From positions 23,808,001-23,872,000 of the forward strand of contig NW_027361825.1 in the NCBI RefSeq assembly GCF_039654945.1: 64,000 nucleotides of DNA, written 5' to 3'. Made by a program: the position numbers and the translations under genes. Position 1 is the stretch's first letter, and each line of letters starts with the position of its first letter. The notes below the pieces were generated by a model. That model was not told the origin of the DNA and ran no database searches. It was given only the letters and a program-made list of their open reading frames with translations. Below are positions 1 through 64,000 of the stretch, one piece after another. The DNA comes from Dendrobates tinctorius. Lineage: Eukaryota.

Positions 1-2450
1 TGTCCAGCGAGTGGAATCTCATGGGCAATCCGCAACAACTCAGTTCTGAACTGATAGGGGACGACCAGCTGTCTTTCCCTCAACCACTCCTTTTTAGGAT
101 CTCCGGGTACTGTCTCCCGGTACAACCTTCCTCGTTCCCAGAACACCCTCTCCTTATCAGACTTGGAGGTGGGCGTCTCGGCGAGACCTCTCAATTTCTC
201 CAGGCTGGCATCTGAGTGCAGAGCAGCCTGGAACTCCATGCTGGAGGCTGCCAGAAGTGACGTCAGGGTACCTCCTTTACGGGGACCCTCTGGAAACGGC
301 TCTGGGTTCACCTCTGGTTCAGTCTCTCCTGTAGCAGCAGAGGGTCCAGAAGACAGTGCGTTACCTGCGATCTGGGCACTCTGACTGCGTGTGACAGCTG
401 CTATGTATGCTGTCTCCCTGGGGATTTCTACAGACCCACCAGCCGGTGCTGCCCTGGGCTCTCCCTCCCCATCCACCCCCAACACTTTAGGAGCAGTGCT
501 ACTTATGGGCCAGTTACCTTCCTCGGTGGCACTGGTCAGCTGCATGGCATTACCTTCCTCATGGTCCCCATGCACCTCCCCATTCTCTTGAGCACCGTTG
601 CTTGCTCCTGCCAGGGGTTCCTCAGCCGTCTCACTCCGCAGAGTGACGGGGCTGAGCACCTCGGTACCTGTGGACACATCTACCGTTTCAAAGAAAGGGT
701 TAACGTGTTCAGTCGGCACAGATACATCAACATCATCATTCCTAGGAAAAGAATGGTTATCAGTTTGCTTTGGTACATTCACATCAGCATCAGCATCATA
801 CCTTGGGAAAGAATGGTTGTTAGTTGCATCATTACTCATCAAGGTATTAGCAGGTAACACATTCAGTTTCCCATCATCAACATCATCAGGGTTAACGTTA
901 CCCTCATTATCAGTTTGGGGAAGGGTGTCAGGGACATAGTATGCAACCATCCTCCCCAAGTCAGTCCCCAATAAAACATCAGTGGGCAAATTTTCAGACA
1001 CTCCCACCTCCCTCAACCCGCTCCCGGCACCCCAATCAAGAAAAACTCGTGCCACTGGCAAGGGACAACGGGTGCCTCCAATCCCGGTGACAGTCAGGGT
1101 TTTCCCCTCAACAAACTCTTCAGGGGCCGCCAGTCCAGGACGGATGAGGGTTCGTTCAGCCCCGGTGTCCTTGAGGCCTGTAGCAAGACGGGCCCCCACC
1201 TGAACAGGTTGAACGTTGTCGTCAGCCCTCCCAACCACACCTCCCACCAAAAGAACAGAGGCGTTGGGCCCGGGGGCCTTGGCTGGGGGGTTCTTCGGCC
1301 TATTCGGACAGGTGTAAAAGAAGTGACCAGGCCGCTGGCAGTGGTGACACAGGCGACTGTCAGTAGCCGGCCTGCTGTTGGCAACAGGGACAGGGCCTCC
1401 GGAGGGACGGCTAGCTGGGGCATTGGGGTTGGTTGCTGGCTTACCCCCTTTCCAGCTGGTGGCGACTGGCCTCCGCGCCTCGGGCTTCCGGTTGGCCTCG
1501 TGGTTGTCGGCGATCTGCGCCGCTTTGTCCGCGTTCGTTGGTTCGCGGTCCAGGATGAACTGTCGGACCTCAGCTGGGCAGAGATGCAGGAACTGGTCTT
1601 TGATCATCAGGTCCCGTAGCTGCTCAAAGGTTTCAACGGACAGTCCATGGATCCACTGGTCAAAGTGGGTCCTGAGTCCTTGCACCACATCACTGTAGCT
1701 ATCATGTGGGCCACGTTGGAGGTGCCGGAACTTCTTTCGGTATACCTCAGGTGTCAGCCGGTATTTGGCGATCAGCGCCTGCTTTATGGCGTCATAGTCG
1801 TCATCGGCTTCTGGCGGAAGAGAAGCAAATGCCTCCAGGGCTTTGCCTTTTAGCCCTGGGGTCAAGTACCTTGCCCATTGGTCTCTAGGCAGCTGGTACT
1901 GTCTGCAGGCTTTCTCAAAGGCTCGCAGAAATGTGTCCAAGTCCCCATCCTTTTCCATCACGGGAAAATGCTCTGGCCGGGGTTTAGGAGTCTGGACGCT
2001 GCTGGGCTCACTGCTTCGGGCTGTGGGGGCATTCCCACCCCGCTGGAGTACCTCCAGTTCATGGGCCCTCTGCGCCTGGCGCTCGGCTCTCTCAGCCTCA
2101 GCTTGGCGCTCACGTTCGGCTTGGGCCTCCTGCCGATATTGCTGGATCAGCCTCACCCGCCCATCCCTGTCTTCGGCGGGGAGTTCGTCCAAGGCCATTT
2201 GCAGATAGGGGTCCACCCCGTTCTGGTTGAATGTGGGGCCAGCGCTCAGGAGTGGAGCCTCTGCTGCAGCCCCATGGCAACTTGGGCCAACTTCTGCGCT
2301 CGCTGGATTCTGGTCGTTGTCCAGCTGCACTAGAGCCGCGATCATTTGATCTTTGGTTCCGCCTGCGGCGTCTATGCCTCGGTACGTGCATAACCCAGCA
2401 AGGGTGTCCTTTTTCTGCTTCTGATACCACTCCACTGTCATCGCCGCCAT
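1..2450 (-). CDS. Gag-Pol polyprotein of a Gmr1-like Ty3/Gypsy LTR retrotransposon (runs off the window start)
   Basis: Manual minus-strand translation from ATG 2450 (GCAACCATGG) stays open to position 3. It reads: SAP-like N-terminus, capsid/SCAN-like region (DLDTFLRAFEKACRQYQLPRDQW...LMIKDQFL), CCHC knuckle CHHCQRPGHFFYTC, protease LKDTGA, then the integrase N-terminal zinc-binding start (LVVPYQFRTELLRIAHEIPLAG, with the last His codon cut by the window edge). Probably absent from the ORF track because it has no stop in the window. Confidence 0.9.
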   Translation of the reverse strand, partial: MAAMTVEWYQKQKKDTLAGLCTYRGIDAAGGTKDQMIAALVQLDNDQNPASAEVGPSCHGAAAEAPLLSAGPTFNQNGVDPYLQMALDELPAEDRDGRVRLIQQYRQEAQAERERQAEAERAERQAQRAHELEVLQRGGNAPTARSSEPSSVQTPKPRPEHFPVMEKDGDLDTFLRAFEKACRQYQLPRDQWARYLTPGLKGKALEAFASLPPEADDDYDAIKQALIAKYRLTPEVYRKKFRHLQRGPHDSYSDVVQGLRTHFDQWIHGLSVETFEQLRDLMIKDQFLHLCPAEVRQFILDREPTNADKAAQIADNHEANRKPEARRPVATSWKGGKPATNPNAPASRPSGGPVPVANSRPATDSRLCHHCQRPGHFFYTCPNRPKNPPAKAPGPNASVLLVGGVVGRADDNVQPVQVGARLATGLKDTGAERTLIRPGLAAPEEFVEGKTLTVTGIGGTRCPLPVARVFLDWGAGSGLREVGVSENLPTDVLLGTDLGRMVAYYVPDTLPQTDNEGNVNPDDVDDGKLNVLPANTLMSNDATNNHSFPRYDADADVNVPKQTDNHSFPRNDDVDVSVPTEHVNPFFETVDVSTGTEVLSPVTLRSETAEEPLAGASNGAQENGEVHGDHEEGNAMQLTSATEEGNWPISSTAPKVLGVDGEGEPRAAPAGGSVEIPRETAYIAAVTRSQSAQIAGNALSSGPSAATGETEPEVNPEPFPEGPRKGGTLTSLLAASSMEFQAALHSDASLEKLRGLAETPTSKSDKERVFWERGRLYRETVPGDPKKEWLRERQLVVPYQFRTELLRIAHEIPLAG

Positions 2451-2873
2451 GGTTGCCAAATAAAAGATAGAAAAAGAAAAACGAAGAAACGGGAGGGGGA
2501 TACTTGCAAGTACACACTAATGTCTCAGGACTAGTAACCACTGAGTCTGTTCTCCAAAACCTATGATGCAGGATTCCCGCAGGAACCGTGCAGGTCTTTA
2601 GTGAGAGGAATGATTGCTCAAACCAAATCACTAATGCTCTAGGATTATCCCACCGCTCTGCCACCAATATGTGACGAACAGCCCACCGCCGTTCGTCCAC
2701 TTACGGGCGACGACTAACGGGGGTCCCGCTGCCACCAAAACGCGACGGACAGCGGACCCTGTGTCACCACTCTGTCACAATCCCACCACTGACACCGGTG
2801 TATCAGCGGACGGAGGGACCTGACACAATGCCGGCACACGGCTATCACAGGCGCAGTGGGGCTTATCTTAGTT

Positions 2874-2891
2874 ATCCCACCACTGGCACCA
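2874..2891 (-). other. Primer binding site, tRNA-Leu type
   Basis: Minus strand TGGTGCCAGTGGTGGGAT directly after ...TGTCACA; near-complement of the tRNA-Leu 3' end (ATCCCACCACTGCCACCA). Confidence 0.75.
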
Positions 2892-4666
2892 TGTGACAAA
2901 AATATCCAGCAAGCTAATCTCGCTCTACAATTTGCCGCAGGGGGAGTTTAATTTGGATGCCCCACCCTGCTATCAATCTTCCAAGTACTGCGGGGATTTG
3001 TGTATATCCCACTTTCTCAGTTCCACTTTGGAACTCACAGCTCTCCGGCGCCCCCCTTACCCTCAGGTCAGTCAGGGAACTGCACCTAGGATAATTGGTC
3101 GCCGGACGGGCTGCCTGTTGTGAACCGGCAATTAGGCTTCTGCAGTAAGGGAATTATCAATGCTGTGGCCGCAGACCCCTATTCAGCAATATAAGACCCT
3201 TCTGTACTGCCAGCAAGCCGTAATAGCCGTACACAACGCGCTGCCACCAGTCACGGTTACTTAATTCACAGTGTTAAATTAAGAGGGTCCGTGGCAAACC
3301 CTTTGAATTAGTAGCGATTATCTAACAAAGGCGTATAGTTCGATTCTTAGAGCATGGAGACAGATCTAAATAATTTCATTTATTTTCCGAAAGAGGACAG
3401 TGATTACAGATAAAAGTTGCTATAAAATTGAGACATAAAATATGTACAGTACAGGTATAAAATAAAAGTGGAGAAAACAAAGAGATTGCACTCACAGTTC
3501 CATATTGTTCCTTAGGCGGACCATGCGGCTAAGGTGGGTGGAGGCGGAGCTGCACTTCTCCGCTCATCTGAGTTCTTGTCAGCACGGACTCTGCAGCTGT
3601 TCTGAGCTGGTTTGCCCAGGAAATGCCTTATAGACTTTCCTATGTGACATCACAGAGAGGTGCATTCTGGGTTGATCCCACCTCTCTTATCCAAGTTATG
3701 TTTTGGATACAAAACTTAGATTAGCTATAACTTTATGGGAGAAGCTGGTATGGACTCATCAGTGGTATCATGTTTCCCAGCGTAATGAGCCCATCAAGAA
3801 AACATCAAACATCTATGCGATATGACCGTCTATTTGGGCGCAAATCCTATCTCATGTTCTGGACAGGGTAGAACTTCGAAACATACGCGGTCTCGAAGCT
3901 GGGACCGCTCAGGTTACAAAAATATGATTTTCATATCTCTAGGGTATTTGGTTCTTATGGTATAGTCTCTCATAGTTTTATTCGTTTCAAACAAAGAAGT
4001 TTAGTTCCCGCACTTTTTCCTCTTTCAGCTGAGAGAAGCCAAATGGTGTGAGGAAGATGGTCTAGCTAATTAACATTCCTGCTCTTCCAGAGGAAGTGGC
4101 AGGGTTGGTAAAACCTGGGGGGGAAGGAATTCCTACTACTGACAGTTTACAATGTCCTAGGATGGAGGATTTGTTAGCACATTGCAACAGAAAACATATC
4201 TTGCAGATATTATACATCACAAACAGTAAAAAAATAAATAAAGTAAAGTAAAATAAAGAAACTCAACCCCAAAATTTTTATTTCTATATTTGCTGTGCAA
4301 AAAAAAAAAAAAAAAAACACAAAGCAATTTACAAAAACCTCCAAATAAGATTAAGGACGGGTTGCAGCAGGAAATATGTAACGGCTGTTTTGCACGACTT
4401 CTCAGGGAACTTTTCAGGTGTGTGGTTGAGAAATCGCTCTCCTGCTTGGAATCTGCTGTAGTTTGGAGATCACCTGGAAATTAACTCTCTTCCTATCAAA
4501 GCTCAGGTGAGTTTGCCCTTATAAATTAAGGCAAATGGAAAAGAGCACGGCTGCAGTGTAAAGCATGGGGGCAGTGTGACTCTGAGCCTCTGATGAGCCA
4601 GATAAAGGATTTCAGACAATCTCAGGATATAACTACGTGATTACACATGAAAAATGAGGAACGCAC

Positions 4667-4749
4667 CTTAATAAAAGTTATTCCCACCACCAGACCGCGC
4701 TTAGGAGGCGACTTGCTGAAGGAATCAATGGAGACAATCTCGGCATCGA
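4667..4749 (-). CDS. kptn: Kaptin (KICSTOR subunit) exon 2
   Basis: 83-bp AG/GT-bounded exon encoding (V)[27 protein letters not shown], near-identical to human KPTN; phase matches exon 1. Confidence 0.95.
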
Positions 4750-4897
4750 CTGGAAAAAAAAGGAGAAAACAACTAAAAACAAAACTTTTTCTGTACACAG
4801 CCCCAATGCATCGTTACCGGCTGTCAGGTGTTACAAAGGAATCTGATCGTGGACACGCCCCCTCCCAGGTACAATGACAAGCCACGCCCCCTCGCAC

Positions 4898-5120
4898 CTG
4901 GGATGTAGGTGAACTGCAGCTCCCGGGCCCCGGCGCGGACCTTGTCCCGCAGCTCCTGGTACTTGAAACTGGTGACTTTACCCTTCAAGGTGGCGGCCAG
5001 CAGTTCGTGTCCGCCGCCTCCTCCCGCACACGGCAGCACCGAGAGACCGTACACATTGCTCTGGGAAGGAAACCGGCTGAAAGTATCTTCTGTAAGAGGG
5101 CAGAAGCAGGCGCCGGACAT
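4898..5120 (-). CDS. kptn: Kaptin (KICSTOR subunit) exon 1
   Basis: [26 protein letters not shown]...[11 protein letters not shown]...ELQFTYIP matches the human KPTN N-terminus; phase-1 donor GTGCGA at 4897. Confidence 0.95.
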
Positions 5121-5230
5121 GACCAGAAGTGACGTGCTTTACCCACAGCTGCCAGCTGTAAAGATGGCGGATAGTCACTTCCGGTCTTAATTTGTTGATC
5201 GGCCAGTCTAGGTGACGTCATCATTCTTGT
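5121..5230. promoter_or_regulatory. kptn proximal promoter (YY1, ETS/GABP and CRE motifs)
   Basis: AAGATGGCGG 5161-5170, CACTTCCGGT 5176-5185 and TGACGTCA 5213-5220 just upstream of the kptn ATG. Confidence 0.7.
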
Positions 5231-5544
5231 TGCTTTGGGCAGTGTAAGGAGTAAAAACCTCTGTAGTCAGGGAGGGTGGTGATTATTTGGGGGCAAAGGT
5301 ACTAAAATATCCCACCTCCATGACCATTATGCATTTTAGCATTAATTGCACTTGAGACCTGTACCTCACCTTTGTGGGAGCTCAAGTTATAATGTACTAT
5401 GCAGAGACTCAAACTCTTGCTGAAAGGTGGCCTATCCCTGCTTACAGAGTACCTCATATAACACCCATGTTTGACCCTTTGGGGCCTGACCCCCGGGACA
5501 CGCACTGATTACAGCAGGAGGGGTTTGCAGGATAGATGTAGCAG

Positions 5545-6520
5545 AGCTATGTGTGTACGGAGCGGAGCCGCGTGTGTACGAGGTGTACGGAGCGGAGCCG
5601 CGTGTGTACGGAGCAGAGCCGTGTGTGTACGAGGTCACATAGCGGAGATGTGAACGGGGTGTACGGAACGAAGCAGCATGTGTACGAGGTGTACATAGCG
5701 GAGATGTGTACGGAGCGGAGCCGCGTGTGTACGAGGTGTACGGAGCGGAGCCGTGTGTGTACGAGGTGTACATAGCGGAGATGTGAACGGGGTGTACGGA
5801 GCGAAGCCGCGTGTGTACGAGGTGTACGGAGAGGAGCCGCGTGTGTATGAGGTGTACATAGTGAAGATGTGTACGGGGTGTACGGAGCGGAGCCGCGTGT
5901 GTACGAGGTGTACATAGTGAAGATGTGTACGGGGTGTACGGAGAGGAGCCGCGTGTGTATGAGGTGTACATAGTGAAGATGTGTACGGAGAGGAGCCGTG
6001 TGTGTACAAGGTGTACATAGTGAAGATGTGTACGGAGCAGAGCCGTGTGTGTACGAGGTGTACATAGCGGAGATGTGAACGGGGTGTACGGAGCGGAGCC
6101 GCATGTGTACGAGGTGTACGGAGAGGAGCCGTGTGTGTATGAGGTGTACGGAGCGGAGCCGCGTGTGTACGAGGTGTTCGGAGAGGAGCCGCGTGTGTAC
6201 GAGGTGTACATAGTGAAGATGTGTACGGGGTGTACGGAGCGGAGCCGCGTGTGTACGAGGTGTACGGAGCGGAGCCGCGTGTGTACGAGGTGTACGGAGC
6301 AGAGCCGTGTGTGTACGAGGTGTACATAGCGGAGATGTGAACGGGGTGTACGGAGCGGAGCCGCATGTGTACGAGGTGTACAGAGAGGAGCCGCGTGTGT
6401 ATGAGGTGTTCGGAACGGAGCCGCGTGTGTATGAGGTGTTCGGAACGGAGCCGCGTGTGTATGAGGTGTTCGGAACGGAGCCGCGTGTACGAGGGATGAG
6501 CAGAGCCAAGTGTGTACGAA
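5545..6520. repeat. Minisatellite with ~30-bp unit (GTGTACGGAGCGGAGCCGCGTGTGTACGAG) and variant units
   Basis: Directly visible tandem units, interspersed with GTGTACATAGCGGAGATGTGAACGGG-type variants. Confidence 0.95.
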
Positions 6521-6837
6521 GCATGCAAAGCGGGCTTTTCCCACAGACACAGGAGTACACGGCAGAGTCCCGAGGAGCATTTTAAAACTCGCACATGACG
6601 TTCCACCTGAAGTGATGTGCTGGAAGCTGACCGGAAATGAGATAATTTCATGAGGAGATTGTGACTGAACTAGGAATGCTTCAGATCCATCACCATGTCC
6701 TCCGACAGCGCAGACAGCAGGATCGCCTTGGAATCGGGGATGCCGGCCATGTGAGTGGATCATGATATGTCCTGCATCGGGAGGCTCAGTTGGTCACTAC
6801 AATGGGAGCCGGGCTGCTATAGTATCTTTATAGAATA

Positions 6838-7110
6838 TTTCTTTATTTCTTTCTCTCTGTTTCTTTCTCTGTTCTTTCTCATTCTCTGTTCTGTCTCTCC
6901 CTCATTTTCGCTCTCTCTCTCTCTGTTCTTTCCCCTCTTTCTTTCTTTTTCTTTCCTCTTTCTTTCTCTCTGTTCTTTCTTTCTTTTCTTTCTTTTTCTC
7001 TCTGTCTCTGTTCTTTCTTTCCCCTCTTTATTTCTCTCTCTGTTCTTTATTTCTCTCTCGCTCTCCTTTCTTTCTCTTTTCTTTTTTCTCTCTCTGTTTT
7101 CTCTCTTCCT
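6838..7110. repeat. CT-rich low-complexity tract
   Basis: Almost pure pyrimidine tract on the + strand. Confidence 0.9.
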
Positions 7111-7488
7111 TAGTGCCAGTCAGTGTGCCCATAATGCCAGCCACTGTGCCCTCAGTACCAGTCAGTGTGATCAGCAGTGCTAAATGGGTGCGGTTGGGCG
7201 TGGACATGGGTGTGACTAGTTGTGAAATGGGAGTGGCCTAAAATTTGCAACTGCGCACGCCGCAGTCTTTCTCCCTCTTTCCCTTCTTCAAAAGTTGGGA
7301 GGTATGATAGGGGCGGCTATGACCAGGGGGTCTGGTTGCCCAATGGATAGCAGTTCTGCCAGGAATTCTGTCACCGTGCGTACAAAAGGGGACAGAGCTT
7401 TGGGAGGAGTACTGTACCTAAAAGCAATAAATAGGACTGAGCTGAAATACTGGGCACAGCTCTGACTACATGTTATAGAGTCGTGTTA

Positions 7489-7850
7489 GGCTAAGTGCAC
7501 ACGTTGCAGAACATTTCTGCACAAAAACCTGAATCCCTTCCCAGAAACCGCACCTATTTTTCTGCGGCGGTTTTTGTGCGTTTTTTGCGCGTTTTTGATG
7601 CGTTTTTTACCGCAGCGGTTTCTAAAAGCATGGGAGAAGCCTAAACCGCGGAAAAAAACGCAAAATTAATGAGCATGCTGCGGTTTTTACCGCGATGCGG
7701 TTTTTTCACGGTAAAAAACGCATCAATGTGCACAAAAAGTGCAAAATGCATAGAAATGACTGTGCACCTTATTTTTAGCGGTTTTATAGCAGTTTTATAG
7801 TGAAAACCGCGGTAAAAACCGCTAAAAAACCGCAGTGTGTGAACACAGCC
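7489..7850. mobile_element. PIF/Harbinger-type MITE
   Basis: TTA flanks; termini GGCTAAGTGCACAC...GTGTGAACACAGCC; internally palindromic. Confidence 0.75.
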
Positions 7851-8324
7851 TTAATCTCCTCTCACTTCTTGTAACCTACAAGTGTACAAAAATATTATAT
7901 AGTCACCATGTGACTAGTGGCCCTGTGTAACTTCAAATGCCAGGGCTGAATTTTAGTCCCAGTCTGGCCTTGTGGATGTTGCATACACACAGTATGTGGC
8001 ACAAACACTGTATTTTACACACACATGTAGACACACAGCACAAACACATGTATACAGAGCATATACATATATACACACACACTACCGTTCAAAAGTTTAG
8101 GGTCACTTAGAAATTTCCTTATTTTTGAAAGCACGTTTTTTTCCAATGAAGCTAACATTAAATGATTCAGAAATACACTCTATACATTGTTAATGTGGTA
8201 AATGACTATCCTAGCTGCAAACGCCTGGTTTGTAATGCAATATCTTCATAGGTGTATAGAGGCACATTTCCAACAACCATCACTCCAGTGTTCTTATGGT
8301 ACTTTGTGTTTGCTAACTGTGTAA

Positions 8325-8680
8325 GGCTAGTTTCACACTAGTGTGTGGCCGAGCTACAGAGGGATGCGTACTTTCGCCGTGAAGCTCCACCCACGGCTGC
8401 ACCTCCTCCGTGAAGCTCCGCCTACGTCAGCATGCGGCCTGCGTAACTTATCTTTAGCGCCGAACGCAACGAGTTGCATTTTGGTGAGTTCGCTGCACCG
8501 TCCAAACGACGCATGTGGAAGCATCCGCATACATCGGCACAGCCTGCATATCCAATGCTAAAGATAGCGTACGCAGGCCGCATGCCGACGTAGGCCGAGC
8601 TGACCAGAGGAGGTGTGGCCATGGGCGGATCTTCACGGAGGAAGTCCGCAGCTTGGCCATACGCTAGTGTGAAACTAGCT
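8325..8680. mobile_element. Harbinger-type MITE nested in Tc1
   Basis: TAA TSD; TIR GGCTAGTTTCACACTAG...CTAGTGTGAAACTAGC(T). Confidence 0.8.
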
Positions 8681-8683
8681 TAA

Positions 8684-9142
8684 AGGGAATCTGTCACCAG
8701 AAGTTGCAGGCCTATGTAAATGGCCTGGGTCGGGTTCGATGGGCGATATTTCTTCTTTTTTCTCCACCCCATCAGTGACCCCCGTCTGCGCTCTTCTCAG
8801 GTATTCTTCTTTTTGTGCACGCGCAGTATGCTTTGCCCAACTGCGGGCAAAGCCAAAAATCATTACTGCGCATGCGCCGGTACACTATGTCCCGGAAGTA
8901 TTTCGCTGTGTTCTTGGACATAGTGTACCAATGCATGCGCAGTAATGATTTTCAGCTTTGCCCACAGCTTGGCAAAGCATACTGCGCGTGCGCGAAGCAA
9001 GATTGCTTTGTGCACACGCGAACGATGGAGAAGAGCGCGGACGGGCGCCACGGATGGGGTGGAGAAAAAAGAAGAAACACTGCCCATCGGATTGGACCCA
9101 GGCCATTTACATAGGCCTGCAACTTCCGGTGACAGATTCCCT
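8684..9142. mobile_element. Kolobok/T2-type palindromic MITE
   Basis: TTAA TSD; TIR AGGGAATCTGTCACC...GGTGACAGATTCCCT; near-complete fold-back. Confidence 0.85.
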
Positions 9143-9920
9143 TTAAGAAGGCTAATGGATGGATAGAATACCCTTGAAAACCCTTGTGTAAGTATGTTAG
9201 CACAGCTGAAAGCAGTTTGGCTGATTAGAGAAGCTATAAACCTGACCTTACTTTGAGCTAGTTGAGAAACTGGAGCATTACATTTGTTGGTTCCATTAAA
9301 CTCTCAAAATGGCCAGGAAAAAAAGAAGTTTCATGGGAAACTCGACAGTCTATTCTTGTTCTTAGAAATGGAGGGTGATTCCATGCGAGAAATTGTCAAG
9401 AAACTGAAGACTTCCTATAAAGGTGTGTACTGCTCCCTTCAGAGGAGAGCACAAACAGGCTCTAACCAGAGTAGAAAGAGAAGTGGGAGGCACCGCTGCA
9501 CAACTGAACAGCAAGACAAGTACATTAGAGTCTGTAGTTTGAGAAATCGACGCTTCACAGGTCTTCAACTGGCAGCTTCATTAAATAGTACATTCAAAAC
9601 GCCAGTGTCAGCGTCTACAGTGAAGAGGCGACTCCGGGATGCTGGTCTTCAGGGCAGAGTGGCAAAGAAAAAGCCATATCTGAGACTGGCTAATAAAAGG
9701 AAAAGATTAATATGGGCAAAAGAACACAGACATTGGACAGAGAAAGATTGGAAAAAAGTGTTATGGACAGACAAATCCAAGTTTGAGGTGTTTGGATCAC
9801 ACAGAAGAACATTTGTGAGACGAAGAACAACTGAAAGGATGCTGGAAGAGTGTCTGACACCATCTGTCAAGCACGGTCAGGTACGGACTGGGACTGAAAT
9901 TCAGCCCTGCCATTTGAAAT

Positions 9921-12000
9921 TGTGAAGGGTTAATACTAAAATCAGCTGAAGTTTCGTTTTATCCATTCTCTGAAGATTTCGTTTCTTTGTTTTTGTTGAT
10001 GTAAGATAAATTTTGTAATTAGGTAAAAGTTCAAACTGTCATGAAACCAGACTGTTCCCATCAGGTACAAGATAAGGGAGGCGGGGGTGTAAAACTCTGA
10101 AGAATGTGCCATTATACTACTTTCTATTTGGATACGGACATATATGTAGTTTCCGGTTTTCTTGCAATATTATTGGCTTACAAAGTGAAATGATTTTATT
10201 GGTAGTTGAGAACCTTGCATAATTAAGCAAAATATTATAAAAGAAGTGACTAAAATAAAGGGGCTTAGTGATCTGTCTCGATCCTCCCATACAGAGACCC
10301 CCCATCTCGGTGTGGTCATTTGAGTTGCTAGCAACACTGGAATAATTTGGACATCACTGGCTCAACCGTGAAGGGTTAATTTAGCCCTCCCTATATAGCT
10401 ACCCCGACAGTGGTGCCCAACGTGGGGCCCCCGAATAGGGACGCCTCTGCCCCCGGAGGACAACAAGACAAAGGAACCTCGGAGCGGACACAGGTGCTGG
10501 AAAATTGGGACTGATCACCCCCCACGACAACCACGGTAAGTTGGCAGTTATACTGTTCAGACTGACCGTTGGTGTGGTTTTCCTGTGCTTGTTGCTGCAA
10601 AGAGGATCTGAGGTTCATGGGTGGAATCATATAGAGGTGTAGTCCCGTTGGGGGCCCAGTGCTCGAACCGTACCTCATAAGGTACGGACACCCCGGATTG
10701 ACCAGTGATTGTGGCTCTCTTTATAGTCAAAATACCCTGAAATTCCCGATCATTATTAGTATTGGGCGTGGTGATGTGATCGAAGATGGGTAGAATACGT
10801 AACTCAGGTATATATAGATAGATATATATAACCAGAGGTGTCCGGAGGGATAGTCTGAGACACCCTCCTCCTTTCACTGAGTACCGCGAATTTTGGGCAA
10901 TCCCAGAGGGGGATTATTGACCTGGTGGAACAGAGACTGAAATGGCCGCCAGAACTGTGCACAATTTAAGTCAGGATGTTTGGCTCTAATGGAGAGAATT
11001 ATGTTTCTGTGGAAGAAAAAGAAAAGTTTGGAATTGTGTGAAGGATCAGATACTGTTAGTCTTATGATTCAAAGACGAGGAAAGAAATTTATCAGGAATG
11101 CAGGAAAAATATTTTCGATTCTGGGATTTCCTAAGGGCGGGAGGTTGCAGCCTACGCTATGGGATGAAGGAGTTAAAAAGAATAAAGGAAGGTTGACTGA
11201 TGATGGATTACTTGAAGGCGCTGAGGAATTCCGTGGCTTGGCACATGAATTGTATAATGAAGGTTATGTGGACATTGAACTGCAAGTGAATTCTGATTGT
11301 TTCTGTTACTGCTATGTTGAAGAAGGAAAATTGTCTATTATTATGGCAAAGACGGGATGTATTGTGGTTCAAGAAAGTGACTGTGGTGTGAGAAAGTGAT
11401 TGATTAAAGAAGGAACAGAGATTAATGAGACAATGTGTCAGGCAGTTGAATAGTTAAAAGTGATGATTTGAAAGAAGAGGTCTCCCTGCTAGATGACAAT
11501 TGTACAAGGAGACCGAGAGTCGCAGCCCCCACCTCTGCTGACGGCACCTATTATCATCCGCTGCCAGCCTTAGTCCCCGTTATTGCTAGTGGTTGAGTAT
11601 CCACCCCTCCCATTTACCAGCTCCAGAGGAAAAAAAAAAAGTTTTCAGAAGACTTTAACCCGCTCTGTTCAGCAGAGAGAGAGAAAAAAAAAAGAGCAAA
11701 CAGCAGCCTCTAGCCCCCACCGCAGCTGCGAGCATACAGTGTGCCCTTCAGCCCACACAGCAAACTCTCACCCCCCCTCAGACTTCAGCTACTGGGAATC
11801 TTTCTCCCCAGCCCCTCCCTGCCAATTTTCGTCTGCAATGCACTGTGCTCGATTTGGACACTTTCAGAGAGATTGTCATTCCCCTGCTATTTTAATCGGA
11901 GTAGATGGTAGACCCAATTAATATACTTTTATAAACCCCATAAAACCCTTCCCCGAGGTTACTATTCAGTTTGTAATCGCTCCCACATGTCCTGTAAATT
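9921..12000 (+). mobile_element. Endogenous retrovirus remnant: 5' LTR, tRNA-Lys PBS, decayed gag
   Basis: LTR 9921-10409 (TG...CA, TATA ~10235, AATAAA ~10254). PBS TGGTGCCCAACGTGGGGC at 10411-10428 (17/18 to tRNA-Lys CTT complement). Donor-like GGTAAG ~10535. ORF 10980-11399 possibly matrix-like; frameshifted CCHC knuckle (CNA/CARFGHFQRDC) ~11833-11876. The 3' boundary is approximate. Confidence 0.75.
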
Positions 12001-12084
12001 TACTAGGGGCAGATTTATTATCACTGTACCGCTCCAGAATACAATTCCAAGATGATGGTCAGATGTTTTTTTTGTTATATAATC

Positions 12085-14065
12085 TGTTGTGAGTTCATTT
12101 TCCCCTTCGTCACTGAGGTCTGGTGAACTCCCTATTCTGGTAAAGGAAGGTAATGAGCCTGATTATCAGGAACCTGAGTCTAATGAGGATGACTGGCTGA
12201 GTGGAGTCACGGACTGGATATAAGGCTGCCGACGCCCTTCTGCCCTGCGGGTGATTTCTCTGTGGACTTCTAGGACACCAGTCTGATTCCTGCTCCTCTA
12301 AAGCTAAGTTTTTTGCTTTGCCTGTTGCATTTGTGTTTTGTTTTTGTTTTCCTTGCTTTTCTGGATTCTGCCATTCCCTGCTGGGGTGAGCTGAATCTCC
12401 TTTTGCCTGTAGCTCTGTCTTCAGAATATTCCTGAGTGCTGACATAGCTTTTTTGAAGCCTAGCGTCTTCAGGGCCTTTTTCACTGTCAGTCTGTTGGCT
12501 CTTATTTTCATAGGGTTTTTCACGGATTGCAGACAGCAGCCTTCCTGTCCTTTTCTATCTAGTTAGCTTGGGCCCCGTATTTGCTCAGTCTTTCTGTCTG
12601 TGTTAGTGTTTTCATCTTGCTTCACCGTCATTATATGTTGGGGGCTGCCTATTGCTTTGGGGTCTGCTCTGGGGCAGTTTAGATTTCCCCATTCTTTCTT
12701 TAGGCCTATTTATTTCTCCGGCTGTGATCGAGGGGTCTAGGGCATCGTAGGAACCCCCCACGGCTACTGCTAGTTGTGTTGATAGGTTCAGGGGTCTGCA
12801 ATCCGATAGCTGCCAACTTCTCTGGTTTTCTGGACTTAGCTAGCATTTCTATTTTTGCCTCCTACGGTGACTCATTCATAACAGAATCACCCGCCATACC
12901 GCAGATCCTAGGGTACTCAATAGCAGGAAAGAATTGTGCTTAGAAAAAAAAAAGTGTGTGTATATTCTTTCCTCTATATCTCTGAGGCCGTAGGGGGAAT
13001 TTTTTTTTTTTTCTCTCAATGGAGATAAAGCAATTGTCTGATCGTGTGGAGCAGCTCGCTGCGGAAGTGCTGGGAATTTCCGCCTACCTTGCTCATTCGC
13101 ATGCTGTTGAACCAAAGATCCCTACACCTGATGTATTTTTTGGGGATCGATCTAAATTTTTGAGTTTCAAAAATAATTGTAAATTATTTTTTGCCTTGAA
13201 GCCTAACTCGTCAGGGAGCTCCGCGCAGCAGGTTAAAATTGTCATCTCTTTGCTGCGAGGCGATCCCCAGGATTGGGCGTTTTCTTTGAAACCAGATGAT
13301 CCTATTCTGACTAATGTGAACGCATTCTTTCAAGCTTTGGGGTTGTTGTATGACGAACCTAATGCTATTGATCAGGCTGAAAAGACCCTGTTGGCATTGA
13401 ACCAGGGTCGAGATTCTGCAGAGTTGTACTGTCAAAAGTTCCGAAAGTGGGCGGTCCTTACTACCTGGAATGATAATGCCTTGGCTGCTCTCTTTCGGAA
13501 GGGTTTGTCAGAAGCCGTAAAAGATACTATGGTGGGATTTCCTGTTCCCTCTGGTCTGGACGATTCTATGTCATTAGCCATTCAGGTTGGTCGGCGTTTG
13601 CGTGAACGCAGGATTGCACGAGAGGTGTTGCCACCGGTTGAACAGATGTCTGAACCTATGCAATGTGATAGAGTTTTGTCTAAGGCGCAACGTCAGGAGT
13701 TCACAAGGCGTAATAAGCTGTGTTTTTTCTGTGGAGATGCCTCGCATATTATTTCTGTTTGTCCTAAACGAGAGAAACGCTTTGCACACACGTTTTCTGT
13801 TGGTGGTGTTCAACCTAAGTTTCTTCTGGCAATTACTCTGATCTGCTCCCTGTCCACATTTTCCGCCAAGGCTTTTGTGGATTCGGGAGCAGCGCTAAAC
13901 CTAATGGACTTGGATTTTGCTAAACATTGTGGATTTCCGATGACACCTCTGCAGACGCCTATCCCTTTGAGGGGGATTGATGCTACTCCTTTGGCTAAAA
14001 ATAAACCTCAGTTTTGGACCCAGGTGGTCATGCGGGACACTCCAGACCATCAAGACAATTGCAGA
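12085..14065 (+). mobile_element. Sushi/Tf1-type Gypsy LTR retrotransposon, 3'-truncated
   Basis: LTR 12085-12883 (TGTTGTGAGT...ATTCATAACA), followed by a gag-protease ORF. Confidence 0.85.
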
Positions 14066-14080
14066 TTTTTACGTGTATAA
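13019..14080 (+). CDS. Gypsy Gag plus aspartic protease (truncated pol)
   Basis: PEG10/RTL1-like capsid (PDVFFGDRSKF...ISLLRGDPQDWA...LNQGRDSAELYCQKFR), CCHC knuckle CFFCGDASHIISVC, protease FVDSGA; no RT follows. Confidence 0.85.
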   Translation: MEIKQLSDRVEQLAAEVLGISAYLAHSHAVEPKIPTPDVFFGDRSKFLSFKNNCKLFFALKPNSSGSSAQQVKIVISLLRGDPQDWAFSLKPDDPILTNVNAFFQALGLLYDEPNAIDQAEKTLLALNQGRDSAELYCQKFRKWAVLTTWNDNALAALFRKGLSEAVKDTMVGFPVPSGLDDSMSLAIQVGRRLRERRIAREVLPPVEQMSEPMQCDRVLSKAQRQEFTRRNKLCFFCGDASHIISVCPKREKRFAHTFSVGGVQPKFLLAITLICSLSTFSAKAFVDSGAALNLMDLDFAKHCGFPMTPLQTPIPLRGIDATPLAKNKPQFWTQVVMRDTPDHQDNCRFLRV

Positions 14081-14485
14081 ACGCACGTAATCCACACATG
14101 ACCTTATGGATAAAGCTAAGTAATGTGAAGTTTCCAAAGCTAAGCAATTTTACTTAAGACATGAAATGGCCAAAGGAGACAAAAATTGCAACAGAAAACA
14201 AATACAATAAAAACGCATGTAAAAAAAAAAAAAAATTGCACTAAAAAATGCAGCTTGTTAGAGCTAGAATGGACAGCTAGGAGACAGTTTCTTCCATCTC
14301 AAAGGAAACTTTACTGCTGCAGCCAATCAGTGAATACTGATTTGCTGCAGCGATCATGTCATATTCCCCTCCTGAAGGGGTGATCCGGTAGGAAAGTGTT
14401 GGTTTTTTTGTGGGGTGGGGGGAGTATATGCATTTCAGGACTACCATGGGCACATCTGTAAAATAAAATGTATAGTAGTGGCCAC

Positions 14486-14719
14486 TACTGATGAGTGAGC
14501 ATGTTCGTGTCCTAATCAAGTATTTTCGGCGTGCTCGAAAAATATGTGCGAGTCCCCGCGGCTGCTTGTCTCGCAGCTGTTCCGACAGCCTCAACACATG
14601 GAGGGATTGTCTGTTTGTGGAACAGCCGCGAGACATGCACCCATGGGGGCTCGAACATTTCTTTCAAGTGCGGTGAAAATACTCAAACAGGACACGAGTA
14701 TGCTCACTCGTCATCACTA
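14486..14719. mobile_element. hAT-type MITE (TAGTGATGAG family)
   Basis: TIRs TACTGATGAG...TCATCACTA; 8-bp TSD G(T/A)GGCCAC. Confidence 0.75.
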
Positions 14720-15481
14720 GAGGCCACCCCTTTTTCAAGGTCAAGTACATGAGGCTTAATATTCTAACACATACAACTCTTACAAAACACGTACAACCCT
14801 TTAAAAAGAAAGTTCTGCAACTGTTAAATGTTAGTGCTGTCCCATATTACAAATGAGTGGAAATTCTTGGCCAGAAAGAGGAAATGTTGCATAATCGCCT
14901 TGTTTGCTTCGCTTCTATCAGGCCGTTGTCACGTATTTGTGTTGGAAGTCAAAAAATATCTGAAAAAAGGCCAGAGCCAAGAACAGCACATTAAAAAAAA
15001 AAAAAATAATAATAATTTTATGCAAGGTCAACGCTCAATGGATCTGTAATCATAGACCTGAACCAGATAAGATCAGAAATGGGGGGGGGGGGGGGGAGGG
15101 AAAGCTCTCTTCCAGCTTTTAAGAGGAACATTACACTGAGGGGCTGTCTGCTGCAATAGATGTATGGAAAATTTTCATTGCTTTCAATCTCAGCATCAGT
15201 GGAGCTCTCAGAGGATGGACCCCCAACCTATCATTAAGTGATGGCTAGTTCAGAAAAAAATATCCTTCTAGACAGAAGGGAATGAGGAATTAAAATGTCC
15301 CCCCTATGTTTGCATGGAGACATACTGATTAATTGAGAATGTAGATTGTGAGCACCAATGGGGACAGTGATGATGATGTCTGTAAATGCTGTGGCACATT
15401 ATGGCACTATATAAGTAAACTAAAGAGAAACCTAAAAAGGGTCCTGGTGCCACAACTGCAGCGTTAATGGGACCGAGTTTA

Positions 15482-15912
15482 GACTAGCTTCAGACTAGCG
15501 TTTTGGCCCGCAGCGCACGGCCACCGCTAAGCCCTGCCACGCCCCCTCCGGTCATCTCCTAGTGTCGCACATCGCTGCATGCGATCTGCACACCCTATCT
15601 TTAGCATCGGGAGCGCAGACCGTGCCCTGGCCGTGCGCTAGTAGGATTTTGAGTGCGCTGTGCCCTTTTGACGGTGCTCCGAGCGCACCAAAATGCAATA
15701 TGGTGCGTTCGGCGCACGTCCGAGGACCGTCAAAAGTGCGCAGCGCATGCAAAATCCTATTAGCGCACGGCCAGCGCACCCTATGCTAAAGATAGGGTGT
15801 GCAGATCGCATGCAGCGATGTGCGACACTAGATGACTGGAGGGGGCACGGCAGGGGGTGGGGCTTAGCGGCGGCCGTGTGCTGCGGGCAAAAACGCTAGT
15901 CTGAAGCTAGCC
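15482..15912. mobile_element. Harbinger-type palindromic MITE
   Basis: TTA TSD; TIR G(A)CTAGCTTCAGACTAGCG...CGCTAGTCTGAAGCTAGCC. Confidence 0.8.
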
Positions 15913-16044
15913 TTATACATGAACATCGACCTGAAGTAAATGTCCCCTCTATTGTGTTTTATGTTATTGAGCCTGTAAAAATAAAATGAATCCCCAGTGA
16001 TCACACTGTTTACCAAATATATTCATTAGGATTTGCTCATCTTA

Positions 16045-17726
16045 AAATAAAAAAATCTGCTCTCATCAGTGAAGAGGACATGATGCCTATGTTGAATCTG
16101 CCAAACTTGGTGTTCTCTGGCAAATATCAATCTGCATGGTGTTGGGCTGTAAGCATAACATCCATATGTGACCATCGGACCCTCATACCACCCTCATGAC
16201 GTCTGTTTCTGACAGTATGAGCAGACACATGGCTGTTAGTGGCCTGTTGGAGGTCATTTTACAGGGCTCTGGCACTGATCCTCCTTGTTAGGGTTGCGGA
16301 TCGCACTAAATATAAACTATGAAAGTGTGATCGCAGCCCGGGGTCCACCATGCAGAGGTGGTATGCTGCTGCTAGGTAATGGAGGACGCTATATGGTGGT
16401 ATAAAGGAAGAACACACGTGGGTTAACGTCACCCGGTGTGTACAGGGCGAACTCTTACCTCACAAAGCCGCACTACCGCAGAACATAAATGCCGGAGCCT
16501 GTTTAGCTCACAGAGCCCGGCCACGGAGCGCACAGAATGCGGTCACAGAACTCTGCCCCAAAGACACGGGGTCAGAGTCCCTCTAGACCTTCTGAGCGTG
16601 CGGCGTCGCACCTGCGGACACCACTATAGACGCTGACTATGGTAGAGAGTCGAGCACGTGCACCGTGGAGTGCAGAGCCTGCGGTGGACACTGATGCCAG
16701 TCTCAGACTCTGCCTCTACCTACACCTAAGCCTGGGCGCTTAACAGGCTAGGCTGCACAACACATGCGTGCCAAGGGTAGGGGTTTCTTAATGAGTCATT
16801 CACCAGAGACATTCATACATGCATACAACACTCGCTTCTCATAGTCTGGTAATGCATTCTTTACTAGCGCATGGCCAAGTGGCCATGCGAACCTTTTATA
16901 GCAGAGTCCTTCCGGGACCTGCCTGATGGTCCAATCCAAGCTGGAGAAGGACCTGAGCACGTGACCTCCGATCTCCAATGGGAGATCGTCCCACAGGCAT
17001 GCTCAGTGGACCAAATGGAGGACTTAGTCCCTGGAGTAGCTCGCTGCTGGCCAGCATGCATTGCTATAGCTGGACCAGAGGTGGCAGCAGCAAAAAAACC
17101 CCACAGAGCTAGTCTGGGCAGAGCGCCAGGACCGACAAGTCTGCTCTGCGGCTGAAGAGGAATGGGAGACCGCCGGATGCAAGGCTCGGGATTCCCGCTG
17201 TGCAGCGACAGGAACCCGACGCCTAACACTCCTTGCACAAATTCTGTTGCTGGGGTGTTGCCCTCCTACGGCTCCCTCCACATCTCCTGGTATCTGTTCC
17301 ATGATCTGGACACTGCTAATAGGCACAGCTACACTTCTTGCCACAGCTCACATTGATGTGCCATCCTGGATGTGCTTCACTACAACCCACAGAAGTTGCT
17401 CAGGTAGACTGCCTCATGCTATTGTACAGTACCTCTAGGGGTGATAGCAATGACAAACTGTAAAAGTGACCAAAACAGTAGCCAAAAAGGATGAGAACAG
17501 AGAAATGGTTTGTGGTCACCATCTGCAGAACCACTCCTCTAAAGGAGTTGACTTGCTAATTGCCTATCATTTCTACCTGTTGTCTATTCCATTTGCACAA
17601 CAGCAGGAGAAATTGATTCACAATCGGTGCTGCTTCATAACTGGACAGGCTGATTTCACAAAAGTGTGACTGACTTGGAGTTACATTGTGTTGTTTAAGT
17701 GTTCCCTTCACATATTTGAGCAGTGT
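16045..17726 (-). mobile_element. Decayed Tc1/mariner remnant interrupted by a solo LTR
   Basis: TIR-like end TTTGAGCAGTG-TA at ~17726; degenerate transposase N-terminal sequence on both sides of the LTR. The left boundary is approximate. Confidence 0.6.
16286..17228. mobile_element. Solo LTR (943 bp)
   Basis: TGTTAGG...CCTAACA termini with perfect 5-bp TSD CTCCT; no internal coding region. Confidence 0.85.
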
Positions 17727-19914
17727 ATAAGCCACATAATTAGTGGAGTCATTTTGCACATACCTTGCACTGATCATGTAATTCATCCAGAGCTGCATTC
17801 ACAATTCTGTTTACTTTGTAAAATCAACACGACCTAGAAGTTACCAATGTGCTGACTCCATATGTAAGGCCACATTGCAATTATTAAATAATATGGTGGT
17901 ACACACTCCGTGCTGCCCGAGGTTCATACATACAAATACGCATGAAGGAGAAGCATGAACGCAGTTTATTGTTAACGAGTGTCAAGGTTTCTAAACCACA
18001 ATGATATTGTCAATCTTGAAACGCGCTGACAATAAACTGCATTCATGCTTAACCTTCGTGCGCATCTTTGAACCTTGGGCAGCGCGGACCCTGAACCACC
18101 ATATTCCTCATTCATTACAATGTATCTCCCTGGTGGTCCCTGCTGTAGCCTTTACATGCTTCTATAGGAGTTTTGACTGTCACAACCCTATCAGGTGAGC
18201 ATAACTAAAATATTTTGCACCACTCGGTTATTAGAGAACACCCTATTTGCGCTTTTGTTGTCTCACCAGTTTTACCATTTGATTTATTTGTAAGGCCACG
18301 TTCAGTATGTCGTCAGTATTTTACATCAGTATGTGTCAGCCAGCCAATACCAGAAGTGGGTGAAAAATACATAAGTGGGGACGTGTTTCTATTACACTTT
18401 TTCTCTGATTGTTCCATTCATGATTTTTACATCAGTATTGATAAGCCAAATACTGACCGTGGCCAAAATGACAGTAGTCTTCTTCAGTATGGATCCATGT
18501 GCTGAGATTTTCACCGATTGCTGAAGCAAAAAGGGCACAAGTGCTCAGCTAAGGGCAGCGCTCAACCACCCGTGGTGCTCAGAGTACCCGGACCCTCACC
18601 GATGAACACAGGCCAAGTTGCAAAATTGAAAGTTTGCTTTAAATGCAAGTACTAGTTGTACATGTTCCTGATTTTTTACATGCACCTTGCTCGTGTGATG
18701 GCGCCATTATATCTTCCACCTCGTATTGTGTTTTTTTTTTTTTGCCAAAAATATTAACTCCGGTTCCCGCATCTGCCTCCTTGGCAGCGTTCGTGCGACA
18801 GAGAAAGACCAGGCTTCCACGGATCATTCATCCCATTTGCTTTATTTAACACGGGCTCAGCTGCCTTATTAATGAGATGGTTCACAAGACGAAAGACGAG
18901 ACAAAGGATATGAACAGAAATGAATCTGCCTCCGAGAATGCAGATAAGTACGCACAACTATAGCGCTATGCACGAGGAAGAAGCAACCGTCACATGGCAA
19001 ACTGAGTGCTCCGCGGGTACAATGATGCCCCCTCTCCCTCCATGGAGCCCTTCCCAGAGGGCTGGACTGGCATCACCTGTATACCAAGGGCCTCGTATTC
19101 AGACATCGGCCATGTGTTACTAAAAGAAAGGAAGAATGGCTTTTTTTCTGGACCCGGTTCTCTGTGTGCAGCTTTTTGTAAGATATGAATAGATTATGTC
19201 TATATAGAATTTTTTTTGTATTTTGCTTTTTTTTTTTATATACTTTGTACAGGTCTATAAGGTTTAGTGGAGCAATGACCCCCATGAACCCTACAGGAAT
19301 GGCTAAGCCCAGGCAGCTGGCCTCTAGCTAAAATACACAAAACTCCAACATTTGGTCAAGCTGCAAGTTTAGGAAAAATTATACATATATTCTCATGTGT
19401 AAGGTAAGGGTAATATTATGACTTTTTGGACTAAGTTTTTGCTTTGTATTTTATCCCCCTCCCCATCCATCCATGCCCCCAAAATCCATGCAATGGTACA
19501 ATGACTGAGCCTGCCACTCCAAAAGCGAGGATTGCACAAATATATACTATCAAAATGTGACAGCGGGGGGGAGGATCCCACCTAAAAGTTGACAAGGGCG
19601 TAGCTGAAAACGTGCATGTTGCCCAGCTGTATAATTTGATCTCACAGGGACATCCAGTGACGACACATGGTGACCGCAGCCTGCAGGAGGATAGAAAGGA
19701 GCTCACTGATGCCGCCCTCCATTGCCTAAAAGGCTGCGTCCACTCTGCGGAGTCAACGGATCCCTAAAGAAGAGTCAACGGAAGTGACGGAGGATCTTGT
19801 GCTCAGTTTAAATCAAAAAAGTAAATGGGCTTAAAGTAAGTTTTCCCCCATCACACGCTAAAAATTCCTGATGTGGGCTCCGGCTAATGGGGAAGGAGAG
19901 CAAAGGTACGACCA

Positions 19915-20016
19915 TTAACGCAAATCCTCTTCTTCTCCTTTAATGGTCTTCTTAATGCGCAATAGCATTGTGGTGAGCCACTGGTCCAAGCGGGAGATGG
20001 AGTCAAACTCTTTCAC
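19915..20016 (-). CDS. napa: napa exon 11
   Basis: [33 protein letters not shown]. Confidence 0.95.
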
Positions 20017-22475
20017 CTGTTAATGAGAAGACAGGTAATACTGCAGCTTATTTATTAGGTGGTCATTGCATTAAAGGGGTCTTCTATCCTTTAGAGTGCT
20101 GTAAAGGGATTTTCTATTAAGGCTTTTAGAGCGCAGTGCACTAGGGAAGCACCAGATCATCCCTACAGACCTTGCTACGTATAAGCGCAACTATCTAGCA
20201 TCGTTATTTGCCTGCAGCCATGATGGCACCATTGTTGTTAAAATCCACTACAGTTTTGAGTTTTTATTGGCCAACTGTGAAACGTGTTTGTCGGGGAAAC
20301 CCCCCCTCAAGGAATTATCCAACTTTTACCTAAAGGCCAGGATCACACATGAGAGAAACTCAGACAAGTCTCGCATGTTAATGGATCGGAGCGTGCGGCT
20401 GCATACATAAAGCTGCATGCTCCGCTCCCAACTGCTGCCGGTTATTAACATGCGAGACTCGGCCATATTCCTCGCAAGTGTGATCCCGGCCAAAGGCTGC
20501 AAATGTACATTAAATTAAAAGTCAGGATTAGGTCCCTTATTTTGATATATGATGTAATGCACATAGTCTTTGTTTTTTTATATATATAATCATTACATTA
20601 CCATTGTACATATCAATGCAGATTATTACAGTTTTTTTTGTATTAAACTTTGTACATCTTGTATTATGTGAAGTAAGGGATGAGCAAAACAGATCACGGT
20701 ACTCAGGCAGCACCCATGGGCTGGACCAGAAGTCTACACTAGATACCATTAATCTTTTTACTCTTCTCTATACGAGATGTTCTCAAAGAAATCATAACAG
20801 TTCTCTCTTTTTTTAATCTACATTGTACCTGCAGCACCCGTACAATCCTCAGTTACAGGAAAAACCATCCCCACTATTAACACTAATTACAGGCAGAGCT
20901 GATCTGAGTTTGCTCTCCTGAGGAGGACCAGGGAGCCAAAGTGCTCAGAGGTCCCATTGCGGTTGCCTATATTCCTTACTTAGTCCCCGTCGCACAATAT
21001 GCACATTGGAAGAGCAGGAGCAGTGATGCTCCACTTCTGTCTTCTCCCCTTGCCCTCCAGCTACCTCCGACACTGGCAGCCGACTTGCTCTTGCTAGACT
21101 GCAGGAGCTTTAACCCCAGTGCAAGTTTTTAGACACAACCCAAAAAACTTTATCTGGAAGTAATGACTTACTGCATCCGTATAGTTGTCCACATTCTGCT
21201 CTTCATGAGCTTCAAGAAGTTTCTGTAATGATTCAAGAGATGATTACGAGACAAACTAGAAACACTGGGATCCAATAAAGAAGGAATAAAACTTTTTTTT
21301 TTTTCTTCAAATTTTGACATTTTCAACCTTTACCTATGATATTTCTGATTTTTTTTATTTTTTGATAATCCAATGTAAGATTTTATGAATTACCTTAACA
21401 AGTTTACACTCCCTGGAATCGGAGAAGGCTGGGAACATCTCCTCGTATTTCTGGACAGCCAGCTGCGATACAAACATGCAGGTCAGTAAGACGAGGATCC
21501 GGCCCATCGGATACACCCCCATCCTTGCACCAACCCGTTACGGTACCTTAGCATTGTACATATCGATGCAGAAATGGCAAAGGGCGGCTTTAAAGAAATA
21601 TTCTTTGGCACTGTACTTCAGTAGGGGGCTGTCCATCGCATTGGTGCCAACCTAACATGTAGAACAGAGAAAAAAAATATATATAATATAATAATACAAA
21701 AATCAGACAATGAATATATGTGATATATGTGATGGATGGTGAATGTGGTTATAAAGTCAGTGTGGTCTCACGGCATATCTACCTGCTCGTAGATTTCCAC
21801 GGCTTTGGGGTATTGTTCCAGTTGTGCCGCGTAAGTGGCGACTTTCAGCAGACATTTATTGGCAGAACTGAAGGAGAAACAGAAATACTAGGTGTGCGAT
21901 GACATAAGTACGGACTTATACCGAGACAAATCATGCAACAAATTGGCCATAGCAGAAAATCAATTGTGGCTACAACAGGTGTGACAACCTTTATTTGCAG
22001 GAAGCGGTTTATGGTCATAAAAATGTGATTTTACACAGAAAAGTTTTCAAGATGCTCCCAAATGATTCGCCGTACATTTATCAACCCCTACAAACACTTA
22101 CCTGTTAGATTCCTCTCCCTTGTAGTAATCTGCAGCCTGCTCATAGTGAGCTATGGCCTGGAAAGGAAAGGCATAAGAGCGATGAAAAATCATGTGATAT
22201 CTGACAGCCATAACTTGGTCACTTGTTTTGTAACTCTGGCAGATGGCCTCAAACAATTTGACCAAAATGTACCAAAAACCTGTTTTATAAGTGCAGTCTA
22301 TAAAAAAAATGTATTTAATAACTCTGAGTGCGGTGGTGTATATTTTATTGTATGTTATTGCATTATGTCGCTGCAGCTGTACATTTATTTCATTTTATTA
22401 GGGGGTGCTAAGCCATTTTTATTTTTGCTGTAGTGCTTAGGTAGACTTGAGGGCCTTCATTAGACACTATGGTGC

Positions 22476-22513
<38 letters not shown>

Positions 22514-25500
22514 GATGGCGTAACAGAACTCCCCCTACCCCTACAAAGTGTTTAACCACTTTGATGCTGCTATAGTATTGTGTGAAAAGTTAAATGGTCG
22601 GTATTGCAGTCATCGCCAATCTGGGCTGTAGTACAAGAGTGTAGAAATAATCACAAACCTTCTCTATATCCACCAACTCGGACTCGTAGATCTCTGCTAT
22701 GGATATGTGATGCTTGGCTGCGATGGTGAATCTTCCCTATGAGGAACAAGAAAAAAAGTCAGTCTCATCAGGCCATCATATGCAATGTATATATGTGTAA
22801 TGTATATAGCTTACTGGAGGTTCCATTTATATAGACTAACATCTGAACGCATGACTCACCATGTCGGTGTAGATCTCTATTGCCCGCAGTAGACAGTTGA
22901 TGGCCTCTGCAAAAGATAGATATGTGATTATCAGATCAATGGCAATGGCCGTGTCAGATAAGATCATGTGCAGCGGAAGAATCAGTCACAGACATACGGG
23001 TACATCACTCACTGGACATATACAGTTAAGTCCATATATATTTGGACAGAGACAACATTTTTCTAGTTTGGTTCTAGACATTACCACAATGAATTTTAAA
23101 CCAAACAATTCAGATGCAGTTGAAGGTCAGACTTTCAGCTTTCATTTGAGGGTATCCACATTAAAATTGGATGAAGGGTTTAGGAGTTTCAGCTCCTTAA
23201 CATGTGCCACCCTGTTTTTCAAGGGACCAAAAGTAATTGGACAATTGACTCCAAGGCTATTTCATGGACAGGTGTGGGCAATCCCTTCGTTATGTCATTC
23301 TCAAGCAGATAAAAGGCCTGGAGTTGATTTGAGGTGTCGTGCTTGCATTTAGAAGGTTTTGCTGTGAAGGAAACATGCGGTCAAAGGAGCTCTCCATGCA
23401 GGTGAAACAAGCCATCCTTAAGCTGCAAAAACAGGAAAAAAAACATCTGAGAAATTGCTACAACATTAGAAGTGGCAAAATCTACAGTTTGGTACATCCT
23501 GAGAAAGAAAGAAAGCACTAGTGAACTCATCAATGCAAAAAGACCTGGGCGCCCACGGAAGACAACAGTGGTGGATGATCGCAGAATAATCTCCATAGTG
23601 AAGAGAAACCCCTTCACAACAGCCATCCAAGTGAACAACACTCTCCAGGAGGTAGGCGTATCAATATCCACATCTACCATAAAGAGAAGACTGCAAGAAA
23701 GTAAATACAGAGAGTTCACTGCACGGGGCAAGCCACTCATAAGCATCAAGAATCAAAAGGTTAGACTGGACTTTGCTAAAAAAACATCTAAAAAAGCCAA
23801 CACAGTTCTGGAAGAACATTCTTTGGACAGATGAAACCAAGATCAACCTCTACCAGAATGATGGAAAGAGAAAAGTATGGCGAAGGCGTGGTACAGCTCA
23901 TGATCCAAAGCATACCACATCATCTGTAAAACACGGCGGAGGCAGTGTGATGGCTTGGGCATGCATGGCTGCCAGTGGCACTGGGTCACTAGTGTTTATT
24001 GATGAAGTGACAGGACAGAAGCAGCCGAATGAATTCTGAGGTATTCAGAGCCATACTGTGTGCTCAGATCCAGCCAAATGCAGCCAAACTGATTGATTGT
24101 CGTTTCATACTACAGATGGACAATGACCCAAAACATAAAGCCAAAGCAACCCAGGAGTTTATTAAAGCAAAGAAGTGGAATATTCTTGAATGGCCAAGTC
24201 ACCTGATCTCAACCCAATTGAGCATGCATTTCACTTGTTAAAGACTAAACTTCAGACAGAAAGGCCCACAAACAAACAGCAACTGAAAACCACCGCAGTG
24301 AAGGCCTGGCAGAGCATCAAAAAGGAGGAAACACAGCGTATGGTGATGTCCATGAGTTCAAGACTTCAGGCAGTCATTGCCAACAAAGGATTTTCAACCA
24401 AGTACTAGAAATAAACATTTTATTTACAATTATTTAATCTGTCCAATTACTTTTGGTCCCTTGAAAAACAGGGTGGCACATGTTAAGGAGCTGAAACTCC
24501 TAAACCCTTCATCCAATTTTAATGTGGATACCCTCAAATGAAAGCTGAAAGTCTGAACTTCAACTGCATCTGAATTGTTTTGATTAAAATTCATTGTGGT
24601 AATGTCTAGAACCAAAATTAGAAAAATGTTGTCTCTGTCCAAATATATATGGACCTAACTATACAGTTGAAACCAGAAGTTTCCATACACTATATAAAAA
24701 GACACATCTGCATGTTTTTCTCAATATCTGACATGAAATCAGAATAATCCTTTCCCATTTTAGGTCAGTTAGGTTTACCATAATTATTAATACTTGCCAA
24801 ATGCCAGAATAATGCGAGAGAGAGAATGTTTTAAGGCATTTTTATTACTTACTGCAAAGCCAAAATTTTCTATACATTTCATTAGTATTTGATACCATTG
24901 CCCTGAAACCTGAATGACTTGGGTGAAAAGTTTGGGATCTCCTTCCACAAGCTTCTCACAATAGTTGGTCGGAATTTGGGCCCACTCCTCCTGACAAAAC
25001 TGGTGTAACTGATCCAGGTCTGTAGGTCGCCTTGCTTGCACTGGCCTTTTCAGCTTTGCCCATACATTTTCAATAGGATTGAGATCAGGGCTTTGTGATG
25101 GCCACTCCAAAACATTGACTTTGCTATCCTTAAGCCGCTTTATTACTATTTTGGCAGTATGCTTCGGGTCATTGTCCATTTGTAAGACCCATTTCCGCAC
25201 AAGCTTTAACTTTCTGGCTGATGCTTGAGATGTTGCTTCAGTGTTGCTACAATCTTCTTTTCTCATGATGCCATCTATTTTGTGAAGTGCAACAGCCCTC
25301 CTGAAGCAAAACAACTCCACAACATGATGCTGCCTCCACCGTGTTTCACAGTTGGGATGGGGTTCTTAGGCTTTCAAGCTTCTCCCTTTTTCCTCCAAAT
25401 TTAACGATGGTCATTATGCCCAAAAAGTTCAATTTTACTTTCATCAGACCACAGGACATCTCTCCAAAAATGAAGGTCTTTGTTCCTGTGTGTATTTTCA

Positions 25501-28500
25501 AACATTAATCTGGCTTTTCTATGTTTCTTTTGGAGTAATGGCTTCTTCCTGGCAGAGTGGCCTTTCAGCCCATGTTGATACAGTACTCGCTTCACTGCGG
25601 ATATTGACACAATCTCACCAGCTTCCGCCATCATCTTCACAAGGTCTTTTGCTTTTGTCCTTGGATTGATATGCACATGTCAGACCAAAGCACATTCATC
25701 TCTGGGACACAGAGCCCATCTACTTCCTGAGCCGTATGATTGCTGGACATTGTCATCTTGTTTGTACTTGCATATAATTGTTTGTACAGATGAACGAGGC
25801 ATCTTCAGGTATCTTGAAATTGTACCCAAGGATGAGCCAGACTTGTGCAAGTCCACAATTCTCTTCCTGATATCTTGGCTGATTTCTTAGGACTTTCCCA
25901 TGATGCTACACAAAGAAGCAGTGGGTTTCAGGTGTGCATTAAAATACATCCACGGGTGTGTCTCATTAGCTCAGGTGTTGCCAAAAACCTATCAGAAACT
26001 TCCCAACACATGACATCATAATATGAGCAGTCCAGAATTGTTTAAAGGCACAGTAATCTTAGTGTAATGTAAACTTTTGACTTTGCAGTAAGTAATAAAA
26101 ATGCCTTAAAACATTCTCTCCCTCTCTCATTCTGGCATTTGGCAAATATTAATAATTATGGTATTCCTAATTCACCTAAAAAAGGAAATGTTTTTTCTGA
26201 TTTCATGTCAAATACTGGGAAAAACATACAGATCTGTCTTTTTATATAGTGTATGGAAACTTCTGGTTTCAGATGTATGTGGCAATGGAGTAACATTAGG
26301 CGACTATGTGACGTGTGGTTAGTGATGGAAGAGAGATCCTCATATTATCAGTGCCATGAGCACCAAAGGTCTATAAGGAAGCAATGGTGGACACGGATCA
26401 CTGTACTGAGCGCGTTCTTATCATCTTGTGCATGAAAACAGAAGATGAGCAACAGGCTGTTGTGTTAACACTTTATTACAAAAAGACAAATTTGACTGTA
26501 AAAGGGGCTTACTGGAAATAAAATTTAATATTTTTTATTTTATATATTTTAATAATAAAGGGTTAACGCAAGAACGTGTTGTGTTATACCTCACCACTAG
26601 AGTTGAGCGACTTTGGTCGGATCGGGTTTCATGAAACAAAATTTGTTTCAGATGAAACTGGTCCGACTAGGGCAAAAAAAGTCGGAGTTTCATCCGAAAC
26701 CCGACCTCAAAGCAAGTCAATGGGAAATAAAAGTCGGCATTGAGTGGATGAATCTCATCCGCTCAATGCCGACTTGTATTTCCCATTGACTTGCATTGGG
26801 GTCGGGTTTCGGATGAAACTCCGACTTTTTTTGCCCTAGTCGGACCAGTTTCATCTGAAACAAATTTTGTTTCATGAAACCCGATTCGACCAAAGTCGCT
26901 CAACTCTACTCACCACGGCCACATTCACACTTCACACACACACAGTGACGTAACCGCCGTCAGACATACTTTTCTCTGACTATATTCCTTTCATTGAGTC
27001 ATTAGCCAAAAGCCACTGGGACAAGCAGCGCTGTACTCAATTTTGACAGAAAGGTGCCGCGTCTTCAAACTATTGATTAAGCCGGAGAGAAGGAGACCGG
27101 CCATCCGGCTGCAGAACAGGAAAAAATTCCAAGGGGAAAAAAAAAAAATATGGCTTGGATGGGAGAAGTTTATAAGAAATTATCCGGTATTATTAAAAAA
27201 TAGCTACAGAACAGGGCAAGGGTTAAAATAATAAAATGACCATTACGCAGCTATTCAATCTGCGGTGGTGCAGTGATGTCACAGCCATCATTCACGTCAC
27301 CACAGCAGCCAATCACTGGCCTCATTGGTCACATGCCACGCCGCGGTGGAAACTTCTGACTGGATGCAGCAGTCACACAAATGATGAGAAATTATTTGTC
27401 CGTTTTTTGTTTTTTTAATTAAAAAAATGGAATTGGAGAAGCCCCACACCAGACTCATCTGCATCATGTACAGCAAAGATATGAGCGTCAGCCCATAAAA
27501 TGTGCTGCGAAGATAACAAGCTCCTAACTGACTACTGGCCCTAGCAGCGGGCGCCAGGCTGCTCTCTATGGTTAATTTATCATTAAAGTTAATATTTCAT
27601 TTATTAAAGCTCCAACTCAAGACACTGCATATTTTGAGTCCCTGTATATCACTCCTTAGGCTGTCCACAGTCATTGTCCTGTGCGTCCCAGGACGTAGGT
27701 GACTAATTAAACTTCATACTTTACAACTACAATCCATACATGCAGCTGCCAGGCTCAGGTGGGGAGAGCCGCCGGCAAGACCGTGCTCTGCGTTCTGATT
27801 TACATGGCCGTCTGGCTGTGCCCCTTACACTTTAGATTTCCTACCTTGAGGGTCGGCCTTCTTAAAAGCATTTCCGGCATCCACAAAGTTGGTGGCGGCA
27901 TCATGCTTGCTCTGGACCTGCAGATGGAGCTGGGCAGCCTGGCAGAAAGCATTGCCAGCAGCTAGAAGAGAGGAAAGAGCCTTCACATACACGGATGGAG
28001 TCATTATTTGCAGGGTAATATAGATTTCTTTATCACTTTTCTTTTTTGAATTTATTGCCTTTTTTACACCAAATTCTTCTATAGGGTGCAAGGGAGTCAT
28101 TCATTTTTTCTTTTTATGCAAAAAAAAAAAGCTATTTCTTTTTGCCTGTTTTTAGTGTGGCTAAAATGTCACCAAAATATTCAGGCGTGCATTAAGAGAT
28201 AAAAATTACTCCAGTAATGAGACTAGAGTACTTTTTGATTAAAAAAAAAAAAAAAAAAAGTTGCGACTTTTTAAACAGTCTCAGTTGAGGAGTCTGACAA
28301 AAACATCTGGAAACCCCAAACTGTGCCCCACAATGATAAACATTCAAAACAATAGAAAACGAGAAGAAAAAAAAAACAAAACAAAACATAAAATAGACTT
28401 TCAAGGCTGTGTGCACAAGCTGCGGATTAGGTGCGGATTCATCCGCGCGGATTTTGTAAAATCCGCAGTTGAAACCGCAGGTCAAAAGACCTGCGGTTTT

Positions 28501-31500
28501 ACCTGCGGATTGCTCTGCGGTTTGGCCCTGCGGTTTTTCATCTCCTCAATGGAGGAGATGGCAAACCGCAGGGGAATCCGCAGAAAGAATTGACATGTCA
28601 ATTCTTTCTGCGGATTGAAAACCGCAGATAATCCGCGCGGAAAATTCTGCACCGTCTGCATTGCGGTTTTTGATTCCCATAGGGAATCATGGTACTGTAC
28701 ACCGCAGCAAAAACTGCTGCGGGTCCGCAGCGGTCAAAACCGCTGCGGAACCGCAGCAAAATCCGCAGCGTGTGCACACAGCCTTAATGTGCATGTTTAG
28801 AAACGATCAGGTGCAAATAAAAAACAACAGAAGAAAAAGAGAAAATGCAAAAATGAGCCGGGTCCTTAGTCTGTAAAGATACGGTATATGTAGATGTCGG
28901 GCCGCAGGGATTCTCAGGACTTTTCATATTACATGTGTTGGGTTAGACCTTGATCAGCTCACTAAAGTGGTTGTGATTCTCAAAGGCGCATCGTCAATTC
29001 AGGCCACCTACGTGAAAGGGATTGGCAACCTTATACAGGAGGGTGGCTAATAGGGAGTGCTGTCATCTCTCCTCATCTTTCTCTGGATCCGAACTTACCG
29101 CTCCAATTCTTCACCATTTTGAACATGTTGGCTGCTCGGGCGTATAGTTCGCACGCTTCTTCCACCTTGGACGAGCCCCTGAATAATAAAACACAGGGTG
29201 GAAACCCTATTAATGGGGGGGGATTAGGAGTAATCATAAACTGTCGACCCACCTTAGTATAACACTTTACATGAAGAATTAGTCCCTATATAAGTAACTA
29301 CAGCTTGTACTGTATGGTAGTGCACAACGTCAGGACTCCAGCATTCATCCCTGCATATACAACTGATCTGGGGGAAGTGTAGTATGGACTCCGGTCATCT
29401 AGGAGGAGCTCCTACTGATTTAAGAGATGACTAGCAGAATTGTGAATGCAGCTCTGGAGGAACATGCAGGACCATTGCTCAAATTAAATAGAGAATTACA
29501 AAGCCCCATTCTTAGGTCCGAGAGGGCAGACACTTATAACCTATCCAGATGGGAGCCCCGTCTCCTCTGTTGATTAATCTGTCTGGCGCAACTGCATCAC
29601 TGCGGCGTGACGTCACACCAGGCCAGCTAATCAAAGTAAGAGCCACGAATGCTGGTGGGTTAAGAGTCAGCTCTCAAGGCTCCCATCTGACGGCACCAGA
29701 TCCCTGATGTCTCTGCTGGACCAGATTCTGAGAATTGAATGCACCAACTCTAATATACCGTATATATATATCCCTCTCTATCACGTATCACTGTGGTTTC
29801 CGCAGCCGCTCGGCATGTCGTACAGACAAACGCTCCTCTAGAGACAGTTTCCATGACAATGCATGAATTAAAAAAAAAAAAAAAAAAATCAAATATCGGC
29901 ATAGAAAGATTAAAAATATAAAAAGTTTTTCCAGGATGCAAGAAAATAAAGCTTATTCCCTGGATAATTAAATGTTCTGCAGATTTCTAATCTTTGTGTT
30001 ATAATTCCTCACCATTTCCGAGATCTCTGCAGTTGTCCATCCATTATTAATGGGCCTAGGGAGGTGAAAAAAATAAACCCAAAAACAACTCGTAGACCTG
30101 GACCGTTCCTGTGTAATCAGTGCTGCAGCAAGTGAACACTGCAGCCAATCAGTGGCCTCTGATTGGCTGCAGAATTCACATTTATTCCAAGCTGGAAGAA
30201 GCTGTATAGTGGACAACCCCTTTAAGGCTACGTTGGTGTTTTCCATGAAGTGTCTTTTGCTGCCGGTATTTTTAATTCCATATATAACATAGCGGCGGCT
30301 ATAAGACTGGAGTGGACACTTCTTTTAGCAGCGTCACAACTTTCGGAAAAAAAAAAAAAGACGCCGTGTGCACAAACAGCGTCGGACTGGCCCACCGGAG
30401 AACCGGAGGATTCTCTGGTGGGCCCTGGCATCTGGTGGGCTCTGGCACCTGCTGGCATACAGGGCCAGCAGTTGCCTAGGGCCCCTGCTGCTCCAGGGGC
30501 CCCCAGCCAGTGGTGTGTCGCACACCATGCAGCTGCTATGGGGGCCCCTGCCAGCGGAGCAGCAGCGGGTGTCAGGAGGCAGGAGCCCCTGTCCCCGCTG
30601 CTAAAGAGAAATGAATATTCACTGCGAAGCAGTGAATATCATTTCACAGTCTCCACCCCCAGAGGCCCCGCCCCCAGCCCAGTAAGCCGCTCTGCATCTG
30701 TAAATCAGTCCTCTCTGCTCCTGACTCACAGCCAGTGCACGATGACGTCACTACATCGCGCACCCGCTGTGTGTCTGGCAGAGGGGGCAGCTCCTGACAC
30801 TGAAGCCGGGATCAGCGTGGGAGCCAGGAGGAGAGGTGAGTATCGTGGTTTGTTTTTTTATATCTCTGTCTCTCTCTATCTATCTCTATATATCTCTCTC
30901 TTATCTATATCTATCTGTCTCTATCTATCCATTATTTATCTCTATATTTATCTCTCTATCTCTATATCTATCTCTCTCTATATCTAATGCTATGTATCTA
31001 TCGCTCTATCTCTATAGCTATCTATTATCTCTATATCTATCTATCTCTATATCTATCTCTATATCTATCTATTATCTCTATATCTATATCTAACTCTATT
31101 TCTATCTAACTCTATATCTATTATCTCTATATCTATCTATCTATATATCTCTATATTATTACTATATCTCTATATTTCTATCTATTATCTATCTCTATCT
31201 ATTATCTATCTATCTATCTTTCTATCTATCTATCGTTTATCTATCTATCCATTATCTATTTTCTATCTATCTCTATATCTATCGATCTATCTCTATATCT
31301 ATATTTCCATCTATATCTATCTCTATCGATCTCTATCTATCTCTATCTATCCATTATCTACTATCTATCTCTATATCTATCTATTTCTACATCTATCTTT
31401 CTATCTATATCTATCTAACTCTATATCTATATAGCATTATACCCTATGAGGGGGCAGCATTATACCCTATGAGAGGGCTATATTCTATGAGATGGCTGCA

Positions 31501-33561
31501 TTATATTCTATGAGGGGGCTGCATTATACTATATGAGGGGGCTGCTTTATATTCTATGAGGTAGGCTACCCCAACTCCTGCTACATAATTAAGATTTGTA
31601 CTACCTTATATTATACCCTGATATTAGCATGTTTTACCACACAATTGGTGGTCTTGTATTTATTTCTATGTAGCTACATAGTGGGCCCCAAGAATGATTT
31701 TCTCTGGTGGGCCCAAGGTGCTCCAGTCCGACGCTGTGCACAAACCCCAATACTTACATCCTGTACTGACTGCAACCGTTACAGTGATCTATTTTTTTTG
31801 CAGTAAAGCTTCACATTTGACCTTGCTAATGTATGAGGTGACATCGAACTGACGCAAGGATTTTGTTGTGCATGTGGGGCAAGGAAGACTTTTTCTAGCT
31901 CCCCATGTGACAACACATACTTCCTGTAGCAGCACAGTTTCAACCGTGTCAGTACTGGCTGTCCCGGGGCTAGCATGACACCATGTCACGAGATCCCTGC
32001 AGCTAATCAGCACTGGTTTCATTCTCCTCTACTACGGACAATTTAAGAGATCGGGAGGAAGTGAGAGCAGCCGCAGCTGTCACCACCTCTGGATGTTAAC
32101 TACGAGAGTGAAGCCAGCGCTGATTGGCTGCAGGGATCACGTAACATGATGTCAGGCAAGCCCAGGGAGAGACAGAAGGGGCTGTCCGATTTGTGGATAA
32201 GCCCTTTAAAGGTTGTTATGTAGCAAACACTTGTTCACTTCCAATTTCTCTGCTTCGCATCAGTGAAGGGGAACATAATCCCACAAATTCAAATACTGGA
32301 CACATCTGACGGTTTGCTACAGATACGTCCATCCGTTCAATCCCCTATGAGGGAAGCAGTCTGGACCCCAGACCAGCTTTTCCATGCGCTGATACATATA
32401 TATATCTTCCTATAATCCCAAGGATTGCCCCTCCCCATCATACAGTGTCTCACAGATGGTTATTTGCATTTTGTAACAAAAAAAAAACTCATTCATTGAC
32501 AGAAAACAAGAACCTTTAAAAATGACTGAGAAATTGTAAAACAAAACTGGAAAGTCCCTTTAAAGGGAATCTGTCACCCCTTTTTTGAGATTTCTTCTTG
32601 TGTAGAGCAAGACAGGGAGGGGGCGAGCAGGTGAATAAGCCCCGCCCAGCGGACCGGACCGTGGCAGTTTACATACATCTGAACCGATATAAAAAAGGTA
32701 TTTATGCATGAAAGGTGCGGGGTCAGGGGGAAGCAAAAGTACTAAGAGAATCCTTATGTGACACACAATTGAATGATATCATTATATGATATCTCAGAAA
32801 AGGGTGACAGATTCCCTTTAAGGGCAGGGCTACTCACAGCCTACTGCAGTCATGTGGGTGGTCTGTGACATATTGTCACATGACACTGGTCTCTCCAAGG
32901 ACTCTGGGCAAGTCGCATTACCCATTTCTCTTGCAACCGTTACCAGGAAACGTATGGCCGTCCACACAATCTATTCACTTGACAGTCGCTAAGTAACTCC
33001 ATGTGATAACATTCACGATGGTGGCCACAGAATTGTCCACAGCAACCAGTCAGCTTTCATTTTACTGCAGCAGGCTTTGAGCAGTAAGCAGTGATTTTGT
33101 TGGTGGCTATGGGTAACATTCTGTTCTATTTATACAATGCAACCAATCTGCTTCCAGCATTTGTAAGAAATAAGCAGTGGTCTGAGTGGCTAATATCGGC
33201 AACCAATCAGATTACAGCTTTTATTTTACTACAGTAAGGTGGAAGAAGAATGCAGCGGCCTGATTGGATATCAACAGCAAACAAACATTTGATTTTGGTA
33301 GCCAATCAGATTCCAGCTTTTATTTTCACATAGGCTGGATACAAGACATCAGAGATCTGATTGGTTGATACTTGGATCCGATTTACACCAGACTGTATCG
33401 GTCGTATCAGACTATCAGTCCTATCATGCGCATCAGATCTCACCCCAGCATGGCCCGACTCACCCGAACAGCCCGGAGAAGAAGGACTGGGAAGACCGGA
33501 TTTTCTTATCGGCCTCAGCCAGCAGCTGCATGGCCTCCTTCTCCTTCCCGGAGTTATCCAT
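19915..33561 (-). CDS. napa: Alpha-SNAP (NSF attachment protein alpha), complete 11-exon CDS, 888 nt / 295 aa
   Basis: Exons 33464-33561, 29099-29178, 27845-27961, 22860-22906, 22659-22736, 22102-22157, 21783-21867, 21547-21651, 21394-21462, 21172-21222, 19915-20016. All GT-AG with consistent phases; protein [17 protein letters not shown]...[13 protein letters not shown] near-identical to human NAPA; syntenic with kptn and znf541. Confidence 0.97.
20335..20491. mobile_element. Short Harbinger-type MITE
   Basis: TIR GGCCAGGATCACAC...GTGTGATCCCGGCC. Confidence 0.65.
21172..21222 (-). CDS. napa: napa exon 10
   Basis: [17 protein letters not shown], 51 bp. Confidence 0.95.
21394..21462 (-). CDS. 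napa: napa exon 9
   Basis: [23 protein letters not shown], 69 bp. Confidence 0.95.
21547..21651 (-). CDS. napa: napa exon 8
   Basis: [35 protein letters not shown], 105 bp. Confidence 0.95.
21783..21867 (-). CDS. napa: napa exon 7
   Basis: [28 protein letters not shown], 85 bp. Confidence 0.95.
22102..22157 (-). CDS. napa: napa exon 6
   Basis: [18 protein letters not shown](S), 56 bp. Confidence 0.95.
22659..22736 (-). CDS. napa: napa exon 5
   Basis: [26 protein letters not shown], 78 bp. Confidence 0.95.
22860..22906 (-). CDS. napa: napa exon 4
   Basis: (E)[15 protein letters not shown], 47 bp. Confidence 0.95.
23023..24661 (+). mobile_element. Full-length Tc1 transposon with long TIRs, frameshifted transposase
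   Basis: TA flanks; ~220-bp inverted repeats (CAGTTAAGTCCATATATATTTGGACAGAGAC...). Transposase pieces 23375-24408 in several frames ([22 protein letters not shown]). Confidence 0.92.
24664..26275 (-). mobile_element. Full-length Tc1 transposon, decayed transposase
   Basis: TIR CAGTTGAAACCAGAAGTTTCCATACAC; ORF pieces 25401-25676 (WSDESK) and 24787-25320 ([18 protein letters not shown]). Confidence 0.92.
26598..26908. mobile_element. hAT-type MITE, near-perfect 311-bp palindrome
   Basis: 8-bp TSD CTCACCAC; TAGAGTTGAGCGAC...GTCGCTCAACTCTA. Confidence 0.9.
27845..27961 (-). CDS. napa: napa exon 3
   Basis: (A)[38 protein letters not shown], 117 bp. Confidence 0.95.
28405..28783. mobile_element. 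Harbinger-type MITE
   Basis: TIR GGCTGTGTGCACA...TGTGCACACAGCC; similar to the 7489 and 44153 copies. Confidence 0.75.
29099..29178 (-). CDS. napa: napa exon 2
   Basis: [26 protein letters not shown], 80 bp. Confidence 0.95.
30377..31736. mobile_element. Non-autonomous hAT element carrying internal satellites
   Basis: TIR CAGCGTCGGACTGG...CCAGTCCGACGCTG; 8-bp TSD TGCACAAA. Confidence 0.85.
30860..31560. repeat. Degenerate (TATC)n microsatellite plus short GCATTATA...ATGAG minisatellite
   Basis: Visible tandem repeats inside the hAT element. Confidence 0.9.
32564..32817. mobile_element. Kolobok/T2-type MITE
   Basis: TTAA TSD; same TIR (AGGGAATCTGTCACC) as the 8684 copy. Confidence 0.8.
33464..33561 (-). 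CDS. napa: napa exon 1
   Basis: [32 protein letters not shown](G), 98 bp, donor GTGAGT. Confidence 0.95.
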
Positions 33562-33699
33562 AGCGGCGGGGGGAGGAATCACCGAAATGGCGACACCAGA
33601 GCAAGCCGAGGATCAGCGGTGACCAGCAGGCGGGGGCAGGTGAGCACAACCAGAGAAAATCCCAGAGATGAGCTCCAGGGAGGGCGCAGAAGACGACAG

Positions 33700-33815
33700 C
33701 TCAGTGACAGAGATGCTGACACAGCGCTACTTCCGCCCACACTGATCACCTGACCTGGGCACGTCACTTCCGCTCTCACATAGGTCAGCTGACCCACAGG
33801 TCACATGACAGGTTT
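33700..33815. promoter_or_regulatory. Probable bidirectional napa / ZBED-like promoter
   Basis: GC-rich; ETS motifs ACTTCCG at ~33729 and ~33767 (the latter overlapping ACGTCAC); E-box GTCACATGAC 33800-33809; lies between divergent first exons. Confidence 0.65.
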
Positions 33816-34559
33816 AAATCTCCCCGCCGGAGAGCAGGAGGCGGATGGTGATGCCCGCAGCAGAGCAGGTGAGAGCGGGCTGTGCTCGGAGCAGAGCTGC
33901 AGTGTGAAGCATGGAGGAGAAGCGACGGTAGCTCCTTGAAGGGGTTCTCAGGTCTCCAACAATCACTACACGGTGATACCTTTCATTGTGCGCAGCTTAC
34001 ATCCAACTCTGGCTTATTCACGTCTCTCCGTTACTATATACACAGTGGGCCTGGATTACAGAAAGATGGCCACATTGTAGGGTTAATCATACCGGTATAT
34101 GGGCTATCTGTGGTCACATTAATACCATCTCCTATGAATAGAAAGTGAGGTCACTGAATAATCCTAATACTGTCCAGGACAATGGGGGTTAATGGGTGGA
34201 GGGTGAGGTGGGGTCGATGCAGCGATCACTGATCATCGCTCTCTGTTTGCAGGTGTCCTTATCGCAGCAGAAGGCGGTGAGTGCGCTATGGCTTGTGATT
34301 AGCTGCGAAACTAATTAATCTGCAATGCTGAAGCCGGTTTCTTATTCATCTGGCTTCTTATTTTGGGCCGAAGCAGGTTTCTTTTGCTATATATATATCT
34401 TTTATTTTATTTTTTTTACAGGTTTAATGACAAGAGAAAAATACAATGCAGGGAGGTTCCCTGATGAAAATACACTTAAAAAGCATTATATAACTGGGCA
34501 TCAAAGTGAGCACTGAAGGATGTTATTGAAATACTTTGGGTCACTGATCTCATACCACC

Positions 34560-34725
34560 ATTAAATAATAATCTTTATTTTTATATAGCGCTAACATATT
34601 CCGCAGCACTTTACAGTTTGCACACATTATCATCACTGTCCCCGATGGGGCTCACAGTCTAAATTCCCTATCAGTATGTCTTTGGAATGGGGGAGAAAAC
34701 TCAAGCAAACACGGGGAGAACATAC
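34560..34725 (-). mobile_element. 3' tail of an L2-type LINE/SINE
   Basis: ATAATAATAATCTTTATT...ATAGCGCTAACATATTCCGCAGCACTTTACAG tail; a related + strand tail lies at ~15335-15425. Confidence 0.5.
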
Positions 34726-35875
34726 ATAGTGATGGCCATATCAAAGTCCGGTCACTCCAGCGTGGCGCAAATGAGTTCTGGGCATCAGAGCGGGGATCAA
34801 AGTGGGTAAATAGCCAATTTTCACAGATTTCAATAAGTAACTATTGGCTTTCAGGGGTTAAATGGCTTTGATGCCCAGAACACATTTGGGCCGGGCTGGA
34901 ATGACCTGAATTTGATGCAGGCCATCACTATGTAATGCTGGTGTGAGATCAGTGGCCCAAAGTCATTTAACCCTTTTAGTGCCCACTTTGATGCCATTTT
35001 TTTTTTTTTTTTTGTAGCTGTTTGAGTATTCACATCAGGGAATCTCACTGCATTGTATTTTATTTTTGGAAAAAAACAGAAAAGAAAGTGCTGAATAAGA
35101 AACAAACTTCAGCATCGTAATTAATCTTTGGTATTTACAGAAGAACAAAATGGGAGTAATCCCCCCCCCCCCCCTCCATGTGCCCTAACACAGGGAAACT
35201 CTGCACCAAATGTGTCACAAAATGTAACATTTAGTGGAACCTGCTCTGCATGTCAGTTCCCTCTTTGTTCTCGTTATATGATGGGCATCTCCGGACCGTG
35301 CTTGTCATCCCCTCTCTGCATTTTAAAATCGCCTTTCCGTACACAGCCAGCAGACTCGCTTTGAGCAGAGAGCCTGCACGGGCATGAGGCTTTGGCAGCT
35401 GTGTGAATAAAGTAGACAGCAGCACCCACATCAGTCAGGGGATGCCCATCAGCCCACCCAATGCTCATTACGGTATAGCGCCGAACAACTGCATAAGGTG
35501 TGCAGTGCTTTTAAGGCGATATAAGGGCTTATTCGGGGGTAAAATCCTGCAGAGAGATTCCCATACTGTTTTTATCAGCATATAGCTATATTAAAGACAA
35601 GTCCAGCAATACCTTTACGTGGCCGGTCCGTTCCTCCATTACTGGGAAATCGGCGTTTGAATTGATATGCAATTGAAGCTGACAAGCTATTTTAGTAGAT
35701 CTGATGCATCCGTCACTCCAGCTCCATTCGATGCCCAATGCCCCTTCCTGCTTCACTGACACCTCCGACGCATGTGCTGTTACCATTTCATTCCATCACG
35801 CAAGCACACTTATCAGTTTCATAACATGATTCCTGGGTCTGGTGCAAGCACAAATACTTTATTTTTACACACGCG

Positions 35876-37445
35876 CCCCTCTGGCAAAAATCGAGACCAC
35901 TGCAAAACTTTCAGTTTGTCTGATTTTTCTCTTTATAGGTATATTTTTGAGTGAAATGTAAGTTGCTCTTTTATTCTATAAACTACTGACAACATGTCTT
36001 CGAATTTCCAAACAATACATTTTGTATTTATTTTCAGAAAATTAGAAATTATCAAAATAACAAAAAATGCAGTGCTTGCAGATCTCAAATAATGCTAAGA
36101 AAACAAGTTCATAATCATTTAGACACAATACTAATGTTGTAACTCATGAAGAGTTCAGAAATCAATATTTTGTGGAATTTTTAATCACAGCTTTCATGCT
36201 TTTTTACATGCTTTCCACCGGTCTTTCACACTGCTTTTGGGTGACCTTATGCCACTCCTGGTACAAAAATGTAAGCAGTTCTTCTTTGTTTGATGGCTTG
36301 TGACTATCCATATTCCTCTTGATTACATTCCAGAGGTTTTCTATGGGGTTCGTCTGGAGATTGGGCTGACCATGACAGGGATTTGATGTGGTGGTCCTTC
36401 ATCCACACATTGATTGACCTAGCTGTGTGGCATGGCGCATTGTCCTGCTGAAAAAACAGTCCTCAGAGTTGGGGAACATTGCCTGAGCAGAAGGCATCAA
36501 CTATTTTTCCAGGATAACCTTGTATGTGGCTTGATTCGTCTGTCCTTCGCAAAGATTAACCTGCCCAATTCCAGCCTTGCTGAAGCATCCCGAGGTTACC
36601 GATCCTCCTCTAAATTTCACAGTGGGTGCAAGACACTGTGGCTTGTACGCCTCTCCAGGTCTCCATCTAACCATTAGACGACCAGGTGTTGGGAAAAGCT
36701 GAAAATTAGAGTCATCAGAGAAGATTGCCTTACTCCAGCCCTCAAAGGTCCAATCCTTATGGTCGTTGGCAAACTTCAGCCTGGCTCTCCGTTACTTCTC
36801 ATTGATGAAAAGCTTTTTTTCTAGCTTTACATGACTTGAGCCCTGCCTCTAGGAGACTATTACGAACTATTCTTGCCGTGCACTTCACCCCAGCTGCCAT
36901 TTGCCATTCCTTTTGTAGGTTGCTGAGTGACATTCGAATAAGATGAGTCATCCCGGTCAGTGGAGTCGTCTTCACCATCTGCCAGTCTGCAGCTTTGTTG
37001 ACCCCAATATATGCTGCTTGACCTTGGTGTAATTGACTGCCTTCTTAGAAATTTTAAGGATGGAGGCCACATGATGCTCACTGTATCTCTCTGCTAGTAA
37101 AGCCAGAATTGAGCCCTTCTTTTCCTCACCCAAGACTTTTCAACTCCTTTGGCATGGTTAAAGGTTATCTTTTCATTCCTATTACTTTTGGGATATTACT
37201 AGCACTTGTTTTTCATGTAGCTTGTCCTATTGCAAGAGGATTGTGAACACCACAGCAGTGTTTTTATAATTTCCTTTGTTAAATAAGATTTGGTTCAGGT
37301 GATCACCTAATCAGAAGCACATTAAGTAGAATGAGGTGTACTCTGGTTGGAATTCAACCGACACTGGAATGGAATGGCTGTCAGACATGTAGAGAAGCTG
37401 ATTTTATAAAACTGTGCAGCAGTCTCTTAATTTTTGCCAGAGCTG
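35876..37445 (-). mobile_element. Decayed Tc1/mariner transposon
   Basis: Inverted termini CTCTGGCAAAAAT...GAGACCACTGC / GCAGCAGTCTCTTAATTTTTGCCAGAGCTG; degenerate transposase motifs on the minus strand (FSDDSNF, QQDNAPCH). Confidence 0.75.
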
Positions 37446-37939
37446 TGTATATATAAGACCACAACCACTTTGGCATCTCCCCTGAGGAAGCCACCCTTTG
37501 TGGCTATACGCATGGAGACCTCTTCTCCCTGAACCATGCTGTAGCTGGGTCTTTTCAACATGTCTATGTACAGGTTATCCAGTTCCGCCTTTCTCTATGT
37601 GGGATTTTCTTGCTTTTCCTAAGCTGCAATCTATTTACAAAGCTTTAGCCAGCCTACCTACATACATATTTTCTCTCAGCAGGTCTGTATACCCTCAAGT
37701 GTGTGATCCCGTGACTTATTTTGTAATGCCCTTAGTCTCCTCTGTTTATACGTTATCATTCACACTTGCCACCTGAATAAGAAATCCGTGATGCCCTTTA
37801 AAGATCCCCGGCTTCAGTAGTTCTCCATTTATTGTCATTCCCTGTATTTTCATTATTATCAGAGAGAAGTTCCACAACACGACCAACTATCTCCTTTGTT
37901 TCCCCAGATAAAATATCCATTACACATCACAACTATAAG

Positions 37940-39880
37940 ATGGCATCTGGCTTGAGTACCACAATACGACGAAAGAGTGAAAAGGTTTCTAGTCTTGAGA
38001 TGACCTCATCCAGTTTGTCCATGGACCACTGCAAGTCTAAGGTGTGGAACTACTATACAAAGTTGGGCGATGCCTACGTGGAATGTAAGGTCTGCAAGAA
38101 ACAACTGTCGTTCCATAATAGCACCACGACTATGAGGGAGCATCTGGTGAGGAGGCATAGCCTCCGAAGTATTGGCGTTCCGCAAACTAAGGAACAACCT
38201 GACCTTGACTACCATGAACGAGAAGGGGCCGTAAAGAGGTTACGACAAGCAGTCCCAATAAATAGTATATGCCCTTCAGTTTCAGAATCACGACCACAGA
38301 CCATCGCTAACCTGATATTGGAGATGATCTACCGTGACCTTCATCCTCTTTCGGTGGTAGAAGATAATGGTTTGGGTCTTCTTCTTGGCTATTTGGAACC
38401 AAATTTTGACCCTCCAACCTCAACACAACTAGCAGACATGTTGTGGCACAAATATACGGTCGTTAAACAGCAACTCAAGTGTTGTCTTCAGTCTTCCCTC
38501 TCTGTCGTCCTCTCCATTGAAACGTGGGATGATCACCCAAAGAAGTCTTGTCTTTCGATCACTGCCAACGTAATTGACAATGACTGGAGGTTATGTAGGT
38601 ACTTGCTGGAAACGCAACACAATCTCCAAAACAAGAGTGACCACAACCTGTCAGAACGATTATATGCAGTCCTGACAGAGTTTGGATTATCTAGTAACCT
38701 CGTGACCTGCGTTGTACATGATCAATCGGCATCCTTGACGGCTCATGCCCAATCTTTCAGAGTCTCATATGGGTGGGCAAGTTTCTGCTGCACTGCTCAT
38801 GTCCTCCAGCTTTGTGTGCAAGCAGGACTGGAGGTCCAAGATGTGAATGAAGCATTGGGTGCCTCTAGAGGGTTGGTCAGCTACTTCCAAGAAGACTTCA
38901 AAGCCAGCTGCTACCTCGGTGCCAAGTTGGAAGCTATGAACAAACCCAGATTATCCATGGATACGGAACGATGCTGGATTAGCACTTTAGAGATGTGCCA
39001 GAGTTTGCTGGACCTCAAATGGGCAATCCTTTCAATTTTGGAAGAACAAGGTGCTAAGAACTTGTCGGAGCAGCATTGGAAGTTGCTACAAGACTTGGTG
39101 CCCATGTTGAAGACTATATGGATCGCTACGGCATTCCTACAGGAAGAACAAAATGCCTCCATTTCTTCACTGTTGCCCTGCGTGCACGGCATCTTTATGG
39201 CAGTCAGCCAAACCTCTGAAGGCATCTCCAGTGTTAAAGCTGCTGCCTGTCAAATCCGCTCTGAGATCTGCAGACATTGGGATATGTTGGATGAAGAGAA
39301 ACTAATAACCAACCCTTCTGCAATTGCATCCTTTTTGGACCCTCGATTCAAAGAGTTGAGGTTCCTTAAACCATGTGCCAGAGGAGAACTGCACATCACT
39401 GTGAGAAATATGCTAACACAGATGTGTGAACCGTGCTCTTCTCAGCACTCCTGGATGCCAAACAGCTCTGCCGTTGAAGGTGGTGTTGAGACCTTTCAGT
39501 TGGCTGTGCGGAAAGATAAAGGACCAACAGTTGGGTCTGAAAATGTATATGACCTTCTACTGGGAAGAGATCCAACAGAGAGCATGCCCGAGGCTCACCA
39601 GCAGCTGGAGAACTACATGGTGGAACCTGTCTCTAAACGTACCACGGATCCTCTAGCGTGGTGGAACAGTAACAGTCACCGCTTCCCGACATTGGCTCGA
39701 TTAGCACGGCAATATCTGACTATGCCGGCCACTGCTGTAAAGCCGGAACGTGCCTTCAGAACAGTACCAGACCCAATGGAGAAACGCTGTGACAGTCTGG
39801 AATCCAAGTACATGGACCAGATCCTTTTCTTACACCACAATAAAGACTCGGTAGACTTGAGCACAAAACTGAGTGTCTGA
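37940..39880 (+). CDS. ZBED-family protein: BED zinc finger plus hAT transposase-derived domain and C-terminal dimerisation domain (646 aa from this ATG)
   Basis: Uninterrupted ORF with BED finger SKVWNYY...CKVCKKQLSFHNSTTTMREHLVRRH, CTAH motif, ASFLDPRFK and DPLAWW...FPTLARLARQYL...PERAF. Kozak AAGATGG at 37940; splice acceptor TTTCCCCAG at 37907; AATAAA ~40372. Confidence 0.9.
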   Translation: MASGLSTTIRRKSEKVSSLEMTSSSLSMDHCKSKVWNYYTKLGDAYVECKVCKKQLSFHNSTTTMREHLVRRHSLRSIGVPQTKEQPDLDYHEREGAVKRLRQAVPINSICPSVSESRPQTIANLILEMIYRDLHPLSVVEDNGLGLLLGYLEPNFDPPTSTQLADMLWHKYTVVKQQLKCCLQSSLSVVLSIETWDDHPKKSCLSITANVIDNDWRLCRYLLETQHNLQNKSDHNLSERLYAVLTEFGLSSNLVTCVVHDQSASLTAHAQSFRVSYGWASFCCTAHVLQLCVQAGLEVQDVNEALGASRGLVSYFQEDFKASCYLGAKLEAMNKPRLSMDTERCWISTLEMCQSLLDLKWAILSILEEQGAKNLSEQHWKLLQDLVPMLKTIWIATAFLQEEQNASISSLLPCVHGIFMAVSQTSEGISSVKAAACQIRSEICRHWDMLDEEKLITNPSAIASFLDPRFKELRFLKPCARGELHITVRNMLTQMCEPCSSQHSWMPNSSAVEGGVETFQLAVRKDKGPTVGSENVYDLLLGRDPTESMPEAHQQLENYMVEPVSKRTTDPLAWWNSNSHRFPTLARLARQYLTMPATAVKPERAFRTVPDPMEKRCDSLESKYMDQILFLHHNKDSVDLSTKLSV

Positions 39881-40904
39881 GGGTCACATGCTCACTGCCT
39901 GGTCCTTGGCACAAAATACTGGTGGCAACAAACCTCCTACTCCAGACACTAGAGAAAAATGCCACCACACTTGCTCTTATTCCACGCCATAGGATAGGTG
40001 ATAACACCACTGATCACAAGGATGGGGATCTCAAGCCCATGCTCCATTGGCCCTCCATTTATAAGGGGGACTTGGGGACCCGTTCTGAGCTGCCAAACAA
40101 TACCCTTTACAAAAAAGCTTAACTGAGATTTATTAAAACTGCTCCGCACCAACCAGATACTGGCTCTCAGGTTGTTGCTCCAGTTTCAATAACTCCACCG
40201 CAATGCCTCTACTACTGGGCAGATTATCATGAAATCCATACAGTTCATGCACATGCACTTTGTTTTTGTTTTATTTTTTTTTGTAGTGAAATTTTAATGC
40301 CAAAATACAAACCTCACCCCTTTCCCTAAATAACTTATCGATCTGTTTTGCACGTAATTTAAATGTTTTGTAATAAAATAATTTTGCTACTGCAGACGTT
40401 GGTGCCTGATTTATGACGCATCTAGTTGTGTAAGTGAAGAGACATTTTTCCAAAATTGATGGAAAACACTAATCTTTCATCCTCTTTCTGTCAATTCCAG
40501 ATTTCCATTATTGCCAAAATTAAGATATAACACTTCACCACAAAGCTGCGTCTTACCGGCTGCAAAATCTGCATTGAGATGCTGCAATGTAAAATTACCA
40601 CAGTGCCAACTTCTGACTGTGCGTTTTTTTTGTTTTTTTTTTTTGCAGCATTTTGCTTTTATTCTTTATTTTCCCACCTGAATGGGTGAAAAGTGATGAA
40701 AGAATTGACTCTTGGCAGATTTGAGAAAATGCATGCAGCCTCCGTTCCCACAATGAGTTTTTGATGTTACAGATTTTCTGCACGTATTCAGTTGTCTGTC
40801 GTCTTTTTTTTTTTTTTTTTTTGTCTCTTACGTATGGCTTGTTTTCAACAATTCTGCTTTGTTTTTGGCATTTCCGTGGGTCTACCAGCCTTATATATGC
40901 CTAC

Positions 40905-41180
40905 TAGTGATGAGCGAGTATACTCGTTACTCGAGACTTCCCGAGCATGCTCGGGTGTTCTCCAAGTATTTGGATGTGCTCAGAGATTTAGTTTGTCACC
41001 GTAGCTGTGTGATTTGCGGCTACTAGACAAACAGGAAATCCCCACATGTATTCAGGCTGGCTAGCGTCCGCAAATCATGCAGCTACGGCGACAAGCTAAA
41101 TCTCTGCGCACATCCAAATACTTGGATCACCCAAGCATGCTCGGGAAATCTCGAGTAACGAGTAGACTCGCTCATCACTA
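40905..41180. mobile_element. hAT-type MITE (TAGTGATGAG family)
   Basis: TIR TAGTGATGAGCGAGT...ACTCGCTCATCACTA; degenerate 8-bp TSD ATGCCTAC/ATTCCTAT. Confidence 0.8.
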
Positions 41181-42774
41181 ATTCCTATGTCACCGGAGAC
41201 CACCGTGTCAATCTGGGCAGTGTAGTCTGTACAATAATGTGTGAATTTACCCTTAGATTAACCATACAGTCTTCGGGGTAAGGCTCGGGTTTTTGCAGTG
41301 TCTGTCACCATGCAGATCTCTGGTGCACAACCCATTACCGCTGTGCTTTGGCCTAATGCTGACATTTGCTGCGTCTCTTTAATATTAATGGGTACTGACC
41401 TGTTTTTTTGCTTTTTATAACCTAGAAGAATTTTTTTTTCCTATCTCCAAAGATTCAACCTCTTATAAAAAGGTCCAAACCAGGAACCACAGGTTTATTG
41501 TTTTAAAAACATTTGTAAAAATACAAAACATAAGTTTCCTTATCATTAAATCAACAGGCAGGAAAAACTGAGTAGAACGATAGGTTTCGTGGGATCAAAT
41601 TTCATACAATGAGATTAATGGATCTAAATTCCTGCTTGCTCTGGGCTTATGAGTATTGTGGGCGGTCCAAATCAATGCACCGCCTACTGGACTAATAAGC
41701 CCAGAGCAAGCAGGAATTTAGATCAATACATAAGTTTTCTTGTATCTTTTTCCCAGAAACCTATATATCATGCTGATTACAAATGAGGCAGAATTGTCAC
41801 CATGACTGATTCCCTTTTAAAGTATAATGCTTCTTTAAAAAAAAAAAAAAAAAAATGGATGTCAGCTCTTCTGCAGGTTACTCTTGGGAGATTTTTGTAA
41901 CTGAACCATTCATCTGAATGGAGCTTGCAGGAAAAACAAACCCTGTTCAGATGTTTTGGGGTATTGTTTTTTTTTTTTTTTTGTTTGTTTTTTAGACCAA
42001 TTCCCTACATGTGACCATCTCATTATCTCTGACTAAAAACAGAATAGAAATGAGTACTGAGAATAACAGAGAATGTGTTTAGTTTAAAAATAACTCTCCA
42101 TAGAACTCGTTGCTGTTAACCAACCAACATGGTTTCCAAGATCTCTGCTTGCTGTCGTTCGAAAGGAACTTTCGTTGTCGTGCGGATGGACGCACAAGAG
42201 CGAGACTCATTACTACGCCAGTATCTGTATCTCATATAACCACAACAGCATTGTGAAAAACGAGGGTTCCTAATTAATAACAGCAAGCGGAGATCTTGAA
42301 AGTCAAAGTATATTTTAAAAACTTGGTTTAAAAAAACCTCAAACATTATTTTCCAAAATTGTGAAGTGGTACATATCTTGTAGATCATAAAGCTTGGGGC
42401 CTTGTACCGTATTTTGTTCCTTTTAAAGGATGTGTTCAGGACTAGAAAAAGATGGCTGATGTTCTGCTGAAAAACACTCACATCCATCAATGGGTTGTCA
42501 GGTATGGCAGCTGAGCTTGGCGATTCAGGCCTACGGTAGTTGTAATACCATACGTAACCAATGAACAGGGGTGGTGCTGGCTTTTGCGTGGAAAGTTTTG
42601 TTTTTTTGTTTTGTTTTTTTTTAACTCTGGACAATTTTTTTAAAGCTGCGGCTTCTTAGCTGGGTCATCAGACACTTACTCCTGGTTCTGTGGTCACAAG
42701 CCACCCAGAATACATTCTCACTACCTCTACATGTCGTTTTGAGGTATGCAAAATAGTTTCTCGAGGGTGGGTGT

Positions 42775-42807
<33 letters not shown>

Positions 42808-43563
42808 TATCCCGGAACTGGGTTTGAAAAGTTGTCTACAGCTAAGATACTGAAGACCAATCCTTAGGGCCCAACAGTTGTGGTCAGCAGTGTTATTGCC
42901 TATGGCAGATACTGCAGGCTCAGTGCCTGTGAATGGGAGCTGAGCTGTGGTGTCATTAGCCAGCGACTAACGCCTGATTTGCTGGGGGCTGCTGGTTCTC
43001 TGAACCACCACTGATCTGAGCATAGGTCATCATTATCTTAGTCCTGTACCACCCCTTTAAGAGAACCACATCTATTTCAAATTCTGTCTTTCTTTTAACC
43101 ACCCAGCACACCACACATGGGGTCGGAAACAATCAACGGAACAGGGCGTAATAAACAATCAAATGCAAAAATACCATAAAATGTGTTGTAAACCTCGGAG
43201 AGCGATGCTGGGAGCAGTCTGCTCGGCTGCTCAGCAATGTATCTGGGCCTCTTGTGCTGGCCGCTGACAGTTTCCTTACTGCCACGATCTCCGGGTCATC
43301 GCTGAGATTAAACTGTATCAATGAAATGTAAATCTATGGCTCCTCCATGGGAACCCAGTGTGAGAGTCCAAGTTCTGGAAATTGGAGACGGGTCGAAATA
43401 TTTGGGTGCTTTACGGAGTGCAGGGGAGAAAATAAGCAGCCTTCACAGATGATCCAACCTGCTGGGTCTCTATGACAAGTGGGTGAAGCTAAAACTGGGG
43501 CGTCCCAGTCTTTAAAAAAAAAAAAAAAAAAACCTTGATCCCGCTGTCTACCACAGTGGCAGT

Positions 43564-43672
43564 TTAGTAGATGGAGTGATACTGCGACTTGTAGTGTAAG
43601 GTCCTTTCTCTTTCTTCCTGCAGTCGGTGCTTCTTCATATGAGCGTTGCGGCTCTTCACTTTGTCAAACACT
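43564..43672 (-). CDS. znf541: znf541 last coding exon
   Basis: (R)[20 protein letters not shown]...HSIY*. Confidence 0.9.
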
Positions 43673-46600
43673 CTAATAAAAGAAGAATATTGGTAGTTAA
43701 AGGCTTTGGGGAGAGGAGGGTCTGAGCCCAATATTCCCACCTCTTTTCAGAACAAAACTGACTTCTTGTTATAGATGATAAAACTCAGCTGGCCCTGTTT
43801 GGATTTTTCCAAATTTGCTGAGAAAAAGGTAAAGATTCAGTTTCTGAAAACCCTCTCTTCACCCGACTGCAATTTGTTTAAAAACAAAAACAAAAAAAAA
43901 ATTAAATGCCTAGTCCACCTTCCCAGGTCCAACGCTGAGTCTTCACTGCGGCTCCCGATGTCTGTTGTTGTCTGCAACACTGACATCATGTGCGCTAAGC
44001 AGCTCGTTCAATCTACTCAGGCAGAGCCGTCAGCATGATCTCAGTGCTGCAGATGACACCGGGAGCAGCAGTACATTGACGCCGGACCCAATGAGGGTGA
44101 GCGAAGAACAGCCTCAAACTGAGGCCAGGTTAGAGTGGTATTAGGAAGCTAAGGGTATGTGCACACGGTGCAGATTCTGCTGCGGATCCGCAGCAGATTT
44201 AGGTGCGTTGTACAGTATCATTGTTTTCAATGGTAAAATGCTGTGCATATGCTGCAGATTTTTCCATGCGGTTTTGCTGCGGTTTACAATCCGCAACATG
44301 TCAATTCTTTTGTCCAGAAACGCTGCGGTTTCACACCTCATCCAATATGAGGTGTAAAACCGCAGATAAACCGCAGGACTTTAGTCCTGCGGATTTATCT
44401 GCAGTTTTCACTACAAAATCCGCAGAGGCAAAAAACTGTGTGTGCACATAGCCTTCTGGGGGCAAAAAACATCCAAAAGTGGAAGATGCTTCAAGAAACT
44501 CAGTATCTCTGGCATTTTGTAAACCTGAAGGTGCACATATCCCTAGTCAGTCTACCATTGGCTGTCAAGTAACTAGCCAATCCCTCTGCTGCTTCGCCCT
44601 AAAATGTAGACCTGGCAAATTGCTTATATTGCATCAATTTCCGATCAGCTGGAATTTGATGTTTAGGACCCCCACCAATCCTGAGAATAAGGGGCACTTT
44701 GCCCTGTACAGCTAGGTGAGAAATCTAAATGTTTGGGTAGTGTAGGGCCTTTTTCAAAGAGAAAATGCACTTTTTTTTTTTGCCTTGATAAAGGCCCTAC
44801 GTTGCCGAAATGTTGTGATTTTTTTCTGCATTAATAAAGTTACCAAAAGGAGGAGGATGGCTGGTGCTTGGGTTTCTGGACTTCTATGTATCTCTACAAC
44901 CTAGTGGAGGATAGCACCAAGTGTTGTCCGGGCACAGAGTGGTGCACGAGACTCCTCTATTGCAAATATACTTGTACAGCTGGGTGGCTGGAAGTGCAAC
45001 CATACAGCATGGGAAAGGCCACTGGTGTCATGCCCCCAGAATGGGAAAGGGCACTTGTGTCATGCCACCTCTGCACAGTAGCCACTGATGGGGTCCCGGA
45101 GCTTGGCTCCTCACCAATCACAAGGTGACAGCACTTCCTCCTGACAACATCACCCTGAGATACAAATACCCTATTAATGTCTCTTGTTCTGTGTTTTTGT
45201 GGGCAGATGCATTGTGGCCCTATTATATACCTGTCACACAATTGACATGGAAACTTTATATGGTTTTCTTCTCCTGTTTCCTTCTGCTCCTTGGCTTCTG
45301 TCTTCTTGCTTTTCACTTCTGCTCCACCATGAGGTTCCTATTTCCATGAGATCAAGATTAGTCCGTATGATGGCCGGACACTAGAGCAGAGACCTCTTCC
45401 CTAACTTACCTTTATTCCCTGAGGCTCTTCTGTATCCCAACCCTGATCTGTGCAGAGTGCACGTTCTGGAGTGGGAGATGGGCGTCTCTCGAAGCTGCCT
45501 GTCTTCTTCCAGGTGTAGTAGTACTCCACACACTGGTGAACGCTCTTCCCAGGGATCTATAAGTCAATTTGGCCATTACTTTAGGACAAGGAGCGATATA
45601 TATCACATTGATATCTGGGCAGTGTTATACCTTGACCCCCTTATCTTCTCTGATATTTTCAGAATGAGCTATAGAAGTAAATGGAGAGCACCTCACATGA
45701 ATGGTGACCTCACAATTCCAAGGCCCTTGTCTGGAGACTTAAATCCTCAGCCCTGCACATTGATACTGCAGGAGCCCACAGCTCACACAATGTCACTGTG
45801 CGCAGGCGCCCCATGATGCCATCCTGTCTGTAGTGGCCGCTTGCTGCACACAGGATCACTCAGCAGGGGATGACTGATGCGGACAGGAGAGGGAGATGAG
45901 TGCATTCTGACACACTGCATTTGGCTCCTGCAGTGTCAGGGTACGTGTGATCTCTGCTGTCAGTATCAGCCGTCCGCTGATGTGTGCAGCCAGTGCCTGC
46001 TGCGGACAGGACAAGAGGCTCAGAGGGATCTGCACACAATGGCAATGTATTGGCGCTCGGCTCCTGCAGTGTCAGTGTGTGCCACACTGAGGATTAAACA
46101 CAGACTGTGCTCCTTGGAATGCTGTTAATCATCATAAGGTGAAGGGTGGAAAGTGGTAATTGCAGGGGTGGAACGATGCACCGAGCACTTGGCCGTGTCA
46201 AGAGTGCACCAAAGCGACTAATAAAACTGTAGCGGGGACTTTGCCCCTATAAAAATGTTACTTGCGCCACAGATTTGGATTTTACCTAACTTAGGAAAAA
46301 AATAAGTCCCCTCTATAAAACTATAAATGGTTAAATTTCAATATTGGAGGCGACAGACTCCCTTTTGAATGGGTTGCACAAGTGACAATCATCACTCCTT
46401 TCTTTCAGGAGCTGAGCTTTGCCCTTCACAGGTTGTTTGCTATTGTATTTCAGCTCTACTTCGGTGAATGGAGCGATGATTTTCTAATTATGGACAAACC
46501 TTTTAATCAGATCGGTCTTCCACTGCTATCAACCCGTGTAAACTATGGGGCCTGCCTTAAAACCCCTGCACCAAATGCAAGGATGGCTATATTTTATTTT

Positions 46601-49600
46601 TAAGGGGTTATCTCAATATCATAAATTGCAAACTATTTGTAGAAACCAGCAACTTTTCAATTTACCTCTTATTAAAAAATCTCAAGCATGGAGGGATTTT
46701 TGATTTATATAGTTTGCTGCTCGATGCTGAGGCTACTGGCAACCTTTGCAGACTGCCAGTGGTCGCCGATTCCTAGGCAAGGAGAGCAGCACTTTCATCC
46801 TCTTTGTACAGAGCTTGTGAGCGCTGCTCTGAAGCTGTCAGTATTGCATGATTCAAACAGCTTTGGTGCCCCTGTGCTCCTCCAAGGCTGCAGTGGAAAA
46901 GCTGAGTCTACTTCTTCCAAGACAGAGCACACAGTTCGGGCCGGTGTTGTCGACATGAATTGTCAATCATCAGGAGCAAACCTTCTCCAATCAGCAAGAA
47001 TACTGGAGGCCGAGGAGCGGTGCGCTCGCCGGAGAAAGATCTTGAGACGACCGCTCTAATTTCTTTTTAATGTTCCTTTGAGTGTCTGGCTGGGTGTAAT
47101 CTTACCATGGTCTGTATATAAGAGAAGTTCTTCCTTGCCTTGCAGTAAGCGTTCTCAAACTGCCACTTCTCGGTTACTGACCAGTGATCTGAACCTGCAG
47201 AATAATCGATAAATCAGTGTGCAAAATGATACTGGAAAATCGGCCAGGACTATAATTACAGCGAAGAGCCAGAAAGATGTCCCAGAGCGAATTCTAGTAG
47301 CCCATTGGGCTAGTACTATACAACGACGTTGGCCACAGCACAGGGAGTGCGGCCATAGATTTCTGTACATCGCTGCTATTGCATTGTGACCTGCCAGGTA
47401 CAGCGAGCGGTCAGTCAGTCGGGACCAGTTGGATATTTTGCTTGTCAGTACCTTGGGGGTCACACCACTTCCCCACTCACTTGCATTATGCAGAGAAGTA
47501 GCAGCAGCACACAGCAATCCATGGCTGCACAATCGGTATTTTATTACCTGCATAGTGATAATCTACAAGACATCGAGGAAGAAATCTCTGGTGTTCTTTA
47601 TCTAAAAGTTTCTCCAGCGTCTCCTAAAGCAGAACATGAGAGAATCAGTGGAGCTTCTGACATCCATATCATTTATTTCACTTTTATGATGGAGACCTAT
47701 ATAATTTTTTTTTTTTTTACACCTCCACATCACCTTACATGTTGGAGTATGGAACGGGTTAAAGAGATGATCCCGCTCCACACCATCCAAATGCTGCCTG
47801 CGTCACACAGCCGGAGTCGGCCTTGAACAGCAGCGGGTGCAGTGGACTGCTGCTGTTAACCTCTTAAATTATTAATCTTTGACAAAGTGCATTTAAAACA
47901 TGCAGTCCATGGTGCTCGTCGTTCTGTGCACCCATCAGTTTCCCTGAGATGCAAGAGCTGTTGGGTTTTCATTTCAGCCAGGAGACTGACATAGAAATCT
48001 GTGAGTCTTCTCTATATACTGCAAATCAAAATGGCAAGATTTATCCTCTTTTCTTGTTTTTTTTTTTTTTTTATATGATTTTGTTTTGCTTTTTGACATC
48101 TTTGGGAAACTTTATAAGTAATAAAGCTGACACAATGGTATGGAGTGTCTAGTATATCTAAGAAATATTCCCTATCCTTCTAGGCCATGATTGGGTTTAA
48201 ACAGCTGTGATTGGAGTTGGTTCTGATTCTGGCTCAGCTGTATGATGCATCTGATAACCTGCTGCCAAACGTGCAGGTCCTGTGCCATCCGCATGCTGTA
48301 CATTTGTGTGAGGAGTATCGCCCACCAGTGCTGTAAATGTATGACATGGAAAGCAAGGAAAAAAGTGTGCCTAATGGCACTGTTCCATCGCGCGTGCCAT
48401 CCGCTGCACGTACCAATACAGAACCGTTATTGGCAATGACCTATAAAGCAGGTTGGAGACTGAAGGACTCACCAAGACGTTGCCCCGGCTAAAATGCAGA
48501 CAGTGGAGGGCGAGCTCCAGGTTGCAGCCTCCTCCGGGTACAGCACTGGAGCAGGCAAGTTTGATAAGATGGGAGACTAAGGAAAAGAGAGACATTAGTG
48601 ACTGAGAGGGAATCATGGAGACAAGTATGTGACAATAGTGAAACATTAATCCCATCTGATGTGCCAGACAACAGGTTATAACAGCCACAGTGTGGAGACA
48701 TTCATAAAAGTCATCTATACAGAAAAGTGGATCTTAAATGAGCACCTTCAGTGCAAACTTCAGCCTCGTGCCCGATGATGGAAAAGTAATGTCAGGGGTC
48801 CGTAGACTTCCATAGGCCCAGGTGCCGTACACTGCAAAATGTTTCCCGCAGAGGAGCAATGTATTTCATTACATGAAACGCCTCGAGCCTCTAATACAGG
48901 CTCAAGACGGATTGCGCTTGGATGGGAGGATGGTCCTCCGATCCTCCGTCATCTGGCCTCAGAAGGCCTCCATATGCTGTGTACAAGCCGCATTCATAAA
49001 TGTAACCCCTTCCAGCATCATGCCACACATTCATGGCTCTCGTGGGTGGTACTTCCTGAGCAGCGTGAGTATCACTCAGCCCGCACCTTCATCAGCTGTC
49101 ACCCAATGCGGCAATGGCCGGGTCTGACGCCAAATCCACCCAATCCCCATACTTAACCCCTTAAATACTGCAGACAAAAGTGACTGCAGCACCTAAATAG
49201 TTTTTTTTATTTCTCCCTTTGTAAGGTCTGGGTCAGAGGTGTAGAGGGGTTACTATGACCCCTAGTTTTGCCAATGATGGGAGCCCAATAGGCACTGCCT
49301 ACGGCAGTGTGACACATCGTTAAAGAGGTGGGATACAATATCTATGGACAGACAGGTAGTAAATAGTGATGAGCGAGTATACTCGCTGCTCGGGTTTTCC
49401 CGAGCATGCTCGGGTGTCCTCCGAGTATTTTGGCATGCTCGGAGATTTAGTTTTCCTCCTCTCAGCTGCATGATTTGTGACTTGTAGACAGGCTGAATAC
49501 ATGTGAGAATTCCCTAACGAACAGGCATTCCTCATGTATTCAGCCTGTCTAGCAGTCGCAAATCATGTAGATAAGACGACGCAAACTAAATCTCCGAACA

Positions 49601-52600
49601 CGCCACAATACTCAGAGGTCACCCGAGCATGCTCGGGAAAACCCGACCAACGAGTATACTCGCTCAACACTAGTAGTAAACATATCATGTGACTTTAGAT
49701 TAGTGACTACAATCATCCCCTATGAATAATTTGCCGGAGAGGGGTCTTACTCTCTGCAGTGAGTCTTCGGGGTCTCCAAACCAAGTCAGCCTTTTCTTTT
49801 TCTCCTTCCAACACAGTGCAGTTTCTGCACTCCGGGATCACTGCCTGGAACCTATCTCCGATGTTAATGTGACTTAAAGGGGAAAAAAATCCAAAATGTA
49901 AACTATAAAAGGGATGACGGTTTATCCTCAGATTGCAGTTACTTACGGCTGGACAGAAAACTCTGTGGTGTCTCTGACGAGGCCGACTCCGGCAGTGTCT
50001 ATATCTGCGGGGGTAACACGCACTGTAAGTACCATTATACACACAAGTCCTCATGTCGTACCACCACACGGAAACCAGTACTCACCATCAACACTGAGAG
50101 GCTGGTACTTGGCACTGGAGGGAGCGCAGAAGGTGTGGAAATAGAGGCCGGTACCTTGGCGGATGGGGCTTAGCATGGGAGGGGGGGTGTACTGGCAGTG
50201 GAGGGCACCTTTGTGGAGGTACTCGGATAGCGGGGTGTCTGGTGAGCGCATGCTGCTCTGGAAACAACCAGAGGGGGCAGAATTCTTTTCCACCACCGGA
50301 GTGGGGATGTATAAGGGCAGAGGACAAGGTCTTTTCTTTTTCCCCTTTTTCATGGTAGACTTTTGATGACCTCTAAGTGCATTCACCTAAACAGCAAAGA
50401 TAAAAGTGCCAACAGTTAAAGGGGTTGTAAAGGGGAATAATTACTTAAAAAGCTCCCCTCACCTTGTTGTCTTTCTTAGTGACTGGCACAGACACAGGGA
50501 TCACCAGGCGTCCTGCAGTCTCGTCCTTCGTTGTCCAGGACCCTGATCCCAGACATTGTGCTGTCGGCTCCCCCGTACGTTGCCAGCTTACTGTATCCCC
50601 TTCTTGAAAGTCCTTTAAAATATCCTATATTGTCATATTTTAACAACGGTCTATAAATGTTTATTTTGGAAGAAAAATCATTTTCATAATTGGTTCTTAG
50701 TACAAATTTTGCACCGTTTGCCTTCCTATAGTCTGTGTGTGTGTGTTGAGCTGTCTATTACTGGGCTGAAGAATGAGTTAACTGAAAATCTATCAGTGAG
50801 AGGAGTTTGTACCTCTTTTGTCTATTTTTTTTCTCAGTTCCTTTCAATTTATGATGAAAGTTGAGCTGAACTTTGTGGTGTAGGAAACATGCCACAGCCT
50901 GGGTTAGTGTGCACATAATCAAACAGAAATTTTAAAAAAGTTAGTTACAAAACTTTCCTAAAGTTTTTATTGTATTATGGCTTCTAAGGCTGATCGCTAA
51001 ACAAATTATCTTTGGATCCGCTCATAAATGGATGAAATGTTCGGAGGCTTAAGAACCCGTAGGATCAGGGTCTTTCCAGTTATGAAACCACACAACAGCA
51101 ATGATACTGGAAGAGTGGGAGGACGTGGGGGAAAAGCATGTAGTCCCAAGGGATTTTAAGTACCGCCTTCCCTTTGATCCAGAGGAGACCAAGGTATGGG
51201 AAACAGTACCAAAAATTGACATACCTGTAGCACGGGTCTCTAAGAAGACAACCATTCCCTTTGAAGACTCTTCTGGCCTTAATGATCCAATGGACAAAAG
51301 GTCGGAGGACCTACTTAAGAAGGCCTGGGAATCGTCTGCAGCCATTATGAAAGCAAACATGGCAGTCACTCCGGTAGCCAGGTCAATGACTCTATGGGTG
51401 GACTCCCAGGGAAGAAATCTTGAAATCGTTACCTTTGCTGAAAATGGCGACCGATTTTATGGCAGGATGCTTCAACAGTCAGCCTGCTTTGCAGCACGAA
51501 ACGTGTTGTCAAACACAGCAAGGCAGGCTTTGTGACTAAGATCATGGACAGGGGACACCCAGTCAAAGAATAAGCTGTGCTCGATACCCTTCACTTGGTC
51601 TACACACATTCGGACCAGTCCTGGATAAGTTGCTTGAGAAAGCATCAGACAAAAAGAAAGGCTTCCCTGAAGAAAAACCGAAGAGAATGCCGTCCTTTCG
51701 GAGGACTCTCTCTCATCCCAGGCAGGACTACAAAGGGAAGGGGAAGTTGGGCAGATGGAGCTACCCCAAGGGTGGCCAAGGTAGAGGCTCCTTTCAGGAC
51801 CATGAACCAAAACCCAGCAGACAATGACGACAGTGGCGTTGGGAGGAGACACCAGTACTTCGTGGGAGGTTGGCAGGAAATTGCCAAGAATCCATGGATT
51901 CTGCACACAGTAGCTCTGGGGTACAGGATAGAGTTCACCCAGTTACCTCTCAAGAGATACTGTCTAACCCCTACCCAGTCTCCAGTGGTCCACCAGATTC
52001 CAAAAAGATATACAAGAATTGTGGGTCATAATTCAGGCGCCACATTCCCAACAATACTAAAGGACATTATTCCAGTCTGTTTTCCCTAAAGAAGCCAGGA
52101 GGGGAATACCAAACAATAATCAACCTGAAACCACTAAACCGGTGGGTGGGTCTACAAGCAGTTCAAAATGGAGTCACTCTGGTCGGTCATGCCACTGATA
52201 AAGGACTCTGTAATGAGCACGCTGGATCTAGAGAGTGCCTATTACCATGTACACATCCATACCTCACACCAAAAATACCTCAGATTTTCGATAAAGAACC
52301 AGGGGAAGGTGCAACATTTTGAGTTCCGGTATCTGCCGTTCGGCCTCTCCTCTGTGCCCCAAATCTTTACAAAACTCAGAGTGGAAATTATGGGCTCCAA
52401 AGAGAAAATAACATTCTCATTGTCCCATACTTGGACGACCTGCTACTAGTAGCAGACTCGCCAGAGCAGATGGAGGAATATTTAGCAACAACCTTGTCAG
52501 TCCTAGAGAGGCTGGGATGGTTAATAAACCTTAAAAAAATAAAGTCTCAGACCAGAAAGGAAGAAAAAGTTTCTGGGTGCTCCTAGGTTCCGAACAGGAG

Positions 52601-55600
52601 TATTCATTCCTTCCACTGCACAAACAACAGACAAATAAACGGGAGATACAGGCTATGCAAAAACGAAAGTACATCTCCATCAGGAAAGCCATGAGAGTTC
52701 TAGATCTAATGACCTCATGTATTCCCAGTGTCCAATGGAGTCAGTTCCATTCAAGAATCCTACAACGGGAGGTACTGTCAGCCTAGGACGGCAAGGAGGC
52801 ATCACTGGACAACAGAATGTTAATATCCGGAGAGATAAAGCAGTCTGTCGTAGTGCACCAAAATAGCAAATCTCAGGAAAGGAAGACCCTGGAAAGTGTC
52901 GCCATTTGTAAGCATCACTACGGATGCAAGCCTCAAAGGTTGGGGATCTCACATAGAAGGACTTACCTCCAAGGAACATGGTCCACATCAGTGTTCAACA
53001 ACTCCTCGAACCACAGAGCTCAGAGCAGTTTGGGAAGCACTGAAGAGATGCCAAGAAGAGCTAAAGGATCGACATGTCAGAATCTTTTCAGACAATCCCA
53101 CCACAGTATCCTTCCTCCTACATCAGGGAGGTCCGAGGCACCGTCACTTACAGGAAATATCAGAAACAATATTTTCCTGGGCAGAAAGCACAGTGAAGTC
53201 AATCACAGCAGTGCATTTAAAAGGCTCAAAAAATCAGACTTTCTAAAAGCAGGGAGAAGGTTCAACCCTCGGAATGGTCTCTAAACGAAGAACTCTTTTA
53301 TCAGCTGACCTAGAGCTGGGGTACACCAGAAAGACTTATTCGCCTCCAGAAGACATACAAAGACAAAATAATTCTTTTCAATAAATCCAGGAGACAATCC
53401 GACCAGGGTGGACGAATTGACACAGAGCTGGTATATACAGCTTGCATACGCCTTCCCACCACTCGATCTAATACCGAGGGTACTGAGAAAGATCCAGGAG
53501 AGCTGGGCAGCGGTGATGCTAATAATCCCCTACTGGCCCAAAAGGAGCAGGTTTTGCCTATTGAAGTGGATGGCATTAGATGCAATTCTCCTACCATCAA
53601 GACTGGACCTTCTAACCAGGGCTGTGGAGTCTGAGTCGGAGTCGTGGAGTCGGAGTCGGTGCTCATTTTGGTGGAGTCGGAGTTGGAGTCGGTATAAAAT
53701 GGACCGACTCCGACTCCTAAAATATATAATAAATTGGGTACAGTAATTCAATGCAGGATGTGCTGAATATTTTTTCATAGGAGTTTGGGAAAGTTATGAA
53801 ATGTCCTATAAATGGCTGTTATATTCCTGATCTAAGGCTACATTCACACACAGCGTTTTTCCTGAGTTTTTTGAGGATACGTTTTTCAGCTGCAAAAGCT
53901 GATCATCTTTTTAAAAAACTGCATCACCTGAAAGGTTTTTGAGCTCATAGATAATGTTTTCAATAGCAAAAGCAGATTAGAAATCTGCTCTATCTATCCA
54001 TTTATCCATATCTGTCTATCCATATCGTATCTGTACCAAAAAGAATGAAAACCGGGTAGTACACCAATATATATTCTGTTCTATCTAAATATCTTGATTA
54101 TTGGATCATAAAAATGATTAAATGTCTGAGATTCACATTGTACTACAATAAATTTTTCACTTAAATATAAGCAATATGTGTGGGAGTCGGAGTCGGAGTT
54201 GGAGTCGGAGTCGGTGTAAGGGAAATTGAGGAGTCGGAGTCGCAGGTTTGGCTTACCGACTCCACAGCCCTGCTTCTAACGCAGGGCTCTCATTTTCATC
54301 TAAATCTAGGGATGTTACGGTTGTCATCCTAGATCCTGAGAGGGCGATCCCGGATCAAAGGGCCTGTCGGAATCGGTCATCTCTACTATCCAAAAGAGCA
54401 GGAAGCTGGTCCGCTATATATCTAAAGGTCTGGAAGAAATTCTGTTCCCAAAGTACTGTTCCCGTCTCCATCACTCAGAGCCCAGATATTCCTAATATTC
54501 TAGATTTCCATCAGACTGGCTTTGATAGGGGTCTGAAGCCTAGTACATTAAAGGTACATATAGCAGCTCTGGGATCGTTCTTTGACTATCCACTGGCCAA
54601 CCATCCCTGGGTAGTAAGTTCCATTAAAGCTATTCAGCGTATTAGACCTACAATACAAAGCACAATGATCCCCTGGGATCTCATCTTGGTCTTAAACGAA
54701 TTACGCAAAAGTCCATACGAGCCACTAGACCAAGCAGATCTAAGGTCAGTGTCGCTTAAAGCAGTCCTCCTGGTGACGATATCTTCAGCGAGGCGTATAG
54801 GAGAGATCCGGGCCCTTTCCATAAGGGACCCTTATCTAAAAATTCGGGAGGACTGTATCATCCTAAGACAGGATCCAGCCTTTTTTCCCAAGGTGGTTAC
54901 GGACTTCCACCGGAATCAGAAAATTGTGTTACCCACTTTCTGTCAAAACTACAGTAATAAGAAAACTCTCTCTTCACTCCTTGGATGTAAGGAGAACAGT
55001 TCTACAATACGTGAAGCTCACAGACAGCTGAAGAGTGGACTCAAACCTCTTCGTCTAGATGACCCGAAAGAACAGGGGGGAAGAAAGTTTCAAAAGCTAC
55101 TCTGGGTAGATGGATTAAGTCGACAATTAATGCAGCATATGTCTCGGCGGGAAAGACTCCGCCGGAGAACCTCAGGGCTCACTCGCTGAGAGCGATCTCC
55201 GCTTCATGGGCAGAGAGTGCTGGGGGATCCATGGATCAGAGCTGCGATTTGGTCAGATTTTTAAATACCTTTTGCAGACATAAGTTATGTCAAAGCAACA
55301 GACAGCCTTTGGGAGGAAAGTCCTCTAAGCGGTAATCCCGCCCTAGTAGGAGTTATTTGGTACTTCTCCTGGTGGTGCTGTCAGGAGGGACGTCCTGGAA
55401 AGTAGGAATTAATCCTACCGGTGATAGTGTTTTCCAGGAGTCCATCATAACAGCACCCCTTATATACCCTCCATTGGATTTCTTGTCTTGCATGTGAAAT
55501 GAACATGTGTAGAGAGGAAGTTCAATAAAATAGCGTTGCATCCATCCTGGTGTGGTACTTGGAAAAGACACTGAAGGGTGGTGGTGGGGAGGGGCTATTT

Positions 55601-58600
55601 AACTTCTTCTGTGCTCCTGTCCCTATCAAGGATACGAAGGACAACCTCCTGGTGGTGCTGTCATCATGGACTCCAAGAAACACCATTACCGGTAGGACTA
55701 ATTCCTACTTTTTCTATTACTGTGTTTCAAAAAAAAAATTTGGGACATTAAAGACTTGTATTATCTTTTATTATATTTTTGGGAGACAGGGGAATGATAA
55801 ATTATATAAAATGTAGTAGTGATCGTAAAAATAATGATATATATATATATATATATGTGTGTGACTGCTTTTTATTTGACAACATTCATAGTGTAGGAAT
55901 ACATATTGTGTTAATTTTTCTTGTGTAGATTTTTTTCTTTTTACTATATTATGTTTGTCTGTGATAGGATGAACTACATAGCAGAACTGAGGGCCACAGC
56001 GATCCTAAGGCACCTTGCAAACACAGCACCAGGATTCAGGGAAGGCAGAGGACAGGTTGCTCAGATTTGTACATGCCCAGGCATCCACCCGACTTGGGCA
56101 AATAGCTCTTGAGGGTATGCACCCAGCAGAGGGCACAGACACGGGTAATAGGAAAGCAACAGGCGACAGCAGAAGCCCATAAGATTCTATATGGCTGAGG
56201 CATGGTGCAAGGGTGACATCTAGTGGCAGCAAAGCAGTGGTGCAGACATGACTACAACTTTTTTATGTTTCGTGTAAAGACGACTATACTGAATAAAAAA
56301 AAACCACCATCTATGCCCAATTTAATGTTTCCTGCAATTTCAGCCAATTTACTTTTTTTGTAGGGCTGATGTCTTAATATATGTGATCATAATTCCTCAC
56401 CGAGATCTCTGCTTGCTGTCACTGAATGGGAGCAGCTCTGGTGCACTGTAATAAACCATTCAGCTGCTGAATGTAAACAGTAATTCCTCAGCAAGTAGAG
56501 ATCTTGAAAATGGTGAGATCACTTTTTCCTAATATATTATTCTTAGATTTCACCCACTGATCTGTAGTCGGCTCATTCCTGGGCAGTGACACTACTTACT
56601 TTTGGCTTGCTGATAGAAAGTCCATACATTTTTTCATTACCCTGGGATTTATTTAAGGCCGTAAATGACTCTAGGGCCTCTTGACTTGCAGGGACTATTC
56701 TGGGATTAAGGTTCGGCGTGTCCGTCTTCATGGCCAACTTGGACTGTATTTCACTTGTGCCGTTTACCAGTTTCTGACTCTCCTGTCCGGGTCGGGCTTG
56801 CGTTGCACCATTTTGACTTCCACTGGCCATGTTTTCTGCCGCCCTGCTGATCCTGGATAATGTTAGCAGTCCCCGAGGGTCTCTTTGCAGCTCCCCCCAG
56901 CCTCTTATACCAGTAATTTCTGGATGCCACCGGGGCATGGACATACTGGGGAGAGTTAGTGTTGCAGTGTGACAGATCGTAGACTGGGAATTTTTCACGG
57001 GAGGATAAAAGTTTGCCGGGTTTTGGATCTGGAATCCTGAATTTGGACAGAGCTGAATCGGAAGTCTTGTGAAATCTGGTGCATGGGGAAATGAATACTG
57101 CGCTTGCATGGCCTGGAGTCCATTATCAGCTGCAAGATACGCGTACCTATGATCTAGGTAGTTTGGGGGCTTGGCAAGGGGCTCTTCAAATTCACCACTT
57201 GTTGTGTCATCATTAAATGACCTGGTTAAAAGAATATCCGGCTGCTCCTGCATAGATCGGATCTTTGCAGGATACAGGGGATGATCTGCTGAAGGATCAG
57301 AGTAACTGGCATAGGCTGGATCCATGGACACTTTGTTAGAAGAATTAATTACAGTGTAAGTATTTCTGGCTGCAAAGTCTTCGCTCCACTTACTGCCATT
57401 TAAAGTTGTTGTCTGGGGGACATGGTTGGCCTTGGCGTCCTGCAAAACCGCCATATTGGACGTGACCTTCTGCTGTAAAATCTCAGTCACCAGGCATCTG
57501 ATGAGCTCATCATTGGGCAGAACAGGCAGGCCGGAGACTGGCTCTAGCACGCTACTTGGTGGTAATGCAGAGTTTGCGGTTGGTACTTCCAGCTGGTTTG
57601 TCCACAGTCCGTGATGAAGCTCGTAATGTCTCCGCAATGATCTGAAATCACAGTAGCTCTTGTTGCAGCCGCGCTCTGTGCACAAGAACGGTTTTACCTT
57701 CAGATGAGTCAACATGTGTCCCATCCTGGAGAAGAGAGAAGAGGAGACACTTTGACTACGTTACATGACAGCACCTGGCACAACCTGAGCATTTCTCACT
57801 ATATCTGAGAGGTGTCCTGACAGCTAATGGAAGCTGCTACAAATTTAGGGTCTGGCCGTTGCAACAAGACCCTTTTTTTTTTTTTTTTTATGCCTGCCCC
57901 TTCTCCAGGTGGCACAGAATTGAGGGATGATCCCTGACCATGTTGCAAGGCTCGTTAAGGGGTGGACATTGACTTATCACACAGCTACCTACGATCAATG
58001 GCTCTCTATTCTGCAGAATGCATATGAATTTTTTGACATATAGGGTGAATTAGGACGGCAGCGTGCATTTTGCATGTGTATATTTGCTTTAGTGAGTGTT
58101 CAAAAATAGATATATAGTGCAATTATTTTCTAATCAAGTCTTTCCCAACATTAGATGTGCAGGTGAATGGAGCAGGATCAGGGGCTGAGCTCGCTCCATA
58201 CACCTGAGACAATGGCGGTGTTACTGCTGGCACCGGCCACCTAATAGCGCAAGCTCTGACTGTAGCGGTTTAATCAATTACATGCCGCTGTCCCTCCAGG
58301 GGGCTAAAAAATAAATACAACGAAAATAAACAAAAAAAAGTATACATATATGTATGTAGAGTGGGGAAAAAAGTATTTAGTCAGCCACCAATTGTGCAAG
58401 TTCTCCCACTTAAAAAGATGAGAGAGGCCTGTAATTGACATCATAGGTAGACCACAATTATGAGAGTCAAAATGAGAAAACAAATCCAGAAAATCACCTT
58501 GTCTGATTCGGCAAGATTTATTTTGCAAATTACGGTGGAAAATAAGTATTTGGCCATTAACAAAAGTTCATCTCAATATTTTGTTATATATTCTTTTTTG

Positions 58601-61600
58601 GCAATGGCAGAGGCCGAACGTTTTCTGTAAGTCTACACAAGGTTGACACACACTGTTGGTGGTATGTTGGTCCATTCCTCCATGCAGATCTCCTTTAGAG
58701 CAGTGATGTTTTGGGCCTGTCACTGGGAAACTCTGACTTTCAAATCCCTCCAAAGGTTTTGTATAGGGTTGAGATCTGGAGACTGGCTAGGCCACTCCAG
58801 GACCTTCACATGCTTCTTACAAAGCCACTCCTTCGTTGCCCTGGTGCTGTGCTTGGGATTATTATGCTGAAAGACCCATCCACGTTTCATCTTCAATGCC
58901 CTTGCTGATGTAAGGAGGTTTGCACTCAAAATCTCACAATATATGGCCCCATTCATTCTTTCATGTACACGGATCAGTCGTTCTGATCCCTTTGCAGAGA
59001 AACAGCCCCAAAGCTTGATGTTGCCACTCCCATGCTTCACAGTAGGTATGGTGTTCTTTGGATGCAACTCAATATTCTGTCTCCTCCAAAAACAACAAGT
59101 TTTGTTTCTACCAAACAGTTCTACTTTGGTTTCATCAGGCCATATGACATTCTACCAATACTCTTCTGTATAATCCAAATGCCCTCTAGCAAACTTCAGA
59201 CGGGCCTGAACATGTACTGGCTTAAACAGGGGTACACGTCTGGCACTGCAGGATCTGAGTCCCTGGCGGCATAGTGTGTTACTGAGAGTAGCCTGTGTTA
59301 CGGTGGTCCCAGCTCTATGCAGGTCATTCAATAGGTCCCCCTGTGTGGTTCTGAGATTTTTGCTCACTGTTCTTGTGATTATTTGGACCCCAAGGGGTGA
59401 GATCTTGCATGGAGCCCCAGATCTAGGGAGATTATCAGTGATCTTGTATGTCTTCCATTTTTCTATTATTGCTTCCACAGTTGATTTCATCACACTAACC
59501 TGCTTGCCTATTGCAGATTTAGTCTTCAGATTGGTGGCTGACTAAATACTATTTTATCTCCGACTACAATTTTCCCAGTTCAAAACTACAGGAAAAAAAA
59601 AAAACATTCGGCGCTGCCAGGTCTGTAAAAGTTTGAGCTATGGAAATATACAACTAATTAATCCATACGGTAAACACCACAAAGAGTTATGCGGCTATGT
59701 CATTGGAAAAATAAAAATTATGGCTCTTTGAAGAGGGGAGAACAAAAAAATAGCAAAAAAAAATTGCCTGGCTGGGAAAGGCTTACAGTCATGGCCAAAA
59801 GTTTTGAGAATGACACAAATATTATATTTTCACATGATCTGCTGGCCTCTGGTTTTTATGTGTGTTTGTCAGATGTTTTTATCACATACAGAAATATAAT
59901 TGCAATCATATTATGTGTAACAAAAGGTTATATTGACAGTTAGAATGAGTTAATGCAGCAAGTCAATATTTGCAGTGTTGACCCTTCCTCTTCAGGACTT
60001 CAGCAATTCTCCCTGGCATGCTCTCAATCAACTTCTGGATCAAATCCTGACTGATAGCAGTCCATTCTTGCAAAATCAATGCTTTTATTTTGTCTGAATT
60101 TGAAGGTTTTTGTTTGTCCACCCGTCTCTTGATGATTGACCACAAGTACTCAATGGGATTAAGATCTGGGGAGCTTCCAGGCCATGGTCCCAAAATCTCT
60201 ATGTTTTGTTCCCTGAGCCATTTAGTTATCACCTTTGCTTTATGGCAAGGTGCTCCATCATGTTGAAAAAGGCACTGTTGATCGCCAAACTGCTCTTGGA
60301 CGGTTGGGAGAAGTTGCTCTTGGAGGACATTCTGGTACCGTTCTTTATTCATGGCTGTGTTTTTAGGCAAGATTGAGAGAGAGCCCATTCCCTTGGCTGA
60401 GAAGCCACCCCACACATGAATGGTTTCAGGATGCTTGACATTTGGCATGAGACAAGACTGGTGGTAGCGCTCACCTGGTCTTCTCCGAATAAGCCGTTTT
60501 CCAGATGTCCCAAACAATCGAAAAGGGGATTCATCAGAGAAAATGACTTTACCCCAGTCCTCAGCAGTCCACTCCCTGTACCTCTTGCAGAATATCAGTC
60601 TGTCCATGATGTTTTTTCTGGAGAAAAGTGGCTTCCTTGCTGCCCTCCTTGAGACCAGGCCTTGCTCCAAGAGTCTCCGCCTCACAGTGCATGCAGATGC
60701 ACTCACACCTGCCTGCTGCCATTCCTAAGCAAGCTCTGCACTGCTGGTAGCCCGATCCCGCAGCTGAAACACTTTTAAGAGACGATCCTGGCGCTTGCTG
60801 GTCTTTCTTGGGCGCCCTGGAGCCTTTTTGGCAACAAGGGAACCTCTCTCCTTGAAGTTCTTGATGATGCGATAGATTGTTGACTGAGTGCAATCTTTCT
60901 AGCTGCGATACTCTTCCCTGTTAGGCCATTTTTGTGCAGTGCAATGATGACTGCACGTGTTTCTTTAGAGATAACCATGGTTAACAGAAGAGAAACAATG
61001 ATTCCAAGCACCAGCCTCCTTTTAAAGTGTCCAGTGGTGTCATTCTTACTTAATCATGACAGATTGATCTCCAGCCCTGTCCTCATCAACACCCACACCT
61101 GTGTTAATGGAGCAATCACTGAAACAATGTTAGCTGGTCCTTTTAAGGCAGGGCTGCAATGATGTTGAAATGTGTTTTGGGGGATAAAGTTAATTTTCTA
61201 GGCAAATATTGACTTTGCAAGTAATTGCTGTTAAGCTGATCACTCTTTATAACATTCTGGAGTATATGCAAATTGCCATTAGAAAAAATGAAGCAGTAGA
61301 CTTTGTAAAAATTAATATTTGTGTCATTCTCAAAACTTTTGGCCATGACTGTAGTATAGAAATAGCTGGGTAAGTGTACTCCACTGTGCCTATATGTACG
61401 TGCCCTTTCCATGTTAAAATCAGTTATCGCACACCCCAATGTTCTGGATAAAGGGCACATTCACTTGTCTCAAGCATTTTTAAGTCTGTGTGCACAAAAC
61501 AAAAAAAAAAATCAAAAAAAATTGGATGCCATATGGAAAATCAATTTTACATCCAATTTTTATGGATATTTTGCAATTATTAACTTAACATTTAAAAGAT

Positions 61601-63232
61601 CAAATAAAGTTTAACTTCTATAAAATTGGATGTAAAAAAACAGACATGGGTAACAACAGCCCGATTTTTCAGGATTAAAGTATTTCATAGGCTTGTCTGA
61701 TCGTGGCCTTGTGGACAGTGAGAAGACATCTGTATTGCGTTACTACATGGCCATCGGTCTGGGTACATACAGGTGGTCCTGTCTTTTGAAGGCTTTCATG
61801 CAGATCTTGCAGATGTGACTTCGCTCCTGGCTGTGGGTGACCGAGTGTTTGTTGAGGGAGCTGGCGCTGGAGAAGACTTTTCCGCATACCTTGCAGTTCA
61901 GCATGGTAGTCTGAACACATTTCTCAGTGCAGGACTTGTTCAGTAGCGTACTGCTTCCCTCAGCGCCTCGGAGGTGGAGATCTGGTAGGGGCAAAATTAG
62001 AAATATAATCAGCATATTGCAATTCTGCAGTGATCCCTAATGAAGGAGGTTGGTCAGGATTTAGGAGCACCACCTCAGGGACCTGTCTATCTCGAGAACA
62101 GGGGTCCCATTTCCCTTACTCTGCTACTTTTGGATCTCCCATTTACATCAACGATCTCAGCAGGTAAAACGGGCATTTGGGGGAACCCCATTCTTGAGAC
62201 AGGTGTATTTGCCCAGAGGTGGGACTGATATCCATCAGATATTGCTGAAATAAGTCCAATACTCGATGATAACCAGAAGTCATTTAGAAAGTTAAGGTGG
62301 TTGTCCCATTTCAGAAAAGACCGGGTGTAGTTCTAAAAACACATAAACGGAGACTTACTTACCTTCCCAGGGGTGTAGCAACGAGACTCCGCCACTTCTT
62401 CAGTCTTAGTTGTTTGTCTGCAGTGCTAACGTCACGTCAACAGAGCTGCAGCCAATCAGTGAGGTCAGTGGTTTGTGCTGTCTATATGTTCATAGTTACT
62501 GAGCTCTGATTGATTGCGCTGCAGACAATAACAGACACTGAGAGCGGCGGAGACTCCGAGATGGACCCCTGAAGTGTACACCTATGGTTTCCTGTGTTCC
62601 CCAATGAAACTACTAAAAAAAATTTTTCTAAAAGGGGACAACGCCTTTAATAGAACAGTGGCGTGAAAGCTCACCCTTCACCACATTCAGAAGGGGCTCT
62701 ACAGAACCTTCTTCTTGTATTTTGGGGGGACTTGAATGCTAGGGAAGCTGTCCCCTATCCCACCCCTAGGTGTTATATTTCAACCCTTTTTAAGTAAGGA
62801 CACACCCCAGTGAGATAGGAAATAGTGACGTCATATCGTCAATTTAATTCTATTTTTCCAGGAGGAGTAACCAAGGGACAGCACAATGCAACATCGAAAA
62901 GATGTTTCAAGATTGTTCTAAGGGAATACAGGAATAGAGAGATATGTGCAAGTCAGAACTAGGTGCCTGATCCTGATGAGTGATCCAGACTCGATCAAAG
63001 ACAAACCTGCGTCCCATTTATTTGTGACGGATGGCAGCAGGTGCGAATCTGACGATACCTCCTCCATCCTGCAAGGCAGCGGTATATCCCCCAGATTATC
63101 ATCCAGCATGACGTCAGAGGTGCTTAGACTGTGATCTGGAGGCTGGAAGAGCTCGCTGATGGGCTGAAACACCTCCCGGCAGAAGTCATCCGGTTGGAGG
63201 CCGTGTCCATCATTTAAGCTGTAATGAGTCAT
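43564..63232 (-). CDS. znf541: Zinc finger protein 541 (C2H2 fingers plus ELM2-SANT), 13 predicted coding exons, ~945 aa
   Basis: Exons 63007-63232, 61771-61981, 56600-57725, 50463-50624, 50086-50386, 49947-50004, 49751-49872, 48473-48576, 47548-47623, 47106-47194, 45410-45556, 45231-45337, 43564-43672; phases all compatible. Motifs [61 protein letters not shown] and [15 protein letters not shown] match ZNF541; synteny with napa. Confidence 0.9.
44153..44453. mobile_element. Harbinger-type MITE
   Basis: GGGTATGTGCACAC...GTGTGCACATAGCC. Confidence 0.7.
45231..45337 (-). CDS. znf541: znf541 exon
   Basis: EPHGG...FPCQLCD(R), start of the terminal C2H2 finger. Confidence 0.85.
45410..45556 (-). 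CDS. znf541: znf541 exon (SANT end)
   Basis: [18 protein letters not shown]... Confidence 0.9.
47106..47194 (-). CDS. znf541: znf541 exon (SANT)
   Basis: (G)[29 protein letters not shown]. Confidence 0.9.
47548..47623 (-). CDS. znf541: znf541 exon
   Basis: ETLEKLL...DYHYA(G). Confidence 0.9.
48473..48576 (-). CDS. znf541: znf541 exon (ELM2)
   Basis: [34 protein letters not shown]. Confidence 0.9.
49364..49672. mobile_element. hAT-type MITE (TAGTGATGAG family)
   Basis: Perfect 8-bp TSD GTAGTAAA; palindromic body. Confidence 0.85.
49751..49872 (-). CDS. znf541: znf541 exon (ELM2 start)
   Basis: [14 protein letters not shown]...ADLVWRP. Confidence 0.9.
49947..50004 (-). CDS. znf541: znf541 exon
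   Basis: [18 protein letters not shown](P), 58 bp, phases fit. Confidence 0.8.
50086..50386 (-). CDS. znf541: znf541 exon
   Basis: PLPLYIP...FQSSMRSP...[18 protein letters not shown] conserved block. Confidence 0.9.
50463..50624 (-). CDS. znf541: znf541 exon (acceptor could alternatively be at 50612)
   Basis: ...[16 protein letters not shown], a conserved ZNF541/TRERF1 motif; donor GTGAGG. Confidence 0.75.
51040..55712 (+). mobile_element. DIRS1-like tyrosine-recombinase retrotransposon, 5'-truncated and decayed
   Basis: Gag-like piece 51101-51535; RT ([21 protein letters not shown] ~52428); RNase H ([10 protein letters not shown]); adenine-methyltransferase-like YAFPP; YR region 54280-55340 ([11 protein letters not shown]). 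Internal complementary region ~55366-55460 pairs with the right terminal repeat ~55645-55712. Confidence 0.88.
53617..54272. mobile_element. Non-autonomous hAT element with (GGAGTC)n subterminal arrays, nested in DIRS
   Basis: TIR CAGGGCTGTGGAGTC...GACTCCACAGCCCTG; perfect 8-bp TSD CTTCTAAC. Confidence 0.9.
56600..57725 (-). CDS. znf541: znf541 large exon (end of finger 2, finger 3)
   Basis: [39 protein letters not shown]...SKPK, donor GTAAGT. Confidence 0.92.
58358..59555 (-). mobile_element. Decayed, internally deleted Tc1 transposon
   Basis: Terminus AGTGGGGAAAAAAGTATTTAGTCAGCCACC with inverted copy ~59533-59550; transposase pieces 59152-59493 and 58720-59067 ([11 protein letters not shown]). 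Confidence 0.85.
59786..61351 (-). mobile_element. Full-length Tc1 (DD34E) transposon, nearly intact
   Basis: TA flanks; TIR CAGTCATGGCCAAAAGTTTTGAGAATGACACAAAT. Transposase from ~60979 ([12 protein letters not shown]) with an early frameshift and a stop ~60726; intact catalytic ORF 59963-60706 ([19 protein letters not shown]). Confidence 0.93.
61771..61981 (-). CDS. znf541: znf541 coding exon 2 (C2H2 fingers 1-2)
   Basis: [41 protein letters not shown](L). Confidence 0.92.
63007..63232 (-). CDS. znf541: znf541 first coding exon
   Basis: MTHYSLNDG...VMLDDNL resembles human MDQYSLGDE...VLEDNL; acceptor at 63242 implies an upstream UTR exon; phase-1 donor GTTTGT inferred. Confidence 0.75.
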
Positions 63233-63408
63233 CTTGAAAACCTAAAAAAGAAGCAACGTGCATCGTGTCACCTCACTACCCTCTTAATGAAATCATTCCA
63301 TATAAAATACCAATTCTGGAACACCCATTATTCAAAGTGTATCAGCGTTAAGGCCCCGTCACACTAAGCGATCTCGCTAGCGAGATCACTGATTTTGTGA
63401 CACGCCAG

Positions 63409-63870
63409 CGAGGGCTGTGGAGTCGGAGTCGTGGAGTCGGAGTCGGTGCTCATTTTGGTGGAGTCGGTGCTCATTTTGGTGGAGTTGGAGTCAGTATAAA
63501 ATGGTCCGACTCCGACTCCTAAAATATATAATAAATTGGGTACAGTAGTTCAATGCAGAATATGCTGAATATTTTTTCATAGGAATTTGGGAAAGTTATG
63601 AAATGTCCTATAAATGACTGTTCTATTCCTGATCTAAGGCTACATTCACACACAGCGTTTTTCCTGCGTTTTTTGAGGATACGTTTTTCAGTTGCAAAAG
63701 CAGATCAGCTTTTTAAAAAACCGCATCACCTGAAAGGTTTTTGAGCTCATAGATAATGTTCTCAATAGCAAAAGATTAGAAATCTGCTCTATCTATCCAT
63801 TTATCCATATCTGTCTATCCATATCATATCTGTACCAAAAAGAATGAAAGCCGGATAGCACACAGACTAA
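63409..63870. mobile_element. Second copy of the (GGAGTC)n hAT element, following a Harbinger MITE end
   Basis: Highly similar to 53617-54060; preceded by TAA-GGCCCCGTCACAC MITE start at ~63352. The right end is not seen. Confidence 0.8.
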
Positions 63871-64000
63871 CACTCCTTTTTTTTTTTTAGCACCAGTCAG
63901 GTACACCTCATAGCTGCCCAAAAGGACGCCCAGGACAGGCATTGCTCGTCTTCAGTAACATCAACTGATAGTTGGAATAAATAGACTGCATTCATCACCA

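Follow-up and report, generated by a model that had tools for sequence, protein, structure and literature searches.

Probable fossil LTR-end and tRNA-Leu primer-site junctions in U5 of a Gmr1-like retrotransposon of Dendrobates tinctorius

Gmr1-like and Gmr30-like Ty3/Gypsy elements of vertebrates possess a SCAN capsid, a CCHC zinc knuckle and a protease followed by an integrase, an arrangement shared by the element described here; the frog relatives of this element also share their TG...CA LTR ends and 5-bp target duplications. In 2004, Voronin and Pathak reportedly obtained initiation at either site of retroviral vectors carrying two primer-binding sites. In such vectors, as in the history that we propose below, the position of tRNA priming sets the U5 boundary, and downstream priming makes the upstream site part of the LTR. 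Another point of comparison is the primer activation signal (PAS) of HIV-1, which lies near the primer site and pairs with the tRNA-Lys3 T-arm. This signal is located in U5 (PMC5542766) and resembles one of the frog motifs in being a short, conserved, tRNA-complementary U5 motif upstream of the primer site. Targeting of primer sites by 3′ tRNA fragments (PMC12853362) provides a further parallel, as the 18-base primer site discussed here is the exact complement of a known tRNA-Leu-AAG 3′ fragment. Literature listings give this 18-mer as human tRF-Leu-AAG, i.e., the CCA-bearing 3′ end of tRNA-Leu-AAG, and conservation of vertebrate tRNAs makes it presumable that the frog tRNA-Leu 3′ end is the same. 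Our literature searches turned up no account of natural LTR elements with several primer sites or fossil junctions, nor of natural elements in which U5 holds a second acceptor-end motif.

The window analyzed here is a 64-kb stretch of Dendrobates tinctorius contig NW_027361825.1, which contains part of a minus-strand LTR retrotransposon with its gag ATG at position 2450. From this ATG to the window start the reading frame is uninterrupted for 816 codons (translation). A Pfam search of this frame found SCAN, together with a weak RVP match under Pfam's cut-off, and a CCHC zinc knuckle was read from the translation of gag. An integrase-like region begins after the protease and before the window edge, which precedes any reverse transcriptase. 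The nearest gag proteins come from dendrobatid frogs (65–77% identity). In relatives the domain order is gag-PR-IN-RT-RNase H (SCAN, Integrase_H2C2 and rve, RVT_1 and RNase H in L001 and L003); since this is the Gmr1-like order, the window element, with its SCAN-gag, protease and then integrase, is placed by domain content as a Gmr1-like Ty3/Gypsy element.

The retrotransposon shares the orientation of the kaptin gene (kptn) and sits in the intron that follows the first two kaptin exons (4668–5120, minus strand); exon 1 (~4899–5120) matches solved kaptin chains with E 9e-22. Farther along, at 5432–6763, a short-period repeat array is overlain by long ORFs in each of the three minus-strand frames, with shorter ORFs on the plus strand. 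Their translations are repetitive and of low complexity; this stretch is probably a tandem repeat rather than a gene.

An earlier note on this DNA had described five look-alikes of the tRNA-Leu 3′ end and two TGTGAC motifs, and re-reading of the sequence located every one of them at the position it had given. These motifs, together with one GTCACA, are as follows.

2647–2666, seen on the plus strand: 20-mer, tRNA-Leu 3′ end with two extra bases
2726–2737, seen on the plus strand: 12-mer tRNA-Leu look-alike
2780–2796, seen on the plus strand: 17-mer tRNA-Leu look-alike
2874–2891, seen on the plus strand: 18-mer tRNA-Leu look-alike
3239–3249, seen on the plus strand: 11-mer tRNA-Leu look-alike
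2670 and 2892, plus strand: TGTGAC
2774–2779, plus strand: GTCACA

Look-alikes were scanned for with 11-base sub-windows of the tRNA-Leu 3′ 18-mer, at least 10 of 11 bases matching. The region 2640–2900 (261 bases) contains four such sites, every one on the plus strand, while 2000 dinucleotide-preserving shuffles of the region produced a mean of 0.05 sites and none of the 2000 reached three. Measured against these shuffled controls (4 sites vs. 0.05 expected), the tRNA-Leu cluster is beyond chance. The rest of the window (outside 2647–3675) contains 13 sites, both strands summed. Three weak look-alikes (10/11) fall within ~200 bases at 11500–11740 on the plus strand, seemingly in another retroelement-like stretch.

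Origin of the look-alikes from a tRNA gene, a pseudogene or a tRNA-derived SINE was considered and rejected. ARAGORN predicted no tRNA genes in the window and none in the loci of the five frog relatives introduced below, Rfam returned no tRNA match in the look-alike region at E up to 1, and no T-loop next to the look-alikes was apparent by eye, so that no tRNA body was recognized past the last 18 bases. The look-alikes also contain the CCA that is added post-transcriptionally, and they therefore go back to primer sites rather than to tRNA genes or SINEs.

Five frog relatives of the element were retrieved through their gag proteins.

Pristimantis (L001): LTR pair 95% identical; target duplication unseen, the contig end cutting the 5′ LTR
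Spea (L002): LTR pair 100% identical; 5-bp target duplication GTTGG
Rhinoderma (L003): LTR pair 99.7% identical; 5-bp target duplication TAGAC
Xenopus (L004): LTR pair 99.9% identical; 5-bp target duplication ACTAC
Engystomops (L005): LTR pair 99.3% identical; 5-bp target duplication CAAAT

In four of them TG...CA LTR termini are accompanied by a 5-bp target duplication; the window holds one LTR only. The LTR 3′ end has the same layout in all five (...GTGACA, a spacer of 2–3 bases and a tRNA-Leu(AAG/TAG) primer site), and the distance from the primer-site start to the gag ATG is 202–227 nt. No relatives turned up among viral contigs.

The window contains no second LTR copy, the 3′ LTR of this element lying to its left, and the LTR boundary was set by homology instead of by an LTR pair. 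Window positions 2679–2595 align with the Pristimantis junction and leader (L001 854–929; 78% identity, E 7e-11), and the site 2666–2647 starts 216 nt before the gag ATG, compared with 202–227 nt in the relatives. Because of this homology to five relatives with ends fixed by LTR pairs, four of them also by target duplications, the 5′ LTR is taken to end at 2670 and the primer site to be 2666–2647, not 2892 and 2891. The complement of the tRNA-Leu-AAG 3′ end, CCA included, thus stands three bases past the homology-set LTR end, as in a tRNA-primed LTR element. This LTR end places 2726–2737, 2780–2796 and 2874–2891, three motifs of the clustered four, in U5. The cluster is thus inside the LTR, as the relatives' junction aligns at 2670/2666, and not in the Gypsy leader where it had been placed; the description of its members as tRNA-Leu primer-site look-alikes, several of them with an LTR-end motif of their own, stands, but three of the clustered four do not belong to the leader. 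The resulting layout of the element is listed below.

1–2450, minus strand: gag (SCAN capsid, CCHC knuckle), protease and start of integrase, from translation and Pfam; cut by the window start
2451–2646, minus strand: leader, from primer site to gag ATG; aligns with the Pristimantis leader
2647–2666, minus strand: working primer-binding site assigned by homology; 18-base complement of tRNA-Leu(AAG/TAG) with a GA bulge after base 8
2667–2669, minus strand: spacer TAT between LTR end and primer site; spacers of relatives are 2–3 bases
2670–3658, minus strand: 5′ LTR; its 3′ end is set by homology and its 5′ end lies between 3659 and ~4660
2669–2700, minus strand: predicted U5-end hairpin including the LTR terminus (fold of a 59-nt stretch, −21.4 kcal/mol)
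2724–2753, minus strand: decayed junction copy; LTR-end-like stretch, TTT spacer and first 12–14 site bases; direct repeat D1, 80% identity
2761–2796, minus strand: two adjoining decayed primer-site copies; 2780–2796 with 15/17 matches, 2761–2780 with 14/20 and a 2-base bulge
2872–2900, minus strand: decayed junction copy; GTCACA and an 18-base site copy with two mismatches, without spacer
2961–2988, minus strand: candidate older, more decayed junction copy; marginal (score 23 vs. a shuffle maximum of 22, with the frog consensus junction)
3239–3249, minus strand: conserved U5 motif, complementary to the final 11 bases of tRNA-Leu; aligns with a ten-base block of the relatives
3379–3384, minus strand: AATAAA poly(A) signal, end of R; in a block common to relatives
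3627–3654, minus strand: TGATGTCACA box and TATA-like CTATAAG, LTR promoter region, from sequence; 88% over 25 bases to L001 6411–6435

The remainder of the LTR is anchored by homology blocks shared with relatives at 3485–3451, 3249–3231 and 3658–3635, and positions 3391 to 3125 are colinear with the Rhinoderma LTR. Terminal hairpins similar to that at the U5 end are predicted in Rhinoderma, Xenopus and Spea, with modest z-scores. An LTR start at 3654 was considered and rejected, as the Pristimantis LTR has the box 3643–3654 in its interior. About 30 nt upstream of the promoter box, 22 bases at 3666–3687 (minus strand) resemble the 3′ half of the bulged site and the leader start; with 19/22 matches and a score of 24 against a shuffle maximum of 23, this resemblance may be due to chance. 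Measured from the poly(A) signal block (3379–3390), U5 is ~690 nt long here vs. ~300 nt in relatives. The ancestral LTR end would lie somewhere between 3125 and 2960.

The site 2666–2647 contains two extra bases (GA) after its base 8, and comparable departures occur in relatives with near-identical LTR pairs. The Spea element, with LTRs 100% identical, bulges by two bases (TA) in its primer site (L002 4781–4800), at the position where the window has GA, and the Xenopus site (L004 5786–5804) has one extra base and one mismatch, with an LTR pair 99.9% identical. Within the window, the GA bulge of the working site recurs in the fossil copy 2780–2761 (14/20 matches). The near identity of the Spea and Xenopus LTR pairs argues that bulged sites are tolerated, and the copy in the window that they are inherited through at least one duplication. 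Bulges in such young relatives suggest that the site passes on through the RNA template and is not recopied from the tRNA.

Further traces of the junction were searched for in the rest of the LTR with a probe made of the LTR end (14 bases), spacer, primer site and leader start; in shuffles its score averaged 16.7 and peaked at 23. The copies recovered are listed below.

2753–2729: score 30, the best in the LTR; LTR end, spacer and first bases of the site match
2900–2872: score 27; LTR end followed directly by an 18-base site copy
2781–2765: score 19; primer-site copy with the GA bulge

For junction copies older than that at 2900 there are only marginal matches. The sites 2780–2796 and 2874–2891 are 94% alike and have one derived substitution in common, and the sites at 2761 and 2647 have the 2-base bulge in common. 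These likenesses indicate that the U5 copies derive from the element's own junction, 2780–2796 and 2874–2891 being paralogous decayed copies of it. The variants had previously been likened to different Leu isoacceptors, an assumption made unnecessary by the derived change that 2780–2796 and 2874–2891 share. No tandem array was detected at the cluster by TRF. No extra junction copies occur in the relatives examined, and the burst is therefore specific to this lineage.

Taken together, the cluster is probably a row of fossil junctions between LTR end and tRNA-Leu primer site, located in U5 of the 5′ LTR, in which only the junction at 2670/2666–2647 occupies the position seen in relatives. We infer the order and mechanism of the duplications as follows. 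A local duplication would have set a second junction copy a few dozen to ~100 bases downstream, from which tRNA-Leu would then have primed. Strong-stop DNA would in this case have included the old primer site and the stretch following it, and the two strand transfers would have placed both in each LTR, where the old junction copies could decay afterwards. Repeated rounds of this kind would have lengthened U5 stepwise, from ~300 nt to ~690 nt. Among the four mechanisms that the earlier note had offered, serial LTR-end extension fits best, but insertion of a tiny element does not, as both ends of the proposed cassette are otherwise explained.

That cassette, a "mini-LTR" of 110 bases at 2670–2779, would be an LTR-like or terminal-inverted-repeat element inserted next to the primer site, and what speaks for it is the TGTGAC ... 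GTCACA at its bounds. On the left, however, TGTGAC marks the actual LTR terminus common to all relatives, and on the right GTCACA lies within the mutated primer-site copy 2761–2780; a junction copy (D1) makes up the interior, no duplication flanks the stretch and no free second copy was found in the 64-kb window. We therefore consider such an insertion extremely improbable. A different boundary deserves more weight. Were the LTR to end at 2892, with 2874–2891 as the working site, the downstream look-alikes would become redundant or alternative sites in a long leader; there GTCACA adjoins an 18-base site with 16/18 matches (17/18 pairs with G-U), and the competing site 2647–2666 is the one with a 2-base insertion. 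This arrangement implies a leader of 441 nt against 202–227 nt in five relatives and lacks the spacer, which is 2–3 bases long in relatives. No U5-terminal hairpin is apparent upstream (by eye, unfolded), 2679–2595 runs colinearly with the relatives' junction and leader, and a bulged site is evidently tolerated (Spea 100%, Xenopus 99.9% LTR pairs). We thus regard an LTR end at 2892 as unlikely, and of the two boundaries left side by side in the earlier note, homology with five relatives favors 2670.

Selection might, alternatively, have maintained the whole cluster as sites that serve tRNA-Leu or 3′ fragments of it, in dual initiation, in tRNA packaging or as decoys that absorb inhibitory 3′ fragments. 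One such motif is indeed invariant across frogs, every site is in the sense able to pair with the tRNA 3′ end, and a preprint describes a mammalian gene of SCAN-gag origin whose 5′ UTR has kept two 3′-tRF target sites (PMC12853362). Selection on all copies is nevertheless hard to reconcile with their uneven decay (14/20, 15/17 and 16/18 matches, and one copy truncated at 12–14 bases), clustered copies are missing from relatives, and additional target sites should raise silencing, not lower it. Maintenance of the entire cluster therefore appears quite unlikely to us, and a row of decayed junctions left by a shifting primer site remains the preferred reading.

The fifth look-alike, at 3239–3249, stands apart from this row. 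A block of ten bases identical to the first ten primer-site bases is invariant in U5 of all five relatives, with the eleventh base present in four of the five, and is located 157–183 nt upstream of the primer site in surroundings that are barely alignable. The 11 bases of the window motif are complementary to the acceptor 3′ strand, discriminator base and CCA of tRNA-Leu; its flank is Rhinoderma-like (89% identity over 19 bases). The frogs sharing this motif split more than 200 million years ago. Its conservation points to an older feature under selection in all frog relatives, and because the ten bases are invariant in U5 of the five, the motif is probably functional. As a guess, it may provide a second docking site for the tRNA-Leu acceptor end. 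No complementary partner of the motif was found inside any element examined, and its predicted accessibility in long RNA folds was inconsistent and uninformative. We also entertain, with considerable doubt, that the motif and perhaps the younger junction copies could be working second sites for tRNA-Leu or its 3′ fragments, in which case natural two-site priming would drive LTR growth; the bulge, common to the working site, the Spea element and one fossil copy, would then be a heritable means of preserving priming at weakened pairing with inhibitory 3′ fragments.

A scan of metagenome contigs with the junction yielded 21 loci of other tRNA-Leu LTR elements. Two of them (L013 and L019) possess tandem LTR-end copies at the junction. 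A non-frog family with protease followed by integrase (L014/L016) contains, 76 nt ahead of its LTR end, TGACA followed by three bases and the 11-mer of the U5 motif. The loci L013, L019 and L014/L016 are metagenome contigs (WLW..., VSKX...) from some eukaryote. The bulged junction specific to the window was not found among metagenome contigs.

The U5 motif differs from the HIV-1 PAS in that it repeats the acceptor 3′-end complement, 157–183 nt away from the primer site. Since it duplicates the acceptor-end complement, one tRNA cannot bind both sites at once. An HIV-1-type PAS was accordingly rejected for this motif, which matches the first 10–11 primer-site bases in sense and in sequence, and not what would be expected for the T-arm. 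The conserved motif would point to an undescribed step in primer-tRNA handling by Gmr1-like elements.

Compared with its Gmr1-like relatives, the window element has a U5 about twice as long and filled with what appear to be decayed primer-site junctions. Annotation tools would misplace the LTR boundary in this family if they set it at the first primer-site match. To our knowledge, changes in LTR length are poorly documented, and for a route through downstream primer sites, engineered two-site vectors are the only other known case. In nature, a row of fossil junctions would directly record one such route, namely a primer site moving downstream. The two-site vectors are engineered constructs, whereas the traces in the window would be natural, serial and fossilized.

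What the first reader, a model, noticed from the sequence alone, without database searches (positions are those of the whole stretch)
33805..40380. Candidate domesticated hAT transposase (ZBED-like) gene head-to-head with napa
Seen: every other DNA-transposon ORF in the window is broken, but this 1.94-kb ORF is intact, and no TIRs or 8-bp TSD are visible around it. It has a clean acceptor (37907), a Kozak ATG (37940) and a poly(A) signal. The first catalytic motif reads VLSIETW instead of the usual hAT (S/T)xDxW, while HDQ, CTAH and PERAF are retained. Established: ZBED1/4/6 are domesticated hAT transposases acting as DNA-binding regulators. From recall, the human KPTN-NAPA-ZNF541 block has no such protein-coding gene. 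Inference: an old exapted, probably catalytically impaired transposase, driven by the napa promoter and possibly lost in mammals.
Basis: partly seen in the sequence, partly recalled or inferred. Interest (0 to 1): 0.8.

Follow-up and report, generated by a model that had tools for sequence, protein, structure and literature searches.

The report
Ancient domesticated hAT gene beside napa
This is a real, expressed, single-copy frog gene built from a hAT transposase, kept between napa and znf541 under purifying selection since the first jawed vertebrates; it has no counterpart among mammalian proteins, databases only auto-label it "ZBED1-like", and I found no study of it.

Summary
Window 37940-39880 (+) is an intact 646-codon ORF in Dendrobates tinctorius. 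It has a BED zinc finger, a Hermes-like RNase-H core and a hAT dimerisation domain, and no flanking TIRs.

It is exon 2 of a spliced gene (exon 1 ends at 33868, acceptor at 37907/8). The gene is transcribed divergently from napa; the two start codons are 243 bp apart.

- **Age and inheritance:** one orthologue per species from sharks and rays to birds. The gene tree follows the species tree.
- **Synteny:** the order SNAP(-)/ZBED(+)/ELM2-ZNF541(-) is the same in frogs, alligator and gar.
- **Selection:** frog dN/dS is 0.12-0.16.
- **Conservation:** the BED Cys/His residues are invariant. The catalytic triad is relaxed: E-D-E here, canonical D-D-E in only 5 of 125 orthologues.
- **Expression:** transcript contigs confirm the exon boundary and the splice.
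- **Mammals:** no mammalian protein falls in the clade.

By position it is not ZBED1 (DHRSX), ZBED4 (ALG12) or ZBEDX (LRRC61). It is an already-annotated ("ZBED1-like") gene, and I found no paper on it.

Most likely it is a DNA-binding, oligomerising regulator rather than a transposase. Its relation to ZBED1/4/6 and any mammalian pseudogene relic were not tested.

The parts
33463..33773 (-). napa (alpha-SNAP) exon 1; start codon at 33561-33559
   Evidence: Transcript contigs of 2.1-2.2 kb lie on 33463-33773 in three runs. The reverse strand reads [20 protein letters not shown]. The public record calls a 295-aa SNAP-family gene here.
33562..33804 (.). Shared divergent promoter interval between the two annotated start codons (60% G+C, CpG o/e 0.6)
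   Evidence: The interval is 87% identical to Anomaloglossus; two CACTTCCG motifs are conserved. The divergent transcripts lie less than about 100 bp apart.
33805..33868 (+). Exon 1 as annotated (the 5' end is not mapped); it holds the non-conserved in-frame ATG of NCBI isoform X1; donor GT at 33869-33870
   Evidence: The splice joint 33868|37908 is seen in a contig of run X18. The ATG is GTG in Anomaloglossus.
33869..37907 (+). Intron (4039 nt) filled with repeats
   Evidence: The unique intron bins have zero contig depth, and the joint has GT..AG ends.
37908..40395 (+). Exon 2: short leader, whole conserved CDS and 3' UTR (the 3' end is approximate)
   Evidence: Contigs begin at 37907/8 and run about 835-1380 nt beyond 39449.
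37940..39880 (+). Conserved coding sequence, 646 codons plus stop
   Evidence: Frog orthologues of 645-648 aa start at the same MAS....
38039..38164 (+). BED zinc finger (residues 34-75; C49, C52, H68, H73)
   Evidence: Pfam zf-BED at 3.5e-11. The Cys/His residues are invariant in 125 orthologues. pLDDT is 87-91.
38291..39427 (+). Transposase-derived core (residues 118-496): helical N-domain, RNase-H-like strands and an all-alpha insertion domain; E194, D261, C284/H287, W346
   Evidence: phmmer to Hermes over residues 171-632, E 3.6e-12. AlphaFold model pLDDT is mostly above 90. Foldseek top hits are Hermes, E 3.5e-16.
39608..39844 (+). hAT C-terminal dimerisation domain (residues 557-635; E603 at the Hermes E572 position)
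   Evidence: Pfam Dimer_Tnp_hAT at 6.9e-16.
40372..40377 (+). AATAAA poly(A) signal
   Evidence: Sequence. Contig lengths imply transcript ends near or beyond 40285-40325.
43570..49964 (-). 3' exons of the znf541-like (ELM2) neighbour, tail-to-tail with the gene
   Evidence: tblastx hits are collinear with the gar ELM2 gene next to the gar orthologue, sum E 2.7e-16.

Best explanation
The locus is a host gene derived from an Ac-type hAT transposase that became fixed between napa and znf541 before the last common ancestor of jawed vertebrates. It has been inherited vertically ever since.

In Dendrobates tinctorius it is a two-exon gene. A short non-conserved exon 1 lies next to the napa promoter. 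A 4-kb intron follows, and exon 2 carries the whole conserved 646-aa ORF.

The gene is transcribed divergently from napa out of a shared, G+C-rich, ETS-motif-bearing promoter interval.

The protein keeps the full transposase architecture: a BED finger, a disordered linker, an RNase-H-like core with an alpha-helical insertion, and a hAT dimerisation domain.

Selection holds the zinc-finger ligands, the fold and the C-terminal domain fixed. It lets the catalytic residues drift.

Inferred mechanism: the protein no longer moves DNA. It works as a sequence-specific DNA-binding factor. The BED finger reads DNA, and the transposase body and C-terminal domain provide homo-oligomerisation and partner binding, as in ZBED1/DREF and ZBED6.

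Shown here: gene structure, expression, age, synteny, purifying selection, and the pattern of conserved and relaxed residues.

Inferred only: DNA binding, oligomerisation, a regulatory role and loss of catalysis.
For: Domain content. Hermes alignment and fold. No TIRs. One hAT locus in the window and one contig for the protein.

117 orthologue clusters with identity graded by phylogeny. The clade is 100% supported and species-tree-like, with short branches compared with transposon copies. A score gap separates the clade (315 bits or more) from all other hATs (234 bits or less).

SNAP/ZBED/ELM2 synteny in Dendrobates, Anomaloglossus, Bufo, Hyla, alligator and gar.

dN/dS is 0.12-0.16 at dS 0.46-0.82, and low in every domain.

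BED CCHH, W196, W346 and C284 are invariant. The triad is E-D-D in 51, E-D-E in 30 and D-D-E in 5 of 125 orthologues; the rest carry a non-acidic residue or an alignment gap at one or more sites, apart from one K-D-D.

The spliced transcript and its exon boundary appear in three runs of the same organism and in one run of a close relative. The promoter interval is conserved.
Against: No functional assay exists. DNA binding, dimerisation and regulatory activity are inferred from homology.

Acidic residues remain at all three catalytic positions in 69% of orthologues. Both Trp residues and the Cys are invariant. Metal binding or residual nuclease activity is therefore not excluded.

The transcription start sites were not mapped. 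Contigs show only where transcripts lie.

The runs used are recorded as kind unknown. I read them as RNA because unique intron stretches have no depth and a GT..AG joint is present.
Confidence: 0.85

Rival explanations
1. The protein is still an enzyme. On this reading it is a domesticated nuclease or recombinase that cuts or joins DNA, using an altered acidic triad (E-D-E or E-D-D) in the RNase-H site, rather than acting only as a DNA-binding scaffold.
For: 86 of 125 orthologues keep an acidic residue at all three triad positions. D261 is kept in 111 of 125. W196, W346 and C284 are invariant. Coelacanth and caecilians keep canonical D-D-E plus CxxH. The catalytic core has dN/dS 0.10-0.15.
Against: Individual healthy lineages carry V, Q, H or K at position 1, N, G or E at position 2, and A, K, G, V, R, N, T, Q, H or S at position 3. 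The CxxH histidine is lost in 80 of 123 scored orthologues. By established knowledge of DDE enzymes, Asp-to-Glu swaps in the triad usually abolish or cripple catalysis.
Confidence: 0.1
2. It is simply the frog orthologue of ZBED1 (hDREF/TRAMP), as the database name suggests, so it is a known gene with known functions.
For: NCBI names it 'E3 SUMO-protein ligase ZBED1-like', or 'ZBED1' in alligator, gar and rays. It has one BED finger and is about 650-730 aa, like ZBED1.
Against: ZBED1 orthologues in mammals, birds, frog, lizard and fish lie upstream of DHRSX (PMC3606216). This gene lies between napa and znf541 from gar to alligator.

The human ZBED1 BED domain (PDB 2ct5) matches only at E 0.15. 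Its motif is absent from the 150 best representatives, so more than 130 clusters of ordinary hATs score better than ZBED1.

No mammal falls in the clade.
Confidence: 0.03
3. It is a recently inserted or still autonomous hAT transposon whose ORF happens to be intact.
For: It has full-length transposase architecture, and the ORF sits in a single exon.
Against: There are no TIRs. It is single-copy. The orthologous position has been held for more than 400 million years. There is strong purifying selection between species. The gene has a host intron and promoter.
Confidence: 0.01

Closest known systems
ZBED1 (hDREF/TRAMP, 'E3 SUMO-protein ligase ZBED1')
   Same: A domesticated Ac-type hAT with one BED finger, a full transposase body and a hAT dimerisation domain. 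It is of similar length and old in jawed vertebrates. It gives this gene its database name.
   Different: It sits at a different locus (DHRSX versus napa/znf541). The BED domains are only weakly similar (E 0.15 to PDB 2ct5). ZBED1 is present in mammals, whereas this clade is not. SUMO-ligase or DRE-binding activity is untested here.
ZBED4 / ZBED6 / ZBEDX / ZBED6CL clade (Hayward et al. 2013, PMC3606216)
   Same: Vertebrate host genes derived from hAT transposases that act, or are thought to act, as DNA-binding regulators. Fish orthologues of the present gene are often auto-named 'ZBED4' or 'zbed4-like 2'.
   Different: ZBED4 lies at ALG12 and has four BED fingers. ZBED6 lies in ZC3H11A intron 1 and is placental only. 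ZBEDX lies upstream of LRRC61 and has two BED fingers. The present gene has one BED finger and a different, conserved locus. The phylogenetic relation was not tested.
Hermes transposase (Musca domestica), the structural reference for hAT
   Same: It aligns over residues 171-632 and is the top structural match (TM by target 0.66-0.70). W319, C265 and D248 equivalents are kept.
   Different: Hermes is an active transposase with D180/D248/E572 and TIRs. Here D180 is Glu, the triad drifts among orthologues, and there are no TIRs.
Plant SLEEPER genes (DAYSLEEPER)
   Same: Domesticated Ac-like hAT genes with a BED finger and a hAT dimerisation domain, degenerate catalytic residues and essential host roles.
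   Different: An independent domestication in angiosperms with no orthology. The comparison rests on recall and on PMC11351766's abstract only.

Membership tests
hAT superfamily transposase (protein architecture) | N-terminal BED zinc finger (CCHH) | tested here: met
   Pfam zf-BED at 3.5e-11. C49, C52, H68 and H73 are invariant.
hAT superfamily transposase (protein architecture) | RNase-H-like core interrupted by an all-alpha insertion domain | tested here: met
   Sequence alignment to Hermes over 171-632. The model is confident over 118-496. Hermes chains are the 12 best Foldseek hits.
hAT superfamily transposase (protein architecture) | C-terminal hAT dimerisation domain | tested here: met
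   Pfam Dimer_Tnp_hAT at 6.9e-16, residues 557-635.
hAT superfamily transposase (active enzyme) | Canonical D-D-E triad with the CxxH motif | tested here: not met
   The triad is E194-D261-E603 here. D-D-E occurs in 5 of 125 orthologues, and the CxxH histidine is kept in 43 of 125.
hAT transposon (mobile element) | Terminal inverted repeats with an 8-bp target-site duplication, and multiple copies | tested here: not met
   No flanking inverted-repeat pair. One locus in the window and one contig in the collection.
Domesticated transposase host gene | Single orthologue at a conserved chromosomal position across distant taxa | tested here: met
   SNAP(-)/ZBED(+) in four frogs. SNAP/ZBED/ELM2 in alligator and gar, with a collinear ELM2 gene in the window.
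Domesticated transposase host gene | Purifying selection, and a gene tree that follows the species tree | tested here: met
   dN/dS is 0.12-0.16. The tree is (Chondrichthyes,(Actinopterygii,(Latimeria,tetrapods))) with 99-100 support.
Domesticated transposase host gene | Expressed as a host-type spliced mRNA | tested here: met
   Contigs start at the acceptor, the unique intron stretches have no depth, and one GT..AG joint links 33868 to 37908.
ZBED1 orthologue | Located upstream of DHRSX | tested here: not met
   The gene lies between napa and znf541. The ZBED1 position is taken from PMC3606216 Table 1.
ZBED1 orthologue | Groups with mammalian ZBED1 in a phylogeny | tested here: inconclusive
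   No full ZBED1 sequence could be fetched. Indirect evidence: the 2ct5 BED domain matches at E 0.15, and its motif is absent from the best 150 representatives.
ZBEDX / ZBED6CL | Upstream of LRRC61, with two BED fingers | tested here: not met
   One BED finger at the napa locus. The ZBEDX features are taken from PMC3606216.
ZBED-type transcription regulator (function) | Sequence-specific DNA binding and a transcriptional effect | not testable with these tools
   Inferred only from the invariant BED ligands and from analogy with ZBED1 and ZBED6.

The most novel reading that the evidence does not exclude
The napa-linked gene is a separate, so far unnamed and unstudied member of the vertebrate domesticated-hAT repertoire. 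It would be either a third domestication event or an ancient paralogue of ZBED1 or ZBED4. It arose before the shark/bony-vertebrate split, has stayed at one locus for more than 400 million years, and was then lost in mammals (and perhaps in Xenopus). Its active site kept an acidic triad in most lineages, so some members, such as those of coelacanth and caecilians, may still cut DNA.
Probability: 0.5. Interest if true: 0.55.

Novelty: new member of a known kind. Interest (0 to 1): 0.45.

Why it matters
Domesticated hAT transposases such as ZBED1, ZBED4 and ZBED6 are textbook cases of transposons turned into regulators. Their inventory, however, was drawn up mainly from mammalian genomes.

A paralogue as old as jawed vertebrates, kept at one locus under strong constraint in fish, amphibians, reptiles and birds, adds a regulator that mammal-centred work would never have met. 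It has no counterpart among mammalian proteins. It is tractable in zebrafish, chicken and frogs.

The graded decay of its catalytic triad is also useful. The triad is intact in coelacanth and caecilians, E-D-D or E-D-E in most species, and broken in scattered lineages. This gives a natural series for asking when and why a domesticated transposase stops being an enzyme.

Caution: the gene is already present as automatic gene models. The kind of thing is well known, and no function is shown.

Tried and rejected
(1) ZBEDX identity. Rejected: Hayward et al. place ZBEDX upstream of LRRC61 with two BED fingers. The zebrafish 'ZBEDX' of PMC9859435 is a different 630-aa gene.

(2) Fetching true ZBED1, ZBED4 or ZBED6 for a joint tree. 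None is recognisable among the best 150 of 10,596 representatives. The PDB holds only the ZBED1 BED domain. No other route exists without typing sequences, so the tree was limited to the clade plus its 18 nearest hAT representatives.

(3) Synteny in coelacanth, Danio and Rhinatrema. Those exact proteins are not on record. The shark locus has no called neighbours within 10 kb.

(4) Literature. Searches for the fish gene names (dkeyp-117b8.4, zbed4l) found no paper. A search for ZBED together with NAPA or ZNF541 found none that holds ZBED.

(5) ESM Atlas look-alikes gave only generic hAT and ZBED clusters.

(6) Inverted-repeat search. Only chance-level pairs flank the ORF.

The human lncRNA name NAPA-AS1 exists in the literature. 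Its relation to this gene is only a thought and was not tested.
Full report
**What is there**

The window comes from Dendrobates tinctorius (GCA_039654945.1, contig JAYMGB010000048.1).

- **ORF and domains:** positions 37940-39880 on the plus strand form an uninterrupted ORF of 646 codons plus the stop. Pfam finds a BED zinc finger at residues 34-75 and a hAT C-terminal dimerisation domain at residues 557-635.
- **Similarity to Hermes:** phmmer against the PDB aligns residues 171-632 to the Hermes transposase at E 3.6e-12.
- **Predicted structure:** an AlphaFold model built on 52 relatives has mean pLDDT 79.6. The low values are confined to the N-terminus (1-31), the linker after the BED finger (76-114) and one loop (498-533). 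Its 12 best Foldseek matches are all Hermes chains (E down to 3.5e-16, TM by target 0.57-0.70).

The protein therefore keeps the whole hAT transposase architecture.

**Gene structure and expression**

The NCBI model (P0001, 678 aa, 'E3 SUMO-protein ligase ZBED1-like isoform X1') adds 21 codons from an upstream exon.

- **Exon 1:** its ATG is at 33805 and the donor GT is at 33869-33870.
- **Exon 2:** the acceptor AG is at 37906-37907.

Four public runs were laid on 33450-39449.

- **Same organism (three runs):** contigs differ from the window by 0-1 letters. They start exactly at 37907/8 and continue through the ORF. The unique intron bins 34050-34249, 35250-35449 and 37650-37849 have zero depth. 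One contig joins 33868 to 37908 with GT..AG ends.
- **Close relative (one run):** a contig about 97.6% identical also stops at 37907 and continues into other upstream sequence.

The runs are recorded as kind unknown. I read them as RNA because of the missing intron and the canonical joint.

Contig lengths place the transcript 3' ends at or beyond about 40285-40325. That is near the AATAAA at 40372-40377.

The exon-1 ATG has a weak context and is GTG in Anomaloglossus. The N-terminal extension predicted for Anomaloglossus is unrelated. The conserved start is therefore the ATG at 37940, which has A at -3 and G at +4.

**Relation to napa**

- **Position:** the reverse strand of 33561 downward reads [20 protein letters not shown], the start of alpha-SNAP. 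The public record calls a 295-aa SNAP-family gene ending 243 bp from the exon-1 ATG.
- **Transcripts:** napa contigs reach up to 33773. The ZBED-type gene's exon 1 covers at least 33842-33868. The two transcripts therefore diverge from points less than about 100 bp apart.
- **Promoter interval:** it is 60% G+C with CpG o/e 0.6. It is 87% identical to Anomaloglossus, and two CACTTCCG motifs and the donor site are conserved.

This is a shared bidirectional promoter region. The exact start sites are not mapped.

**Not a mobile element**

- No inverted-repeat pair brackets the ORF.
- tblastn with this protein and 136 hAT representatives finds no second hAT locus in the window.
- The protein is on record on one contig only.
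- The other DNA-transposon ORFs in the window are Tc1/mariner pieces of 177-247 aa.

**Age, inheritance and selection**

The word-index search returned 117 orthologue clusters, about one per species. Identity to the frog protein falls with phylogenetic distance:

| Group | Identity to the frog protein |
|---|---|
| Anomaloglossus | 86% |
| Rhinoderma, Bufo | 82-83% |
| Hylids | 80% |
| Bombina, Discoglossus | 58-59% |
| Salamanders, caecilians, tuatara, squamates, turtles, crocodilians, birds | 49-55% |
| Coelacanth | 50% |
| Polypterus, sharks, gar, teleosts | 35-41% |

- **Exhaustive search:** the scan of 1.84 billion representatives shows a clear gap. Clade members score 315 bits or more, and everything else scores 234 bits or less at 25-32% identity.
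- **Who is in the clade:** the names of the clade's representatives are rays, skates, sawfish, elephant shark, sturgeons, gars, Denticeps, birds and Pelobates. No mammal and no cyclostome appears.
- **Tree:** a tree of 38 orthologues plus 18 nearest hAT representatives recovers the clade with 100% support. Its topology is (Chondrichthyes,(Actinopterygii,(Latimeria,tetrapods))). Terminal branches are short compared with the transposon copies, and the frog stem is accelerated.
- **Synteny:** gene order is SNAP(-)/ZBED(+) in Dendrobates, Anomaloglossus, Bufo and Hyla. It is SNAP(-)/ZBED(+)/ELM2-protein(-) in alligator and spotted gar. The window's 43570-49964 minus strand is collinear with the gar ELM2 (znf541-like) gene.
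- **Selection:** Nei-Gojobori dN/dS among four neobatrachian frogs is 0.12-0.16 at dS 0.46-0.82. It is below 0.5 in every domain.

**What selection keeps and what it lets go**

Counts are from 125 orthologues.

| Residue here (Hermes position) | State across orthologues |
|---|---|
| BED ligands C49, C52, H68, H73 | Invariant; the surrounding motifs are almost unchanged from gar to birds |
| W196, W346, C284 | Invariant |
| E194 (D180) | Glu 108, Asp 9, other 8 |
| D261 (D248) | Asp 111 |
| E603 (E572) | Asp 57, Glu 39, non-acidic in 27 |
| H287 (CxxH histidine, H268) | His kept in only 43 |

Canonical D-D-E occurs in 5 of 125 orthologues, including coelacanth and caecilians. E-D-D plus E-D-E account for 81.

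The comparative picture shows the site is under relaxed constraint, although it is mostly acidic.

**Interpretation**

The most likely mechanism is a non-transposing nuclear protein. It would bind DNA through the BED finger and oligomerise or recruit partners through the transposase body and hAT domain. It is expressed from a promoter shared with the housekeeping gene napa. This mechanism is inferred, not shown.

A residual nuclease function is a minority rival, at about 0.1.

**Comparison with known genes**

By position the gene is none of the following (PMC3606216):

- ZBED1, which lies upstream of DHRSX.
- ZBED4, which lies at ALG12 and has four BED fingers.
- ZBEDX/ZBED6CL, which lies at LRRC61 and has two BED fingers.

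The human ZBED1 BED domain (2ct5) matches only at E 0.15. Its motif is absent from the best 150 representatives.

I could not obtain full ZBED1, ZBED4 or ZBED6 sequences. Whether this clade is an old paralogue of one of them or a separate domestication therefore remains open.

I found no paper that names or studies the napa-linked gene. It exists only as automatic models under borrowed names: ZBED1-like, ZBED4, zbed4-like 2 and si:dkeyp-117b8.4.

**Limits**

- Mammalian loss rests on protein databases. No mammalian or human DNA was examined, by instruction.
- Copy number in the whole frog genome was not measured from DNA reads.
- The run kinds are inferred.
- No function was tested.

**Verdict**

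It is a new, uncharacterised member of a well-known kind, and of moderate interest.

Noticed in passing
one search hit list (no window coordinates): No Xenopus or other pipid, and no Rana, protein appears among the 117 orthologue clusters. Rhinophrynus, Bombina, Nanorana, Mantella and Pyxicephalus each have one. This may mean lineage-specific losses or missing annotation.
   Followed up: no
window 33805-33807 versus L006 (Anomaloglossus): The upstream in-frame ATG used by NCBI isoform X1 is GTG in the sister family, and the two predicted N-terminal extensions are unrelated. The 678-aa isoform is probably not the conserved product.
   Followed up: partly
window 40905-41180: A MITE-like palindromic element just downstream of the gene, with nested arms of 56 and 69 nt at 87-93% complementarity.
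   Followed up: no
window 34450-34850 and 35850-37450 (intron): Repeats with very high contig depth in the RNA-like runs. A joint at 36394/5 to 37424/5 that skips about 1029 nt is seen in all four runs. It points to a younger element nested inside an older, transcribed repeat family.
   Followed up: no
window 9284-9925 (+), 24787-25320 (-), 59963-60706 (-): Partial Tc1/mariner transposase ORFs of 177-247 aa with DDE_3 and/or HTH_Tnp_Tc3_2 matches.
   Followed up: partly
window 13019-14080 (+): A 353-aa ORF with a Retrotrans_gag match, from an LTR-retrotransposon gag.
   Followed up: no
window 61764-61940 (-): A 59-aa stretch 39% identical to a BED finger of a multi-BED protein (P0139). It is an isolated BED-like fragment of unknown origin.
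   Followed up: no
window 43570-49964 (-): Exons collinear with the gar ELM2 (znf541-like) gene. The public record calls only a 121-aa product here (window about 43564-47108), so the frog znf541 model looks incomplete.
   Followed up: partly
orthologue alignment: Coelacanth and caecilian orthologues keep the full D-D-E triad plus CxxH and both Trp residues. Frogs, amniotes and ray-finned fishes show Glu at the first position, which suggests parallel Asp-to-Glu changes.
   Followed up: partly
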